Virus record (IMG/VR): IMGVR_UViG_3300047333_000105
Coordinates: 1 to 46,501 of that record
Reading direction: 5' to 3' (one strand)
Length of the DNA stretch: 46,501 nucleotides
Source of the DNA: a virus
Part shown: piece by piece, positions 1 to 46,501 of the stretch
How positions within the stretch are numbered: position 1 is the stretch's first letter
How the letters are laid out: each line of letters begins with the position of its first letter
Translations under genes and position numbers: made by a program
The notes under the pieces: model-generated
What the model saw: only the letters and a program-made list of their open reading frames with translations
Told to the model about the DNA's origin: nothing
Database searches by the model: none

Positions 1-127
1 TGACCCTGACCCTGACCGTGACCGTGGCCCTGACCCTGACCGGTATTTTTGTTTAATTGGTCTCATATCAGCCTCACTTGATAACACCAAAGCTCTCGAT
101 AGCCGATGTCTGGATATAGAGGGAGTT
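1..127. repeat. Terminal overlap: bases 1-127 are an exact copy of 46375-46501, so the contig closes on itself (unit length 46374 bp)
   Basis: Compared base by base. Both copies run tgaccctgaccctgaccgtgaccgtggccc...ggatatagagggagtt. An exact 127-bp end overlap is the usual mark of a circular or circularly permuted molecule assembled with k=127, and is not necessarily a biological terminal repeat. Confidence 0.95.
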
Positions 128-343
128 GGGCAGCTTTTGGGCGTCTTTCCAAGTCTTGGTGTCAAATGCCCCTGTTTCGTACACGATGGAGGGATTCTTG
201 ATGAGAACGCAGGTGTCGTTGACGCCTTCCAGTTCTCCCGTATAGATGTAGTTCATGCAAAAGAAGGTGACAGTCTGTCCCAACAGAGAAACGAGACCTT
301 CGTTGGCGACTTCGACGACTTCGACAGTGACAGCTTTTTTCAT
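74..343 (-). CDS. Hypothetical early protein (89 aa)
   Basis: Intact ORF. The ATG is preceded by AAAGGA 8 nt upstream (aataaaggaattatgtcATG on the minus strand). No family recognised. Confidence 0.7.
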   Translation of the reverse strand: MKKAVTVEVVEVANEGLVSLLGQTVTFFCMNYIYTGELEGVNDTCVLIKNPSIVYETGAFDTKTWKDAQKLPNSLYIQTSAIESFGVIK

Positions 344-415
344 GACATAATTCCTTTATTGAGAAGGAGAGAAAATAGCGAAAATAAATAACTTGACTTT
401 TGTAAAAGTCATAAT

Positions 416-456
416 CTTCGCTCTGCACCTTAGGTGCTTTGCACCGCTCAGGATCA
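416..456 (+). repeat. Copy A of a ~40-bp structured repeat (consensus CTTCGCTCCGCACCTTAGGTGCTTTGCACCGCTCAGGAGCA)
   Basis: Read directly; two mismatches to the consensus. Contains GCACC-TTA-GGTGC-TTT-GCACC (alternative 5-bp hairpins) inside an outer GCTCC...GGAGC pair. Lies in the leader of gene 74..343. Confidence 0.9.
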
Positions 457-541
457 TTCTGATTCACATTTGAATGTGATCCTCTTATAAGCCTTGCGGC
501 TCTAGGACGCTGGCGCTTTGATTTATAAGGATAATCTTTAT

Positions 542-576
542 CTTCGCTCCGCACCTTAGGTGCTTTGCGCCGCTCA
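542..576 (+). repeat. Copy B of the ~40-bp structured repeat (3' end diverged)
   Basis: cttcgctccgcaccttaggtgctttgcgccgctca. It is followed by its own hairpin GCCGCT-cata-AGCGGC (569-584) and sits just downstream of the stop of CDS 604..756. Confidence 0.9.
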
Positions 577-603
577 TAAGCGGCTCTGCCGCGCGAAGGA
601 GCA

Positions 604-756
604 TTAGTTCCAGGACTTAGGAACCGTAATAGAGAAGAGTTCGCAGAAGGCGCGATGCAGCTTCAGATACTCTTGACGAGGCCAGACCTTGAGTTCAGCC
701 GGAGTCGGCAGTTCATAGACCTGTCGCGTACCAGAACGGGTGTCAATGATTTGCAT
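604..756 (-). CDS. Small hypothetical early protein (50 aa, below the ORF-track cutoff)
   Basis: Hand translation gives MQIIDTRSGTRQVYELPTPAELKVWPRQEYLKLHRAFCELFSITVPKSWN. ATG at 756 with GAAAGGA 8 nt upstream; TAA at 604-606. Confidence 0.5.
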   Translation of the reverse strand: MQIIDTRSGTRQVYELPTPAELKVWPRQEYLKLHRAFCELFSITVPKSWN

Positions 757-777
757 TTGATAATCCTTTCGTACAAG

Positions 778-823
778 AAGTTATTCAGCTTATTGATAGG
801 AAAACAAAAGTTGTTCAGCTTAT
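778..823. promoter_or_regulatory. Two 16-bp direct repeats, 30 bp apart, upstream of CDS 604..756 (candidate operator pair)
   Basis: aagttattcagcttat (778-793) and aagttgttcagcttat (808-823), with one mismatch. The second overlaps the palindrome CAGCTT-atcga-AAGCTG. Confidence 0.4.
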
Positions 824-882
824 CGAAAAGCTGGGGCGAAGTTGGTCAATATCGCGGGCCGGGCCAGGGACGACCAGACACG

Positions 883-911
883 ACAAAAACCCCGGCGGTT
901 TCCCGCCAGGG
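883..911 (-). terminator. Intrinsic terminator after CDS 941..1123
   Basis: The minus strand reads CCCTGGCGG-gaaa-CCGCCGGGG followed by TTTTTG: a GC-rich stem (891-898 paired with 903-911) plus a U-tract (plus-strand A-run 884-889). Confidence 0.6.
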
Positions 912-940
912 CATGTAATGTCATATCGTACCAGAATCCT

Positions 941-1123
941 TTAGATCATTCTATATTTAAACTTGTATTGTCCGGCGATGATTTGGACAGTCCCTTTATA
1001 GTTTTTACCTTCAAGGATGGACATACAATGTGTGATGTTGTCAAAACCGATACCGATAAAATCGCCTTTGTCGGTGACAATATCAAAGTCATTGTCTTTT
1101 GTTTGAACGATTTGCATTTGCAT
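941..1123 (-). CDS. Hypothetical early protein (60 aa)
   Basis: The track ORF is 941..1159. I prefer the ATG at 1123 (MQMQIVQTKDND...) because AAAGAAAGG lies 8 nt upstream and this start removes the overlap with CDS 1137..1307. Confidence 0.6.
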   Translation of the reverse strand: MQMQIVQTKDNDFDIVTDKGDFIGIGFDNITHCMSILEGKNYKGTVQIIAGQYKFKYRMI

Positions 1124-1136
1124 GACTAACCTTTCT

Positions 1137-1307
1137 TTAGTTGGTCTTGGCCAGTTCACGAAGCATCTTGTTTAGGGCCTTAGTGGCCTTTTTCTTTGCC
1201 TCACTATTGGCAAAAACAGGTGGCCTTGCCATAACTGTCCTGCCTTTCTCTGCATAGACAGGTGTCAAAAGACGTCTCCCGGAGTTGGCAAACCTTATAG
1301 ATACCAT
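1137..1307 (-). CDS. Small basic hypothetical protein (56 aa, below the ORF-track cutoff)
   Basis: Hand translation gives MVSIRFANSGRRLLTPVYAEKGRTVMARPPVFANSEAKKKATKALNKMLRELAKTN. ATG at 1307 preceded by GAAAGGAAAAGGA; TAA at 1137-1139. Confidence 0.5.
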   Translation of the reverse strand: MVSIRFANSGRRLLTPVYAEKGRTVMARPPVFANSEAKKKATKALNKMLRELAKTN

Positions 1308-1364
1308 TGTCCTTTTCCTTTCTCTTTTGCTCAGAATTGATAAGGCCCCTGCATTGGGTTTGTC

Positions 1365-2051
1365 TTAGGCAGCAGCCTTTTCGGGTTGAGCCGGGCTGAT
1401 ATCCGGCTTTGCAACCGGGTCGATCATTTCATCGGTTTCAGTCTGTTTCATATTGGCTTCATCTTCGCTCCGCTCAGGAGCATTACGAGTGAGGCGTTCA
1501 TTCTCCAAGTATGCCTCGATCTTGAAGTCTGGCAGGTCGACGCCACGGATATGGGTTGCAAACATGCGAGCAGCCAAGACGTCCGATTGGGCAACCTCTT
1601 TCTTTTCGATAGCTACGTCGATACGCTTCGCGAACGAGCGATACATTTCAATAAGTTTCGAAAGATCGAGGGGTTGCTTGTCCTCTGTTTTCTTGTCGCC
1701 ATGGAGGTGCCAAGGGTTCTTGGAAGCCTCATCGATACGGAAACCACGTTCCGCCACCTTGCCAGACTTGTTGAGTTTGCCGGGCCAATCCGTTTCGTTT
1801 TTGACGACGATAGGGGAATAGGCACCGAACCAAGAAACAAGCTGCGCTCTCTGTTGAGTCCGCTTTTCCGTTGCCGGGATCGCAAAGACAAGGGTTTGGG
1901 CGAGTGTTACGTCGCCATGCTCACGGGCATGATACATACAAGCAATTGCAGTATCTTGGACGAGATTGAGCCAAGCCGCTGCATTGGTTGCAATGGTCTT
2001 GATATTGGTTTTGACTTCATCTTTTGACAGAAATGCAATGGACTTAGACAT
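1365..2051 (-). CDS. Hypothetical early protein (228 aa, acidic C-terminus); first sizeable gene of the early arm
   Basis: The track ORF is 1365..2141. I prefer the ATG at 2051 (MSKSIAFLSKDEV...) with AAGGA 8-9 nt upstream. No family recognised. Carries an internally deleted copy of the 40-bp repeat at 1463-1482. Confidence 0.75.
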   Translation of the reverse strand: MSKSIAFLSKDEVKTNIKTIATNAAAWLNLVQDTAIACMYHAREHGDVTLAQTLVFAIPATEKRTQQRAQLVSWFGAYSPIVVKNETDWPGKLNKSGKVAERGFRIDEASKNPWHLHGDKKTEDKQPLDLSKLIEMYRSFAKRIDVAIEKKEVAQSDVLAARMFATHIRGVDLPDFKIEAYLENERLTRNAPERSEDEANMKQTETDEMIDPVAKPDISPAQPEKAAA

Positions 2052-2685
2052 GATATATTCCTTTACATACAAGACACTACTCGTTCCGAGTGAAACGAGG
2101 TCTCCGGCTTGCGCCAAAGGTGACGAGGATGCAGGGACCATATCAATTCTGACCTAACGATAATCCGCTCTTAAGGAGCTTGTCTCCGTTAGGATTGAGA
2201 TACGATGTTGACGATGTCAAAGAACACGATAGCTTTATTGCTATCTGATCCACGGTGACTTACGGGCAAAACTCTCCCATATGCCGCTACGCATACTTTT
2301 GAGCGTGCCCAGCCTAACAAAGTTAGGGCCGGAACCAATCCCATACCTGCCAGCCTGATATTGAAGCCCTTCCGAGAACACCTTAGCCCTAGAGCCTTAG
2401 CTATCCCGTACCGAACCCCTACAAACCTTCTGCAAGCGGGTAACTGTTATCGGTCGCGACACCTATCCGACCAAGCGGCACTTAAGGTTTCCAGAGCCCC
2501 TAACCATTTAAGGTTTCAGGATGGCAGTGCTAGTTTGGGGATTGAAGCCCTTCACCTGAAACAGGTAATGCAAAGGCCGTGCCAATTGCTCCTTCACCAC
2601 AAACCCTAGCAGGCAAGGATCGTACGGAATGGCAGAAACGCTAAGGAATGCGAGGGGAATTGCGAGAGAGATTGATCCCAGGTGG

Positions 2686-2702
2686 ATGTAACATTGTATC
2701 AT
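2686..2702. promoter_or_regulatory. 17-bp imperfect palindrome ATGTAACATTGTATCAT, copy 1 (operator-like)
   Basis: Exact 17-mer also present at 2887-2903. Half-sites are ATGTAACA and TGTATCAT (12 of 17 positions symmetric). Preceded by CCAGGTG (2678-2684). Confidence 0.5.
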
Positions 2703-2886
2703 AGCAAGGTCAAATCGAGCAATGTTGTAAGCAATTCCGACACCAATACTGCCCTAATCGTACAAGAATGGCAGGAATGAGCCAATCTCTGCTGTAAAGA
2801 AACCCGACACTCTGTCTGAGGTATCTCTCCTAAGTCATTGATATCATTGGATGCAGGCTTGATAAGATATCCGACACTCTCTCGTC

Positions 2887-2903
2887 ATGTAACATTGTAT
2901 CAT
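2887..2903. promoter_or_regulatory. 17-bp imperfect palindrome ATGTAACATTGTATCAT, copy 2
   Basis: Exact repeat of 2686-2702. Followed by CACCTGG (2905-2911), the inverse complement of the heptamer that precedes copy 1. Confidence 0.5.
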
Positions 2904-2953
2904 GCACCTGGTTCGCAGCACCAGACAGAGAGGATCACCACTTGGAAGGGCTC

Positions 2954-3175
2954 ATGCTCAGGTCATCAGGTGGACTGGCTCATGTCATAGCAGGTCATCA
3001 CCATCACCATCACCATCACCATCACCATCACCATCACCATCACCATCGTCATCACCATCACCATCACCATCACCATCGTCATATCATACAAGAACAGACA
3101 GAGTACAAACAAGAGGCAAACCGAGGGCAGACTGGGCACAGGCTTGGGGTCGAGAGGGGGGTGGGGGAGGGGTAA
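2954..3175 (+). CDS. Possible histidine-rich peptide (73 aa: H17-R-H9-R-H core)
   Basis: ATG at 2954 preceded by GGAAGGG 4 nt upstream. This is the only ORF in the 1.6-kb control region with any ribosome-binding signal. The reading frame cannot be proven because the repeat is open in several frames. Confidence 0.3.
   Translation: MLRSSGGLAHVIAGHHHHHHHHHHHHHHHHHRHHHHHHHHHRHIIQEQTEYKQEANRGQTGHRLGVERGVGEG
2996..3083. repeat. (CATCAC)n hexanucleotide tandem repeat, about 14.5 units with two CGT variants
   Basis: Read directly: catcaccatcaccatcac...catcgtcatcaccat...catcgtcat. Confidence 0.95.
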
Positions 3176-3481
3176 AGTAGGGCCCTCTGAACCACGTTAT
3201 CAGTCGGGGTCATACGAGATTTCAAAATTTAGAAAAAATTGATATATCGATATTTGCCATTCTAAGGCACCCTACAGCGTCGATAGCAATAAAAGGACTA
3301 CAGATAAGGGTCTACCCCATCGATAGGCCTTCCTGGGCTTCCTAGGGCGTTTTAGAGGGTATTCAAGAAGTGGGCTCCCTCTGGTCGCCCCAATCCTCAC
3401 CAGACTCTGTCTTAAGACTCGTACACAAAGTTGAAAGAAGGTTCTCTCCCGTTCTCCCTCGCGCTAATCTTGTTAGAGAAT

Positions 3482-3556
3482 ATTGTTATAGTATATTGTT
3501 TATATAATAATTATTAAATATATTATTTTATAAATATATTATATATTATATACTAT
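3482..3556 (+). repeat. AT-rich segment sharing two blocks with 41978-42010 (ATTGTT(T)ATAGTATATTGTTTAT and ATTATATACTAT), split here by a ~40-bp pure A/T insert
   Basis: attgttatagtatattgtttat at 3482-3503 and attatatactat at 3545-3556. The same blocks are contiguous at 41978-42010. Confidence 0.8.
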
Positions 3557-3570
3557 ACCTTAATCTTTAT

Positions 3571-3599
3571 ATGATAACACAGAAACGGGTTTTTGTCAA
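3571..3599 (-). promoter_or_regulatory. Sigma70-type promoter P6, outermost promoter of the early (minus) arm
   Basis: The minus strand reads TTGACA (3599-3594), a 17-nt spacer and TATCAT (3576-3571). It faces away from P1 and fires into the AT-rich segment. Confidence 0.55.
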
Positions 3600-3697
3600 G
3601 AACTTTTTTCATAAAAATAAATAAAAAATAATTCCTTTAATAATTAAACACTTAACTCTTTGTACGAAACTTTCTTCTTTTCCATGTACGATTTCTC

Positions 3698-3726
3698 TTG
3701 ACAAAATAGTAAAAATGTGGTATAAT
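3698..3726 (+). promoter_or_regulatory. Consensus sigma70 promoter P1 with extended -10, start of the late (plus) arm
   Basis: TTGACA (3698-3703), a 17-nt spacer ending in tgtgg, then TATAAT (3721-3726). The leader ...tagagtaaga... resembles that of P5. Confidence 0.8.
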
Positions 3727-3756
3727 ATGTGTATAGAGTAAGAGAAACTCTTTTAA

Positions 3757-4269
3757 GTGATTCGAAACGGAATGGATGAAACAAAAATTGTTAATAAAAC
3801 GATAGGCGAGAAAATATCCGATTCAGTCGCCAAGCATGTCGGGTCATGGCGATTTGTAATCCTACAATCATCACTTCTTTTTGTATGGCTCTTCTACAAC
3901 TCTGTCACCACCGGAGCGTGGGACCCCTACCCCTTCATTCTTCTAAATCTGGTCCTGTCATTCCAAGCCGCCTACACAGCCCCTCTCATCATGATGAGTC
4001 AGAACAGGCAGGCAGAAATCGACAGAAAAGTTCTCTTCGGTGATTTCGAGGTAGACCAGAAAGCTCATGTCCTCATCACTGAAATCCACCGTACTCTTCA
4101 TCAAGGGATGACAAACAATGGCCTCGACAATGAAACCGGTACGCAAGGAGCTTGCTCCGAGTTACAAGACGGCAATGAAGAAAGATATTCTTCAGGACAA
4201 GAAGAAGGGGATCAAGCAGAACTCTCCTCTAGACAAGAAGCTAGACGCCAAGGTCAAGGCCCGCTTTAA
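3757..4269 (+). CDS. DUF1003-family membrane protein
   Basis: GSWRFV, two hydrophobic helices, DPYPFILLNLVLS, MMSQNRQAEIDR and EIHRTLHQ match the DUF1003 pattern as I remember it. The start may be GTG 3757 or ATG 3772. The C-terminal 50 aa is low complexity. Confidence 0.7.
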   Translation: MIRNGMDETKIVNKTIGEKISDSVAKHVGSWRFVILQSSLLFVWLFYNSVTTGAWDPYPFILLNLVLSFQAAYTAPLIMMSQNRQAEIDRKVLFGDFEVDQKAHVLITEIHRTLHQGMTNNGLDNETGTQGACSELQDGNEERYSSGQEEGDQAELSSRQEARRQGQGPL

Positions 4270-4308
4270 GAAATAAGTGGCCGTGTCACGCAAATAAAGG
4301 ATCATCTC

Positions 4309-4491
4309 ATGGTTACCATTCTCATCCTGGCAGTTCTTGCCGGAATCGTCTACCTCGTCTATCGAGCCATTCCTACAAAACAAGAAGTTTATGACGCCGA
4401 ACAGAAAGAGAAAAATCTCATTTCTGAAGTAGAAACTAAACTCAAAGATGACGTATCCACCTACGTCGTGGAAATCAAGAAAGATATCTGA
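4309..4491 (+). CDS. Small single-pass membrane protein (60 aa)
   Basis: MVTILILAVLAGIVYLVY N-terminal TM helix. AAAGGA 8 nt upstream of the ATG. The stop overlaps the TerS start (TGATG). Confidence 0.7.
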   Translation: MVTILILAVLAGIVYLVYRAIPTKQEVYDAEQKEKNLISEVETKLKDDVSTYVVEIKKDI

Positions 4492-5045
4492 TGGCAGTAC
4501 GTAACGGTAAGACCTACATGGAGCGTAAAGCTAAGATGCGCAAGGCTACCGTCGACGCCATCGAAGCTAAAGACTCTGAAGCTCTAGGAGCCACCCTCAC
4601 CGGTCTTCAGAGACAGTTCGCTCGCGAATATATCAAAGATTTCAACGCCTCTCAGGCCATTAAAAGGGCCGGGTATGACACGAAATACCCCGACAAAATG
4701 GGGGCTCAAGCCCTCGATAACCCTGCCCTCAGGGCCTACATCGACCTTCTCCTCGTAGAACGGTCTGATCTCATCGATGTCGATGTCAACTACGTCGTAA
4801 AGAAAATTACTCGTGCCATAGAACGCTGTGACGCCGCAGGGAAGTACAACGAAGTCCTTCGTGGCGCAGAATTGCTTGCAAAGTATCTCGGTATGTTCAT
4901 CGAGCGTACGGAAATCACCGGCAAAGACGGCGGCCCCATCGAATACGAAAAGGTCAAAGAAGATGCAGATGCGTTCGCTCGCTCAATTGCTCGCCTCACT
5001 TCCCGAGACGGAGAGACTGAAGTACCTGAACGAACTATCAATTGA
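4491..5045 (+). CDS. terS: Terminase small subunit (Terminase_2-like)
   Basis: LTGLQRQFAREYIKDFNASQAIKRAGY is the hallmark N-terminal HTH segment of this TerS family. The gene lies immediately upstream of TerL. Confidence 0.9.
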   Translation: MAVRNGKTYMERKAKMRKATVDAIEAKDSEALGATLTGLQRQFAREYIKDFNASQAIKRAGYDTKYPDKMGAQALDNPALRAYIDLLLVERSDLIDVDVNYVVKKITRAIERCDAAGKYNEVLRGAELLAKYLGMFIERTEITGKDGGPIEYEKVKEDADAFARSIARLTSRDGETEVPERTIN

Positions 5046-6387
5046 ACAAAAAGCTAATCTGAAATATCACTGGCCCTTCTGGGCCCGCCCTAATCAACTA
5101 CAACCTGCAGGAGACTGGAATACTTGGCTCATCCTTGCAGGTCGTGGCTTCGGAAAGACAAGAACAGGTGCAGAAACAATCAGAGACTGGGTCTGTGGAA
5201 CCACACCCCTCTCAAAAGGAAAATGCGTTAGAATCGCCCTCATTGGTGAGACTGCCAGCGACTCCAGAGACGTCATGGTCGAGGGTGAGTCGGGACTTCT
5301 GGCTATTCATCCCAAAGACTTCAGGCCTTTGTACGAACCTTCCAAGCGAAGAGTAACCTGGCCTAATGGTGCCATCGCTACTCTCTATAACGCCACCGAA
5401 CCGGATCAACTCCGTGGACCTCAACATGACGGTGCATGGTGTGACGAACTTGCTAAGTGGCAATACACCCAAGAGACTTGGGATCAGTTGCAGTTCGGAC
5501 TCCGTCTGGGCTCTCATCCCCGCTCTGTAGTGACTACCACACCTCTGCCGAAGCCCCTCATCAAGAAGCTCGTCGCAGACCCTAAGGTTATCACTACGAG
5601 GGGGTCGACTCTCCATAACTCTTCTAACATGCCCCAGTCATTCCTTGACGAAATCATGGACAAGTACGGCGGCACAAGGTTGGGTAGGCAGGAGATCGAA
5701 GGTGAAATCCTCGAAGACATTCCTGGAGCCCTCTGGACAAGGGAGTCTATCGACAACCACCGTCTTCCTGAAGCTCCTGATCTTGAACGTATCCTTGTAG
5801 CTGTCGACCCTGCCACTTCAAGTCACGAAGGGTCTGACGAACACGGCATTGTCGTAGTCGGGTATGCCCGTACAGAAGAGGGTTATGGTCACGCCTATAT
5901 CCTCGAAGACGGCTCGCTCCGCGGTACTCCAGAAGAGTGGGCTCGACGTGCCGTCCATCTATATCGTAAATATTCTGCAGATCGTATCGTAGCGGAGAAG
6001 AATCAAGGTGGAGAAATGGTCTCGTCAGTCATTCGATCCGTCGACAGGGCAGTACCTGTTACCCTTGTCCATGCCAGTAGAGGCAAGTACATCCGTGCAG
6101 AACCTGTCTCGGCTTTGTACGAACAAGGTCGGGTACACCATGTCGGCAGATTTGATAAACTCGAAGACCAAATGTGTACCTTCTCAGTGGACAATATTAG
6201 GGCTAATGGCTACGGGTCGCCTGACCGCGTTGATGCTCTCGTCTGGGGCCTTTCTGAACTATTTACCAAGATTACAAGCCGCAGAATAAAGGATGAGACG
6301 TCGTCCTCGCTCCCAGAGATTCAACGGTCTGAGAGGGCGGTTGCCTTCAAACAAACTTCTGAATCCCCTCAAGCCTGGATGGCCTAA
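4963..6387 (+). CDS. terL: Terminase large subunit
   Basis: Walker A LILAGRGFGKTRTGAE. The conserved lead-in HWPFWARPNQ, plus the size and position, all fit. The track ORF starts at 4828 inside terS; ATG 4963 (MQMRSLAQLL...) is the first plausible start. Confidence 0.9.
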   Translation: MQMRSLAQLLASLPETERLKYLNELSIEQKANLKYHWPFWARPNQLQPAGDWNTWLILAGRGFGKTRTGAETIRDWVCGTTPLSKGKCVRIALIGETASDSRDVMVEGESGLLAIHPKDFRPLYEPSKRRVTWPNGAIATLYNATEPDQLRGPQHDGAWCDELAKWQYTQETWDQLQFGLRLGSHPRSVVTTTPLPKPLIKKLVADPKVITTRGSTLHNSSNMPQSFLDEIMDKYGGTRLGRQEIEGEILEDIPGALWTRESIDNHRLPEAPDLERILVAVDPATSSHEGSDEHGIVVVGYARTEEGYGHAYILEDGSLRGTPEEWARRAVHLYRKYSADRIVAEKNQGGEMVSSVIRSVDRAVPVTLVHASRGKYIRAEPVSALYEQGRVHHVGRFDKLEDQMCTFSVDNIRANGYGSPDRVDALVWGLSELFTKITSRRIKDETSSSLPEIQRSERAVAFKQTSESPQAWMA

Positions 6388-6390
6388 GAT

Positions 6391-8691
6391 ATGTCTTTTG
6401 AATATGACGAAACTGGTTATGAGGATGATACCGATTATCCTCGTAAACCACAGAAGCAAGCAGACGGCAAAGACGCACAGCAGAACTCTAAAAAACTGGG
6501 TGCTGTCCGTCAAGTAGATACTCAGGCAACTGACGACTACACAGATACCGTCGACCCCTCTTACGTACCAGAAGGTTTCAAGAGTGTCAACTCTTTCCTG
6601 TCTGACATGCGTGAAGAGTATCAGTTCGACTGGGACTTCGACTATGAAAACCGTGAAGACGCCATCGAAGACAAGAAGTTTGCAGCCGGAGAGCAATGGG
6701 ACCCTGCGGTACTACAGCTCCGTACCGGGCTTCCATGCCTTACTATCAACTCCATCCCTCAATTTACCGCTCAGGTTGTGGGAGATTGGCGACAGAATAG
6801 AAATGCCGTAGAAGTCGTACCAAACGACGACGGTACAGAAGACATCGCCGAGATTCGTGGAGACCTGATCCGTTCGATTGAGATGCATTCTCGTGCCTCT
6901 CGTGTCTATGACTCCGCCTTCGAGTCTACCATTCAATGTGGTGACGGGGCTTTTCGTATCGCTGTTGAATATGCAAAAGATTCTGTATTCGATCAAGACA
7001 TTTTTATTCGACCTATCGAAGACGCCCAGTCTGTCGTATGGGATAGAATGTCTATTGACCCCACTGGTCGTGATGCCCGGCATGTTTTCGTAGAAGACAG
7101 ACTGCCGAGGAAAGAGTTCGAAAGGAAGTGGCCGGGTCAAGACCCTTGGCATCTTAACGAACGCTTCTCTGCTCTCCTCCGTGCAGGACGTTGGTACGAC
7201 GACCAATCTGTAAAGATTGTCGAATATTGGCGGATGATTGAACGGAACCGATTGCTCGGTCTATTCGAAGACGGCTCTGTACACATCATGGAAGGAGATG
7301 ATCTCGAAGAGATTCTCCAGGCCCATGGCAGCCCTATCAAGACAAGGATCAGTCCTTGCCTGTACGCCCAGATGCATCTTTGCACTGGCAACTCCATCCT
7401 CTCAGGACCATACGAGTATAAGCTCAATCGTGTCCCTATCATCCGTATCTCAGGACGTGTAGTGTCGATCACTCACCGTCGTGTACGATATGGTATGGTT
7501 CGGTTCATGAAAGACCCTGCCCGTATGAGGAACTTCTGGCGGTCGATTGCTACTGAACAGCTCGGGTATGCCCCTAAGGCTCAGTGGATTGCTACAGAAA
7601 GTTCAGTGACGGGTCGTGAAGATCAGATGCGGAAGGCTCACCTCACTCGTGATCCTCTCCTGATTGTTAACGACGAAGCCGTCATCGATCAGACGATCAA
7701 AAGGATCGAACCTCCTACTCCTCAGATGGCCCTGCTCAACGAAAGTCAGCTCCTCGTACAGGATATGAAGGATGTCTCTGGTATGCAGGACGCCTCCCTT
7801 GGTGTTCCTAGCAACGAAACCAGTGGTCGTGCCATCATCGCCCGTCAAAGGGAAGGCGACGTAGGTCAACTGACGTTCCATGACAACGGCAACGCCGCCA
7901 TCCTCGAAGGTGGTGACGTCATCAACCAATTGATTGGACAAATCTATGACGGCACACGAACTGTACGACTCGTCGGTAAAGACGAATCTCTCAGGCTTGT
8001 CAAAATCAACGATCCGATGGACCCCAACTCCCCGAACCTTGCCGTCGGAAGCTACGACACAGCTCTCCAAACTGGCCCGAGTTATACTACTCGTAGGGTA
8101 GAAGCTGCTCAGGCAATGATGGAAGCTGTCCAGGTATGGCCTCAGTTGATCCAAGTCGCCGGTGACGTAATTGCCAAGGCACAAGATTGGCCGGGTGCAG
8201 ACGTCCTCGCAGATCGTTTGATGAAGACTATTCCTCCTCAGTACCTGTCTCCAGAAGAGCAACAAAAGTTGAAGGATGAAGGCGGCGGTCAACCTCAGGG
8301 TCCGACACCGGAACAAATCCAGGAAATTCAACAGCAGATGCAGAAGCTCCAGCAGGAGAATCAGCAACTGACTCAGAGGAACCAAGTCCTTGAAGTGAAG
8401 TACGACGTCCACCAGAAGCAGATCATGATCGACGCCTATAGGGCAGAGACTGAAAGGCAGAAAGTCGATGCCGAGACACATCACAAACAAGAACAACTCG
8501 AAATGAATGGCTTGACTACTGTAGCACAACTCCATCAAGGAGATGCCCAACAGAAGACAAAGCAAGACCATGAGTTGGACTTGCAGGACTTGACACAGTA
8601 TTATCAAGAGAAGCAACTCGTAAAGAAAGCAATGCTTGATAGGGCGGCAGATAAAACTCCCGCTACGAATACCGTCCAACAGGGCGAGTAA
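6391..8691 (+). CDS. Portal protein (766 aa, Gln-rich coiled-coil C-terminus)
   Basis: Large ORF 4 nt after terL and before a scaffold-like gene. The size and C-terminal helical, Q-rich tail resemble P22-type portals. No motif-level proof. Confidence 0.8.
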   Translation: MSFEYDETGYEDDTDYPRKPQKQADGKDAQQNSKKLGAVRQVDTQATDDYTDTVDPSYVPEGFKSVNSFLSDMREEYQFDWDFDYENREDAIEDKKFAAGEQWDPAVLQLRTGLPCLTINSIPQFTAQVVGDWRQNRNAVEVVPNDDGTEDIAEIRGDLIRSIEMHSRASRVYDSAFESTIQCGDGAFRIAVEYAKDSVFDQDIFIRPIEDAQSVVWDRMSIDPTGRDARHVFVEDRLPRKEFERKWPGQDPWHLNERFSALLRAGRWYDDQSVKIVEYWRMIERNRLLGLFEDGSVHIMEGDDLEEILQAHGSPIKTRISPCLYAQMHLCTGNSILSGPYEYKLNRVPIIRISGRVVSITHRRVRYGMVRFMKDPARMRNFWRSIATEQLGYAPKAQWIATESSVTGREDQMRKAHLTRDPLLIVNDEAVIDQTIKRIEPPTPQMALLNESQLLVQDMKDVSGMQDASLGVPSNETSGRAIIARQREGDVGQLTFHDNGNAAILEGGDVINQLIGQIYDGTRTVRLVGKDESLRLVKINDPMDPNSPNLAVGSYDTALQTGPSYTTRRVEAAQAMMEAVQVWPQLIQVAGDVIAKAQDWPGADVLADRLMKTIPPQYLSPEEQQKLKDEGGGQPQGPTPEQIQEIQQQMQKLQQENQQLTQRNQVLEVKYDVHQKQIMIDAYRAETERQKVDAETHHKQEQLEMNGLTTVAQLHQGDAQQKTKQDHELDLQDLTQYYQEKQLVKKAMLDRAADKTPATNTVQQGE

Positions 8692-8840
8692 TAAATAGGT
8701 GCCTTTGGTGATATGGACAAAGGTTAAATGATTACTCCTGAATAACAGCCTATCTTACAGTTATCTCGTACCTAAGGGGACCCGCCACCCCCTTAGATCG
8801 TACGCAAACAGTGGCTATCGGTTAAGGAACCGCAATCAGT

Positions 8841-9839
8841 ATGACTGACAATACCTTCGTCGCTCCAGACACAGATGACCTCGATGCATTCTCCTCTCTT
8901 ATGTTTGGCTCGGCCAAGCCTGCAGAAGCTGCAGAAGAACTTGCTCTAGATCATGACGACCAGGACGATGTCCCTGAAGATACACATGAAGATACCGCTG
9001 ACGCCGTCGATGATGCCGACGCCCAAGACCCAGACCTCGAAGATCAGGAACCTTCATCCCCGGCCCCACAGCCGAAGAAGAAGACTGCTCAAGAGCGCAT
9101 CAATGAACTGACTGCAAAGCAGCGTGAAGCTGAACGTCAGGTCGAAGCAGAACGTGCCGCTAAGGCGCTTCTTGAAACTCGACTTGCCGAACTCGAAGCA
9201 CGTCTGCCTAAGACTGAAACTCCCAAGCCAGAAAACAACGAAGGTCCTTCTCCCGTTGCCGTGAATGAAGACGGCTCACTGAAGTATCCTCTCGGTGAAT
9301 TCGATCCCACCTATATCGCCGACTTGACTGTATTTACAATCGACAAGGTCACCAAGGAACGGGAAGCAGAAGCCTCTAAGGCCGCTGCACAGAAGGCTGC
9401 TCAGGATCATCTCGCCCAACTCAATCAAGGTTGGCAAGATAAGATCGCTGAGACGGAGAAAACAATCCCTGATTTCCGTGCCAAAGGTCAAGAACTTGTT
9501 GGTACGTTCTCGAACATTGCTCCCGACTACGGAGAGTTTTTGGCTCAGACAATCATGGGTTTGGATGCCGGTCCAGAAGTTCTGTATCACCTTGCTAATC
9601 ATCTCGATGAAGCACAGGCGATTGTCAGCAAAGGTCCTCTCGGTGCTGCTATTGCTCTTGGTCGGCTTGAGGCCCGATTTGCCAAGGGTGAAGAACAACC
9701 TAAACCCCGCGTGTCTGCGGCCCCTAAACCTGCTCCTAGTACCGCTCGCGGTGTAGCAGTTGGCGGTGAGGTCAAAGGCGATACTGATGATCTAGATGCT
9801 TTCAGTGCTGCATTCTTCGCCACTAGAAAGCGAAAATAG
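8841..9839 (+). CDS. Scaffolding protein (putative)
   Basis: Acidic N-terminus and an Ala/Glu/Lys-rich coiled-coil (ERQVEAERAAKALLETRLAELEARL). Located between the portal and the capsid gene. Confidence 0.65.
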   Translation: MTDNTFVAPDTDDLDAFSSLMFGSAKPAEAAEELALDHDDQDDVPEDTHEDTADAVDDADAQDPDLEDQEPSSPAPQPKKKTAQERINELTAKQREAERQVEAERAAKALLETRLAELEARLPKTETPKPENNEGPSPVAVNEDGSLKYPLGEFDPTYIADLTVFTIDKVTKEREAEASKAAAQKAAQDHLAQLNQGWQDKIAETEKTIPDFRAKGQELVGTFSNIAPDYGEFLAQTIMGLDAGPEVLYHLANHLDEAQAIVSKGPLGAAIALGRLEARFAKGEEQPKPRVSAAPKPAPSTARGVAVGGEVKGDTDDLDAFSAAFFATRKRK

Positions 9840-9872
9840 TACATACTGTACGAAAAATAAGGACCTTAACTA

Positions 9873-11177
9873 ATGACTGTTTCTGTAACTGTCGACCAGG
9901 CAAAGCTGGTATTGAATGCCTTTGCAGCTACTTTTCAGAATAACCTCATCTCTGCCGATGCCGTCACCTGGAAACAGTTTGACGGAGAAATGGATGACCG
10001 TAACAAGTTGACTGTCACTGAACAGGTCGGCCCTCGGTATGTCGTGACTCAGACTGTCAATGGCGTCCAGGACTTGACTGGTGGCGTACAGGCGACTGCG
10101 TTTGGTTCGGAGCAGTTTACTGTCAACCGTACCTTTGGTTCCAGCATGGGCTGGGGTGACTTCCAGAAAATCCAGAGCATCGGTGCAGCTCGTGAGAGTG
10201 AAGCTCTCAAGAATGCCGCCACTAACTTGGCGGAACAGATCGACGCCTACATCATGAAGACTGCAGTCCTTGCAAGTAACCAATGGCTCGGCAACCCTGC
10301 CAACGGTATCAACACTTGGGATGACTGGGCACAGGCTTATACACGTCTGAAAGAAGTTGGCGCAGGTGATGAAGACCTTCGTGCCATCCTCTCGTACAAA
10401 GACCGTGAAACCCTCGGTTCGTACATCCTGACTTTGAAGTCGGACGACCTCGTTGACGGCGCTTTCCGTAAGGGATTTTCTGGCGAACTCGACGGCACCC
10501 CCGTCATGTTCACTCAGCAGCTCCCTATCCTGACGACCGGTACTCGCTCTGCGACTGCTGGTACGGTCACCGCTGGTGCCCAGAACGTAAACTACCAAGA
10601 CGTCTCCGTCTCTCCTGGTCCTGGTCTCTATATGACCCAGTCGTTCCAGGTCACTGTCGCCGCTGGTGCCACGATTGCTGCAGGTGAAACCTTCAACATC
10701 GCTGGTGTCTATGGCTGGGACAACCGCGCCCAGGCCCCTAACGACTGGCTGCAGGAATTCACGGTAATCAATGCCGCGACTGCAAACGGTTCGGGCGTTG
10801 CCACGCTGACGATCTTCCCTGCCATTATCGTTCCTGGTACGGCAGATGAAAGTGGTACTACGACTGTAAATACTGCCAATGGTACTGTCTCGGTTATCCC
10901 TGCTGCTGCCGCTGCCGTAACCTTCCAGGGTGCTCCTAGCACTAACTACCGTGCTCGTGCCTATCTGCAGAAGTCGGCTGTCGTAGTCAACACCGTCCCG
11001 CTGACGATGCCTGCGGTTGGTAAGGCGCTGATGAAGTCGCTGACGAAGGTTCCGATTTCTGTCCGTATGTGGCAGTGGTCGAACTTCCAGACCGGTGAAC
11101 ATGACGTTCGTTTCGATGTCGCCTTGACGGCTAACATTCGTGACCGTCGTCGGATCATCCGCGTCAACGGCAACTAA
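9873..11177 (+). CDS. Major capsid protein (putative, 434 aa)
   Basis: Position after the scaffold, a size typical of P22/HK97-fold coat proteins, and a strong terminator immediately downstream, as expected for the most abundant late mRNA. Confidence 0.75.
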   Translation: MTVSVTVDQAKLVLNAFAATFQNNLISADAVTWKQFDGEMDDRNKLTVTEQVGPRYVVTQTVNGVQDLTGGVQATAFGSEQFTVNRTFGSSMGWGDFQKIQSIGAARESEALKNAATNLAEQIDAYIMKTAVLASNQWLGNPANGINTWDDWAQAYTRLKEVGAGDEDLRAILSYKDRETLGSYILTLKSDDLVDGAFRKGFSGELDGTPVMFTQQLPILTTGTRSATAGTVTAGAQNVNYQDVSVSPGPGLYMTQSFQVTVAAGATIAAGETFNIAGVYGWDNRAQAPNDWLQEFTVINAATANGSGVATLTIFPAIIVPGTADESGTTTVNTANGTVSVIPAAAAAVTFQGAPSTNYRARAYLQKSAVVVNTVPLTMPAVGKALMKSLTKVPISVRMWQWSNFQTGEHDVRFDVALTANIRDRRRIIRVNGN

Positions 11178-11185
11178 TAATACTT

Positions 11186-11226
11186 GGCCCAGTCCTCTGT
11201 TTTGTACATGGCTGGGCCTCTTTTCA
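11186..11226 (+). terminator. Intrinsic terminator or attenuator after the capsid gene
   Basis: GGCCCAG (11186-11192) pairs with CTGGGCC (11212-11218), followed by TCTTTTC. Confidence 0.65.
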
Positions 11227-11242
11227 TTAATAAGGAATCACG

Positions 11243-11521
11243 ATGGGTCACGTAACTCTCCGGTATACTCCGGTCCCGGTAGGTGTAAATGTCACCGTAT
11301 CTTCCAAGACTGCCAACTCTATCGGAGGTTTTCTTGCCTTGACTGCTGGTACGATTACTCTCTCGAATAACAACGTCGTACAGTCAGTGTCAGAACCTCT
11401 CATTATCTTTTCGGCATTTCCTGTAGTTGCAGGGACGTGGTATACTATTCCATTCGTCACACAAGGTGGATATACTCTTACGGCTGCTGGTGGCGCTTCT
11501 GGTGTTCTTGCAGTAGGCTAA
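11243..11521 (+). CDS. Small beta-rich virion protein (92 aa; possible head decoration or adaptor)
   Basis: AAGGA 8 nt upstream of the ATG. Sits in the structural block. No family recognised. Confidence 0.65.
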   Translation: MGHVTLRYTPVPVGVNVTVSSKTANSIGGFLALTAGTITLSNNNVVQSVSEPLIIFSAFPVVAGTWYTIPFVTQGGYTLTAAGGASGVLAVG

Positions 11522-11555
11522 CTGCAGGGTAAACCCATTAACACTAAGGATTATC

Positions 11556-12320
11556 ATGGGCACTCCAGTTACAACAATCGTCAATGATGCCTACCGTGAA
11601 AGTAACCTTACGGGACTGGGTGGTACGCCTACGACTGCTGAGCAGGCCGAAGCCCTCGTACTTCTTAACAGGTTCATCGATTCCCTCTGGGGAGCGGAGA
11701 TGGGTGAGAACCTAATCAACATCCCCTTCGGTTTGAATAACGTCGAGACAGTAGGTATCATTCCTCTGTACTACAACGACATCATGAATACCTTCGTACC
11801 AATTAATACAAGACTTTTGTGCAACCTCACCGGAGCCGAGACGGTTAATATGCCTCCTCAGCCTAACGACGGTTCTCGTATGGCGTTTGTAGACGTCTCT
11901 GGTAACTTCCAGACATACCCTCTGACAGTCTTAGGTAACGGGCGGAACATCCAAGGCAACCCCTCGATTACTCTCTCGACTAACAACTACAACCAAGTCT
12001 TCTTCTATCGCGCCGACCTCGCCAACTGGGAACAGGTCAACGACCTCGGGTTGACGGACGTCTCTCCTTTCCCAGAAGAGTTCGACGAATTCCTTATCAT
12101 CGGATTAGCAGACCGCATCAACGTCCGTAACGGCGTCACGATGGCAGGAGAGTCCGTACAGAGATTTAAGAGATTGAAGGGCCAGTTCTATTCTCGCTAC
12201 GCCCAGATCACTCAGGTTCCTGTCGAGATCGGTCTACAACGTCTGCCTTCTAACAAGGCTTATAGAAACTTCGATGCCTACACGTGGGGCAGTTTTCAGA
12301 GAGGTATTCCCTGGTGGTAG
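11556..12320 (+). CDS. Virion protein, putative head-to-tail adaptor (254 aa)
   Basis: AAGGA SD. The position after the capsid genes matches the adaptor slot of P22-like and T7-like modules. Function assigned by position only. Confidence 0.5.
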   Translation: MGTPVTTIVNDAYRESNLTGLGGTPTTAEQAEALVLLNRFIDSLWGAEMGENLINIPFGLNNVETVGIIPLYYNDIMNTFVPINTRLLCNLTGAETVNMPPQPNDGSRMAFVDVSGNFQTYPLTVLGNGRNIQGNPSITLSTNNYNQVFFYRADLANWEQVNDLGLTDVSPFPEEFDEFLIIGLADRINVRNGVTMAGESVQRFKRLKGQFYSRYAQITQVPVEIGLQRLPSNKAYRNFDAYTWGSFQRGIPWW

Positions 12321-13585
12321 ACATTCCTTTTGTAACCGGTGACTATTATAGGTCTGTGGCAGATTCGCCAAGTGCCTATGTACGCAACAGGTTCATGGAA
12401 GAAAATCCTGCCCTCAACGACAACAAAACTTCGTTCATTGCTCGTCCTGGTCTTCAGAAATTTGTAGAGATTGGGACGGGGCCTATCCGAAGGGTATTCA
12501 CTTGTGAAGGTACGTTCAACTCTGACATGTTCGTAGTCTCTGGTCTATTCCTTTGGAGACTGAAGACTGACGGAACTTTCCATTCCATAGGACAGATCAG
12601 TCAAACCATTACCGATGCCGTATCTATGGCTGCCACTGCTCCTCTAGGCAGCACTCCTGATTTCTTGTACATCGCAGACGGGGGACTGTTGTGGTTCTAT
12701 ACCGACAACGCCCAAGCTACTGCTGATCTCAATGCCTCGGGTTTGATTGCCAACGGATATACAGTAAAGATCGATACCACTTACTATCAATGGACTAGCG
12801 GTTCCGTTGATGCAGGAAGTCCTGACGGTACGAGCGCTAACCCTTGGTTGGTTCAACTCGGTCTGACAAGTGCGGAAAGTCTTACAGAACTCTTTTATGC
12901 CATCAACGCCTCTGGAACTGCCGGTACGGATTACTCTACCGCCCTCCAGGCGAATCCAACTTGTACTGCATACAACTCAGATACAACTGATCTTTTCGTA
13001 CAGTATAACACCTTTGGTACGACTGGTGACGCCATCTCTACTACTGTGGTAACAGGAGCTAACATCTCTTGGCTTAATGGAGCCACTATGACCGGCGGTG
13101 GTACAGAAGAGCTTCGTCAAGTCCAAGTCCCTGACGATAACGGAAGCATCTCAGTCGCCTACATTAACGGCTATATCATCACTGTACCTGTACAGACTGC
13201 CAACATCATGGGAAGATTCTATTGGATCAACCCCGGCGAGAACACCATCGATCCTCTCGACTATGCCACTGCAGAACGCGCCCCTGATGGCATAACACAA
13301 TGCCTAGTCTTCGGCGATATGTTCTGGCTTATGGGTCAATCAACTACAGAGCCGTGGATTACCACCGGTGTATTCGCTACCCCGATGGAACGCTATCAAG
13401 GTATCTTGTACGACCGAGGTTGTTGGCCTGATACTGCTGTACAAGTCAAAGATTCTATCATCCTCGTAGATGAGGACGGAGCAGTCTTTCAGATCAAGTC
13501 CGGTCAGAACCGCATCTCAACTCCAGCCATCGAAGAACGAATCCGTTTGGCCCTACAACGTCAAGGTTTCGTACCTACACTTTAA
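12284..13585 (+). CDS. Virion protein, putative tail hub or tube (433 aa)
   Basis: The track start is GTG 12284. GTG 12314 has GAGAGG 9 nt upstream and would overlap the upstream stop by only 7 nt. Function assigned by position only. Confidence 0.5.
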   Translation: MGQFSERYSLVVDIPFVTGDYYRSVADSPSAYVRNRFMEENPALNDNKTSFIARPGLQKFVEIGTGPIRRVFTCEGTFNSDMFVVSGLFLWRLKTDGTFHSIGQISQTITDAVSMAATAPLGSTPDFLYIADGGLLWFYTDNAQATADLNASGLIANGYTVKIDTTYYQWTSGSVDAGSPDGTSANPWLVQLGLTSAESLTELFYAINASGTAGTDYSTALQANPTCTAYNSDTTDLFVQYNTFGTTGDAISTTVVTGANISWLNGATMTGGGTEELRQVQVPDDNGSISVAYINGYIITVPVQTANIMGRFYWINPGENTIDPLDYATAERAPDGITQCLVFGDMFWLMGQSTTEPWITTGVFATPMERYQGILYDRGCWPDTAVQVKDSIILVDEDGAVFQIKSGQNRISTPAIEERIRLALQRQGFVPTL

Positions 13586-13598
13586 CTAAGGACTGCTA

Positions 13599-14678
13599 AT
13601 GGCCATTCAATGGTGTGATAATTACGGATGGTGTGGCACAGGCTCTGAGAGTTTGACCTATCTCCTGTCAGGAACTCCTTATAGTTTTCTTCAAGGAGGT
13701 GCAGGCTTTCCTAACGGTGTCGTAGCTGATCCAGTTGTTGCAGGTCAATATTGTCTTCAAGTAGGGCAAACTCTTTCTAACTACGACAACAGCGACAACG
13801 CCGCCAACCTTCCTGTTCCTTCTAGTGCCATTGGAATGGCAAAGAGATGGTACATGACTGGAGGGTCGGTCAGGTCTTTGATGCAATGGTCAGATGGAGG
13901 AGGTAACGTCCTCTACCGTCTCGTATCAGAAGTCAACGGAGCCTTGTCGATCTATGGACCTGGAGCTCTTGGTTCGGGCGCTGCCCCTCTGGCAACGACT
14001 GTCATTCCTGTACTTACGTACGGAACTTGGTGGCATGTCGAAGCCATGGTCGATTACGTCCTTGGGAAAATCTCTGTCTTTGTAGAAGGGGTATCCGTCC
14101 TTACCTACTCATTTACGGCAGCTCCTAGCACCCTCATCTACGTCGTAGGTTGGTCTCCCCGATATGGGGAAGGTTCTCCCGGAGGGGTTATCCTACAGAA
14201 GGACTTCGTCATCTATGACAAGACAGGCACTGTCAATAACACTGCCGGTTCTATTGGTCCTTGCACTGTATATAGACTGGCTTTGGACAGTGATGTATCT
14301 AATGGTTGGACTATTGTTGGCGGTACAACTGTCAACGGAACCATCGGAGGCGAACCGCCTAACGACGCCAACTATATCGAAGCCGGTGTCGGACCTATTC
14401 CTGCTGGTGCTGTTTGTGGTATTGCTTCTCTACCGTCCAATGTCGTAGGCGTACGGGGAGTTATGACCCTGCAAAGAGTTCAGAAGTCTGACGGAGGCGA
14501 TGCCAACTATCAGGTCGATCTAATCTCAGGAAGCTCTACCCACACAGGTACAACCCATTCCGTCAGTACCTCCTTTAACTATCAGTACGACGTAGTCGAA
14601 CTCGATCCAGCAACCGGAGAAGTCTGGTCGCCCATAGCAGTAAACAACGTCGACGTCAAAATTAATAGGACAGTATAA
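13599..14678 (+). CDS. Tail-associated structural protein (359 aa)
   Basis: AAGGA SD and location in the structural block. No family recognised. Confidence 0.5.
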   Translation: MAIQWCDNYGWCGTGSESLTYLLSGTPYSFLQGGAGFPNGVVADPVVAGQYCLQVGQTLSNYDNSDNAANLPVPSSAIGMAKRWYMTGGSVRSLMQWSDGGGNVLYRLVSEVNGALSIYGPGALGSGAAPLATTVIPVLTYGTWWHVEAMVDYVLGKISVFVEGVSVLTYSFTAAPSTLIYVVGWSPRYGEGSPGGVILQKDFVIYDKTGTVNNTAGSIGPCTVYRLALDSDVSNGWTIVGGTTVNGTIGGEPPNDANYIEAGVGPIPAGAVCGIASLPSNVVGVRGVMTLQRVQKSDGGDANYQVDLISGSSTHTGTTHSVSTSFNYQYDVVELDPATGEVWSPIAVNNVDVKINRTV

Positions 14679-14682
14679 GGTC

Positions 14683-15474
14683 ATGGCAGCAGTAACGATT
14701 AGTGCCTCACAGGAACAAGTCCTTGCTGTTGCAGCCTTCCCTGCTGCAGAGGTTCGTTCTTCTCAAGTACAACTACAGGGAGTTATACAACCGACTAACT
14801 TGGTTAGAGCTTCTCAGATCAATATCTTTGCCATCGCTAGAGGATCAAACGCTGATCCTTCTGTACGAGCTTGGACATTCACACTTGATGGCCACAACTA
14901 CTACGTACTTCGTCTTGGAACTCAGGAGACCCTAGTCTATGACGATCATTCACAACAGTGGTATACCTGGTCAAGTGGCGACCTCAATATCTGGAATGCC
15001 TACAACGGACAGAACTGGCATGGCGGAGAGAGCTGGTCTTATACTTACGGCTCTAATGTCTTGGTTGGTGATGACGGCAACGGCAGTATTTACTTCCTCA
15101 ACCCTTTTCAAGACCAGGACGATTCTCCGGTCTACGGCGCTGCCCTACCTATTCCTTTCCGTAGAGAGGTTTACGGTCAACTCCCCTTCAGGGGTTATAA
15201 GAAAATGCCGTGTTACGGTGTACAAATCCAGGGAAGTATTGGTGAACAGGCGGATACGGCCATCGATGGTGTGGACCTGTACGTTTCAGACGACAGAGGT
15301 CAGACATACCAAGACTGCGGCACGATCAATATCTCCCCAGGAGACATCGATAGCAGACTGTACTGGCGATCACTCGGGAGTATGAAAGCCCCCGGTCGTA
15401 TCTTCAAGACTGTAGACTACGGCGCACTCAAACGTATCGATAGTATGGAGATGCTTGATGGCTCAGGTAAATAA
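14683..15474 (+). CDS. Tail-associated structural protein (263 aa)
   Basis: Intact ORF in the structural block, rich in aromatic/Gly beta-type sequence. No family recognised. Confidence 0.5.
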   Translation: MAAVTISASQEQVLAVAAFPAAEVRSSQVQLQGVIQPTNLVRASQINIFAIARGSNADPSVRAWTFTLDGHNYYVLRLGTQETLVYDDHSQQWYTWSSGDLNIWNAYNGQNWHGGESWSYTYGSNVLVGDDGNGSIYFLNPFQDQDDSPVYGAALPIPFRREVYGQLPFRGYKKMPCYGVQIQGSIGEQADTAIDGVDLYVSDDRGQTYQDCGTINISPGDIDSRLYWRSLGSMKAPGRIFKTVDYGALKRIDSMEMLDGSGK

Positions 15475-17032
15475 TGCAGCCACGCCAATAACACCTATCC
15501 AACCTCTTCAGCAGAGGTTTCCTATTGTAGATCAACAGGGTAACGCCTCTGATTATTTCATGCGTTATATCCTAAACCATTCCGGTCAGATCACAAGTAA
15601 TACCGACGACATCTCAGGTTTTCAAGCCCAGATCACGGCGTTGCAGAATTCAGAGTTTGTCGGAGTAGACGGTGTAAGCATTACTCCGAGTAGTGGCCTT
15701 CTCTCCGACGCCCCTCTTAGTGTAGGTCTTACAGAAACTGGTGTCACGGCAGGTTCGTACACAGGAGCTAACATCACTGTCGACGCCTACGGTCGTATCA
15801 CTCTTGCGGCAGATGGGGCGGCAGCATTGGCCGTCGAAGATGGGACGACTACTGTCACTAACGTCAACACCATTAAGTTCTCTGGTGGTACAGTCAGCAC
15901 TCCGAGTTCCGGTGAAGCTCTTGTGACTATCTCTGGAGGTGGCGGAGGAAGTATCTCAAGTTTGCTTTTTCAAACTACTCTCACAGCTCCAGCGGCATCG
16001 ATTACAATTCCAAGTATTCCGGGAATATATCAAGATTTGTTGATTTCTGGAACTTTTTTTAATACAGCAACAGAAGAACTATATGCTCAGTTCAACGGCG
16101 ACACAGGTAACAACTATTCCTGGTATGTAGAAAATAGACTTGGTAATGGTTTTGCTTCTGGTACAAAAATTCGTTGTGGGGCGACAGATAGCGGATCAGG
16201 AGGTGTAACTGAATTTTCTATTTTTGAGTATTCAAGTTCAGTTAATCCAAAACGAACTAGCAGTGCAGGGGCTTTTTTAGCTACTGGTGTTATTGACCAT
16301 GGAGCAGGGACTTGGACAGGAACAGCTCCTATAACTAATATTGTTCTAACCCCTAACTCAGGAACATTTCAAACTGGAACAACTCTCAGTGTTTTTGGTC
16401 TCGGAGGAGAAACACCTATTCCTATAACTCCAACCATTCGGGCGAGTTCTTTAGGGTTTTATAGTTCGAACACTATTAACGTCCCCTTTCCTGCTGGCAC
16501 AATAGCAGGTGATGTCGCGATTGTATTTGTCACTAACGGGTATAATCTTCTGACAGTTGGAGACGGTTGGATTAATATAGGACCATCTCCTAATGGTAAC
16601 TATGCCAACGGTATTACAATCGTCAAAGAGCTTGATGCTTCTGATATCTCTCTTGGGTACGTAACAGTAAATGCCACTGGTGGTTTTGATGGCGACTACG
16701 CCGTTGTTATTGTAGACGGCTCAACTGTAACTCGATATAGACAAGGCGAGTGGAATCAAAGCGGTGGATCAGGAAGTGTATCAACTTTTGCTATGCCTCC
16801 TTTAGAGGACGCTGAACAAACTGATCTGATAATTGGTTTTAGTTATATGCGAGGCAACGGTGCTGTAACTATTTCTAATTTCACTTCACTGGCTACTCCT
16901 CTTACTGGAACTAACGCCTCAGCTTTTGTGGGTCAATTTACAGGTACTTTATCTAAAACAGGCCTCGCAGAAGTAGTAAGTTTTGGAGGAGGCAACAACG
17001 GCTGTTACAACAGTGTTGTCAGTATCAGGTAA
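15458..17032 (+). CDS. Tail fibre or receptor-binding protein with a compositionally distinct C-terminal module
   Basis: GVTAGSYTGANITVDAYGRITLAADG resembles the conserved (I/V)TVD..GR(I/V)T segment of podophage fibres. A GGGGGS linker sits near 15940, after which the DNA becomes visibly more A/T-rich. ATG 15458 has GGAG 7 nt upstream (the track start TTG 15455 is 3 nt earlier). Confidence 0.75.
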   Translation: MAQVNNAATPITPIQPLQQRFPIVDQQGNASDYFMRYILNHSGQITSNTDDISGFQAQITALQNSEFVGVDGVSITPSSGLLSDAPLSVGLTETGVTAGSYTGANITVDAYGRITLAADGAAALAVEDGTTTVTNVNTIKFSGGTVSTPSSGEALVTISGGGGGSISSLLFQTTLTAPAASITIPSIPGIYQDLLISGTFFNTATEELYAQFNGDTGNNYSWYVENRLGNGFASGTKIRCGATDSGSGGVTEFSIFEYSSSVNPKRTSSAGAFLATGVIDHGAGTWTGTAPITNIVLTPNSGTFQTGTTLSVFGLGGETPIPITPTIRASSLGFYSSNTINVPFPAGTIAGDVAIVFVTNGYNLLTVGDGWINIGPSPNGNYANGITIVKELDASDISLGYVTVNATGGFDGDYAVVIVDGSTVTRYRQGEWNQSGGSGSVSTFAMPPLEDAEQTDLIIGFSYMRGNGAVTISNFTSLATPLTGTNASAFVGQFTGTLSKTGLAEVVSFGGGNNGCYNSVVSIR

Positions 17033-17036
17033 GCAA

Positions 17037-17474
17037 ATGATCACTATCACGAAAAACTTTGTTGTCATAGACGAAGCCATCGACAAGTATCGAGGCATGG
17101 CTGGTGACGGAGACCTACAGGAGTGGATCAATCAAGAAGGCAACCTCGCCTTTGTTGACGACCTCGGCAATGTAGGTATCCTCCACAAGGCTGACGACGG
17201 TCCTGCTGGTTTGTACGAAGCTCACATCTTCTTCAAGTCTCGGGGACGCGAGGCCATACAGAGAGCCGTACAGATGATGTCTTTCGGGTTCAACGAAACA
17301 GATTGTCTTTGTATGAGAGGGTACACACCTCTAGATAACAAAGCTGCCAGATGGATGAACCGACAACTGGGATATACCTCGTACGGTATCCTGTCACAAC
17401 TTAACCCTCCTTGCGAATTGTTCATTGTGACTAAGCAAGAGTTCCACAAAAGATTCGGAGCAATGCATGAGTAA
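17037..17474 (+). CDS. Hypothetical protein downstream of the fibre (145 aa)
   Basis: The track ORF starts at 16983 inside the fibre gene. ATG 17037 (MITITKNFVV...) lies 5 nt after the fibre stop. Confidence 0.6.
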   Translation: MITITKNFVVIDEAIDKYRGMAGDGDLQEWINQEGNLAFVDDLGNVGILHKADDGPAGLYEAHIFFKSRGREAIQRAVQMMSFGFNETDCLCMRGYTPLDNKAARWMNRQLGYTSYGILSQLNPPCELFIVTKQEFHKRFGAMHE

Positions 17475-17901
17475 CTTCCTCGGAGGCAATTCCAGTCAGT
17501 CCTCTAACAACCAGAACTTCGGGGCTGCTTCCAGTGGTCTTGGTAGTACGGTTGGTCAGACCGGTTCTGCTGCATCTGCGATCTCTGCCCTACTCGGTAA
17601 CGGCGGAACGGCGGAGCAGCAACAGGCTTTCAACAACGCCAAGAACAGTTCGGGGTACAACTTCAATCTCCAGCAAGGTACGGACGCCATCACTGGCAAC
17701 GCCGCAACTAATGGCCTTCTGAACTCTGGCAGCACTCTCAAAGCTGTATCTAACTACGGCCAGAACACAGCCAACAACTTCTTACAGCAGTATATCCAGA
17801 ACCAGTCAGGTCTGGCAGGTCTCGGTATCCAAGCCAACAACTCCATCAACGGTGCTGGTCAGACCAGTAACGGATCGAGCAAACAAGGACTCGGATTGTA
17901 A
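17467..17901 (+). CDS. Low-complexity Ser/Asn/Gly/Gln-rich internal virion (ejection) protein, putative
   Basis: 144 aa. Composition and position (between the fibre and the giant internal protein) are typical of podophage ejection proteins. Confidence 0.5.
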   Translation: MSNFLGGNSSQSSNNQNFGAASSGLGSTVGQTGSAASAISALLGNGGTAEQQQAFNNAKNSSGYNFNLQQGTDAITGNAATNGLLNSGSTLKAVSNYGQNTANNFLQQYIQNQSGLAGLGIQANNSINGAGQTSNGSSKQGLGL

Positions 17902-18245
17902 TGGCTGCTTTCCTAACTTCATTAGGCGCAAGTACCGGCATGACCGGAGCTGGTGGAATAATGGGAGGATTGGGGCAGATGCTCGGCAGTTCTCTTATGG
18001 GCCAAGGTCAAGGTCAAGGAGGAGGTCAGGGCTCACAAGCTCAGGCTCCCTCTACTCAGGGAGGACAAGCCCAGTACACCAACCCTTTCCAGACTGTTGC
18101 TCCTGCTTCTAATGCCCAGACGGCAGTTCAGTCTGGAACGAATATGGCTCAACAAACTGCAGCTAACTGGGCTAACAACTACATCTTACCCTCGTACGGA
18201 ACACCTGTCAATACAGGTTCTGCATCTGGGTCCGTCTATCGTTAA
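17901..18245 (+). CDS. Gly/Gln-rich internal virion protein, putative (114 aa)
   Basis: The start overlaps the previous stop (TAATG). Contains GQGQGQGGGQGSQAQ low complexity. Confidence 0.5.
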   Translation: MAAFLTSLGASTGMTGAGGIMGGLGQMLGSSLMGQGQGQGGGQGSQAQAPSTQGGQAQYTNPFQTVAPASNAQTAVQSGTNMAQQTAANWANNYILPSYGTPVNTGSASGSVYR

Positions 18246-18251
18246 GGAATA

Positions 18252-19493
18252 ATGATGCCCGGTCTATTTGATACAATTGCTGGTGTCGCTCCTTCGTTGA
18301 ACGCACCCCTCTATAACCCCTCTCTTGGCGACCCTTCTCAGGGCATTCCTCAGATGGCTCCTCAACCTCAACCCCAGCCTTCTGCTATGCAGATGCTTCT
18401 AGGTCAAGGTCAGGGACAAGCTCCTCAACAGCCTCAGATGGCTCCTCAACCGTCTGCCGTACCGAACCATAGCCTTACTGGTATCCTTGGTATCCACGGC
18501 TTGCCGGGGCAGCTTCTGAACTGGCTTGGTGATACCATCTCTGAGGCGGCAGGATTTCAGATGCCGTTCAAGGACGATCCTGCCAAGAGGGCTCAGGCCG
18601 CCGCTCTATCTAACCTTCAGGGTAATCCTCAGGAAGCTGTAGCTAAGCTAGCCGCAACTGGTGATACCCAGGGAGCTCTCGAACTGCAGAACAATCTGGC
18701 TAATCGTCAGATCGCTATGGCAAATATGCAAAGAGAGGGAATGACTGCAGCCGATGCCCATCAAGCTGCCGTACAGAAGTATGACGACACTCGGAGATCA
18801 CAAGCTGGTAAACTGATCTCGTCTGCGACTCCTGACACCTACGAGTCTCTGTACGGAAAGACACAAGACGTCTTCGGTAAGACTACAGACCTTAGTCCTT
18901 TGAATCTTCCCGACCCTAAGAACCTTTCTCAGTACGTCACTATCGATCCAAAGACTGGGCAGAAGACTTGGAATGACGCAGGTAAGGCGATCCTCGATCA
19001 AGCCAATACCTTTAACGTACCGGAGTATAAGTACCTTGGAACAGGTGCTGCTCAGACTACTGCACAAGCTCGTGCCCAAGGTGCCGCCAACGGTCAGGCT
19101 CTGTTGCCTTCGGAGATTGCTCGTAACTACGGCCAAGCTGCCGCAGGCGGTGTCAACGCCTCGGCTCATCAACAGCAGGCAGGGGCTCAAACCCTTCAGG
19201 CCCAGATCGCTCTCGGCAAGGCTATGGGCATTCCTGCCGGTGGTACAATCCCTGGCACGAATATCGTCATGCCTGCCGGGTTGCCTCAAGGCGGCGTAGC
19301 TCCTATGAAGAGTCATCGACCTGTTCCAGTAGCAGGGGTAACTACTTCTCCTGCAGGGGCTCCATCGGCTGCTCCTACTTCTGACCAGATGCCTACGATC
19401 CCTGCCAACAGGATTCCTAGTACGGCAGTTCGTGGTAAGATCAACGGTCATCCTGCCGTACAGGTAGGTGGCAAGACTTACCTTATCCAATAA
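18252..19493 (+). CDS. Pro/Gln/Ala-rich internal virion protein, putative (413 aa)
   Basis: AAGGA SD. Contains QPQPQPS and GQGQGQAPQQPQ tracts. Function assigned by position only. Confidence 0.5.
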   Translation: MMPGLFDTIAGVAPSLNAPLYNPSLGDPSQGIPQMAPQPQPQPSAMQMLLGQGQGQAPQQPQMAPQPSAVPNHSLTGILGIHGLPGQLLNWLGDTISEAAGFQMPFKDDPAKRAQAAALSNLQGNPQEAVAKLAATGDTQGALELQNNLANRQIAMANMQREGMTAADAHQAAVQKYDDTRRSQAGKLISSATPDTYESLYGKTQDVFGKTTDLSPLNLPDPKNLSQYVTIDPKTGQKTWNDAGKAILDQANTFNVPEYKYLGTGAAQTTAQARAQGAANGQALLPSEIARNYGQAAAGGVNASAHQQQAGAQTLQAQIALGKAMGIPAGGTIPGTNIVMPAGLPQGGVAPMKSHRPVPVAGVTTSPAGAPSAAPTSDQMPTIPANRIPSTAVRGKINGHPAVQVGGKTYLIQ

Positions 19494-19528
19494 TTAACGC
19501 AAGGAGCTTGCTCCGTAACGAGGAATAT

Positions 19529-22500
19529 ATGGCTAGTAATCAGTTCATTTCAGACGCACCAGATACTAGCCATGCCTTTGTGCCTGACGTCGATCCTCGT
19601 GTAGACCCTCTCGCCTCTGTGATGCCTTCTATGACACCGATGCGTGACGACACCCCTACGACTATCGTCGATGAAGGCCAACAAGTAACTGTCCCGGCTT
19701 GGTCTTTGAAAGGTCAGCAACAGTTTTCTCAGACGCCGTCTATGGCACCTGATCCTACTACTACTGGTCGTTTCGACTTCATGAGGGATACCCAGAATCT
19801 TCGCCCCGAAGGTCCTGATCCTTTTGGTATGTCTGAAGACCAGAAAGACGCTCTTGGTGGTACGACTAGAGGAACTCCTAGCAGGTTGCTGGTTGATTAC
19901 GGCTTGAGCCCTGCCATCGGTTTGGCTAATCGTTTCGTAACTGGTGCAGAAGATACCGCTAACATCATCGGTCGTGCCTTGACAGGTCATGACATGAGTG
20001 GTGGTAACGGAACTCAGTCTCTTGGTGAAGCTATCATGGACGCCCTTCCTGGGTTGGGTCTTGAAGCTATGCATACCCCAGAAGGGTATTTCACTCCTGA
20101 AGTCAAGGCCGATATCTCAGGTAAAATTAAAGCCGGTGCATCGACTGCCGACATCCTCAAAGATCACCCAACCCTTGACAACCCTGCCACTAAGGAAGCT
20201 ATCGAAGCTAACGTACAGGCAGTTAAGAAGGGCTATAAGGGCCCGATCTCTTTCGATGAAGACATCCCTGACGAACTGTCAGGTAAGCGTTCTGAGGTTC
20301 AGCCTCCTGTCAATCCTACGGTAGATACGACCCATGTCGATCCTATCCGCGAGACTGATGAGACTGGCAGTTACCACCCCATTAACGTCCGTGATCCTAA
20401 TACGGGTGAGGTAACTTCTGCTGGCCGTGCTTACGTTGACCCTGACACTGGTGCTCCCACAGGATCGGTCCTTGCCCATCCCCTTACCAAAGAAAATCAT
20501 ACAGTTACTCCTGAAACTCAAGGCGTGATTGAAAGTAAACTGCCGGGTGGTGATGCAGTCACTAGTCCTGCAATGCAGGATGTAGACAACAAAGTCGTAC
20601 ACAACAATACAACTTTTTATCCTCCTGAAGACGGAGGAAATGTCCATCACTTCGACTATACTAAAGATGACGGTTCTAAAATCTCAGGATACTTCACTGT
20701 CGATAAAGATGGCGATATCACAAAAGTATCTGTAGGAAATCCTTGGGCTCTACCAGAAGATAAACAATCTTGGGCTCTTCCTGAACAAAGAGATTTCCTT
20801 AAGTCTGTGGCTGCTCAATACCCTGATGCCAACACTTTCACAGGTGCAAGAGTATCTGGAGCAAGAGAACAACTCACTGATTCTAATGGTGATCCTCTTA
20901 CGACATCTGCTGATCTTAATCGTTTTCGTCAGAAAGATATCAAACAACCCGGTTTTGTTAGTACACCTAACCCTGATCCGGGCAGGCCAAGCCATACCTT
21001 TACGTACGAGACTCCTGACGGCAAGGTCGTTAAGGGTTCTTATGACGTCGAAGGTAACACCATCCATTCCATCGACATCGGTGACAAGACTAATCCTGTC
21101 AAGCTTGGTGTAGGTGAAACCCTCAATCTTGGTAAACAACTCGCCGCCGCTCACCCCGACGTCGACACCATTGAAGGACTCCGTATCTCAGGAGCTAATC
21201 CTGATCGTACAGTGAGATTAAATGCCCAAGCTCTTCGTGAACGTGGTCAACCTTCTGTACCTGAAGAACCTACTGTAGGAGTAAACGACAACGTCCCAGA
21301 CCGTCGTACTGGTGGTCGGGCTCCTGACGGTCCTCAATCTCAAGCTGCTAACGAAGTAGCCCCTTCTCAGCCTACTGGTACGGCTGTCGGTTCTACCAAT
21401 GTCATCCACGAACCGTATGAAGAAACTGGTTTGATTGGTGGTGGTAATGGCAATGGTAATGGTGGTAACGGGACTGGAACTGAAGTAGGTCCTGACGGAG
21501 AACCTCGGCCTGCTCCTCCGCATATGAGGGTAGACGACCAGTTTGCTGGATCGATCAACAAAGACAAAGTCTCTAACGATCCTGATCTCCGTAACGCCTA
21601 TGATGAATGGGCTCGTACTACGGCAGCCAAAGACAAAGACGGTTTCGATGAACTCAACGAGAAGACTAAGAGTTATCTCAACGACCACAACAACGACGGT
21701 CATGGCTACTCTCTCTTCGACGGTCCTCGTAATCCCCGTGAGTTAGCTCCTTGGTCTGAAGCTGTACGTATCCAAACCTACGCCATGGCCCAGAAGCTTT
21801 CTCGTGTAGGATTTGAAGGACTTACTGAAGACGAACGTAACGCCACTCGGGCTATGTTCAACCTCGCAGACGACAGTGCGTACGGACAAGGGTCTGCATT
21901 CAGGGCTCGTCAACGTCAGATCGATCAGCAAGGTCGTCTCGCCACCGGCGGTAAAACAGGAGACTTCGATAACGGAATCTCGAATAAGGACGTACAGGAA
22001 GAGATCGATAAACTGGGTGTCAACAACCCTGACAGCGTAGGTAAAATCCTTGCCGCCTCGGCCAGTAAAGACCCCGGTATCATTGATCTTTTTCGTAAGG
22101 GATACATCTCTGGTCTTGTGTCAAATCTTGCCAACCACGTCAAAATATATGGAGGCATGATTGCACAGAATGGTCTGAACTTTATCTCTGACTCTCTTGC
22201 TGCCACGGTAGGTCAACCTCTGAGGATAATACCAGGAGCGGAAAGGGTCTATGCCACACAGATGGCTGCTCGTGGTCTAGGTTATGCAGACGGTTTCGTC
22301 AACGCCCTGCAGAAGAGGGCTCCGGGTTTGTTCTCTGACGAGGGCTCGGGGTCTGCTCCTCTCGGTATGTTGAAGAACGATCTGATGAACTCTACGTTCA
22401 TGAAAAGACCTGTCTACAACACCGCAGATGCTCTTCTCTCTGCACCTCTCAATCTTCTCCATTCAACAGGAGAGTTCGTCAAAGATATCTTTGGTACGAG

Positions 22501-23872
22501 TTATCTATGGGATCAGGCAGCTAAGTATGCCCGAGATCATGGAGCTTCTCTTGCTGATCCTGTCGACCTCTGGCAAAAGATGTCAGATGCCCGTAACAAC
22601 CCTACTCACGAGATGCTCTCAGAGGTAGATAAGCAAACCAAGATCGATACCTTTCGTGATCCTATGGGACCTATGGGAAGGCTTGTCACTGGTGCAGCCA
22701 ACGGTGTAGAACAAGGCATCCGTTATCCTACCAAGGATGGTTCTGGCCGTATGATTACACAACCTGTTCCGGGCGTGTCTGCATTCATTGCTCCATTCAA
22801 CGGTATCGTCGATGGCGTCATGAGGGCTGGCATAAGGTGGGGACCTCTTGCTCCTCTTGATAGGTACAACCAAATCGGGTTGGCTAAAGGTGGACTGGAA
22901 GGACAGAAAGCTGCTGCCCGTATGGCAGTTGCTGCAGGTCTGACCGGACTGCTTATGCAATACATCGTACAAGACGGAGTCATTAACGGCAGTAACCCTG
23001 TCAATGGCGCTCCTGCTAACTCGATGAAGATCGGGGATAACTACTACACCATCAAAGGTATGTCGGCAGTGGCAGATAACGCCCTCCTCTTGGCTAACGC
23101 CCGTGACGAACTGAAGACCACTAAAGATCAAGACGGCTACACCGGTAAGGTCAAGGCTGCCTTCTCTAGTATGCTAAAGACTGTTCTCGACGAGAGCACC
23201 ATCAAAGACTTGACTCCTTTCCTTGCCCCTCTGGACAAGCAGGGCGGAGAGTACAAGATGAGGTCTTACCTCACTAGCATCCCTAGTCAGATGGTTCCGT
23301 ACAACGCAGCTCTCAGAGAAGAGACGAATAAGGAAGTTCCGTACGTGACGGACACTCTTGACAAGTCTGGAGCACAGGAAGCTGTCAACAAAGTCAAGGC
23401 TATTCTCCCTTGGGAGGCAGGTACTTTGCCTGCACGTCTTGACGTCTACGGTCGTCCTATGCCTTCTCGTTCAGGACCTTTCAAGATACAACCTGTCGAA
23501 CAGGACCCGGCCATCCAAGAAGTCAATCGTCTTTCGACACTGGCTAACAAGAAGATGGTGCTTCCTGAAAGTAAGACTTACACTGCGTACGATGACGACG
23601 ACGTCTCCCATAAGGTTACGTTTACGCCAGAGCAGCTTAGGTCGTACCAAGAAAAGTCAGGTGATTATTTCCGTCGTGACTTTGCTCAAGAGATTCAATC
23701 TCCAGAGTATCAGAGTATGTCGGATACAGATAAGATAGCAAGGCTGAAAGAGGTACTCGACGCTCAAAGAAAAAATGCCCGTGACGAGGTACTTGATGCC
23801 ACAGCACCGACAGTCTCTCAAGGTTTTGTTCCTGACAATCAGTTCATACCAGACAAGAAAGCCGTTCGATGA
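19529..23872 (+). CDS. Giant internal virion / DNA-ejection protein (1447 aa) with an internal tandem domain duplication
   Basis: The largest ORF, at the end of the structural arm. ATG 19529 has GAGGA 7 nt upstream (the track start TTG 19508 is unlikely). Two ~85-aa homologous segments lie at about 20631-20900 and 20981-21235. Confidence 0.65.
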   Translation: MASNQFISDAPDTSHAFVPDVDPRVDPLASVMPSMTPMRDDTPTTIVDEGQQVTVPAWSLKGQQQFSQTPSMAPDPTTTGRFDFMRDTQNLRPEGPDPFGMSEDQKDALGGTTRGTPSRLLVDYGLSPAIGLANRFVTGAEDTANIIGRALTGHDMSGGNGTQSLGEAIMDALPGLGLEAMHTPEGYFTPEVKADISGKIKAGASTADILKDHPTLDNPATKEAIEANVQAVKKGYKGPISFDEDIPDELSGKRSEVQPPVNPTVDTTHVDPIRETDETGSYHPINVRDPNTGEVTSAGRAYVDPDTGAPTGSVLAHPLTKENHTVTPETQGVIESKLPGGDAVTSPAMQDVDNKVVHNNTTFYPPEDGGNVHHFDYTKDDGSKISGYFTVDKDGDITKVSVGNPWALPEDKQSWALPEQRDFLKSVAAQYPDANTFTGARVSGAREQLTDSNGDPLTTSADLNRFRQKDIKQPGFVSTPNPDPGRPSHTFTYETPDGKVVKGSYDVEGNTIHSIDIGDKTNPVKLGVGETLNLGKQLAAAHPDVDTIEGLRISGANPDRTVRLNAQALRERGQPSVPEEPTVGVNDNVPDRRTGGRAPDGPQSQAANEVAPSQPTGTAVGSTNVIHEPYEETGLIGGGNGNGNGGNGTGTEVGPDGEPRPAPPHMRVDDQFAGSINKDKVSNDPDLRNAYDEWARTTAAKDKDGFDELNEKTKSYLNDHNNDGHGYSLFDGPRNPRELAPWSEAVRIQTYAMAQKLSRVGFEGLTEDERNATRAMFNLADDSAYGQGSAFRARQRQIDQQGRLATGGKTGDFDNGISNKDVQEEIDKLGVNNPDSVGKILAASASKDPGIIDLFRKGYISGLVSNLANHVKIYGGMIAQNGLNFISDSLAATVGQPLRIIPGAERVYATQMAARGLGYADGFVNALQKRAPGLFSDEGSGSAPLGMLKNDLMNSTFMKRPVYNTADALLSAPLNLLHSTGEFVKDIFGTSYLWDQAAKYARDHGASLADPVDLWQKMSDARNNPTHEMLSEVDKQTKIDTFRDPMGPMGRLVTGAANGVEQGIRYPTKDGSGRMITQPVPGVSAFIAPFNGIVDGVMRAGIRWGPLAPLDRYNQIGLAKGGLEGQKAAARMAVAAGLTGLLMQYIVQDGVINGSNPVNGAPANSMKIGDNYYTIKGMSAVADNALLLANARDELKTTKDQDGYTGKVKAAFSSMLKTVLDESTIKDLTPFLAPLDKQGGEYKMRSYLTSIPSQMVPYNAALREETNKEVPYVTDTLDKSGAQEAVNKVKAILPWEAGTLPARLDVYGRPMPSRSGPFKIQPVEQDPAIQEVNRLSTLANKKMVLPESKTYTAYDDDDVSHKVTFTPEQLRSYQEKSGDYFRRDFAQEIQSPEYQSMSDTDKIARLKEVLDAQRKNARDEVLDATAPTVSQGFVPDNQFIPDKKAVR

Positions 23873-24090
23873 GTGAGACTTACCTATCTATGCCGGAGAG
23901 ACTAGCTATTCTAGAGACTAAGGTGGAACATCTTTCCGCCCAGAACGAAGACATCAAGGAAAAGCTAGATGCCCTCCTTGCGTTCAAGCATAAAGGTCTA
24001 GGAGCCCTCTCTCTTATCACAGCAATCCTTGGTACGTCAATCATTGGTGGTGTCTATACAGTGATTGAATACTTCAAGCTTGCACACTAA
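23869..24090 (+). CDS. Coiled-coil protein with a C-terminal TM anchor (73 aa; possible holin or antiholin partner)
   Basis: ATGA overlap with the upstream stop. ...LGALSLITAILGTSIIGGVYTVIEYF is a TM helix. It faces the lysis cassette across the terminator. Confidence 0.6.
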   Translation: MSETYLSMPERLAILETKVEHLSAQNEDIKEKLDALLAFKHKGLGALSLITAILGTSIIGGVYTVIEYFKLAH

Positions 24091-24098
24091 TCATATCA

Positions 24099-24145
24099 TA
24101 AAAAATCCCTCCTCAGCAATTAAGCCGGGGAGGGTTTCTTTTTGT
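24099..24145. terminator. Bidirectional intrinsic terminator at the point where the two arms converge
   Basis: A-run (24099-24105), CCCTCC (24107-24112), a 16-nt loop, GGAGGG (24129-24134) and TTTCTTTTT (24135-24143). This gives a U-tract on either strand. Confidence 0.75.
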
Positions 24146-24149
24146 CTAG

Positions 24150-24437
24150 TCAGTTCGCATTGGCGTCTGCCTGTGAAGGGTCCTTAGGCTCTTGACCTAG
24201 GGGGTCATTTGGGTCCTTCATCTTCTCGTACGTACGCAAGGCGGCTAGTGGGGCAAAGGCTAAGATCAATACCGAAAGTTCCCTCAGGGAAACTCCAGTC
24301 TTGTTTAGGATAGGAATGAGGATGGTGTTTGCCGCCATCGCTCCTATCACCGTTGCGTATCCCACAGGTCGCCACCACTTGTTGACGAAACAGAGAGCTA
24401 CCTCGTTCAGAGACTGTAGGGCTGCTGTCACTTTCAT
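24150..24437 (-). CDS. Holin (putative; 2-3 TM)
   Basis: NKWWRPVGY followed by hydrophobic helices is reminiscent of the GTA_holin_3TM/DUF3154 family. ATGA overlap with the endolysin stop. Confidence 0.6.
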   Translation of the reverse strand: MKVTAALQSLNEVALCFVNKWWRPVGYATVIGAMAANTILIPILNKTGVSLRELSVLILAFAPLAALRTYEKMKDPNDPLGQEPKDPSQADANAN

Positions 24438-24871
24438 ACGTCATACTTCTCTAGTCCAGAGCCTCTCATGATCTCTACCAACTTGTCGCCGTACAGAGGG
24501 TCGGTGGCGTAAACACCAGTAAGTGCGTGAGCAAAAGCTTCTGGATGATCTACCAGTGCCATCGCATTGTGGTAGGCAGGGTGTGTAGCAAGGAGCTGAC
24601 CGTGGAAATCGAAGGCGTCTTCATACCCTGTGAAGTCTTTGAACTTTGCAGTTGTCAAGACATACCGACCGTTGATGTACTCGTGAGTAGGTACTTCTGT
24701 GTACGGACCCTGGCCGTCCCATTTGTTGCCGAAGAAGTTAAACTTCCCTGTAACCTTTGTACCCCATGCACTCTCCAGGCCAAACTGGGCTAGAGTTACA
24801 GAGGCAGGGACGAGCCACTTCTTTCGTACGGCAATAGCTGCATCAGTTATTTGTTGGGTTAGTTGTACCAA
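24434..24871 (-). CDS. Endolysin, glucosaminidase (FlgJ/LytD-type) domain
   Basis: LAQFGLESAWG, FNFFGNK and YATDPLYGDKL are motifs of the mannosyl-glycoprotein endo-beta-N-acetylglucosaminidase family. TTG start with AAGGAGGAG 4-6 nt upstream. Confidence 0.85.
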   Translation of the reverse strand: MVQLTQQITDAAIAVRKKWLVPASVTLAQFGLESAWGTKVTGKFNFFGNKWDGQGPYTEVPTHEYINGRYVLTTAKFKDFTGYEDAFDFHGQLLATHPAYHNAMALVDHPEAFAHALTGVYATDPLYGDKLVEIMRGSGLEKYDV

Positions 24872-25403
24872 CTGACTCCTCCTTCTGTATGGTTAGCAGA
24901 GACTGGTAGTAGGCCTGCCAGCCCTTGACAAGATCGGTGTTGGTGACACAAATCTCCCTATCTGTTTCTTCCTGTTGAGTCAACGGGACGAGTTGACTGG
25001 ACCCACTGGCAAGAGGTTGGTCGGGTTGGGCACTACCGCTTGTGGCTGAAATGACGGTTCCCTCACTGGGTCCGACAGCTCCTTGGGCGGAGGCGGCAGG
25101 TTGGGGCAGATAGATGATCCGACTCTTGCTCCGCAGGCTGGCAATGTCAGAAGCAATGGTGCCAGTAGTGTCAGCTTGAGAAGATTGTACTGCTTTTGCA
25201 TCTCGGTTCTCCGTGATAGTTTTATGTATGACAGCGGCTGTGTTGACAGCCTTGGTTATAGTGACATAGCTTGTAGCTACCTTAGCTTCGTGTGTTCCGT
25301 ACCAGAGCAAGGTCCCGTTACCAACCAGAGAGAGCGCAAGCGCCCCCCCTAGTACGGCAGTGAGATTACTTTGGATCGGAGACAGAAAAGAAAGAATCCC
25401 CAT
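24843..25403 (-). CDS. i-spanin (Rz-like), N-terminal TM anchor
   Basis: N-terminal helix AVLGGALALSLVGNGTLLW followed by a periplasmic domain. It contains an embedded lipoprotein gene in the +1 frame. AAGGA SD. Confidence 0.65.
   Translation of the reverse strand: MGILSFLSPIQSNLTAVLGGALALSLVGNGTLLWYGTHEAKVATSYVTITKAVNTAAVIHKTITENRDAKAVQSSQADTTGTIASDIASLRSKSRIIYLPQPAASAQGAVGPSEGTVISATSGSAQPDQPLASGSSQLVPLTQQEETDREICVTNTDLVKGWQAYYQSLLTIQKEESVGTTNPTNN
24980..25201 (-). CDS. o-spanin (Rz1-like) lipoprotein, fully embedded in the i-spanin gene
   Basis: MQKQYNLLKLTLLAPLLLTLPAC is a signal peptide plus lipobox (LPAC). The mature part is proline-rich (CPNLPPPPKEL...). GGAG 8 nt upstream of the ATG. 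Confidence 0.7.
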   Translation of the reverse strand: MQKQYNLLKLTLLAPLLLTLPACGARVGSSICPNLPPPPKELSDPVREPSFQPQAVVPNPTNLLPVGPVNSSR

Positions 25404-25590
25404 CTTTGTGTTCCTTTTGAAATTCGTCTACTGCAAATTCATAACCTTCCCAGTTATCGACACCTGCGTATCGCAGAGCCTGTAGGAAGGCGGAGTCTTC
25501 GATCAACTCCTGCAACTCAGTGAGAGGAATGGTAGCAAAGATTTCGCTCTCGTCTGCCATCGGATATGTATAAGTTTCGTCTTCAATCAT
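25366..25590 (-). CDS. Acidic hypothetical protein (74 aa)
   Basis: The track ORF starts at 25629 inside the RNR gene. ATG 25590 overlaps the RNR stop (ATGATTGA). Confidence 0.55.
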   Translation of the reverse strand: MIEDETYTYPMADESEIFATIPLTELQELIEDSAFLQALRYAGVDNWEGYEFAVDEFQKEHKDGDSFFSVSDPK

Positions 25591-27523
25591 CAGGGTTTCC
25601 AATCGATACAATATCACACTGGCCGGCAAAACAAGACAGTTCCTGTGATCCCGTCGTGCTATCCACCTTCTCGTAGAAGGAAAGATCGTCCCAGTTAATC
25701 ACTGGCATAGGATGGGCTTCAACCCAAGCATTCCAGTCCTCTTCACTCAACTCTTGGTACGGAGCCTGCTTGTATGTCCCGCCGTCATAAGGAAGAAAGG
25801 ACACTCCTGAAAGATCCTCGAAGTTTTCGTACACCCAAGCCCCTACTTCCATCCATTCTCCCTCTTTTACGTAGACGGTTGCGGAGGGCTTATGTTCGCA
25901 CCAATGACGTTGGAGGGTGTCCCAGACTTCAAGACTTCCAGTAGCCGATATTTGCTCACGCTTGATGCTAGCTGCGGGAGACTTTTTAGCGAAGTAGAAG
26001 ATTGTAGTACTCTCTGGCTTGAATGCACAAGGTTCATAGTATACTCCTGCCTCCTTCAAGAAGGTTGTCATCGGGTCTTTATTGTCTGCCCTTACCGTTC
26101 GAAGATAGTAGTCGCTGTGACGGGCGTGAAGACCGCTAGAGCAATCAACAAGTTGAGACACTGTTCCCGAGGGCTTGATGCAATTGATGGCAGTACTCTG
26201 AGGAATACCAATCTTCTCAGCCCACTCTTTATTCGTATCGATAGCTACTTGACGGAGGTGTTCAAGAAGAGAAGGATTGAGAATAAGACTAGGGTTGTCA
26301 AGAACGCCAGTAAGGGATACACCAAGAAGACGTTCTTCGTTACAGTTATCTGCCCAAATCTTACGGATATACTTGAAGTTTGTAAAGGCACTCTGGACAG
26401 TACCAAGGATTGTAGCAAGTCTTACTTTATTCTCTAGAGTCTTCCAGTTATCGTCAGGTCGTACAACCAGTTCGGACAGGTTGCACATCTGGTATGGGCG
26501 AAGCAATATCTCAGAACAGGGGTTGCAACCGAACTCATGGTCGATGTTTCGACGACCGTTACGTCCAGCTATTCTCTTAGCTGCGTACCTGGAAAAGAAG
26601 CCTCTCTCGCCTGACTTGCTGTCATAGAGAGCTTTCCATTCTTTCATAAAGAACCCAACGTCAGGGCTCTTAGTTGTATAGACTGCAGAGTTATTAGCAA
26701 GGGCACGATGTCCTGCATCAACCCACCAAGCTCCTGTCTTTGCCGTACGAAGACGTTCATCGTCTGGATCACTAAGACTAATTAGAGCTGATCGGCGTAC
26801 ACCGCCTACGACTACTACGTCGGCGATCTTGCACATCAAGTCGTGGCATTCTAGTGAACTGAGTTGCCGTCCGGCTGCACCACGAAAGAGGCGGACAGTG
26901 AATCCAAAAAGGTCAACCAGAGGTTCGGGTCCGCTAGCACGGCCACCAAAGGTCCTAAGTCTTTCGCCGGAAGGTCGTACTCGACTGACGTCCCACTTGG
27001 GAAGCTGACCTGCGTACAGAAGGGCGATGAGTTCTCGGAGGGCTCGTGCCCAACCTTCCTTTGAATCTGCAACGTGTATGACGCTAGAGGTTTCCTCAAA
27101 GGTTTCTGAGACTGTTGGGAGTTTGTGGACATACATTTTCTCTACTGAATAGCCGACACCAGTGCCGCACATAAGGATATAAAGGATTTCATCGAACACA
27201 CGAGGATTGTCTACAGGGGCGTAGCAACAGTTGTATGCACAGATGTCGTTACGATCCATAGCGGGACCTGCTGTAGCCAAGGCCCTCATACTTGGTACAA
27301 CAGAGAGGTTGTGGATTGCCTCGTATACTTCTTCTGCTACTTCTTCGAACTGAGGGACACGACTGACGTAGTAGTTAATCAGACGGCTGACAGTTTCTGG
27401 CCAGGTCTCTCTTCGGCCTTTCTCTTCGATCCACTTCACGTATCGGGATACTGCGATAAATTTCTCATAGTCAGAAGGAAAAGGATTAGGTAGTTCAGGA
27501 AATTTAATCGTCAATGAAATCAT
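25583..27523 (-). CDS. Ribonucleotide reductase, single-chain class II-like (adenosylcobalamin type)
   Basis: Catalytic loop CNPCSEI (N-x-C-x-E), PSMRAL, TFGGRASGPEPL and a C-terminal Cys pair CFAGQC. No beta-subunit gene is present. The class assignment is by resemblance only. Confidence 0.8.
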   Translation of the reverse strand: MISLTIKFPELPNPFPSDYEKFIAVSRYVKWIEEKGRRETWPETVSRLINYYVSRVPQFEEVAEEVYEAIHNLSVVPSMRALATAGPAMDRNDICAYNCCYAPVDNPRVFDEILYILMCGTGVGYSVEKMYVHKLPTVSETFEETSSVIHVADSKEGWARALRELIALLYAGQLPKWDVSRVRPSGERLRTFGGRASGPEPLVDLFGFTVRLFRGAAGRQLSSLECHDLMCKIADVVVVGGVRRSALISLSDPDDERLRTAKTGAWWVDAGHRALANNSAVYTTKSPDVGFFMKEWKALYDSKSGERGFFSRYAAKRIAGRNGRRNIDHEFGCNPCSEILLRPYQMCNLSELVVRPDDNWKTLENKVRLATILGTVQSAFTNFKYIRKIWADNCNEERLLGVSLTGVLDNPSLILNPSLLEHLRQVAIDTNKEWAEKIGIPQSTAINCIKPSGTVSQLVDCSSGLHARHSDYYLRTVRADNKDPMTTFLKEAGVYYEPCAFKPESTTIFYFAKKSPAASIKREQISATGSLEVWDTLQRHWCEHKPSATVYVKEGEWMEVGAWVYENFEDLSGVSFLPYDGGTYKQAPYQELSEEDWNAWVEAHPMPVINWDDLSFYEKVDSTTGSQELSCFAGQCDIVSIGNPDD

Positions 27524-27567
27524 CCTTTATTGATTGTCGGTATGCCTGCTGCTCTTTAGTCAACTTA

Positions 27568-27590
27568 GGAAAACGGGGATCAAGTCCCCG
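27568..27590 (-). terminator. Hairpin plus U-tract spanning the stop codon of the HD gene (attenuator-like)
   Basis: The minus strand reads CGGGGA-cttga-TCCCCG followed by TTTTCC. Confidence 0.4.
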
Positions 27591-28188
27591 CCATAGCCGC
27601 CTCACCCTGCGACGATCCTTGTTCTCGTACTTGTTCATTCCGTTCATTTGTACGGCCTTCTGTCAACTCTTTGTATCGCTCAAGGAAGAGAGTCTCAGCC
27701 ACAGATGGAGAGAATCCCACAGGCTTAACGCTACGAACAGCACGTAGGTTAGTATGCCATAGATCATCTTTGCCAGGAGCGATATGCTGTCGCTCTGCAT
27801 GGTACATCCTCTTATCTGCCTGATGGACTTCGAGGGAGTGCAACTTCCACGGGCTGAGATTGAAGCGACGAGCAATGCTAGACATGGCTGCATCTTCTAG
27901 TGTCCTATATTCCGGCAGAAGTTTCTTCAGAGGTGAGGAAACGTCCCCAAGAAAAGCTTCGGCGGCGTCATGGAAGAGACCTTCAAGAGCGAACTTCTTC
28001 GGCACCGCCAGAGAAACAAGGACAGAATGCTCAGCAACAGAATAGAAACGATTGACATGACCAGTGTATCTACAAAGATTAGATAGAGCATGAGCAATGG
28101 TAGCAACAGTATATACCGAACTATCAGGATCAAGAAAGTCAAAGTACTCTCCGTCGTACACAGAGATGCATGAAGGAGTTTGTTCCAT
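27580..28188 (-). CDS. HD-domain phosphohydrolase (YfbR/5'-deoxynucleotidase-like)
   Basis: H...HD...D signature: YSVAEHSVLVS and LFHDAAEAFLGDV. Confidence 0.8.
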   Translation of the reverse strand: MEQTPSCISVYDGEYFDFLDPDSSVYTVATIAHALSNLCRYTGHVNRFYSVAEHSVLVSLAVPKKFALEGLFHDAAEAFLGDVSSPLKKLLPEYRTLEDAAMSSIARRFNLSPWKLHSLEVHQADKRMYHAERQHIAPGKDDLWHTNLRAVRSVKPVGFSPSVAETLFLERYKELTEGRTNERNEQVREQGSSQGEAAMAGT

Positions 28189-28337
28189 CAGTCTTCTCCG
28201 TCTAGCAAACTATCAGGATCGTGATCTCTCCACCACTGGTCACAAGAGAAACAGTCTCCTCCTGTAGAGTAGTATTCTTCTTGATCGATAGTCTTACCAC
28301 AAGTCTCACACCACCGTTCTTCTTCAAAGTCGTGCAT
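28188..28337 (-). CDS. Small zinc-ribbon protein (49 aa, below the ORF-track cutoff)
   Basis: Hand translation gives MHDFEEERWCETCGKTIDQEEYYSTGGDCFSCDQWWRDHDPDSLLDGED (CxxC...CxxC). TGATG overlaps at both ends indicate translational coupling. Confidence 0.6.
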   Translation of the reverse strand: MHDFEEERWCETCGKTIDQEEYYSTGGDCFSCDQWWRDHDPDSLLDGED

Positions 28338-28882
28338 CACTGATCTCCGTTAGCAGTAGCGTGTAGGTTCTTTTCGCGGAGGAGAAACTCTAGACGCGCG
28401 AGGGCGTTCCATGCCGCGTGAGCTGCGTGAAGGATTCCCGAATCATTATCCCAAGGACCTTTCTCTGACTCGGCGACAAGGTGACGAACCATCGCATCAC
28501 TATATCGTTCAAACCCTTCGGGTACTGTGGACCATCCCTTCCAGGAATATTTAGTTGCTCCAAAAGTTGAAACAGTAGCAACCGCCCGCAGTGCTCCGGG
28601 GAAGTAGTCAACGGCTCCTCGCCAGAGGCAGGGCTTACCTGCGTCAAGTTTCGCACCACCGGACTTGGGATCGATTCCGGATGGGTCTCTCTCTCCGCTC
28701 CTAAGGAGCTTGTCTCCATCTCCTTTGTAGGAGGTTGGTTCTGAAAGATAGGGCTGGCACTTCTCGGTCCCGGACCCGATGGCTTTGCTTTGTACGCCAT
28801 TATTCTTCACCTTGTCCAGATACATACCCACTCCCGACAAATACTTCTGTGCTTCTAATTGGTGTGTCTGTTCCGTCTTCAT
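28337..28882 (-). CDS. DUF5664-type nucleotide pyrophosphohydrolase domain protein (dATP/dGTP diphosphohydrolase N-terminal-like)
   Basis: KLDAGKP...ALRAVATVSTFGATKYSWKGW...YSDAMVRHL...DNDSGILHAAHAAWNALARLEF matches the K.D.GK / fGa.KY / RHl / SG..H.aH pattern of this family. ATG 28882 has AGGAGG 8 nt upstream (the track start TTG 28939 is unlikely). Confidence 0.65.
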   Translation of the reverse strand: MKTEQTHQLEAQKYLSGVGMYLDKVKNNGVQSKAIGSGTEKCQPYLSEPTSYKGDGDKLLRSGERDPSGIDPKSGGAKLDAGKPCLWRGAVDYFPGALRAVATVSTFGATKYSWKGWSTVPEGFERYSDAMVRHLVAESEKGPWDNDSGILHAAHAAWNALARLEFLLREKNLHATANGDQ

Positions 28883-28950
28883 GATAGTATACCTCCTGAT
28901 CATTTCCCAGCCAGAAATAGAACTTGGACGGGTCAACAAAATCCATTTCT

Positions 28951-29163
28951 TTAAAAGGGTTCTCGTGTTTCGTCGTCAATTGAATCTTCAATCCTCAAAT
29001 CCTCTTTGATGTCGTCGAGTTTATCGAGGATGTCTTCCTCGAAATAATAGATGATGTCTCGTACAGAAAGGTCAAGAAGTTCGACCAACTCCCATCCTTC
29101 ATACCTGTCAGCAATGGCTTGCTTTATAGTTTCAGGGAGCTGCTCTTCATTCATTATCATCAT
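28951..29163 (-). CDS. Highly acidic small protein (70 aa)
   Basis: Intact ORF, very rich in Asp/Glu. Similar in style to the adjacent 64-aa protein. Confidence 0.6.
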   Translation of the reverse strand: MMIMNEEQLPETIKQAIADRYEGWELVELLDLSVRDIIYYFEEDILDKLDDIKEDLRIEDSIDDETREPF

Positions 29164-29341
29164 CTTCTTCTTCAGTAAAGTACTCTTTCAAAGCATCATA
29201 ATCCAACAAACCGACTTCATCAAGAAAAGAAATAACATCCTGGGCTTGGCATTGAGTGAGAATGGCGTCGGAAAATTTAGCAGACATTTCTATGAGGTCT
29301 TCTTCAAGAGCTTGAAACATATCAACAACGTCTTCCATCAT
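29147..29341 (-). CDS. Highly acidic small protein (64 aa)
   Basis: Ends ...YFTEEEDDDNE. The start overlaps the stop of the exonuclease gene. Confidence 0.6.
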   Translation of the reverse strand: MMEDVVDMFQALEEDLIEMSAKFSDAILTQCQAQDVISFLDEVGLLDYDALKEYFTEEEDDDNE

Positions 29342-30051
29342 ACTTTACTCCTTTTTCCGTCTTGCCACGACCCACACGACTGACAGTGAAGACGCTGGAT
29401 TTTAAAAGACTTTGTACGACGATACCCACGAGACTGTATCTTGTTGGAACCACAAGCACCGCAGGCGTGAGCTTCAGAACCCATATGGGGATGGTTTGTG
29501 ATGTAAGGTCTGATCAAGAGATAGAGCTTTACAGTAAGGAGGACGTCACCGATGCAGTAGTTTTGCATCCTACTTTGGGCAGCCTCGTCACCTGACATCA
29601 CCTTCGTCCAGAGAGAGAAGCCTTCGTGTTTAACTTTGTCACCAAGACCAAGGAACGGCCCGATGAATTCAAGCTTGCCACTCTGGAACCCCAGCTTCTT
29701 TACAGTCTTGTACAGATCGATTGAAGTCAGAGGAGGCAGAGGAGGAAAACCTTCAAGGAGAAACTCTCCTCTCAGTTTTGTAAGATCGAACTTATCTCCG
29801 TTGTACGTAATGACGGCGTCGGCTTCAGCCATCATGTTGTAGATGCCCTTGAGCATCTCTGTACGACCACCGGGCAGCCAGTCAGCGAAGAAGTATGCCT
29901 TGTCTTCTCCAACCCAAGTGGCGGCTACACAGATGATACGAGAGACCTCTACGATCTGGTTGACTGCGACGTTGACGTCGAAGAGTTTCCAGGCATAGAC
30001 GACTGCGGGTCTAGTTTCAATGTCCAACGCTAGGACCTTAGGTTCAGCCAT
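29338..30051 (-). CDS. RNase H-fold (DnaQ/PolB-exo-like) exonuclease with a C-terminal zinc ribbon
   Basis: LALDIETRP (Exo I-like DxE) and C-terminal CGACGS...CQSCGS. I prefer ATG 30051 to the track start TTG 30069. Confidence 0.55.
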   Translation of the reverse strand: MAEPKVLALDIETRPAVVYAWKLFDVNVAVNQIVEVSRIICVAATWVGEDKAYFFADWLPGGRTEMLKGIYNMMAEADAVITYNGDKFDLTKLRGEFLLEGFPPLPPLTSIDLYKTVKKLGFQSGKLEFIGPFLGLGDKVKHEGFSLWTKVMSGDEAAQSRMQNYCIGDVLLTVKLYLLIRPYITNHPHMGSEAHACGACGSNKIQSRGYRRTKSFKIQRLHCQSCGSWQDGKRSKV

Positions 30052-30424
30052 AAAAATAATGCTTTCCAATTTGTTTTATGAAACGACGTCCATGCCATTT
30101 GCCGGGGTAATTACGGAAGTATGTAGCTCCTCCAGTGTGGTCTGGGCTTTCGACATCGACAGTGAAATCCTTTGGAGGTCTGCTAGTCCGAAATTGTCCT
30201 CGTTTTCGCACAACCATGCATAATGGCTGGCGGAGTTTAGATGAGCGATTAAGGATGACAGAAGATACTGCTTGCTGTCCTTCATGAGACTCTCCTCGAG
30301 CTTCGGCGTACACAGCCGACTTAAGACATATCAATGCCGCTAGTGTTAGTTTTAACAACCCTTTTCTTTCTCCGGCGTGAACGCTTCTTGTTAGACGGAG
30401 CAATGAAACCACTTTCGGTTTCAA
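30044..30424 (-). CDS. SleB/Hydrolase_2-type cell-wall hydrolase with a hydrophobic N-terminus
   Basis: AVYAEARGESHEGQQAVSSVILNR and VVRKRGQF match the SleB-type amidase family. The start is uncertain because the ORF overlaps the Endo VII gene by about 100 nt. Confidence 0.65.
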   Translation of the reverse strand: MKPKVVSLLRLTRSVHAGERKGLLKLTLAALICLKSAVYAEARGESHEGQQAVSSVILNRSSKLRQPLCMVVRKRGQFRTSRPPKDFTVDVESPDHTGGATYFRNYPGKWHGRRFIKQIGKHYFYG

Positions 30425-30671
30425 GGTAATCTGCTACTCGTCTGAGAAGGTTCGCGTCTCGGTGGCGTCCAACTACGTACTTATTGTCGTACGAACAGAG
30501 GATGCCCCTGATTTTCAATGTGTGATGATCATGGTCGACTGCAAGATGTTTTCCCTCTTGCTCCTTAGTCTTTCCGCAAATGGCACAACCCCCTCCTTGT
30601 TTTTCTAGAAGAGAGTTGTATTGATCTTCTGTTATTCCGTAGGTTCTACGAAGGTACGAATCTCTGCTCAC
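30321..30671 (-). CDS. Recombination endonuclease VII
   Basis: GGCAICG...LAVDHDHHTLKIRGILC is the Endonuclease_7 signature. The GTG start overlaps the upstream stop (GTGA). Confidence 0.85.
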   Translation of the reverse strand: MSRDSYLRRTYGITEDQYNSLLEKQGGGCAICGKTKEQEGKHLAVDHDHHTLKIRGILCSYDNKYVVGRHRDANLLRRVADYLETESGFIAPSNKKRSRRRKKRVVKTNTSGIDMS

Positions 30672-31504
30672 AGGAACCTGTAGACATTTGGTTCACGAAC
30701 TATCTTAGTTAGGTAAACAGGTCCAGTAGAATAAGCATAGCCTTGTACGTCAGGGAAGCAGTTGAACTTGTAGGGACAGTAGGAACAGCCTGTAGCCAGT
30801 TTCATGTTACCACTCTTACCTTCTGGTACGAAAGGATAACATTGTTCAGGAATGGTATCAGAAGCTAGAACTTCTTGTAGATGTGATATTCTATCTTCCG
30901 GTTTATGACACGAGGCAATCGAGACAGAGACAGAAGACACACAAATGTCGCCAGCAACTTTATCGAATGCAATGAAGGCCGGTCCTTGGTCTGGAGTAAG
31001 AACATTGGAGTATCCTGAGATTTGCTGGATGTACCCGAAAGGATCGTCATCAATGACTGAACCTTCTTTGAATTTCTTGTATCCAAAAGGAGAGGCACTC
31101 TTAACATCTACGACTACTCCATCAATGATGGCATCGATATGCCCTTTAACTCCGAGGACTTCGACTTCTCTCTGTTCATCAGTCACGGTATGTCCTGCCT
31201 CTTTGGCCAGGTAAAGGATAAGCTCTTCGATGACGTGTCCGTACAAGAACTTGAAGAGGAGTTTGCCATCCATCTCTTCCCCCTCTGTCTGACGAGAAGC
31301 CAACCAGAGTTTCCTATCTGGCCAACCTAGGGAAGAGAAACGTAGGTTACCCTCTCTTTTCTCTTGCTTAGCCAGACGATCTCGGAGAGTCTTCTTGAGG
31401 TTCGTACAGAGAGTTTCGAGGTGTTCTTCAGTTGCTACGACATGGTTGTCAGGAGCAAACAGGGAATAAATGTTGGCTGGGAGGTCTTCAAGCGACTTCG
31501 TCAA
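30668..31504 (-). CDS. Cas4/RecB-like PD-(D/E)XK exonuclease with a C-terminal Cys cluster
   Basis: GHIDAIIDGVVVDVKS (D...D-x-K) and CSYCPYKFNC (CxxCx5C). TTG start with AAGGAAG SD. Confidence 0.7.
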   Translation of the reverse strand: MTKSLEDLPANIYSLFAPDNHVVATEEHLETLCTNLKKTLRDRLAKQEKREGNLRFSSLGWPDRKLWLASRQTEGEEMDGKLLFKFLYGHVIEELILYLAKEAGHTVTDEQREVEVLGVKGHIDAIIDGVVVDVKSASPFGYKKFKEGSVIDDDPFGYIQQISGYSNVLTPDQGPAFIAFDKVAGDICVSSVSVSIASCHKPEDRISHLQEVLASDTIPEQCYPFVPEGKSGNMKLATGCSYCPYKFNCFPDVQGYAYSTGPVYLTKIVREPNVYRFL

Positions 31505-31745
31505 CAGCTTCTTCCTTTACTTCTGTAGGAGAAGGAGGGTTTGAACCCGGCCCTGTCCTGCCAAATACCCATTCGTCATCGAAGTATTGTATATCTTTGG
31601 GTATGAAACGAGTAAACTCTTTTGTATGAGCCTTGTCGATGACGTCCTTTAGCAAAGCCGGGCCTTCTGTTTCAAGGTCTACGGAAACTTCGCCTTCCAT
31701 ATAGAAGTAACCCTTACGACGGAAGCTCAAATTAAATCGTTCCAT
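31488..31745 (-). CDS. Hypothetical protein (85 aa)
   Basis: Intact ORF with GAAAGGA 7 nt upstream of the ATG. Confidence 0.6.
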   Translation of the reverse strand: MERFNLSFRRKGYFYMEGEVSVDLETEGPALLKDVIDKAHTKEFTRFIPKDIQYFDDEWVFGRTGPGSNPPSPTEVKEEAVDEVA

Positions 31746-31899
31746 ACAAGTCCTTTCAAAAGATGTCGGCCTTTCACCGACTGGGGAGCCTACGCAGGTC
31801 GACCGGTTAGGGACCAGTCCCTCCTCTTCGATATAACAGAACAGTCTTCCCTGTCTGTACAGATGTACCGCTATCTGCTAACCCTTGGGTTAGTATCTC

Positions 31900-32505
31900 T
31901 TATACGACGTCTTCGAGATCGTCATCCAGTTCGTCAAGACCAAAGTCCTGTTCGAAGGTGGTCTTCTCAGGAGCCGCAGCCTTCAAGTCTTCCTGCGCCT
32001 TCAGGGCAGCCTGATAGTACGGATCGCTTTCGTCGATGTCAGTAAAGGTCTGACGCTTGAACTCAACCAGCTCGAGGACACGGATGGCTCGGGGATAGAT
32101 ACCCTTCTTCTTGCCGGGGCCATTGTCTACGACGGCGAACTTAAGATCGACTACGCTGCCGTTGCCAATCTCCTTTGTATAATCCCAAGGCTTGCCGAGG
32201 ATATCCTTGATCTCGATGGGATCGTTAGAGCTTCCGTCACGACGAAGTTCAGCTTGACGAAAAGTCAGATAAGGTCGGCCATCGAGGTAGGCAGGTTTTT
32301 CAACACCATCCTTTTCGTACGGCTCGCCACGACGAATCTTGTCGGCGATCTTCAGCTTCTTGGCTTCCTTCACAGTAGCTTCATCGATCTCCAGATCAAC
32401 CTTCCACTCCTTGCCATCCTTACTGTAGTTCAGAGAGAGCTGGTCAGGGAGGACTTTAGCAAAGCTAGTTTTGCCACGGAAGGTGTGAATCGTAGTAGTT
32501 GGCAT
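31900..32505 (-). CDS. Single-stranded DNA-binding protein, T7 gp2.5-like (putative)
   Basis: About 200 aa, first gene after promoter P5, with an acidic C-terminal tail DFGLDELDDDLEDVV. ATG 32505 has AAAGGA 10 nt upstream. Confidence 0.6.
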   Translation of the reverse strand: MPTTTIHTFRGKTSFAKVLPDQLSLNYSKDGKEWKVDLEIDEATVKEAKKLKIADKIRRGEPYEKDGVEKPAYLDGRPYLTFRQAELRRDGSSNDPIEIKDILGKPWDYTKEIGNGSVVDLKFAVVDNGPGKKKGIYPRAIRVLELVEFKRQTFTDIDESDPYYQAALKAQEDLKAAAPEKTTFEQDFGLDELDDDLEDVV

Positions 32506-32553
32506 CAAAAAATATCCTTTCAAATAGAATAAAACGTCTTACTCTCTACAATT

Positions 32554-32582
32554 ATTATACCACAAAACGCGCACAAAGTCAA
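32554..32582 (-). promoter_or_regulatory. Sigma70 promoter P5 with extended -10
   Basis: The minus strand reads TTGACT, a 17-nt spacer ending in tgtgg, then TATAAT. Its leader tagagagtaaga resembles that of P1. Confidence 0.75.
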
Positions 32583-32802
32583 GAGAAATCGTACACAGGA
32601 GAGATTTAATTGTCACAAAGCCTTTCTATGGGTACGTTGAATCCATTTCACCTTTAGAGAAGGTGTCCAAATCCTTTCCTCGTTACTATGACTTCCGACA
32701 TAAACTCCAACCGAGAGACCTTCACTTTCGCAAGTTCTATAGGCTTTGTTAAAGTTGGCGGCGGCTGTACGCAACCAGCTTGCATTGTCTTCGTCAGTGC
32801 GT

Positions 32803-33201
32803 TTAGAGTTTGAAGGTTGAGACGTCGTACTTAGTTTGTCTTTTATAGTTCGGGTTAGTAGACCCAAGACATACAGAAGTATTCCCATCGAGATTGTCAA
32901 AAGGTACAAGCCAAATATCCTTCATGTTAGTAAACGCAAAGTATTCAAACTCGCCTTTAGTATACAAGGGTTTGCTATTTTTATTTCTAGAAGAGATACG
33001 AGCTTGAAGATACTCGTACTTTCCTGTCTTAGTTGAAGTAGCTTTCTTTACCTGAACTCTAGAGAATATTCCGCCTTTCTCGATAGCAAGATCATATCTG
33101 CATTGAGTTCCATAGGGCCAAAGAATTGTATATTCAAGTTTAGATAATTCAAGCGCTACAAAAAGTTCGGCTTGGACGCCGGATAAGTGTTTGTTATTCA
33201 T
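32803..33201 (-). CDS. Free-standing PD-(D/E)XK endonuclease (PDDEXK_5 / intron-endonuclease-like)
   Basis: AELFVALELSK...RYDLAIEKGG..SRVQVKK provides the D...(E/Q)-x-K core. The gene starts 4 nt after the DNA polymerase stop. Confidence 0.55.
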   Translation of the reverse strand: MNNKHLSGVQAELFVALELSKLEYTILWPYGTQCRYDLAIEKGGIFSRVQVKKATSTKTGKYEYLQARISSRNKNSKPLYTKGEFEYFAFTNMKDIWLVPFDNLDGNTSVCLGSTNPNYKRQTKYDVSTFKL

Positions 33202-33204
33202 AGA

Positions 33205-35076
33205 CTAATGCGTTTCTGCCCAGGTAAGTCCGACTTTGGCGTCGCAGTCGATCGGTAGATTGTAGTTAAAAAACTCCCCAGAAAGGCGGAAAGCAGTGCG
33301 ACACAGATCAATAAAAGCATCTACGTGTTCCTTTAAGACATCAAATTGAAACTCGTCATGGATGTCACCAACTTTCAAAACATCTAGTCCGGCTTTCCGT
33401 ACAAGAGAGTTGAGGGTGATGGCGGCTTTTTTCATGATTCTACTTTCGTCTCCTTGTAGGAGGTAGCCAAGGCGCGTGTGTGGTCGGTCGACGATAACGG
33501 GAGTCCCGTCACAAAGCTTAATCCTTCCAGTTCGATCCACCTGTCGTGCAAGGTCATCAAGTAGACGTCCAAGTCCAGGGAAGCCTGAGACAAAGCGAGC
33601 TTTAACTTCTTTGCCAGCTCTTGCTGAATCCCCAATGATTTGTCCGACTTTTGCATCTCCTGCCCCCAGGAGAAAAGAGTAGATAAATGTCTTTGCAACA
33701 GCTCTTGTTGCAAAACCTCCAACCTCTTGGTTGTAACTGTGAGGGTCGCCTCCGAGGACTGCATCAGTGAACTCCTTGTTATTTAGATAATGAGCGAGAA
33801 CACGTAGTTGGATACCTTTAGCATCAACACCCACAAGACGACGACGTAGCTTATCACGAGTGACCCATAGAGCACGGGATTCATAAGTAAATACGCCGTC
33901 CTCACCATACCGGACAACCTCTTCGCCATCGACTTTCTTAATCCGTACGGCAGGAATATTGGCAGTATTAGGAGAGGAATGCTTATAGCGAAGAGTGTTG
34001 GCAAGCCACAAAGACCCGTGAATACACCCGGTGTCATGGTTGTACGCCTCCATCCAAGTGTTAATCATGTTGCCACGGGCGTTATAATCCAACCACTCCG
34101 CTATAAGCTTTACTCCGGGGTTGTCTGTACTGTCGACGAACCTTTGGAGTGAAGGTGCCAGCTTTCCCTTGACAACTGGTTGAGGTCGCCCAGTCTTAGT
34201 AACTTCGTCTTTTTCGTTGACCCAACCGAGAGCAAGTAGCTTTTCCAGTCTTTGATCTGGGCTTCCAATATTGAAAGAGACGTAATCAAAGACGATATAT
34301 CCTCCGTCGTTGGACAACTGAACTTTGGGAAACTGTTCAAGATGTCGTAGATAACCTGCTGTGAAGCTGCCATCCTTTTTATATGCCTGTTTATAGGCAC
34401 GGATATACTGTAATTCTGGAGGCCAGATTTCATGTACTCGTCCAGCGATGTCATTTTCTATTCCTCTAACTTTGGAGTACAACGACATCGCTTCTGGATA
34501 GTTAAAAGCGAAGCCATTCTTCTGTTGTTGTTGTATCAGTTGCCACGACCGATGTTCAATCTCAAGACCTACATCTGTCAGCCCCGCCTTGATACACCGA
34601 TGCAGCAAAGCCATGTACACTTTCATACAGAGGATGGCGTCGTTCAGGCAATAATCTTCCTGCTCTTGAGACCACTTCGAGAAGTCAGAGTGATCTCCCT
34701 TCGGATGTTTAATACGAAGACCCCAAGCGCCCAGACTATGGCCATCAGGAATGGAAGGGCTATACACCATAGACATGACCAGGGTGTCAACCAAGTCAGC
34801 AATAGTGAGAGAGGTGCCCAGAAGACGATTAAGAGTAGGGGCGTCATATCCAATAATGTTGTGGCCAACGAATCGACATCCTTCTTTCTTTCGGGCATCG
34901 ATCCACTCCCTTATATCCTTCGAAGTACGAAAACGTACCTCTTCCTTTGTATCAAGCTTGACTGCACAGAGACACCAGATGACCGTGCTTGGTATGAGAT
35001 CGCCTTCGATGTCGATAGACCACAGTTTCGACAAGTCGGTTGTCAAATACTTAAGCCCAGGGTTGGTCACTCTCAT
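33205..35076 (-). CDS. Family A (T7-like) DNA polymerase with 3'-5' exonuclease domain
   Basis: Exo I WSIDIEGD, motif A VGVDAKGIQLRVLAH, motif B RAVAKTFIYSFLLGAG and motif C GDIHDEFQF. ATG 35076 has GGGAGGA 8 nt upstream. Confidence 0.95.
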   Translation of the reverse strand: MRVTNPGLKYLTTDLSKLWSIDIEGDLIPSTVIWCLCAVKLDTKEEVRFRTSKDIREWIDARKKEGCRFVGHNIIGYDAPTLNRLLGTSLTIADLVDTLVMSMVYSPSIPDGHSLGAWGLRIKHPKGDHSDFSKWSQEQEDYCLNDAILCMKVYMALLHRCIKAGLTDVGLEIEHRSWQLIQQQQKNGFAFNYPEAMSLYSKVRGIENDIAGRVHEIWPPELQYIRAYKQAYKKDGSFTAGYLRHLEQFPKVQLSNDGGYIVFDYVSFNIGSPDQRLEKLLALGWVNEKDEVTKTGRPQPVVKGKLAPSLQRFVDSTDNPGVKLIAEWLDYNARGNMINTWMEAYNHDTGCIHGSLWLANTLRYKHSSPNTANIPAVRIKKVDGEEVVRYGEDGVFTYESRALWVTRDKLRRRLVGVDAKGIQLRVLAHYLNNKEFTDAVLGGDPHSYNQEVGGFATRAVAKTFIYSFLLGAGDAKVGQIIGDSARAGKEVKARFVSGFPGLGRLLDDLARQVDRTGRIKLCDGTPVIVDRPHTRLGYLLQGDESRIMKKAAITLNSLVRKAGLDVLKVGDIHDEFQFDVLKEHVDAFIDLCRTAFRLSGEFFNYNLPIDCDAKVGLTWAETH

Positions 35077-36664
35077 GGGCAGTTCCTCCCTCTTCGTAGA
35101 TGTCAACCAGTTCCTGTGTCAACTCCGTAAGACGGTTAGTCTCCGGGTTGTACTCAAGCCAGAGACACGGTCCAGTACGACCACAAAATCTGTTTTTCTC
35201 AATGGTAACAACTGTAATGTTACGACGCCACTGTTCTTTAGCTTTCTTATCGCGATAAAGAGACATATGGATGTTAGCAACCTTTTCCGGGCCCGCCGAA
35301 CCACGCGCCATTCCTGCTCTATTCGTATGGATGACGCATAGTACCGCAATGTTCAACTCCATTGTCATAGTCTTGAGTTTCGTACTGATCTCGTCGAGCT
35401 GTTTCCTCTCGTCACCTGACTGGTCAGATACGATGATGGAGAGATGGTCGATGACGATGTACTTACAACCGAGAGCAACCATATGACGAATCTTGTTGAG
35501 AATTTCGTCGATGTCGTTGCTACCGAAATGATCGTAGAAGATGGCACGATTATGGTCTAGGACCTCCCCATGAGCCTTTACGATATCTTCAGGAGTAAAT
35601 GGAGTATCAGGAAGATGATAAGGCTTGCTGTCGTGTATGCTAAGCAAGCCCAGAGCAGTGTCGTGATTAGGTTCCTCAAGATGTAAAAAGCCAACTCCGT
35701 ATCCTTCCTTGACGATATCAGGGTTCATCAGAAGACAATACTCAATCTCTTTGAGCACGGACGTCTTACCTACGCCGGTGTCTGCCATAAGAAGTACGGC
35801 CTCTGACAGCCGCATCCCATACGTCATCTTGTTCAGACCTTGCCAAGGATATGGCACACAGAAATGGTTAGGACGATTGAGAATCTCTTCGGCCATATCA
35901 CGACCCATCTTGAGACCGTCCGGCTTAAAGGTAGGAGCCTGCCACCATTCTCGTACAAACCCTTCACCCTCTTTGTTCCGAAGGTAATCGTTGGGATCGT
36001 TGTACTTACGCAGTGAGAGAGTCTTGATCTTACCGATCTCGAAACCTACGTTGCAGACATCCTTCATAGCCTTCTTACCTGCGTCGTCGTTGTCGAAACA
36101 GAAGACGATGTTGTCGAAGGAGTTGAGATATTCGAAGTCTCGCTTGACGTCTTGTACAGCAGTCGAAGAGCTATGGACAGAGACTACTGGCCACTTAGAG
36201 CCCATCATCTGATAAGCCGCTGCTGCGTCGTCCTGACCTTCTACGACAGTGATATACTTACCTCCCGGCGGGAAGGCGTGACGACCAAAGAGACCTGCCC
36301 CCTTGATGGACCCTTCGTACGCAAACTGTTTGTGGGGTCCGCGGATTTTATTACCGACGTGGTTGCCTTCGATGTCGAAGATCGGGTACTTCGCAAGATA
36401 CTTGGCTCCTTCGCTTCCTACATCGATACCATAACGCTTCACCGTCTCGGCTACAAAGCCGCGTTCAGGAAAAGGACGGAAGACAGATGTCATAGGAGTG
36501 AAAGGTTTATCGGTTGTCACTTCTGGGGCTGCCAGACTCATATCGTCAGCCTTATCTGGTGGAATGTTACATTTACACGAGAAGCATTTGCCCCAGCCGT
36601 TGCTCTGAATACTGTAGGCATCACGAGAGGGACAGCGGGGGCATGGAAGGTGTGTCTGTTTCAT
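35051..36664 (-). CDS. Bifunctional primase-helicase (T7 gp4-like)
   Basis: Zn ribbon CPRCPS...CFSC, TOPRIM motifs VVEGQDDAAAA and FDNDDAGKKA, Walker A MADTGVGKTS, Walker B YIVIDHLS. Confidence 0.95.
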   Translation of the reverse strand: MKQTHLPCPRCPSRDAYSIQSNGWGKCFSCKCNIPPDKADDMSLAAPEVTTDKPFTPMTSVFRPFPERGFVAETVKRYGIDVGSEGAKYLAKYPIFDIEGNHVGNKIRGPHKQFAYEGSIKGAGLFGRHAFPPGGKYITVVEGQDDAAAAYQMMGSKWPVVSVHSSSTAVQDVKRDFEYLNSFDNIVFCFDNDDAGKKAMKDVCNVGFEIGKIKTLSLRKYNDPNDYLRNKEGEGFVREWWQAPTFKPDGLKMGRDMAEEILNRPNHFCVPYPWQGLNKMTYGMRLSEAVLLMADTGVGKTSVLKEIEYCLLMNPDIVKEGYGVGFLHLEEPNHDTALGLLSIHDSKPYHLPDTPFTPEDIVKAHGEVLDHNRAIFYDHFGSNDIDEILNKIRHMVALGCKYIVIDHLSIIVSDQSGDERKQLDEISTKLKTMTMELNIAVLCVIHTNRAGMARGSAGPEKVANIHMSLYRDKKAKEQWRRNITVVTIEKNRFCGRTGPCLWLEYNPETNRLTELTQELVDIYEEGGTAHESDQPWA

Positions 36665-36867
36665 ACAGGTTCTTTCAAAGGTCCTTCACAAAGATCACCC
36701 GGTTCGATTTTGTTGTCGTCATAAATCCAATGACCCATAGACCAATCTGCCACATACCAAGCGGAGGCATCGCCGGGAACACTTCTATCGAGTTTGACTA
36801 GATATCCTTCATAATCAAGAAAGATCATATCAGGTTCAAGTTCGTTACGTCTGCTATACCAATCCAT
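36661..36867 (-). CDS. Hypothetical protein (68 aa)
   Basis: The track ORF starts at 36999, upstream of promoter P4. ATG 36867 (MDWYSRRNEL...) has GAGGAGAGG 4 nt upstream and lies 19 nt after the predicted P4 start site. Confidence 0.65.
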   Translation of the reverse strand: MDWYSRRNELEPDMIFLDYEGYLVKLDRSVPGDASAWYVADWSMGHWIYDDNKIEPGDLCEGPLKEPV

Positions 36868-36892
36868 AAACCTCTCCTCAACCTGTACGAGT

Positions 36893-36921
36893 ATTATACC
36901 ATATTTAGTCTGACTTGTCAA
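36893..36921 (-). promoter_or_regulatory. Consensus sigma70 promoter P4 with extended -10
   Basis: The minus strand reads TTGACA, a 17-nt spacer ending in tatgg, then TATAAT. Its leader actcgtacaggttgaggagagg is shared with P2 and P3. Confidence 0.8.
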
Positions 36922-37123
36922 GGTAAATATTAATAGGTTGCTCATCTTTTTCAAGGATGCCTTCCTTTTCAAGGGCATAGGTAACTTCATCCTCGTCAAG
37001 AGGGTCTGAAAAAACCTCCGCGATTGCGATCAGACAGGTAGGACAAGGGTCCCAGTCTTTGTGTTCGTTGTTGTACGAGACTTGTTCTCCTGTGAGAACA
37101 TGAGAGCAAATGTAACACTGCAT
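36905..37123 (-). CDS. Zinc-ribbon protein (72 aa)
   Basis: CYIC...CPTC. The start overlaps the ATP-grasp stop (TGATG). Confidence 0.65.
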   Translation of the reverse strand: MQCYICSHVLTGEQVSYNNEHKDWDPCPTCLIAIAEVFSDPLDEDEVTYALEKEGILEKDEQPINIYLDKSD

Positions 37124-37959
37124 CAGATAAATCCTTTAAAGAAATTGGCATAGTCAGTGACAGTCTTGCCAGTCAGACCAGGGGCTGTGTTAATCTCTAG
37201 AGCAAGAGCTTGCCCTCCAGTTGTGACGACAACGTCGACTGCGCCAAAGTCGAGACCCGTTGCTTCCAGACATCGCAATGCCACTTTCCGAGCTGAAGGT
37301 GGTACACTAATTCCTTCTCGTTGGAAAATGAATCCGTTGTCATGGCTTCGGATACGCCAGTCAGTTGGTTCTGTTCCATGCTTTGCTACCTTCTGTTGTT
37401 CTGAGATGACTGTGAATACATAGTCAGGATCGGGATTTCCTATGACGTCGATATCTGTTTGAGGCATATACCTCTTGCCGACATGGATACGAAATTCTTT
37501 CTTCTTCTTCATATACCGTACGTAGAGAGGGGCATCGACGAGATCATCAGGAGTGTCAGCGATAACGATACCTTCCCCTGAGTGGCCGTTGAGAACCGTA
37601 CGACAGACGATTGGATAAGCTCCTGCCGGAATGTACTCCTTGTCAGTCCAGAAATCAGGAACGAGATTGTCTTCGATCTCCAGGCTGACAGTAAACTCCT
37701 TCATGAGTTGAAAGAATTTAAGCTTGTCGACTGCTTCTCTCACTTTGAGCGGACTGTTGAGAATTTTGACAGACACTCCTTCCGGTGCCGTGATGTTATG
37801 CAAAGAATGAAACTCAGAAGAACCCCAATTGATTACGACGGAGTCCTCCTTGATCTTCCACTTCGAATCTACAAGACGAAGAGCTTTGACATCAAGGGCT
37901 TCGCAGAGAGCTTTGACACTCTTGCTTCCGGTTTTGTAAGGGAGAATTTTAACGGACAT
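37123..37959 (-). CDS. ATP-grasp ligase (RimK-like)
   Basis: PIVCRTVLNGHSGEGIVI, KKEFRIHV and LDFGAVDVVV...ALEINTAPGL (the E-x-N Mg/ATP motif). Confidence 0.85.
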   Translation of the reverse strand: MSVKILPYKTGSKSVKALCEALDVKALRLVDSKWKIKEDSVVINWGSSEFHSLHNITAPEGVSVKILNSPLKVREAVDKLKFFQLMKEFTVSLEIEDNLVPDFWTDKEYIPAGAYPIVCRTVLNGHSGEGIVIADTPDDLVDAPLYVRYMKKKKEFRIHVGKRYMPQTDIDVIGNPDPDYVFTVISEQQKVAKHGTEPTDWRIRSHDNGFIFQREGISVPPSARKVALRCLEATGLDFGAVDVVVTTGGQALALEINTAPGLTGKTVTDYANFFKGFI

Positions 37960-37961
37960 GA

Positions 37962-39065
37962 TTAATCCTCGTCTGGGTCATAGTTCGACGTAGTCGGGTA
38001 TTCTTCTGAAATGTCTGGAATAGAAAACCAACCATTGGCTTGAACAGTTGCAGGAGGTTGAGCCGAAAGAGGCGGGTAGACAGGTACATTAACCAGAAGA
38101 GAATGCAACTCTGCCTCTGTCATTCCATAAGCCGAAGCTACATTTCCCAATTTCTTCTTCGGGCGACCGAAAGGATCATCCTGATTTACAACGGGGACAA
38201 AAACAGACCAGTCCCGACAGAAACAGATGTCCTGTGCCATACGGATGCCTTCGTACAGAGAGGCAGAGATTTGGTCGTCGTTCCAGTCTATACCCTCACG
38301 GACGATATCATAGGTATCTCCGAGAATATTCCGCATGAAGAAGAGAGGACCACCGTACGAGAATGAGTTGCAAACTTCCCGAGGATCGGGGAACTGCTCA
38401 GAGAACTCATAGAGACGACGATTGATAGCCACCCAGTCAAGAATAAGCTGAGGATCAGTGGCACCACGAAGGTAACGATTTTCGAGAGAACCGAACTTCG
38501 CCAGAGCTTGGATATTAAGACCTGCGTAATGGAGACCTTCGTGGAGGGTTGTATCTCCATCTTTTTGGATAAACCTCTTCAGGGTTTGTACGATATTGGG
38601 GGCGTCCTTGGCACGAAGACAGAAAAGATTACCTACGCGATGATCACCGGCCCATTCAGAGAGGATTTCTTCGAGAGCGAACCACATCGCCGTAAACGAG
38701 GCAAGACGGTTGACATTCCAGAGACCAACATTGAGATGGACGTGAACAGAAGTCCTGTTCGACTCATCCAATTCGGTTCCAAAATCCTTGAATATAGTCC
38801 ACAAGCTCTTGAGGGCTTCAGGAACTTCATCGAACAAGATAGGATTGGAGAGGACATATTCGGCGTTATCTTCGCCACGGAGAGAATGATCTTCATGATA
38901 TGACCAGTAAGGTTCGAGCTTGGGCCCACTCTTGTAGAACTTGTTGCCCTCGCATTCGATCTCCAGTCCGATATCACCGAAGACCTTCCCTTTACCCATC
39001 AGGTTTCTGATCTCTTCGCCGTACACTTTCTCTTTCAGTGTAGGTATAAAAACTGGATGAGCCAT
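37962..39065 (-). CDS. Amidoligase (GS-like COOH-NH2 ligase, Amidoligase_2-type), paralogue 1
   Basis: GLEIECEG, NRTSVHVHLN and GSLENRYLRG follow the G-x-E-x-E / S-x-H-x-H / E-x-R pattern of this family. ATG 39065 overlaps the upstream stop (TGATG). Confidence 0.6.
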   Translation of the reverse strand: MAHPVFIPTLKEKVYGEEIRNLMGKGKVFGDIGLEIECEGNKFYKSGPKLEPYWSYHEDHSLRGEDNAEYVLSNPILFDEVPEALKSLWTIFKDFGTELDESNRTSVHVHLNVGLWNVNRLASFTAMWFALEEILSEWAGDHRVGNLFCLRAKDAPNIVQTLKRFIQKDGDTTLHEGLHYAGLNIQALAKFGSLENRYLRGATDPQLILDWVAINRRLYEFSEQFPDPREVCNSFSYGGPLFFMRNILGDTYDIVREGIDWNDDQISASLYEGIRMAQDICFCRDWSVFVPVVNQDDPFGRPKKKLGNVASAYGMTEAELHSLLVNVPVYPPLSAQPPATVQANGWFSIPDISEEYPTTSNYDPDED

Positions 39066-39820
39066 CAAACAATCCTTCCAAAATATTCAGTTGCTGCAAT
39101 GACTTCAGTAAGATACTTGAAGTCGTCGCCAAGTTTCAGCAAAGTCTTGTCACATTGAGGAAAAACACCTACGACATCCCCCTTATAGGCAAGGAAGAGC
39201 ATCCCAATAGGTCCTCGAACAAGTGCCAACTTTCTGTCAAAAGCTACACCCCGGTTGGAGATTTCGGGATTGTTCAGAGCTTCGAAAGTCTCATCGATAG
39301 TAGGATAGTTACCCAAGATAGTGTCTGCCAACTCGTTTGACAAGAGTCCAACCTGACGATCTCGATAGGTATTCCCTCCGAGACAAACAGGAATCTGTGA
39401 GAGACTCTGGCTATTCAGTCCCTGCTCTGTACGACGAGTAGGGGCCCTTTCTACATAGACACACCTACCGTCGATGTTCACAAAACCGAGAGGAAATGGC
39501 CGGAACTTATTGAAATGAGGAGAATTCATCTGTTTCCTGATGACCTTCGAATGAGGTTTCATACCAAGGTATTCGTCACAAAGAGGTCCAACGGAAGGGT
39601 TATCTCCGCTGTTCTTCGAGATGCCGTCGAAAGGGGAGAAACGCTGCTCACTCACTTTGGCATCACAGAGAGGTTCCATATACACCCTAAAGATGTTGTC
39701 ACCCATGTGGTTGGCTACAGCAAGGACGTGGTAGGGGTGTCCGTCGTAGAGAATGACGGTACCCTTGATCCTCTTGTTTGCCTCAGGAAGAGACTCATAG
39801 AAGTTGGGATATTTAGCCAT
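39065..39820 (-). CDS. Uncharacterised protein (251 aa) embedded between the two amidoligase paralogues
   Basis: Intact ORF overlapping both neighbours by 1-8 nt. No motif recognised. Confidence 0.7.
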   Translation of the reverse strand: MAKYPNFYESLPEANKRIKGTVILYDGHPYHVLAVANHMGDNIFRVYMEPLCDAKVSEQRFSPFDGISKNSGDNPSVGPLCDEYLGMKPHSKVIRKQMNSPHFNKFRPFPLGFVNIDGRCVYVERAPTRRTEQGLNSQSLSQIPVCLGGNTYRDRQVGLLSNELADTILGNYPTIDETFEALNNPEISNRGVAFDRKLALVRGPIGMLFLAYKGDVVGVFPQCDKTLLKLGDDFKYLTEVIAATEYFGRIV

Positions 39821-40814
39821 GATAACCTTCCTTCACGATAGTTTTCAAAGGATAATTCCGACCGTACTCAAAATCCTGGTCGCGGCGAGAAGAGTTGATA
39901 GACTTACAGAGGAGTCTGTTGGCATCACTACCACATTTCTCCGGCAAGTAGAGAACCGACATATCCCAGATGGCTTGGTTCATTCGATCCCAGACAGCTC
40001 TACGAAGAGGTTTGTTCGTCAACCAAAAGTTGGACAGAACACGATACTCGACGCCATAGCTTTTGTATCGACATGCCCCTGCCTGGCCGTACAGGGAACG
40101 ACGGATGTTGTTCTTGTCGTTCAAAAGAGACCAGTAGCCGAGATACCAGTCGAGTTGCTTCACAAGGTCGGAGCAATGGTTGAGATGATCGATATCCTTC
40201 GAGAGATCGACATCTTGAGTCCAGCCGATATGGAGATGACCACTCGCTGTACGGACACGTTCGAGATCACCAATAGGTTTCGGGGAAGGATTCTGCTCAT
40301 TCGTCCAGCCGTTGAAGTCGGGATTACATCCAAGGACCTTAGCAGCAGGAGGGATACGTTCCCATTCCTCGATGTCATACTTGACAGAAGGTACGGCAGA
40401 AAGTTTGTAACCTTTTGGCAAGAAGGTTAGAAGACTTTTCATAACTTGGGTGATGTTGCGGTCGAAGTCTTCGAAGTTATCGACGGGATCGATGTTGAAT
40501 TCGGCGGCAGTGCCGTCAACTTGGATAGCTCCGTAGGGAACCTTGTAAGGCTCGTCCTTCGTTCCAGGCAACAGATCGTGTGCAGATACGACACGACCTT
40601 CGGTGTTGAGAACAAACAACTCTGGATCACACCCAAACGTGAATCCCGGCAGTGGTTTGATTGGAGCTTTCACGACGTAGACCTTTCTTGTAAAGAGGTT
40701 AGATATGGTTGAGAAGGGATTGGATGGCTTGAGGAAGGATAGGCAATTCAGGCATGATGAGACGATTCTGTCGGGGATCGACTGAACACTCAGGACAGAG
40801 GATGAGGTCGTCAT
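39813..40814 (-). CDS. Amidoligase-like protein, paralogue 2
   Basis: FGCDPELF, RTASGHLHIG and YGVEYRVLS align with the three motifs of paralogue 1. ATG 40814 would overlap the GATase gene by 116 nt. An alternative GTG at 40673, with AGAAAGG upstream, gives 286 aa and no overlap. Confidence 0.55.
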   Translation of the reverse strand: MTTSSSVLSVQSIPDRIVSSCLNCLSFLKPSNPFSTISNLFTRKVYVVKAPIKPLPGFTFGCDPELFVLNTEGRVVSAHDLLPGTKDEPYKVPYGAIQVDGTAAEFNIDPVDNFEDFDRNITQVMKSLLTFLPKGYKLSAVPSVKYDIEEWERIPPAAKVLGCNPDFNGWTNEQNPSPKPIGDLERVRTASGHLHIGWTQDVDLSKDIDHLNHCSDLVKQLDWYLGYWSLLNDKNNIRRSLYGQAGACRYKSYGVEYRVLSNFWLTNKPLRRAVWDRMNQAIWDMSVLYLPEKCGSDANRLLCKSINSSRRDQDFEYGRNYPLKTIVKEGYHG

Positions 40815-41862
40815 GGTTCGCTACTGTAACCCCGATAGTATCGACAGTAATATCAGCATTACACCAAGAACAACCATAACTAGCCAGCTCTGCGAACCGG
40901 TCGAGGGAGAGATGTCCTGCGAAAGGATCGTCCTTGTCCGCAACGAGGTTGATGAACTGTACCCCTGTGCTGGTGCTACCAGTCGAGCCAAGGGTTGTCG
41001 ATGAGTTCTTGTTCTGTGTACTCCCCGAGTGCCCTGTGGTGGTACCATGGTGATGAAAAGGGGTAGTCCCGGTGCTGTAGTGAGTTACAGCCGGGGTAGG
41101 CTCCTTTCCCTTGAGTTGACCTTTCTTGGCGTAGGCAAGAGGATAATCCATATCCGCCTTGTCGCGGAGCTTGTTGAGATCGAAGGTGTACAACTCGTCG
41201 ATATCGGTGGCGAAGTAGGTATACCCTTCCGCCGACTGAGCCATGTCATACTTCGACGTCGACAAACCGATTGCAGCCTGTATCATAGGCCACTCCGACG
41301 CCCACATCACCTGCTGGTGGTTTTTCGAGACTGCCGTCCAAAAAGACCGCTCCTTGTTGCGGAGGAAGTTGACGGTATTCTCGTTTTTGTCGTACCAGAC
41401 AAGGGCCCAGGCTCCTTGGAGGAGAGGGATTGTCTTGTGTACGCCAAACCGAGCGATATGGGTGAAGATAGCAAGGGAATCGACATCAAATTTTTCTCCG
41501 AGTTCGTCTTCCAACTCCATATGAGACAAGATGGAGAGAGTTCCGTTGTGGGCACCGATGATGTGATCCACTACGAAAGGATGGGCGTTGTTGGCGTTGA
41601 CCTTGCCCTTCGTCGCTGCCCGGTTGTGACCGATGAAGACAGAGCTTGCCGTACCCGAGAGGGCGGTGTCAAACTTCTTGCTGTCGAACAGGTCGAGAGG
41701 ATGACTGGCAATCTTGACGACATGGGTATCTTTCGTGGCATGTCGAACTGCCGCAAAGCCGGTCGAGTCCGTGCCTCGGAAGTAGTCATAGAGCATGAGA
41801 CGCTTCATTGTCGCCTCGTCGCGGTGTTCTAACACACCCATAAGTCCCACGAGCCCACACAT
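40699..41862 (-). CDS. Class II (Ntn) glutamine amidotransferase-like enzyme with a low-complexity linker and C-terminal Cys4 ribbon
   Basis: The N-terminus MCGLVGLMG carries the Cys2 nucleophile; FRGTDSTGFA is also present. The linker is TPFHHHGTTTGHSGSTQNKNSSTTLGSTGSTSTG and the C-terminus contains CSWC...CPEC. AAAGGA SD. Confidence 0.8.
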   Translation of the reverse strand: MCGLVGLMGVLEHRDEATMKRLMLYDYFRGTDSTGFAAVRHATKDTHVVKIASHPLDLFDSKKFDTALSGTASSVFIGHNRAATKGKVNANNAHPFVVDHIIGAHNGTLSILSHMELEDELGEKFDVDSLAIFTHIARFGVHKTIPLLQGAWALVWYDKNENTVNFLRNKERSFWTAVSKNHQQVMWASEWPMIQAAIGLSTSKYDMAQSAEGYTYFATDIDELYTFDLNKLRDKADMDYPLAYAKKGQLKGKEPTPAVTHYSTGTTPFHHHGTTTGHSGSTQNKNSSTTLGSTGSTSTGVQFINLVADKDDPFAGHLSLDRFAELASYGCSWCNADITVDTIGVTVANHDDLILCPECSVDPRQNRLIMPELPILPQAIQSLLNHI

Positions 41863-41913
41863 TATAGAATTCCTTTCAAATTCAAAAGGTTATGAAATAG
41901 TTAAAAATAAAGC

Positions 41914-41942
41914 TTGACAAAAAGCCAAAAGTGTGGTATAAT
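41914..41942 (+). promoter_or_regulatory. Consensus sigma70 promoter P2 on the plus strand, inside the minus-strand arm (orphan, antisense-facing)
   Basis: TTGACA (41914-41919), a 17-nt spacer ending in tgtgg, then TATAAT (41937-41942). Its leader atccgtacaggatgaggagagg is almost identical to those of P3 and P4. Confidence 0.75.
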
Positions 41943-41977
41943 ATCCGTACAGGATGAGGAGAGGTGATGGTAAGTTT

Positions 41978-42049
41978 ATTGTTTATAGTATATTGTTTAT
42001 TATATACTATCTAACAATAGGGCCTATCAAGATTATCTAACAATAGGGC
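41978..42049 (+). repeat. AT-rich block homologous to 3482-3556, followed by two exact 16-bp direct repeats (iteron-like)
   Basis: attgtttatagtatattgtttattatatactat (41978-42010). TATCTAACAATAGGGC occurs at 42008-42023 and 42034-42049. The whole block is bracketed by the 9-bp inverted repeat GATGGTAAG (41966-41974) / CTTACCATC (42061-42069). Confidence 0.85.
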
Positions 42050-42080
42050 GATCTGCCCACCTTACCATCTCTTGTACGAA

Positions 42081-42962
42081 TCATACTTCCTGTGTTGGGA
42101 CCTTCTCGGCTTGTTCCTTCATGAATCTCTCCATGACATACTCGGCCTTGAGACGGCGATTCTTGCCCGAGAGTTCGAGATCGGAGTTCAGTTCGACGTA
42201 GTCATAGATGAGATCAAGACACCACTTCGTGTACTCTCCGTAGCCACGGTACTCAGGATGTCCTTGTACGCCCAGACAGCATGTGTCACGGATGAAATAG
42301 GCTTCGACGTCCTGATGACCTCCAGTGGACTTCATATGGTCGTTATACCACCTGTTCTTCGATTGGTGGCCATGGGCGATGACATCCATACCCGGACCTG
42401 GAATGACCATCTGGTGGTGTACGGAAGAGACGGCATTGATATAACGCTTGTTCTTTCGGTCGAACATTCCGTGGGGTTGGTTGTGACCGTCGACGTCCTG
42501 ATAGAGCTTGAAGCCATTCATCACTGCAAGGAACTGGGCACCACGGCAGACGCCAAACATTGGGATACCGAGAGTCTTGCAGATATTGAAGAGACGGATG
42601 TCTTGGATGTCACGCTCTTCGTCGTGTACGGTCGTTGAATGAGGCATCTCTCCGTACAGGGCAGGATCGACGTCTGCACCGCCTGCGAAGACGACCAGAT
42701 CAGCTTCTTCAGGAGTCTTGGCGTTGTAACACCGGGCCCGAGAGAACATCTCGGCGAACTGTTTCTTCTCAAAAGGGGAGCCTGTGAGGTATACTGACAG
42801 CCACAGCTCCGGCATCTCCAGCACCGAGTCTTTTTGTAGGACTACTTTGTGTTGTCCTAGCAGGAGGGGTGGAGAACCATTTGGTGTAATGGTATTCGTC
42901 CCAGCATCTTTCTGCATCGACATATTCCTGATCCTTTTTTGTCTTCTGGATTGTTTTGACAT
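42081..42962 (-). CDS. Class I glutamine amidotransferase / peptidase C26 (gamma-glutamyl hydrolase, PuuD-like)
   Basis: VVFAGGADVDPALYG, GIPMFGVCRGAQFLAV (nucleophile Cys), VHHQ and GVQGHPEY (His/Glu). The likely start is ATG 42923, with AAGGA 9 nt upstream. Confidence 0.85.
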   Translation of the reverse strand: MSKQSRRQKRIRNMSMQKDAGTNTITPNGSPPLLLGQHKVVLQKDSVLEMPELWLSVYLTGSPFEKKQFAEMFSRARCYNAKTPEEADLVVFAGGADVDPALYGEMPHSTTVHDEERDIQDIRLFNICKTLGIPMFGVCRGAQFLAVMNGFKLYQDVDGHNQPHGMFDRKNKRYINAVSSVHHQMVIPGPGMDVIAHGHQSKNRWYNDHMKSTGGHQDVEAYFIRDTCCLGVQGHPEYRGYGEYTKWCLDLIYDYVELNSDLELSGKNRRLKAEYVMERFMKEQAEKVPTQEV

Positions 42963-43083
42963 CCATGTGATCCACTTCAGATAATACGACCTCCGTCATA
43001 AGGGCGAAGGCCTCGTCGTGATAGCCCCACTCCTTTAGCCCGATGGCACGATAAAGTTTGAACTCGTTGAGGGCATTTCTCAT
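42769..43083 (-). CDS. Hypothetical protein (up to 104 aa); its 3' half overlaps the C26 gene out of frame
   Basis: The N-terminal ~55 aa look protein-like (MRNALNEFKLYRAIGLKEWGYHDEAFALMTEVV...). The rest overlaps the better-supported C26 frame by at least 155 nt. Confidence 0.4.
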   Translation of the reverse strand: MRNALNEFKLYRAIGLKEWGYHDEAFALMTEVVLSEVDHMDVKTIQKTKKDQEYVDAERCWDEYHYTKWFSTPPARTTQSSPTKRLGAGDAGAVAVSIPHRLPF

Positions 43084-43095
43084 ATCCTTCTTTCC

Positions 43096-43785
43096 TTATG
43101 CCGGTTCGGTTACGGCCTTGGCTGCGAAAGGGTTGGAAGCTGCCTTGGCCTCGGCAGGGACGTGACCCTTGATCTCCGACTCGCCGTAAATCTTCGTCTT
43201 GCGGGAATGCCAGATTTCGTGAGGAGTCATCGTCGGCTCAGGAATCTTCAGCCATGCTACAGGAGGTGTGAAAGGATCAGCGACGGCTGCATTCGAGATA
43301 TTCCGAAAAAGGGCAAAGATGTGGTTCTTGTGAGGTCTCGTCTCTCCTTTGACAGGTTCTTCCGGGACAGTTTTGTCAGTGTAGACGGAATTTCCTACCG
43401 TACGAAGGAATTCGAAGCCTTCGGCCTTGAGAATTTTCAGCCACTCCTTTCCGTTCCGATCCGACATCTGACTGTCAGAAAAGACGGCAAAGAAGGTATG
43501 ATCGGGCATATCACTTGTCCCGAAAGTACCAATACGTATGAAATTCTCGAAGACTTCACGGTTGGTCTTGCCAAGATAGGCAAATTCCGACTTGCCGTTG
43601 ACAGTCACAGTCAGGGCCTGATCGTTCTTGCCGTCACGGTCGCCGTGGTAGAGTTGGACGGAGGCAGGTGCATCAGGGTCGTTCACAAAACCCTGAATGA
43701 TATCGACGGCACAACAGCCGATACCTTCACCGCCATGCTGTGAGCCGAAACGCAGGAACTCGATCTTGCTTGCAGAATATGCCAT
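43096..43785 (-). CDS. Uncharacterised protein (229 aa) with an H-x-G-x(n)-CC-x-(I/V)-x-x-I-x-GF N-terminal motif; paralogue of 44171..44596
   Basis: FGSQHGGEGIGCCAVDIIQGF. ATG 43785 overlaps the upstream stop (TGATG) and has AGGAG 9 nt upstream. Confidence 0.7.
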   Translation of the reverse strand: MAYSASKIEFLRFGSQHGGEGIGCCAVDIIQGFVNDPDAPASVQLYHGDRDGKNDQALTVTVNGKSEFAYLGKTNREVFENFIRIGTFGTSDMPDHTFFAVFSDSQMSDRNGKEWLKILKAEGFEFLRTVGNSVYTDKTVPEEPVKGETRPHKNHIFALFRNISNAAVADPFTPPVAWLKIPEPTMTPHEIWHSRKTKIYGESEIKGHVPAEAKAASNPFAAKAVTEPA

Positions 43786-44150
43786 CACTTCTTCTCCTCG
43801 TTGGTTTGCTTAACAAGCCATGCGTTGAGAGCTGCCACAGCCTTGGACGCCGTAGGTGTCTTTGCTAAGTCTTGTCCAACATCAATAGCCGCCATGGCGT
43901 AGACTGTATTCTTCGAAGGAATCACAGACGACAAAAGGTTGACAACAAGGGCGAAAGGAATCAGGAAGTATCCTACTTTACGCCAGATTCTCCAGCGCTT
44001 TTCTTCTTCTTCGTCTTCTGCCAACATGGCAATGAATGTAAGGCACCACCCTATAGAAGAGACACAACAGATACCAGAGAGAAAGTTAAGCTCCCCCTGT
44101 ACGTTTCCACAAACGTCGGCAAGATAGAGCATGAGTTTAAGATGGTTCAT
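43785..44150 (-). CDS. Integral membrane protein (121 aa, about 3 TM)
   Basis: Three hydrophobic segments. GGAGGA SD 4 nt upstream of the ATG. Confidence 0.7.
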   Translation of the reverse strand: MNHLKLMLYLADVCGNVQGELNFLSGICCVSSIGWCLTFIAMLAEDEEEEKRWRIWRKVGYFLIPFALVVNLLSSVIPSKNTVYAMAAIDVGQDLAKTPTASKAVAALNAWLVKQTNEEKK

Positions 44151-44170
44151 TTATTCCTCCATGTTTGTTG

Positions 44171-44596
44171 TTAGTCGTCAGGGTCGTAGTCGTATTCCAT
44201 GTTGAGATGATAGATACGACAGATGTTGTAGGAGTTGCTATTCCTAACCTCGTTGACCTGGAGAAAACCTCTCTCCAGAAGCCTCTTTTCGTTGACGACA
44301 ATCTGGTCCCAGTCTCCTTCATAATCACGTGCTAGGACAGCCTCTACGATGCCTCCAGGACGCTCTGCCTTGATGTAGGCAAGGAACCTGTCCAGACGAG
44401 CCTCTACGGTCTCCGCAGGGGCTGAGAGAGTGAAGAAAGAGAGATAGGACCGAACCTCTGACCCGCAGGAGTCTTCGTCGTCGAATTCTGGTTGCTCCTC
44501 CAGCTCAGGCTCCATCACCTTATGAGGATAAGACGGAAAGCCGAAGATGTGTTTGATGCCGCAGCACATACCGTTATGACAGGAAATTCTAAGCAT
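44171..44596 (-). CDS. Uncharacterised protein (141 aa) with the same CC motif; paralogue of 43096..43785
   Basis: MLRISCHNGMCCGIKHIFGF. ATG 44596 has AAGGAG 7 nt upstream (the track start 44650 lies inside the repeat element). Confidence 0.7.
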   Translation of the reverse strand: MLRISCHNGMCCGIKHIFGFPSYPHKVMEPELEEQPEFDDEDSCGSEVRSYLSFFTLSAPAETVEARLDRFLAYIKAERPGGIVEAVLARDYEGDWDQIVVNEKRLLERGFLQVNEVRNSNSYNICRIYHLNMEYDYDPDD

Positions 44597-45035
44597 AGCT
44601 CTTCTCCTTTTCCTTTTCTTGTCGATTTTGCTCCGAGCGGTGCAAAGCACCTAAGGTGCGGAGCGAGGTATACTCCAGCCAATCAGAACCGTGGATCAGT
44701 TTTGAGATATCAGGCTTCTCATGGAATTCATAGATGAAGCCATCGAGTCCGTCGATATTGACGAGATGCCGTACATAGAAGGAATGACCGGGGGCGTCAG
44801 GAATGAAGCCTTCGTAGTCATCCAGACGAGCAAGGCCGTCGTCATCCACCTGAATGACGTCACAGAGGATTGAGTAGCCATCGGGTTCGAGACGCAAGGC
44901 CGGGAACCATCCCATGTCGTACAGGAAGCCTTGTACTTGGACTTGACGACCTGTGTCATGGATGAAATTCATCCAGTGCTGGCGCTCTTCTCGTTTTCGG
45001 AGGGTGCCGTAGGCGAAGACGTTGAGGATTGCCAT
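44589..45035 (-). CDS. AIG2-like gamma-glutamyl cyclotransferase (GGCT/GGACT family)
   Basis: FAYGTLRKRE, GFLYDMGWFPAL and LARLDDYEGF match the YGTL...LD.YE pattern. The last ~25 codons are supplied by repeat copy C. Confidence 0.8.
   Translation of the reverse strand: MAILNVFAYGTLRKREERQHWMNFIHDTGRQVQVQGFLYDMGWFPALRLEPDGYSILCDVIQVDDDGLARLDDYEGFIPDAPGHSFYVRHLVNIDGLDGFIYEFHEKPDISKLIHGSDWLEYTSLRTLGALHRSEQNRQEKEKEKSYA
44629..44668 (-). repeat. Copy C of the ~40-bp structured repeat (reverse orientation), inside the 3' end of the GGCT ORF
   Basis: tgctccgagcggtgcaaagcacctaaggtgcggagcgagg. It has one deletion and one mismatch relative to copy D. Confidence 0.9.
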
Positions 45036-45205
45036 TACAGTTTCTCCTCTTTGAATACCGCTTTCGTTGGAAAGTATTTCTTTGTCACTTCATATATGAC
45101 AACGTCTTCACCTTCTTGGAGACGGACGTCAGCTATCGAGAAAGCCTCTTCATACGAAGGAAACTCCTCAGAAGAGAAGACTTCGACCACGACAAATTTC
45201 GCCAT
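45035..45205 (-). CDS. Small acidic hypothetical protein (56 aa, below the ORF-track cutoff)
   Basis: Hand translation gives MAKFVVVEVFSSEEFPSYEEAFSIADVRLQEGEDVVIYEVTKKYFPTKAVFKEEKL. AAAGGA SD. The TAA overlaps the GGCT ATG (TAATG). Confidence 0.55.
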   Translation of the reverse strand: MAKFVVVEVFSSEEFPSYEEAFSIADVRLQEGEDVVIYEVTKKYFPTKAVFKEEKL

Positions 45206-45229
45206 ATCTTGATCCTTTCAAGTTTGTTA

Positions 45230-45628
45230 TCAAACGGAGGGAAAAGCCCATCCCTGCGAGAGAGCAAACTGCTCCAACTCGTAGCGAGAAATGCTCTGAC
45301 AGCCGATGTTGACGCTGTTCGCATAGTACTTGATATACCGGCCCTCTTGTCCAAAAGCGATATCTTCACCGTTTATGTAGGGTTTTTTGGTAGTCACCCA
45401 ACTCTTCCGTTTGCCTTTGGTGTTGACTGCGCTGTCCGACCAATGTTTGGTCCAACGACGAGACGCCCTTGTCCAAATCTTTTTGAGAGTAGACAGCTTG
45501 ATCTTGTATGATCCTCTGACGGCGTAGCTGTTTTCGACTCTGGTCTCGCTGCAGACACAAGGTTCTGCAAAAGGATAGGTGGGCGTGAGGGCGTCGATGG
45601 CGGCTTTGTTGACGGTGATCTTCTTCAT
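45230..45628 (-). CDS. Basic hypothetical protein (132 aa)
   Basis: GGAG 7 nt upstream of the ATG. First gene after promoter P3 and repeat copy D. Confidence 0.7.
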   Translation of the reverse strand: MKKITVNKAAIDALTPTYPFAEPCVCSETRVENSYAVRGSYKIKLSTLKKIWTRASRRWTKHWSDSAVNTKGKRKSWVTTKKPYINGEDIAFGQEGRYIKYYANSVNIGCQSISRYELEQFALSQGWAFPSV

Positions 45629-45650
45629 AACAATCTCCTATGAGAAAGAG

Positions 45651-45691
45651 TGCTCCTGAGCGGTGCAAAGCACCTAAGGTGCGGAGCGAAG
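45651..45691 (-). repeat. Copy D of the ~40-bp structured repeat (reverse orientation), in the 5' leader of 45230..45628
   Basis: tgctcctgagcggtgcaaagcacctaaggtgcggagcgaag is the exact reverse complement of the consensus. Confidence 0.9.
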
Positions 45692-45730
45692 TTAAAGTAA
45701 GAGGGGAGGGTGGCACAGCCACTATCTAAT

Positions 45731-45773
45731 AGAAGACAAAAGAAAGGGCGAGAAAGGAACCCCCTTCTCACCC
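45731..45773 (-). terminator. Terminator-like hairpin plus U-tract beginning about 4 nt after the predicted P3 start site
   Basis: The minus strand reads GGGUGAGAA-ggggguuccu-UUCUCGCCC (9 bp including one G-U), followed by UUUCUUUUGUCUUC. Confidence 0.5.
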
Positions 45774-45782
45774 TGTACGGAT

Positions 45783-45811
45783 ATTATACCATACTTTTGT
45801 AAATTTGTCAA
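45783..45811 (-). promoter_or_regulatory. Consensus sigma70 promoter P3 with extended -10
   Basis: The minus strand reads TTGACA, a 17-nt spacer ending in tatgg, then TATAAT, followed by atccgtacagg as in P2. Confidence 0.8.
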
Positions 45812-45824
45812 GCAAAAAGTGAAA

Positions 45825-46115
45825 CTATTTAGCTTGATCGAGAACTTTTCTCAACCTAGTCTGCTCTTCGAGGGCAAAGTTGTGCCAGGTTATACCGTGG
45901 GAGTGAGTAGGGAAACGAAAGCAATCCTTGCCGATACCACCTTTCATAGTCTCGATGACGTTGATGGCGGTCTTGAGGGCGTTTTCAAGAGAGCTGACCC
46001 GCGAGATAGCTGCTGCCATAAGGTTGACAGACTGTTGGAGGGCATCTTTGTCAAATGCAGGTTCTTGGGTACGACAGTTGCCGTTACAGCACTTGTCAGG
46101 TGTACAGAGGCACAT
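45825..46115 (-). CDS. Hypothetical protein with a Cys-rich N-terminus (96 aa)
   Basis: MCLCTPDKCCNGNC... GGAGAA SD 6 nt upstream of the ATG. Confidence 0.65.
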   Translation of the reverse strand: MCLCTPDKCCNGNCRTQEPAFDKDALQQSVNLMAAAISRVSSLENALKTAINVIETMKGGIGKDCFRFPTHSHGITWHNFALEEQTRLRKVLDQAK

Positions 46116-46167
46116 CAGTTATTCTCCATTTCTATGGTTTAGTGACGTCGAGTAAGGGCATAAAGTG

Positions 46168-46281
46168 TCAGTCGTTTTCCAACTCCACTACGTAGTCGAT
46201 GTACCTGATGATGCCATCAATGAGGACATAGAGGACAAAAAAGACGATCAGCATTACGCCGAACCAATAGGTGTAGTTCAT
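46168..46281 (-). CDS. Small hydrophobic peptide (37 aa, single TM; below the ORF-track cutoff)
   Basis: Hand translation gives MNYTYWFGVMLIVFFVLYVLIDGIIRYIDYVVELEND. AGGAGA 5 nt upstream of the ATG. Confidence 0.55.
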   Translation of the reverse strand: MNYTYWFGVMLIVFFVLYVLIDGIIRYIDYVVELEND

Positions 46282-46290
46282 CGCAGTCTC

Positions 46291-46440
46291 CTAATTTGAC
46301 CCTGACCCTGACCATGACCATGACCGTGACCCTGACCCTGACCCTGACCATGACCATGACCGTGACCCTGACCATGACCCTGACCCTGACCGTGACCGTG
46401 GCCCTGACCCTGACCGGTATTTTTGTTTAATTGGTCTCAT
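46291..46440 (-). CDS. Possible repeat peptide (49 aa): MRPIKQKYR followed by (S-G/R/W)n, encoded by the hexamer tract
   Basis: ATG 46440 (the same position as 66 in the first copy of the overlap) has GAGG 5 nt upstream; TAG at 46291-46293. The frame is uncertain: see the finding on the GGTCAN tract. Confidence 0.35.
   Translation of the reverse strand: MRPIKQKYRSGSGPRSRSGSGSWSGSRSWSWSGSGSGSRSWSWSGSGSN
46297..46416. repeat. (TGACCN)20 hexanucleotide tandem repeat, reading GGTCAN on the minus strand
   Basis: Read directly. There are 20 units, and all variation is at unit position 6 (G/C/T/A) apart from one change at position 3. The tract continues into the terminal overlap (bases 1-42). Confidence 0.95.
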
Positions 46441-46501
46441 ATCAGCCTCACTTGATAACACCAAAGCTCTCGATAGCCGATGTCTGGATATAGAGGGAGT
46501 T
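46375..46501. repeat. Second copy of the 127-bp terminal overlap (identical to 1-127)
   Basis: Exact identity checked base by base. Confidence 0.95.

Follow-up and report, generated by a model that had tools for sequence, protein, structure and literature searches.

A control region in an environmental phage genome that combines a structured RNA with a predicted sigma-54 promoter and PEP-CTERM-box-like sites

The gene-free gap between the promoter P6 and the first leftward gene of this phage genome (2142-3570 in the window, by which we mean the whole 46,501-nt stretch that was analysed) is composite: it is the control region of the first leftward transcription unit, with one genuine structured RNA of ~345 nt. 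We consider it likely that a host PrsR/sigma-54-dependent promoter drives this novel structured leader or non-coding RNA together with a three-gene operon. The remaining ~1 kb of the gap is regulatory DNA (enhancer sites, an IHF-like site and a conserved block) plus a strain-specific microsatellite. A long non-coding phage gap can be mainly enhancer DNA instead of RNA. The initial annotation had proposed, should P6 be active, a single RNA of ~1.5 kb starting there. This was borne out in part: a conserved structured RNA is present, but it takes up only ~345 nt (about 2558-2214), lies ~1 kb from P6 and has a predicted sigma-54 promoter of its own.

Make-up of the gap

The distance from P6 to the ATG of the first leftward gene is 1164-1520 nt (~1.2-1.5 kb) in every relative spanning the gap. 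The P6-proximal part holds the following features.

3571-3599, minus strand: sigma-70 promoter P6, TTGACA-17-TATCAT, TG-extended, 11/12 matches
3372-3390, minus strand: hairpin GGGCGACC-N3-GGGAGCCC, 122-214 nt after P6; arms invariant, loop variable
3154-3390, unstranded: block A, sequence kept even in the most distant relatives
2996-3077, unstranded: (CATCAC)x13.7 microsatellite, specific to the genome studied

The gap had been described as hairpin-dense. All six stems and three direct repeats listed for it were found within 1 nt of the positions given, and the estimate of about 50% GC for 2160-2900 compares with a measured 48%. The density of structure applies to one part only: folding exceeds that of shuffled sequence at 2214-2557 (z = -3.09), whereas 2586-3563 on the minus strand folds at shuffle level (z = +0.41). 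No ORF of more than 92 aa lies in 2142-3570. The initial annotation had seen no minus-strand ORF with a ribosome-binding site; the only start in the gap with a Shine-Dalgarno match and at least 50 codons is in the poly-His frame of the microsatellite, and this frame is absent from the relatives. Short coding ORFs would speak against a non-coding RNA; the gap is without any conserved ORF. Substitutions in the conserved core relative to four relatives show no 3-base periodicity (e.g., 6/6/6 and 31/36/30) and core indels are mostly non-multiples of three, in contrast to the adjacent gene, with its third-position excess (68 vs 10 and 11) and indels in multiples of three. By these evolutionary criteria the gap is non-coding.

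P6 itself was borne out, and its -35 and -10 elements are kept in 7/7 relatives covering the promoter. The hairpin at 3372-3390 folds at -11 kcal/mol, with a z of only -1.35. Since a U-rich tail comes after it in 4/7 relatives, it might stop transcription from P6; P6 transcripts could also read through, making the sigma-54 promoter partly redundant. Block A gave neither a covariation nor a folding signal, and ends in an invariant CCCTACTTTACCCCTCCCCC tract, which makes the transcript C-rich at this point and gives the plus strand a run of G-quadruplex type. The microsatellite is missing in L046, L047 and L002, and the Logan contig L045 ends within it. Assemblies frequently break in the gap region, and the IMG/VR contigs of the clade end inside the gap. 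An AT-rich tract at 3480-3560 is absent from half of the relatives.

The structured RNA and the genes downstream

The elements of the RNA and of the stretch that follows it are, in the direction of transcription:

about 2558-2214, minus strand: structured RNA of ~345 nt, recognized by covariation, folding and G.U bias
2445-2558, minus strand: variable 5' hairpin region of the RNA, 45-215 nt in relatives
2337-2444, minus strand: 5' domain, a long irregular hairpin closed by ACCC/GGG
2246-2347, minus strand: 3' domain, a three-way junction with P1 = UGGUUCCGG/CCG-U-GGAUCA
2214-2245, minus strand: terminator-like terminal hairpin (2228-2245) and conserved tail GUGUUCUUUGACAU, marking the end of the conserved RNA
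2153-2204, minus strand: lineage-specific hairpin insert, located at an insertion hot spot
2052-2152, minus strand: proximal leader with conserved TGATATGGTCCCTGCA (2127-2152) and CCTTTGGCGC (2106-2120), then an AAAGGA ribosome-binding site
1365-2051, minus strand: first gene of the predicted sigma-54 unit, 228 aa, phrog_1448
889-912, minus strand: strong intrinsic terminator-like hairpin, 10 pairs (8 G-C), then TTTTGTCGTG

The start of the RNA near 2558 is predicted from the -12 element, and its end is likewise a predicted one. The closing GGG of the 5' domain belongs to a conserved AUGGGAU. In the 3' domain, two hairpins lie within P1: Hc (2313-2327) and Ha, the latter built of three helices, with a conserved UAGC loop, a bulged GG and GUAAG at its junction.

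Comparison of relatives, which the initial annotation had named as a check along with folding energy, gave covariation support spanning 70 base pairs, drawn from 4 to 7 distinct sequences and, for alignment A4, from an alignment fitted to the model. Across the 36 pairs of the 3' domain helices and the 2228-2245 hairpin, 88% are paired as compared with 29-44% when the partners are slid, and 18/36 pairs change on both sides (1-4 when slid); for the 34 pairs of the 5' domain, 92% of cells are paired (31-64% when slid) and 9/34 change on both sides (0-4 in the slid controls). The long-range P1 and the multi-helix junction are retained with different sequences in L047 and L069. In the 3' domain helices and the 2228-2245 hairpin, G.U combinations exceed A.C by 33 to 4, which places the structured RNA on the minus strand, the strand that had been proposed. 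Folding energy points to the same strand: the minus strand of 2214-2557 reaches -129.5 kcal/mol, with 0/100 shuffles as good (z as given above), against z = -1.45 for the plus strand. Conservation, as identity to L046, is higher in the RNA core (92%) than in the gene next to it (87%). With compensatory changes, G.U bias, stability and no coding signal, this is a structured non-coding RNA by generic criteria.

The terminal hairpin directly follows P1; it comprises just 6 pairs, its U-tract is modest, and its z ranges from -2.1 to -3.3. Its stem is wholly different in five relatives yet always paired (GATAGC, CGTAAC, ACTAAC, ATCAGG and CTAGGG). The window and L046 have a second GAUAGC, in the 5' domain, and with it an alternative pairing that L065, L047 and L069 do not keep; no conserved alternative (anti-terminator) pairing was found among the relatives compared.

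At the insertion point (2153-2204) L046 and L047 have nothing and the hairpin of L065 is shorter; in L061-63 and L070 the place is taken by a cassette of ~276 nt that contains inverted repeats and an ORF of 63 aa. No sigma-70-like promoter was found between the RNA and the ATG of the 228-aa gene, which would therefore need read-through from upstream. Its product matches a PHROG whose function is unknown and has no Pfam domain, only chance-level matches in a PDB sequence search (E above 0.1) and a low-confidence AlphaFold model (mean pLDDT 52). The hairpin at 889-912 probably ends the three-gene unit.

The initial annotation had named GOLLD, ROOL, HEARO and introns as families against which to compare the gap, and no similarity to any of these was found. 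Rfam 15, whose models also include riboswitches, tmRNA, RNase P, 6S and EAR, gave no match at gathering score over the whole window and chance-level matches only (E above 2) in a permissive search (E up to 10) of 1900-3800; four relatives searched with E up to 1 gave none. ARAGORN found no tRNA or tmRNA. A covariance model built from the RNA (R1) finds only the phage clade of the window, and a degenerate pattern of the RNA core had 0 matches in IMG/VR. By these comparisons the RNA is, as a predicted family, undescribed and without an Rfam match. As with GOLLD and ROOL, it is a multi-helix RNA of a phage, but it is much smaller (263-468 nt), stands in a defined promoter context and is so far confined to one small phage clade. 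The glmY and glmZ promoters of the Enterobacteriaceae have three GlrR sites (TGTC-N10-GACA), IHF sites and a sigma-54 promoter ahead of a small RNA. The gap resembles them in its several NtrC-type activator sites with IHF, its sigma-54 promoter and a structured non-coding RNA ending in a hairpin, and differs in the site sequence and the activator, in having no Rfam similarity to GlmY/GlmZ and in being followed by protein genes of the same orientation. Two kinds of promoter-proximal RNA that act in cis on elongation, put in phage HK022 and the EAR element in eps operons, measure 70-120 nt. They share with the present RNA their place as conserved structured RNAs that open a transcription unit (phage or exopolysaccharide-linked), before terminators; however, the core here is ~240 nt and has another fold. 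Since no Rfam family matched, none of the families held there for elongation-modifying RNAs did.

The predicted sigma-54 promoter and the PEP-CTERM-box-like sites

Upstream of the RNA, we find a set of predicted control elements.

2860-2876, minus strand: candidate enhancer site 1, TGTCGGATATCTTATCA, a degenerate PEP-CTERM-box copy 67 bp upstream of site 2
2831-2843, minus strand: IHF-consensus site TATCAATGACTTA (WATCAANNNNTTR), a match to the consensus
2793-2809, minus strand: candidate enhancer site 2, TGTCGGGTTTCTTTACA, from an exact-pattern scan of the window
2726-2742, minus strand: candidate enhancer site 3, TGTCGGAATTGCTTACA; the sigma-54 promoter begins 141 nt downstream
2569-2584, minus strand: predicted sigma-54 (-24/-12) promoter TGGCACGGCCTTTGCA, exact TGGCACG-N4-TTGCA

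The promoter carries the GG and GC doublets one helical turn apart within TGGCACG-N4-TTGCW, and is the only match to TGGCACG-N4-TTGCA, an exact one, in the 46.5-kb window, with ~0.01 exact matches expected by our own calculation. It is kept in all seven relatives covering the site (L046, L047, L061-63, L065 and L069), among which the N positions and the flanks diverge and the GG/GC core is conserved. The 18-mer TTGGCACGGCCNTTGCAT had been considered as an RNA motif; this was rejected, and the 18-mer assigned to the sigma-54 promoter, because 13/13 of its matches in an IMG/VR scan lack further similarity. A sigma-70 promoter from the TTGACA in TCTTTGACAT was also rejected, there being no -10 element at a constant distance. 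The sigma-54 holoenzyme is unable to open DNA alone, and its promoters stay off unless a specific activator is at hand, so that placing a phage operon behind one would wire it to a particular host signalling pathway.

The candidate activator sites are dyad-like 17-nt elements that follow TGTCGG-N5-YTTACA and lie 67 bp apart, three in the window with site 1 degenerate; together with the WATCAANNNNTTR site they are found 141-310 nt upstream of the sigma-54 promoter. By chance, 0.06 exact matches would be expected in the window; it holds 2, which share one strand and both fall in the gap, and its 17-nt sites fit TGTCGGNNTNNYTTACA. In relatives, 2-3 sites recur at a matching register of 65-68 bp, and all have the IHF-consensus site, which varies only at its N positions (TGAC, TCAC, TGAG and GCAC); AATCAATGACTTA follows the 17-nt sites in unrelated phages too. 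A CRISPR-like array was considered for the 66-bp repeats and rejected, since the 'spacers' are conserved between phages. Signs of an enhancer-binding protein encoded by the phage itself were looked for and not found: all frames of the window lack GAFTGA and Walker A signatures, the related loci showed no signature either, and the corresponding domain was absent from 29 proteins scanned.

These sites match a motif known from bacteria, the 'PEP-CTERM box', to which the enhancer-binding protein PrsR is predicted to bind. The account of Haft et al. 2006 (PMC1569441) describes, as motif 1, a 17-nt element with the 3' end TTTACA, sometimes repeated, which precedes proteobacterial PEP-CTERM genes upstream of a sigma-54 site with a spacer of 32-92 nt (mean 63), and whose phylogenetic profile matches PrsR, PrsK and PrsT. 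The RpoN dependence of a PEP-CTERM gene has been demonstrated by experiment (PMC9850573). We scanned public collections with a two-site pattern that is blind to promoters and genes, for which we calculate ~0.01 chance matches over 596 Gb of genome sequence. The bacterial loci found in metagenome-assembled genomes (MAGs) have the sites, then a -24/-12 promoter. In L081, L085 and L080/L082 (two copies in one MAG), these precede a gene with a TIGR02595 match above the cut-off, whose product ends in a VPEP...PEP-CTERM signal; in the MAG locus L084 sites and promoter are present and the protein runs off the locus. At L085, a gene 1.8 kb away scores 617 bits against TIGR02915 (PrsR; cut-off 503). 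Two further matches, L083 (Acidimicrobiales) and L089 (a tRNA), were judged to be chance or repeat-driven.

Phage contigs without detectable similarity in the stretches compared also carry the sites before sigma-54-like promoters. In the four phage groups examined (the clade of the window, L077, L073 and L088) the sites point to a -24/-12 element 50-150 bp downstream, and in L077 the module adjoins the large-terminase gene in a similar divergent layout; BLAST of the L077 module against GenBank phages gave no match. The last site stands 141 nt from the promoter in the window, 130-152 nt in L046, L065 and L069, 64 nt in L047, and about 65 and 51 nt in L077 and L073 as counted from sequence.

The likeness to the PEP-CTERM box as there described lies in a long intergenic region with a repeated 17-nt site, ending in (T/C)TTACA, ahead of a canonical -24/-12 promoter. 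The spacer of the window and of most members is longer than the maximum of 92 nt in that account, the phage sites alternate with IHF-consensus sites at a register of 66-67 bp, and the leader is 393-569 nt in the phage clade against a mean of 71 nt given for PEP-CTERM genes. It should also be noted that the module here sits in a phage genome and would drive phage genes without a PEP-CTERM signal. The 228-aa product of the first downstream gene has no PEP-CTERM tail, so the phage copy would be a co-opted cis-element outside the gene set of the host regulon. We therefore regard the 17-nt sites as putative PEP-CTERM boxes, their identity with motif 1, as that account gives it, resting on length, 3' end and genomic association; the activator predicted from these binding sites is most probably PrsR, the NtrC-type response regulator of PrsK/PrsR. 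In the literature searched we found no description of such a phage module.

Proposed mechanism and rival explanations

In the mechanism that we favour, host RNA polymerase with sigma-54 would rest on the perfect -24/-12 promoter at 2584-2569, and a host NtrC-type enhancer-binding protein, most probably PrsR, would occupy the three 17-nt sites at 2876-2726, PrsK/PrsR being the system that governs PEP-CTERM/exosortase surface proteins. An IHF-type bend at 2843-2831 would aid the activator in reaching the polymerase, and ATP hydrolysis would lead to initiation near 2558. The transcript would fold first, into the variable 5' hairpin, the long 5' hairpin domain, the three-way junction and the hairpin with its U-rich tail at 2245-2214; polymerase passing this hairpin would yield a message for the 228-aa, 56-aa and 62-aa genes, down to the terminator at 912-889. 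Most likely the RNA acts in cis, as a promoter-proximal leader setting the share of transcripts that continue past the terminal hairpin, which is the least secure step, and a stable ~345-nt RNA would be a by-product or second product. We infer the identity of the activator, the RNA ends, the read-through of the hairpin and the function of the RNA from sequence.

The structured element might instead be a gene of its own, for an RNA that acts in trans (as a regulatory sRNA or by binding protein) and ends at its own terminator, the downstream genes being expressed by leakage only, an explanation that we find doubtful but worth keeping in mind. Tolerated insertions of up to 276 nt between RNA and gene also fit it, including an ORF cassette directly after the RNA, and so do the flanking of the conserved core by variable sequence on either side, a core conservation above that of the adjacent gene, the covarying hairpin and following UUCUUUG at the RNA end, and an array of activator sites, IHF site, sigma-54 promoter and RNA that recalls the E. 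coli glmY promoter; yet the element keeps a constant orientation directly before the same gene with no promoter between, its terminal hairpin is weak, and no target or partner is known. It is quite improbable that the conserved hairpins are terminators or DNA-level palindromes only, with the fold an artefact of conservation among close relatives. The independent sequences are few, several helices are invariant and alignment A4 was fitted to the model, but both-sided changes in 18/36 and 9/34 pairs stand against 0-4 when slid, L047 and L069 retain P1 and the junction although their sequences differ, and an excess of G.U over A.C is unexpected for DNA palindromes.

We give little credence to one ~1.5-kb untranslated RNA from P6, with the whole gap as a large ornate non-coding RNA or leader. 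P6 is strong, conserved and oriented leftward, with no intervening ORF and no efficient terminator proven between it and the gene, but 2586-3563 folds at shuffle level, most of this part either lacks conservation (the 120-215 nt next to P6 and the microsatellite) or shows it without covariation, a conserved sigma-54 promoter with its enhancer lies in mid-gap, and the conserved hairpin at 3390-3372 and the C-rich tract could halt P6 transcripts. Equally hard to credit is a role of the 17-nt repeats and IHF-like sites in DNA packaging or replication (cosB-like or iterons) rather than as a transcriptional enhancer. The cosB of phage lambda likewise combines R sites with the IHF site I1, and repeated protein-binding-type sites with IHF-like sites in a gene-free region ~1.6 kb from terS, a nearby AT-rich tract (3480-3560) and the frequent assembly breaks would suit such a role; against it, bacterial chromosomes carry the two-site pattern ahead of sigma-54 promoters and PEP-CTERM genes, the sites are oriented toward a -24/-12 element 50-150 bp downstream in 4/4 phage groups, and half of the relatives lack the AT-rich tract.

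Returning to the PrsR/sigma-54-dependent promoter, we suggest, as a tentative idea, that virulent-looking environmental phages copied a host PEP-CTERM/exosortase enhancer and sigma-54 promoter, such that an early operon fires only with active PrsK/PrsR (an exopolysaccharide, floc or biofilm state), and that the clade added a new ~240-nt RNA domain with a function of its own (a sensor or riboswitch, an antitermination element modifying RNA polymerase, or a protein sponge), giving a two-input switch. If true, this would be a new kind of phage host-state sensing and a handle on the still unknown PrsK stimulus. If the activator is PrsR, the phages would read the host's decision to build exopolysaccharide and a PEP-CTERM surface layer, and the predicted host would be a PrsR-positive proteobacterium from peat or sediment. 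Peat and bog samples are the source of the contigs. The covariation of the RNA is good for its size and, with a defined promoter, it is directly testable.

BLAST of GenBank phages with the gap sequence gave no match, a search of 185,579 species genomes with the 228-aa family for a prophage or host found no relative, and the module is absent from the stretches of two deposited genomes (a Desulfofustis phage and an uncultured spring phage). By large terminase, the nearest cultured or deposited phages are Brevundimonas and Desulfofustis phages, at ~50% identity.

Layout of the gap between the two arms

The phage genome is complete, circularly permuted and about 46.4 kb long, with window bases 1-125 repeating 46377-46501. 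The gap studied is the divergent stretch separating a rightward from a leftward arm.

Features of the gap and of the adjoining arms
from 3757: rightward arm, with a DUF1003 gene, terS, terL, a P22-type portal and structural genes
2051 through the circular junction to ~24.4 kb: leftward arm, first small early genes, then genes for metabolism and replication (among them primase-helicase, PolA, RNR and an amidoligase/GATase cluster)
3390-3372, minus strand: invariant hairpin GGGCGACC-N3-GGGAGCCC; four of seven relatives have a U-rich tail after it
2876-2860, 2809-2793, 2742-2726: imperfect palindrome of 17 nt, TGTCGG-N5-YTTACA, occurring three times, once every 67 bp, upstream of a sigma-54 promoter
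2843-2831: IHF-consensus site; ATCAA-N4-TTA is kept in relatives, with changes at N positions only
from ~2558 (predicted start): variable hairpin region of 45-215 nt, ahead of the conserved core
2444-2337, minus strand: RNA 5' domain, a long irregular hairpin whose ACCC closes with the GGG of a conserved AUGGGAU
2347-2246, minus strand: RNA 3' domain, a three-way junction in which P1 encloses hairpin Hc and a three-helix hairpin, Ha
2228-2245: terminal hairpin 3' of the three-way junction, followed by the conserved tail UUCUUUGACAU

The initial annotation described this gap as non-coding and rich in stems. Its stems and repeats were all found, at positions within 1 nt, the longest ORF is at most 92 aa, and relatives spanning the gap (ENA L046; Logan L047 and L069; JGI L061-L063 and L065) are also gene-free there, with 1164-1520 nt between the promoter P6 and the ATG. 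Within the conserved core, substitutions lack codon periodicity and most indels have lengths not divisible by three, whereas the adjoining gene carries both coding signatures. With stems present, no long ORF, the gap kept and no coding signature, the observation is confirmed. Structural density holds for one part only: folding exceeds expectation on the minus strand of 2214-2557 (z = -3.09; complement, -1.45), but not in 2586-3563 (z = +0.41).

P6 was rightly taken for a promoter, its sequence being near-consensus sigma-70. The 122-214 nt after it are not conserved (AT-rich in the window, purine-rich in other relatives); beyond the hairpin at 3390-3372 lies block A. Its sequence conservation extends to the most distant relative, without covariation, and the block ends 3' in CCCTACTTTACCCCTCCCCC and a C-rich tract. 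We infer that this hairpin and the rut-like tract would stop P6 transcripts; a single 1.5-kb RNA, as originally proposed, is unlikely.

On the plus strand, 3154-3182 holds a G-quadruplex-type run (GGGGGG-T-GGGGG-A-GGGG-TAAAGTA-GGG), whose minus-strand counterpart CCCTACTTTACCCCTCCCCC is nearly invariant across all seven relatives (one substitution, in L069); the unrelated phage contig L077 has G-runs at the equivalent place on the opposite strand. A (CATCAC)x13.7 microsatellite (2996-3077) is specific to this genome, L046 having only ATCACATCAC; the repeat gives rise to a plus-strand poly-His ORF of 77 aa, which starts with TTG at 2942 and has a Shine-Dalgarno match, and Logan contig L045 ends within the array. 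Three sigma-70 promoters elsewhere, at 3698-3726 (plus), 45811-45783 (minus) and 41914-41942 (plus), have a TG extension and a perfect 12-of-12 consensus; directly after the one at 45811 comes a hairpin of 13 bp with a T-run, comparable to P6 and its conserved hairpin.

A sigma-54 promoter with probable enhancer sites

Alignment of the relatives revealed an 18-mer, TTGGCACGGCCTTTGCAT, invariant save one position between divergent flanks. Scanning IMG/VR with it returned only loci without any other similarity, its sequence being that of the canonical -24/-12 promoter, TGGCACG-N4-TTGCW. Promoters of the sigma-54 type are well established, and their holoenzyme requires an AAA+ enhancer-binding protein; the -24/-12 motif has a sole, exact match in the window, directed toward the first early gene. 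Exact 17-nt sites occur twice in the window against 0.06 expected, and relatives carry two or three site units in matching register. These repeats are unlikely to serve in packaging or as an origin.

Public collections were scanned with a two-site pattern that held no promoter or gene information. Among species genomes it found six loci, against ~0.01 chance matches calculated, and at four of them the sites are followed by a -24/-12 promoter and then a gene, in that order. These four are from MAGs of Rhodospirillales, Desulfarculales and an unclassified alphaproteobacterium (two copies); their gene products have a C-terminal VPEP, next a hydrophobic segment and finally a basic tail, and all three products scanned matched TIGR02595 above cut-off. 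The fifth locus (Syntrophobacteraceae) has the sites and a sigma-54-like promoter, its protein extending past the locus end. The sixth (Acidimicrobiales), a tandem repeat without promoter, was treated as chance.

These bacterial loci agree with PEP-CTERM motif 1, compared by its description rather than its logo: 17 nt with 3' end TTTACA, sometimes repeated, ~63 nt ahead of a sigma-54 site (Haft et al. 2006, PMC1569441). Motif 1 lies upstream of proteobacterial PEP-CTERM genes and has the phylogenetic profile of PrsR, PrsK and PrsT (PMC1569441); for one PEP-CTERM gene, RpoN dependence was demonstrated experimentally (PMC9850573). The cis-element is thus already known in bacteria. From sequence, the promoter-enhancer reading is well supported and very probably correct, and motif identity and genomic association make PrsR a reasonably likely activator. 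No AAA+ enhancer-binding protein gene was found in the window or related loci.

In IMG/VR the two-site pattern also finds contigs without tblastx similarity to the window over the stretches compared. In L077 (also L074, L076 and L078) there are three sites, each followed by AATCAATGACTTA, then CTGGCACAGTCCCTGCT and a short leader; the L077 module adjoins a large-terminase gene in a divergent layout similar to that of the window. The sites are followed by TGGCATGCTTAGTGCT in L073 and L075 and by TGGCACCGGAGATGCA in L088. Sites with sigma-54-like promoters in dissimilar phage contigs show that the module recurs in several phage lineages; it is rare among IMG/VR contigs.

An exact, near-palindromic 17-mer, ATGTAACATTGTATCAT, flanks the enhancer array at 2686-2702 and 2887-2903, 201 bp apart, its promoter-proximal copy being inverted in L046; the pair may be operators for some protein. 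The sigma-54 promoter of L077, CTGGCACAGTCCCTGCT, has a lookalike at 2127-2152: a conserved element, TGATATGGTCCCTGCA, about as far from the start codon but without the essential GG. This element may be what is left of an earlier promoter closer to the gene, and it can also fold as a small hairpin with G.U pairs. The alphaproteobacterial MAG with two copies of PEP-CTERM gene and enhancer (L080, L082) has a ~34-bp tandem repeat between sites and promoter, with two copies at one locus and four at the other.

A structured RNA ahead of the first early gene

Judged from the -12 element, the RNA would begin at about 2558. In its 5' domain (34 pairs), 92% are paired against 31-64% in slid-partner controls, and both partners have changed in nine pairs against 0-4. 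Over the 3' domain plus terminal hairpin (36 pairs) the values are 88% against 29-44% and 18 pairs against 1-4, and none of 500 shuffles matched the observed covariation score or percentage paired. Hc is the annotated stem at 2313-2327, and Ha is marked by a conserved UAGC loop, GG bulge and GUAAG junction; the stem at 2228-2245 always keeps its pairing though its sequence is completely different in five relatives. The covariation set comprises 4 to 7 distinct sequences, all of one clade, and core identity to L046 is 92% against 87% for the neighbouring gene; an artefact of sequence conservation is unlikely, and the fold is well supported. G.U pairs outnumber A.C pairs by 33 to 4, and therefore the RNA is the minus strand. 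Model R1 of the RNA matches this clade alone among all loci searched with it; no Rfam family matched, and a degenerate core pattern found no match in IMG/VR.

An insertion hot spot lies immediately 3' of TCTTTGACATYGTTAA, right after the RNA, holding in the window a 51-nt hairpin (2204-2153) that contains the annotated stem at 2162-2196, and in L061-L063 and L070 a ~276-nt cassette with 22-bp terminal inverted repeats and a 63-aa ORF (MRKEYVIKLSGY...). We favour a leader that acts in cis and controls how transcription passes its terminal hairpin, since the first early gene would have no other promoter: the stretch from the RNA to that gene's ATG at 2051 holds none of sigma-70 type. Sharp core boundaries and tolerance of insertions right after the core speak for a separate trans-acting RNA of ~345 nt, a serious rival though a distinctly less probable one than the cis-acting leader. 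Transcription of the three-gene unit probably ends at a strong terminator-like hairpin (912-889). Apparently new are the RNA family and, in several phage lineages, a sigma-54 promoter and this cis-element heading a phage operon; a literature search of incomplete coverage found no earlier report of either, which is absence of evidence only.

The cassette, at ~3090-3370 in L061-L063 and ~190-470 in L070, is bounded by TTAA at each junction and resembles a miniature mobile element or a moron.

Other features of the genome

A TGACCC hexamer array at 46297-46415 (also 1-41) has ~20 copies and a 36-nt super-period, within a 57-aa minus-strand ORF (46291-46464) whose predicted product has SG/SR/SW repeats. 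At 27580-28939, a PF18909 dATP/dGTP diphosphohydrolase domain adjoins a YfbR-like HD phosphohydrolase, a MazZ/DatZ-like pair; in other phages this accompanies adenine replacement. The 37123-45035 cluster (amidoligase, phiEco32-type COOH-NH2 ligase, two glutamine amidotransferases, RimK-like ATP-grasp and GGACT cyclotransferase) resembles a module that modifies peptides or metabolites. An intergenic repeat, GCACCTTAGGTGC-TTT-GCRCC, occurs three times in the small-gene early region (~418-450, 540-576 and 45652-45685), its central arm able to pair with either flank.

Follow-up and report, generated by a model that had tools for sequence, protein, structure and literature searches.

A gap of 218 nt between two minus-strand phage genes raises the question of why a consensus promoter should sit there facing against both of them. 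The window (the whole stretch of DNA analyzed, 46,501 nt) has ends that overlap exactly over 127 nt, and thus corresponds to a phage genome of 46,374 nt that is either circularly assembled or terminally redundant. The gap (41863-42080) lies between a class-II glutamine amidotransferase (GATase_6, starting MCGLVG; 40699-41862, minus) and a Peptidase_C26/class-I GATase (42081-42962, minus; stop codon 42081-42083), both identified by Pfam scan and referred to below as GATase and C26. Their gene cluster also holds a phiEco32-type COOH-NH2 ligase, an Amidoligase_2 protein, a RimK-like ATP-grasp enzyme and a gamma-glutamyl cyclotransferase (GGACT). The window further encodes a T7-like primase-helicase and a family-A polymerase (PolA), and its ORF list contains no 800-900-aa ORF able to encode a phage RNA polymerase. 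Comparison of the locus with 50,697 phage records by blastn gave no match among cultured phages, an exact-protein look-up of the window C26 returned no record, and protein searches found distant relatives only (PolA 34% to Pelagibacter phages, C26 36-39% to Pseudomonas phages). A promoter 20-mer had three matches in GTDB genomes, which were judged unrelated by source organism alone and offered no clue to the host. A preliminary description of this DNA had read the gap as either a candidate replication origin or the source of an antisense or structured RNA.

The promoter itself was found as described there. It is of the sigma-70 type (TTGACA-N17-TGgTATAAT, 41914-41942, plus) and matches the consensus at 12 of 12 positions plus the TG, with the -35 hexamer at 41914-41919, a 17-nt spacer, and an extended -10 element at 41934-41942. 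An A-rich stretch, AAATAGTTAAAAATAAAG, precedes it. Near-consensus promoters (at most one mismatch) number six in the window, against 0.17 expected by chance, and the gap promoter is one of four 12/12 matches. Transcription would be expected to start near 41949, within a purine-rich, Shine-Dalgarno-like leader, ATCCGTACAGGATGAGGAGAGG (41944-41965, plus), that would provide the 5' arm of a closing stem in the RNA. This leader matches those of the promoters at 36921(-) and 45811(-) at 19 of 22 positions, bearing out the earlier remark that it is nearly identical to the leaders of two gene promoters.

The likeness to the promoter at 45811 is not confined to the leader. The complete module, consisting of the A-rich upstream part, -35 element, spacer, extended -10 element and leader (41895-41964, plus), is complementary to 45761-45830 over 70 nt at 79% identity (inverted repeat I1), and 45761-45830 is the first promoter of the minus-strand early block. 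At this partner locus (45745-45830, minus) the 5' UTR of the first early gene, downstream of the early promoter, holds a 13-bp hairpin with a U-run (z = -4.2). The same inverted pair is present in four other contigs, with copies 2.9-3.8 kb apart: 61 nt at 87% in L009, 51 nt at 86% in L098, 37 nt at 97% in L006, and 64 nt at 100% in L092, where by our reading of the alignment the homology resumes past a ~15-nt insertion into the 5' UTR. The pair is thus found in four lineages, over 37-70 nt at 79-100% identity, and always brackets the first early gene block, from the GGACT gene to C26. Over 51 nt, the gap module of the window matches the promoter at 45811 at 43 positions, the promoter at 36921 at 38, the L092 module at 38, and a module at a different locus in L105 at 49. 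The higher identity within than between genomes, together with the 49/51 match to the L105 module, suggests that paralogous promoter modules have been duplicated and subject to gene conversion. No inversion isomers of the block between the inverted promoters were seen among contigs carrying both.

To what extent the remainder of the gap is shared can be judged from the relatives. The window-type element recurs with few substitutions in L001, L093/L096/L098/L107/L114 and L094 (C26 84-93% identical). In L002 and L003 the plus-strand promoter is 90-96% identical and the flanking DNA ~84-85% identical overall (BLAST); the transcribed body is 42-58% identical to that of the window, lacks the ATG and the 16-bp repeats described below as well as, in L002, part of the AT block, and forms a different stem around a similar AU-rich loop. 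L092 (C26 60% identical) has the same backward consensus promoter with the leader ATCTGTACAGGG, followed by a body that consists of a ~55-nt GC-rich hairpin and the U-run ACATACTTTTTCTT, the latter directly adjoining the C26 stop codon; nothing of the AT block or 16-bp repeats is left in L092, which retains the promoter. Every relative having the spacer keeps a backward promoter at the C26/GATase junction. In seven sequences from three lineages (window, L001, L002, L003, L092, L093 and L094), the -35, TG and -10 elements are unchanged and spacer positions 4-8 are variable, which is the pattern expected for a promoter under selection. By this comparison, what is conserved across relatives is the promoter and the first ~20 transcribed bases only. 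A degenerate pattern, CACAT-N(15-45)-promoter, gave 120 matches in IMG/VR, none of them beside a GATase start, and proved too unspecific.

The body downstream of the leader is bracketed by a 9-bp inverted repeat, GATGGTAAG (41966-41974, plus) and CTTACCATC (42061-42069, plus), whose arms pair with each other in the minimum-free-energy fold. The repeat is present as had been described, and taken alone it is marginal, with ~0.09 expected per 218 nt by our estimate; in L001, L093 and L094 its first pair can no longer form (G to A). Between the arms, 41975-42045 is 79% A+T and includes an AU-rich imperfect palindrome, predicted hairpin 1 (41977-42020, plus; z = -3.1 and -3.8 in two folds), which holds the AT block shared with 3486-3507. 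It is followed by a small hairpin, GGGC-GATCT-GCCC (42046-42058, plus), the sole body element recognizably common to L002/L003, where it reads GGGC-CT-GCCC. The distal pyrimidine-rich arm, CTTACCATCTCTTGTACGA (42061-42079, plus), predicted to pair with the leader, has the genome-wide motif TGTACGA at its end, immediately ahead of the C26 stop.

Two exact direct repeats of 16 bp were likewise confirmed. The sequence TATCTAACAATAGGGC occurs exactly twice in the window, at 42008-42023 and 42034-42049 (plus), 26 nt from start to start. Two exact copies in a 218-nt gap are far beyond chance by our estimate, and the pair looks like a 1.6-copy tandem duplication. Conservation of these supposed iterons ends with the window-type lineage, the repeats being missing from L002, L003 and L092. 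The AT block had been described as ~35 bp long and repeated elsewhere in the same promoter-then-AT-rich arrangement. A second copy does exist at 3486-3522 (unstranded, repeat family D3), downstream of the minus promoter at 3571-3599, but it is identical only over the first 18 nt and 76% identical over 37 nt; by our reading the match extends to ~22/23 nt with one indel. The AT core lies on the same strand at both loci and the promoters 3599(-) and 41914(+) are opposed, so the blocks are inverted relative to their promoters and the layout is not a repeated module, contrary to the earlier suggestion. Pairing between the transcripts of 41914 and 3599 (~22 nt complementary) was considered and dropped; no contig of a relative spans the two loci, and the L007 counterpart has the motif in the other orientation.

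We then compared the C26/GATase junction across relatives. In a distant set of 34 IMG/VR loci (C26 40-53% identical to the window C26), the two genes abut or overlap in ~24, and they abut in ~29 of 39 more distant relatives overall. They also abut in L090, L091 and L115-L119, and in the closer relatives P0004 (66%), P0005 (71%), P0006 (56%) and P0009 (57%). Small sense-strand inserts occupy the junction in 6 or 7 of the 34 distant loci, and P0007 (60%) has a 106-aa minus-strand gene there. Three further loci of the 34 (L013, L027 and L042) carry a backward-facing ORF of 112-142 aa exactly at the junction, and a 153-aa homologue of it adjoins the element in L001. This ORF matches the phage endonuclease families phrog_3322 (3e-29) and phrog_1035 (endonuclease VII), while its match to Pfam HNH_5 falls below the curated cut-off. 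All four of these HNH cassettes (L042, L001, L013 and L027) have a near-consensus sigma-70 promoter of their own, and in L001 the HNH cassette and the orphan promoter module stand side by side. In L027 and L042 the HNH stop codon is succeeded by ACCACACATGTTA, the relic of an ancestral overlap of C26 stop and GATase start, indicating that the cassette entered the extreme 5' end of GATase. Judged from these loci, the spacer of the window is an insertion at the junction, and the junction repeatedly receives backward-facing HNH homing-endonuclease cassettes too. Since cassette-free relatives have C26 and GATase abutting or overlapping, any regulatory role of the insertion is dispensable.

To gain insight into the possible product of the promoter, its transcript was folded together with those of related modules. 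RNAs from early-class promoters all begin ACAGG(R)UGAG(R)AG(R)GG, and in every predicted fold the leader is paired with a downstream pyrimidine run. The enclosed loop ranges from 4 nt at the promoter at 45811, which yields the 13-bp hairpin and U-run noted above, through ~25 nt in L095 and L096 and ~45 nt in L092 and L099, to ~100 nt in the window (z = -3.8), L002 (z = -2.1) and L003 (z = -3.6). By our reading, the pair at leader position 6 is A-U in the window type and G-C in L002/L003, and RNAalifold reported four doubly changed pairs in hairpin 1; this covariation is weak evidence, as there are only two effective lineages and the alignment is not structure-aware. Within the window-type lineage, substitutions break predicted pairs, namely three in hairpin 1 in L094 and the first pair of the 9-bp stem in L001, L093 and L094, suggesting that selection on RNA structure is weak or absent. 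The antisense or structured RNA of the preliminary description is supported in part: the promoter is conserved and all variants fold with the leader-pyrimidine stem, but the fine structure shows no purifying selection. The gap promoter probably fires a structured non-coding RNA of ~125-170 nt, antisense to the operon.

No canonical terminator follows the body in the window, where a site at 42094-42110 is weak, and terminator-like sites in the region are no commoner than chance. In L092 the hairpin with UUUUUCUU directly abuts the C26 stop codon. A search of the sense strand for a terminator inside the cassette gave weak 4-6-bp stems only (GCTT...AAGC; TTGACA-N4-TGTCAA in relatives) with U-rich tails, which were unconvincing. 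Rfam 15 had no match in the window at the gathering score and, at E <= 10, chance-level matches only over 41850-42150, and ARAGORN found no tRNA or tmRNA in the window. An antisense ORF of 188 codons (42072-42638) was also considered as the gene served by the promoter; it is without Pfam match, its frame is open for 114-260 codons in relatives with stops that differ in place, and it was treated as a by-product of the C26 frame.

Weighing these observations, we favor, with a probability of roughly 0.55, the reading that the gap holds an accessory cassette of promoter and stem-loop: the sigma-70 early promoter and leader of the phage, duplicated in inverted orientation and inserted at the Peptidase_C26/GATase junction. 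In the proposed pathway, the consensus promoter would be bound by host RNA polymerase, followed by initiation near 41949 and folding of the purine-rich leader onto the pyrimidine run at 42061-42075, closing a predicted multi-hairpin, AU-rich non-coding RNA of ~125 nt. Lacking a canonical terminator, this RNA may run 30-90 nt or more into the 3' end of C26 as antisense. Because the gap promoter converges on transcription from 45811, one would expect head-on interference as well as duplex formation between the RNA and the C26-GATase intercistronic mRNA. The outcome would be an abundant, short, structured non-coding RNA together with convergent transcription against the early operon. In evolution, the cassette would behave like the promoter-early stem-loop (PeSL) cassettes of T4-type phages, whose strong, repeated promoters and stem-loops move among intergenic sites by copying, conversion and shuffling. 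The RNA and the convergent transcription may be selected or merely tolerated.

A neutral promoter copy maintained by gene conversion would in fact look identical to a selected cassette. According to this explanation, the early promoter was duplicated in inverted orientation and the copies stay alike through conversion, with neither RNA nor transcription selected. It accommodates an identity that is greater within a genome (up to 100% over 64 nt in L092) than between genomes (38/51), a body that drifts freely, and relatives that manage without the element. Yet carrying a strong convergent promoter within an operon should come at a cost, and this one is kept in three lineages, with substitutions that spare exactly the RNA-polymerase contact positions; we regard the neutral copy as unlikely. 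Free-standing HNH homing-endonuclease cassettes occur in phages, an example being T4 mobE, and the gap might also be the decayed shell of one, its ORF lost and its promoter and untranslated parts left with no present function. The element shares with the HNH cassettes of L013, L027, L042 and L001 the intergenic landing site, the orientation, the kind of promoter each cassette has of its own, and a patchy presence among relatives. The GATase-proximal flank of the L027 cassette, GCAGATAAATAATTCCTTTCATT, is identical in the promoter-only L092 and largely common to L094, and the L027/L042 relic marks entry at the 5' end of GATase. Such a shell is nevertheless improbable, given that no endonuclease ORF was found in the window by tblastn (best E = 0.74) and that local alignment of the element bodies with the four HNH cassettes on both strands was no better than with shuffles (z < 3 throughout). 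The HNH promoters, moreover, have another leader class, GTGTATAGA/GTAGTATAAC, which resembles the window promoters 3698(+) and 32582(-) and is unlike the early-class leader of the orphan; the two kinds of element coexist in L001, and a perfect consensus promoter is not expected to outlast neutral decay. We also consider it quite doubtful that the conserved unit is the inverted early-promoter pair as such, spanning the first 3-4 kb early block, gene-converted, and acting as a convergent-transcription timer or insulator for the early operon or, given the G clusters of its leaders, as an R-loop-prone pair of initiation sites for the T7-type replisome, with the C26/GATase junction selected as a fixed right-hand boundary.

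Two further explanations draw on the transcribed body. As the preliminary description noted, a Shine-Dalgarno sequence and an ATG open a 15-codon ORF (41967-42014, plus) that reads MVSLLFIVYCLLYTI*, and a hydrophobic 15-residue peptide could be imagined to be translated from the leader, with GAGGAG located 5 nt upstream of the ATG. The ORF is intact in the window, L001, L093/L096 and L094, but is missing from L002, L003 and L092, and the substitutions in L094 are 4/4 non-synonymous (V to A, C to R, Y to H and I to T). The inverted repeat also yields a mirror ATGGTAAG start on the other strand, which makes the start codon a by-product of the palindrome. The mini-ORF bears no sign of peptide-level selection; it was judged non-coding, and we give a peptide gene very little credence. 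A transcription-activated origin, in which the strong promoter and the AT-rich segment give an R-loop or primer for the T7-type primase-helicase and PolA, has known parallels: the primary origin of T7 consists of promoters 1.1A and 1.1B plus an AT-rich segment, and T4 oriF and oriG are R-loop origins. In its favor, the gap has a promoter followed by an AT-rich stretch (79% A+T), the two replication enzymes are present, and no ORF is of the size of a phage RNA polymerase. In this promoter class, the first 25 nt of the leader contain G clusters (GGG, GGGGG), and G clusters in an early transcript favor R-loops. The cumulative GC skew, a weak indicator of origins in phages, peaks at 2.1 kb and reaches a broad minimum at ~36-39.5 kb, 2.4-6 kb away from the element. 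To the left of the element (40.0-41.9 kb) the curve rises, and over 42-45.5 kb it is flat, the opposite of an origin minimum; it thus has no local minimum or turning point at the element. The promoter, unlike those of the T7 origin, is of the host sigma-70 type rather than for a phage RNA polymerase, and it faces against the genes. The spacer is absent from most relatives, and the AT-rich stretch and repeats are not conserved, the stretch being shortened in L002 and absent in L092, the repeats missing from L092, and both differing in L002/L003. Only two iteron copies are present, compared with the usual three or more in an iteron-type origin, and a Pfam scan of ~16 minus-strand window ORFs revealed no replication-initiator domain. 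As a candidate origin, the larger AT-rich region that lies between divergent promoters at ~3.48-3.66 kb has at least an equal claim. The proposal of a replication origin consequently found no support in the comparison, and we consider it quite improbable; as far as the relatives indicate, the mini-ORF, AT block and 16-bp repeats are lineage-specific filler, neither functional iterons nor a gene.

The promoter/stem-loop cassette that we favor can be compared with several described systems. Backward sigma-70 promoters are familiar from short cis-antisense phage RNAs, namely lambda OOP RNA opposite the 3' end of cII and P22 sar RNA in the arc-ant spacer. The gap likewise has such a promoter between co-oriented genes, with a predicted short structured RNA complementary to the operon mRNA. 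However, both OOP and sar have a defined intrinsic terminator as well as a defined target to overlap (the cII 3' end and the ant ribosome-binding site), whereas the window type is without a canonical terminator and the overlap common to all variants is the inserted spacer only. PeSLs would be the closest described analogue. These cassettes of T4-type phages (Arbiol et al. 2010, PMC2839356; Comeau et al. 2014, PMC4122927) are strong sigma-70 promoters with stem-loops, repeated in the genome and mediating modular shuffling (PMC2839356). They were defined in the hyperplastic regions of T4-type myoviruses, where they are oriented with the genes and where promoter and terminator activity was experimentally shown (PMC2839356). 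The gap cassette resembles them in that its sigma-70 early promoter comes close to the consensus, recurs in the genome, is AT-rich upstream and has a stem-loop attached, and in that the copies lie at intergenic sites beside variable ORFs of unknown function or mobile genes. Also as in PeSLs, the copies within a genome are alike and mark where close relatives differ by insertion, deletion or replacement: an HNH gene beside the element in L001, an ORF swap with an extra module in L099, and patchy presence at the junction. The differences are that the phage has a ~46-kb genome and a T7-type replisome and is not T4-type, that there are ~6 copies rather than ~50, that the stem-loop lies in the transcribed leader and not in the promoter region, and that the gap copy is oriented opposite to the genes around it, as the inverted counterpart of the early promoter. 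A further trait of PeSLs is the formation of recombination products such as mini-circles. With another type of phage, a stem in the transcript and an antisense orientation, the gap cassette is better viewed as an analogue of PeSLs than as a member.

If this reading holds, repeated promoter/stem-loop cassettes extend beyond T4-type myoviruses: their influence also reaches small uncultured phages that have a T7-type replisome, and such a cassette can be inserted backwards within an operon where homing endonucleases have a hotspot. Around the amidoligase/GATase early block, the inverted pair of early promoters offers a testable architecture for convergent transcription in a phage early operon. 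For annotation, a promoter, an AT-rich block and direct repeats in a phage gap are insufficient to call an origin; here it was the comparison of relatives that separated the conserved promoter and leader from lineage-specific filler.

A second module facing against the grain was found in L099, between the stop codon of a 91-aa ORF and the start of the primase-helicase gene. The 91-aa ORF, of unknown function, replaces a 69-aa ORF of the window. At all 29 of 29 positions the backward promoter of this module agrees with the early promoter of L095; L095 is a contig from a sister sample and may belong to the same phage as L099.

Across the whole window, the most over-represented hexamer was GTACGA, with 83 sites observed against 22.6 expected (z = 12.7). 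TGTACGA was present in 39 copies against 5.7 expected, and CGTACAGG in 14 against 1.2. Sites are found on both strands and in coding and non-coding DNA alike, as exemplified in the hexamer count by positions 3661, 3685, 36884 and 42073 on the plus strand and 32589 and 44917 on the minus strand. Their 5' flank is T/C-rich (YTYTGTACGA). Among the contigs of metagenomic relatives, 5-6-fold enrichment of the motif was observed in the close relatives L006+L009, L090 and L091, while none was seen in the distant ones. Inverted copies of the motif were also noted at both ends of the orphan element, the backward plus-strand promoter and transcribed body in the gap between the GATase and Peptidase_C26 genes (41863-42080), which starts with CCGTACAGG and ends with CTTGTACGA. 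GTACGA is possibly a site of modification, primase action, nicking or regulator binding, among other candidate meanings.

The early/middle gene block on the minus strand (37123-45035) encodes GGACT, Peptidase_C26, a class-II GATase, a phiEco32-type COOH-NH2 ligase, Amidoligase_2 and a RimK-like ATP-grasp enzyme. Phage amidoligase sets of this kind have been proposed to synthesise a small peptide-like or amino-acid modification, or to attach it. For the Peptidase_C26 gene, more than 600 homologues were found, and many of those listed lie on contigs of 45-50 kb. The N-terminal Cys of the GATase is catalytic. In three relatives, L027 (~1360), L092 (~4018) and L094 (~1185), the start of the GATase gene appears to read ATC-TGC-GG, an Ile codon followed by Cys, rather than ATG-TGT-GG, and in all three it comes after the same AAAGGAATTATTT ribosome-binding region. 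Two explanations suggest themselves: the GATase has a non-ATG start, or a piece was brought in with the endonuclease cassette, the backward-facing HNH gene present at the Peptidase_C26/GATase junction in some relatives.

Many promoters of this phage group contain the palindrome TTGACA-N4-TGTCAA, comprising the -35 hexamer and spacer sequence, as in the relatives L099 (3519-3534), L095 (1744), L001 (~3965, minus strand) and L013. Read on the opposite strand, it gives a weak hairpin with a U-rich tail after it. A dimeric regulator may use the palindrome as its operator, or the palindrome may be a weak terminator for opposite-strand transcription.

In the region 45745-45811 (minus strand), the main early promoter leads directly, at +3 to +32, into a 13-bp GC-rich hairpin and UUUCUUUUG, which together have the appearance of a terminator or attenuator in the early-gene 5' UTR. 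The hairpin is kept in the relatives L095 and L096, with loops that vary, and its distance to the ribosome-binding site of the first early gene (MKKITVNK) is ~25 nt in L096-type relatives vs ~100 nt in the window. It could act as a 5' stabiliser, an attenuator or an antitermination element. Two sites in a single lineage (L096, also L098, L107 and L114) carry an inserted 20-nt mini-hairpin, ACGCAAGGAGCTTGCTCCGT (GGAG-CUUG-CUCC). In L096 it occupies 58-77 and ~3400-3420 on the minus strand; one copy lies within the early-promoter hairpin, and the other directly follows CTTGTACG, where the orphan element ends. This sequence looks like a tiny mobile palindrome.

Four copies of a further repeat, GAGCGGTGCAAAGCACCTAAGGTGCGGAGCGA, were found in the window with 90-97% identity. 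Each is 32-35 nt long with overlapping palindromes (GGTGC-AAA-GCACC-TAA-GGTGC). The copies at 418-449 and 544-575 share one orientation, and those at 44635-44669 and 45658-45692 are inverted relative to them. One of the four sits in the 5' UTR of the first early gene, and the repeat is also found in L009.

Downstream of the minus-strand promoter at 3571-3599 lies a stretch of ~390 nt without a convincing ORF (3180-3570, minus strand). Some of its blocks, GGGGCGACC...GGGAGCC among them, are conserved in the relatives L007 and L105, where the counterpart of the promoter belongs fully to the early class. The stretch could give rise to a long non-coding RNA; alternatively, it could be a region for packaging, or a genome-end region, beside the terminase genes.

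The ends of the window overlap exactly over 127 nt (1-127 = 46375-46501), reflecting either a circular-assembly artefact, 127 being a widely used upper limit of k-mer size, or a short terminal repeat. Two hexanucleotide repeat tracts were also noted. The (CATCAC)n tract (2986-3080, plus strand) encodes ~25 histidines and lies inside an ORF of 92 aa; the C-terminus of this ORF is conserved in L007. The (GGTCAG/GGTCAT/GGTCAC)n tract (46297-46427 / 1-59, minus strand) crosses the assembly junction, and ORFs spanning 46,501/1 are left out of the ORF listing; depending on the frame, the tract encodes Gly-Gln/Gly-His or Ser-Gly/Ser-Trp repeats.
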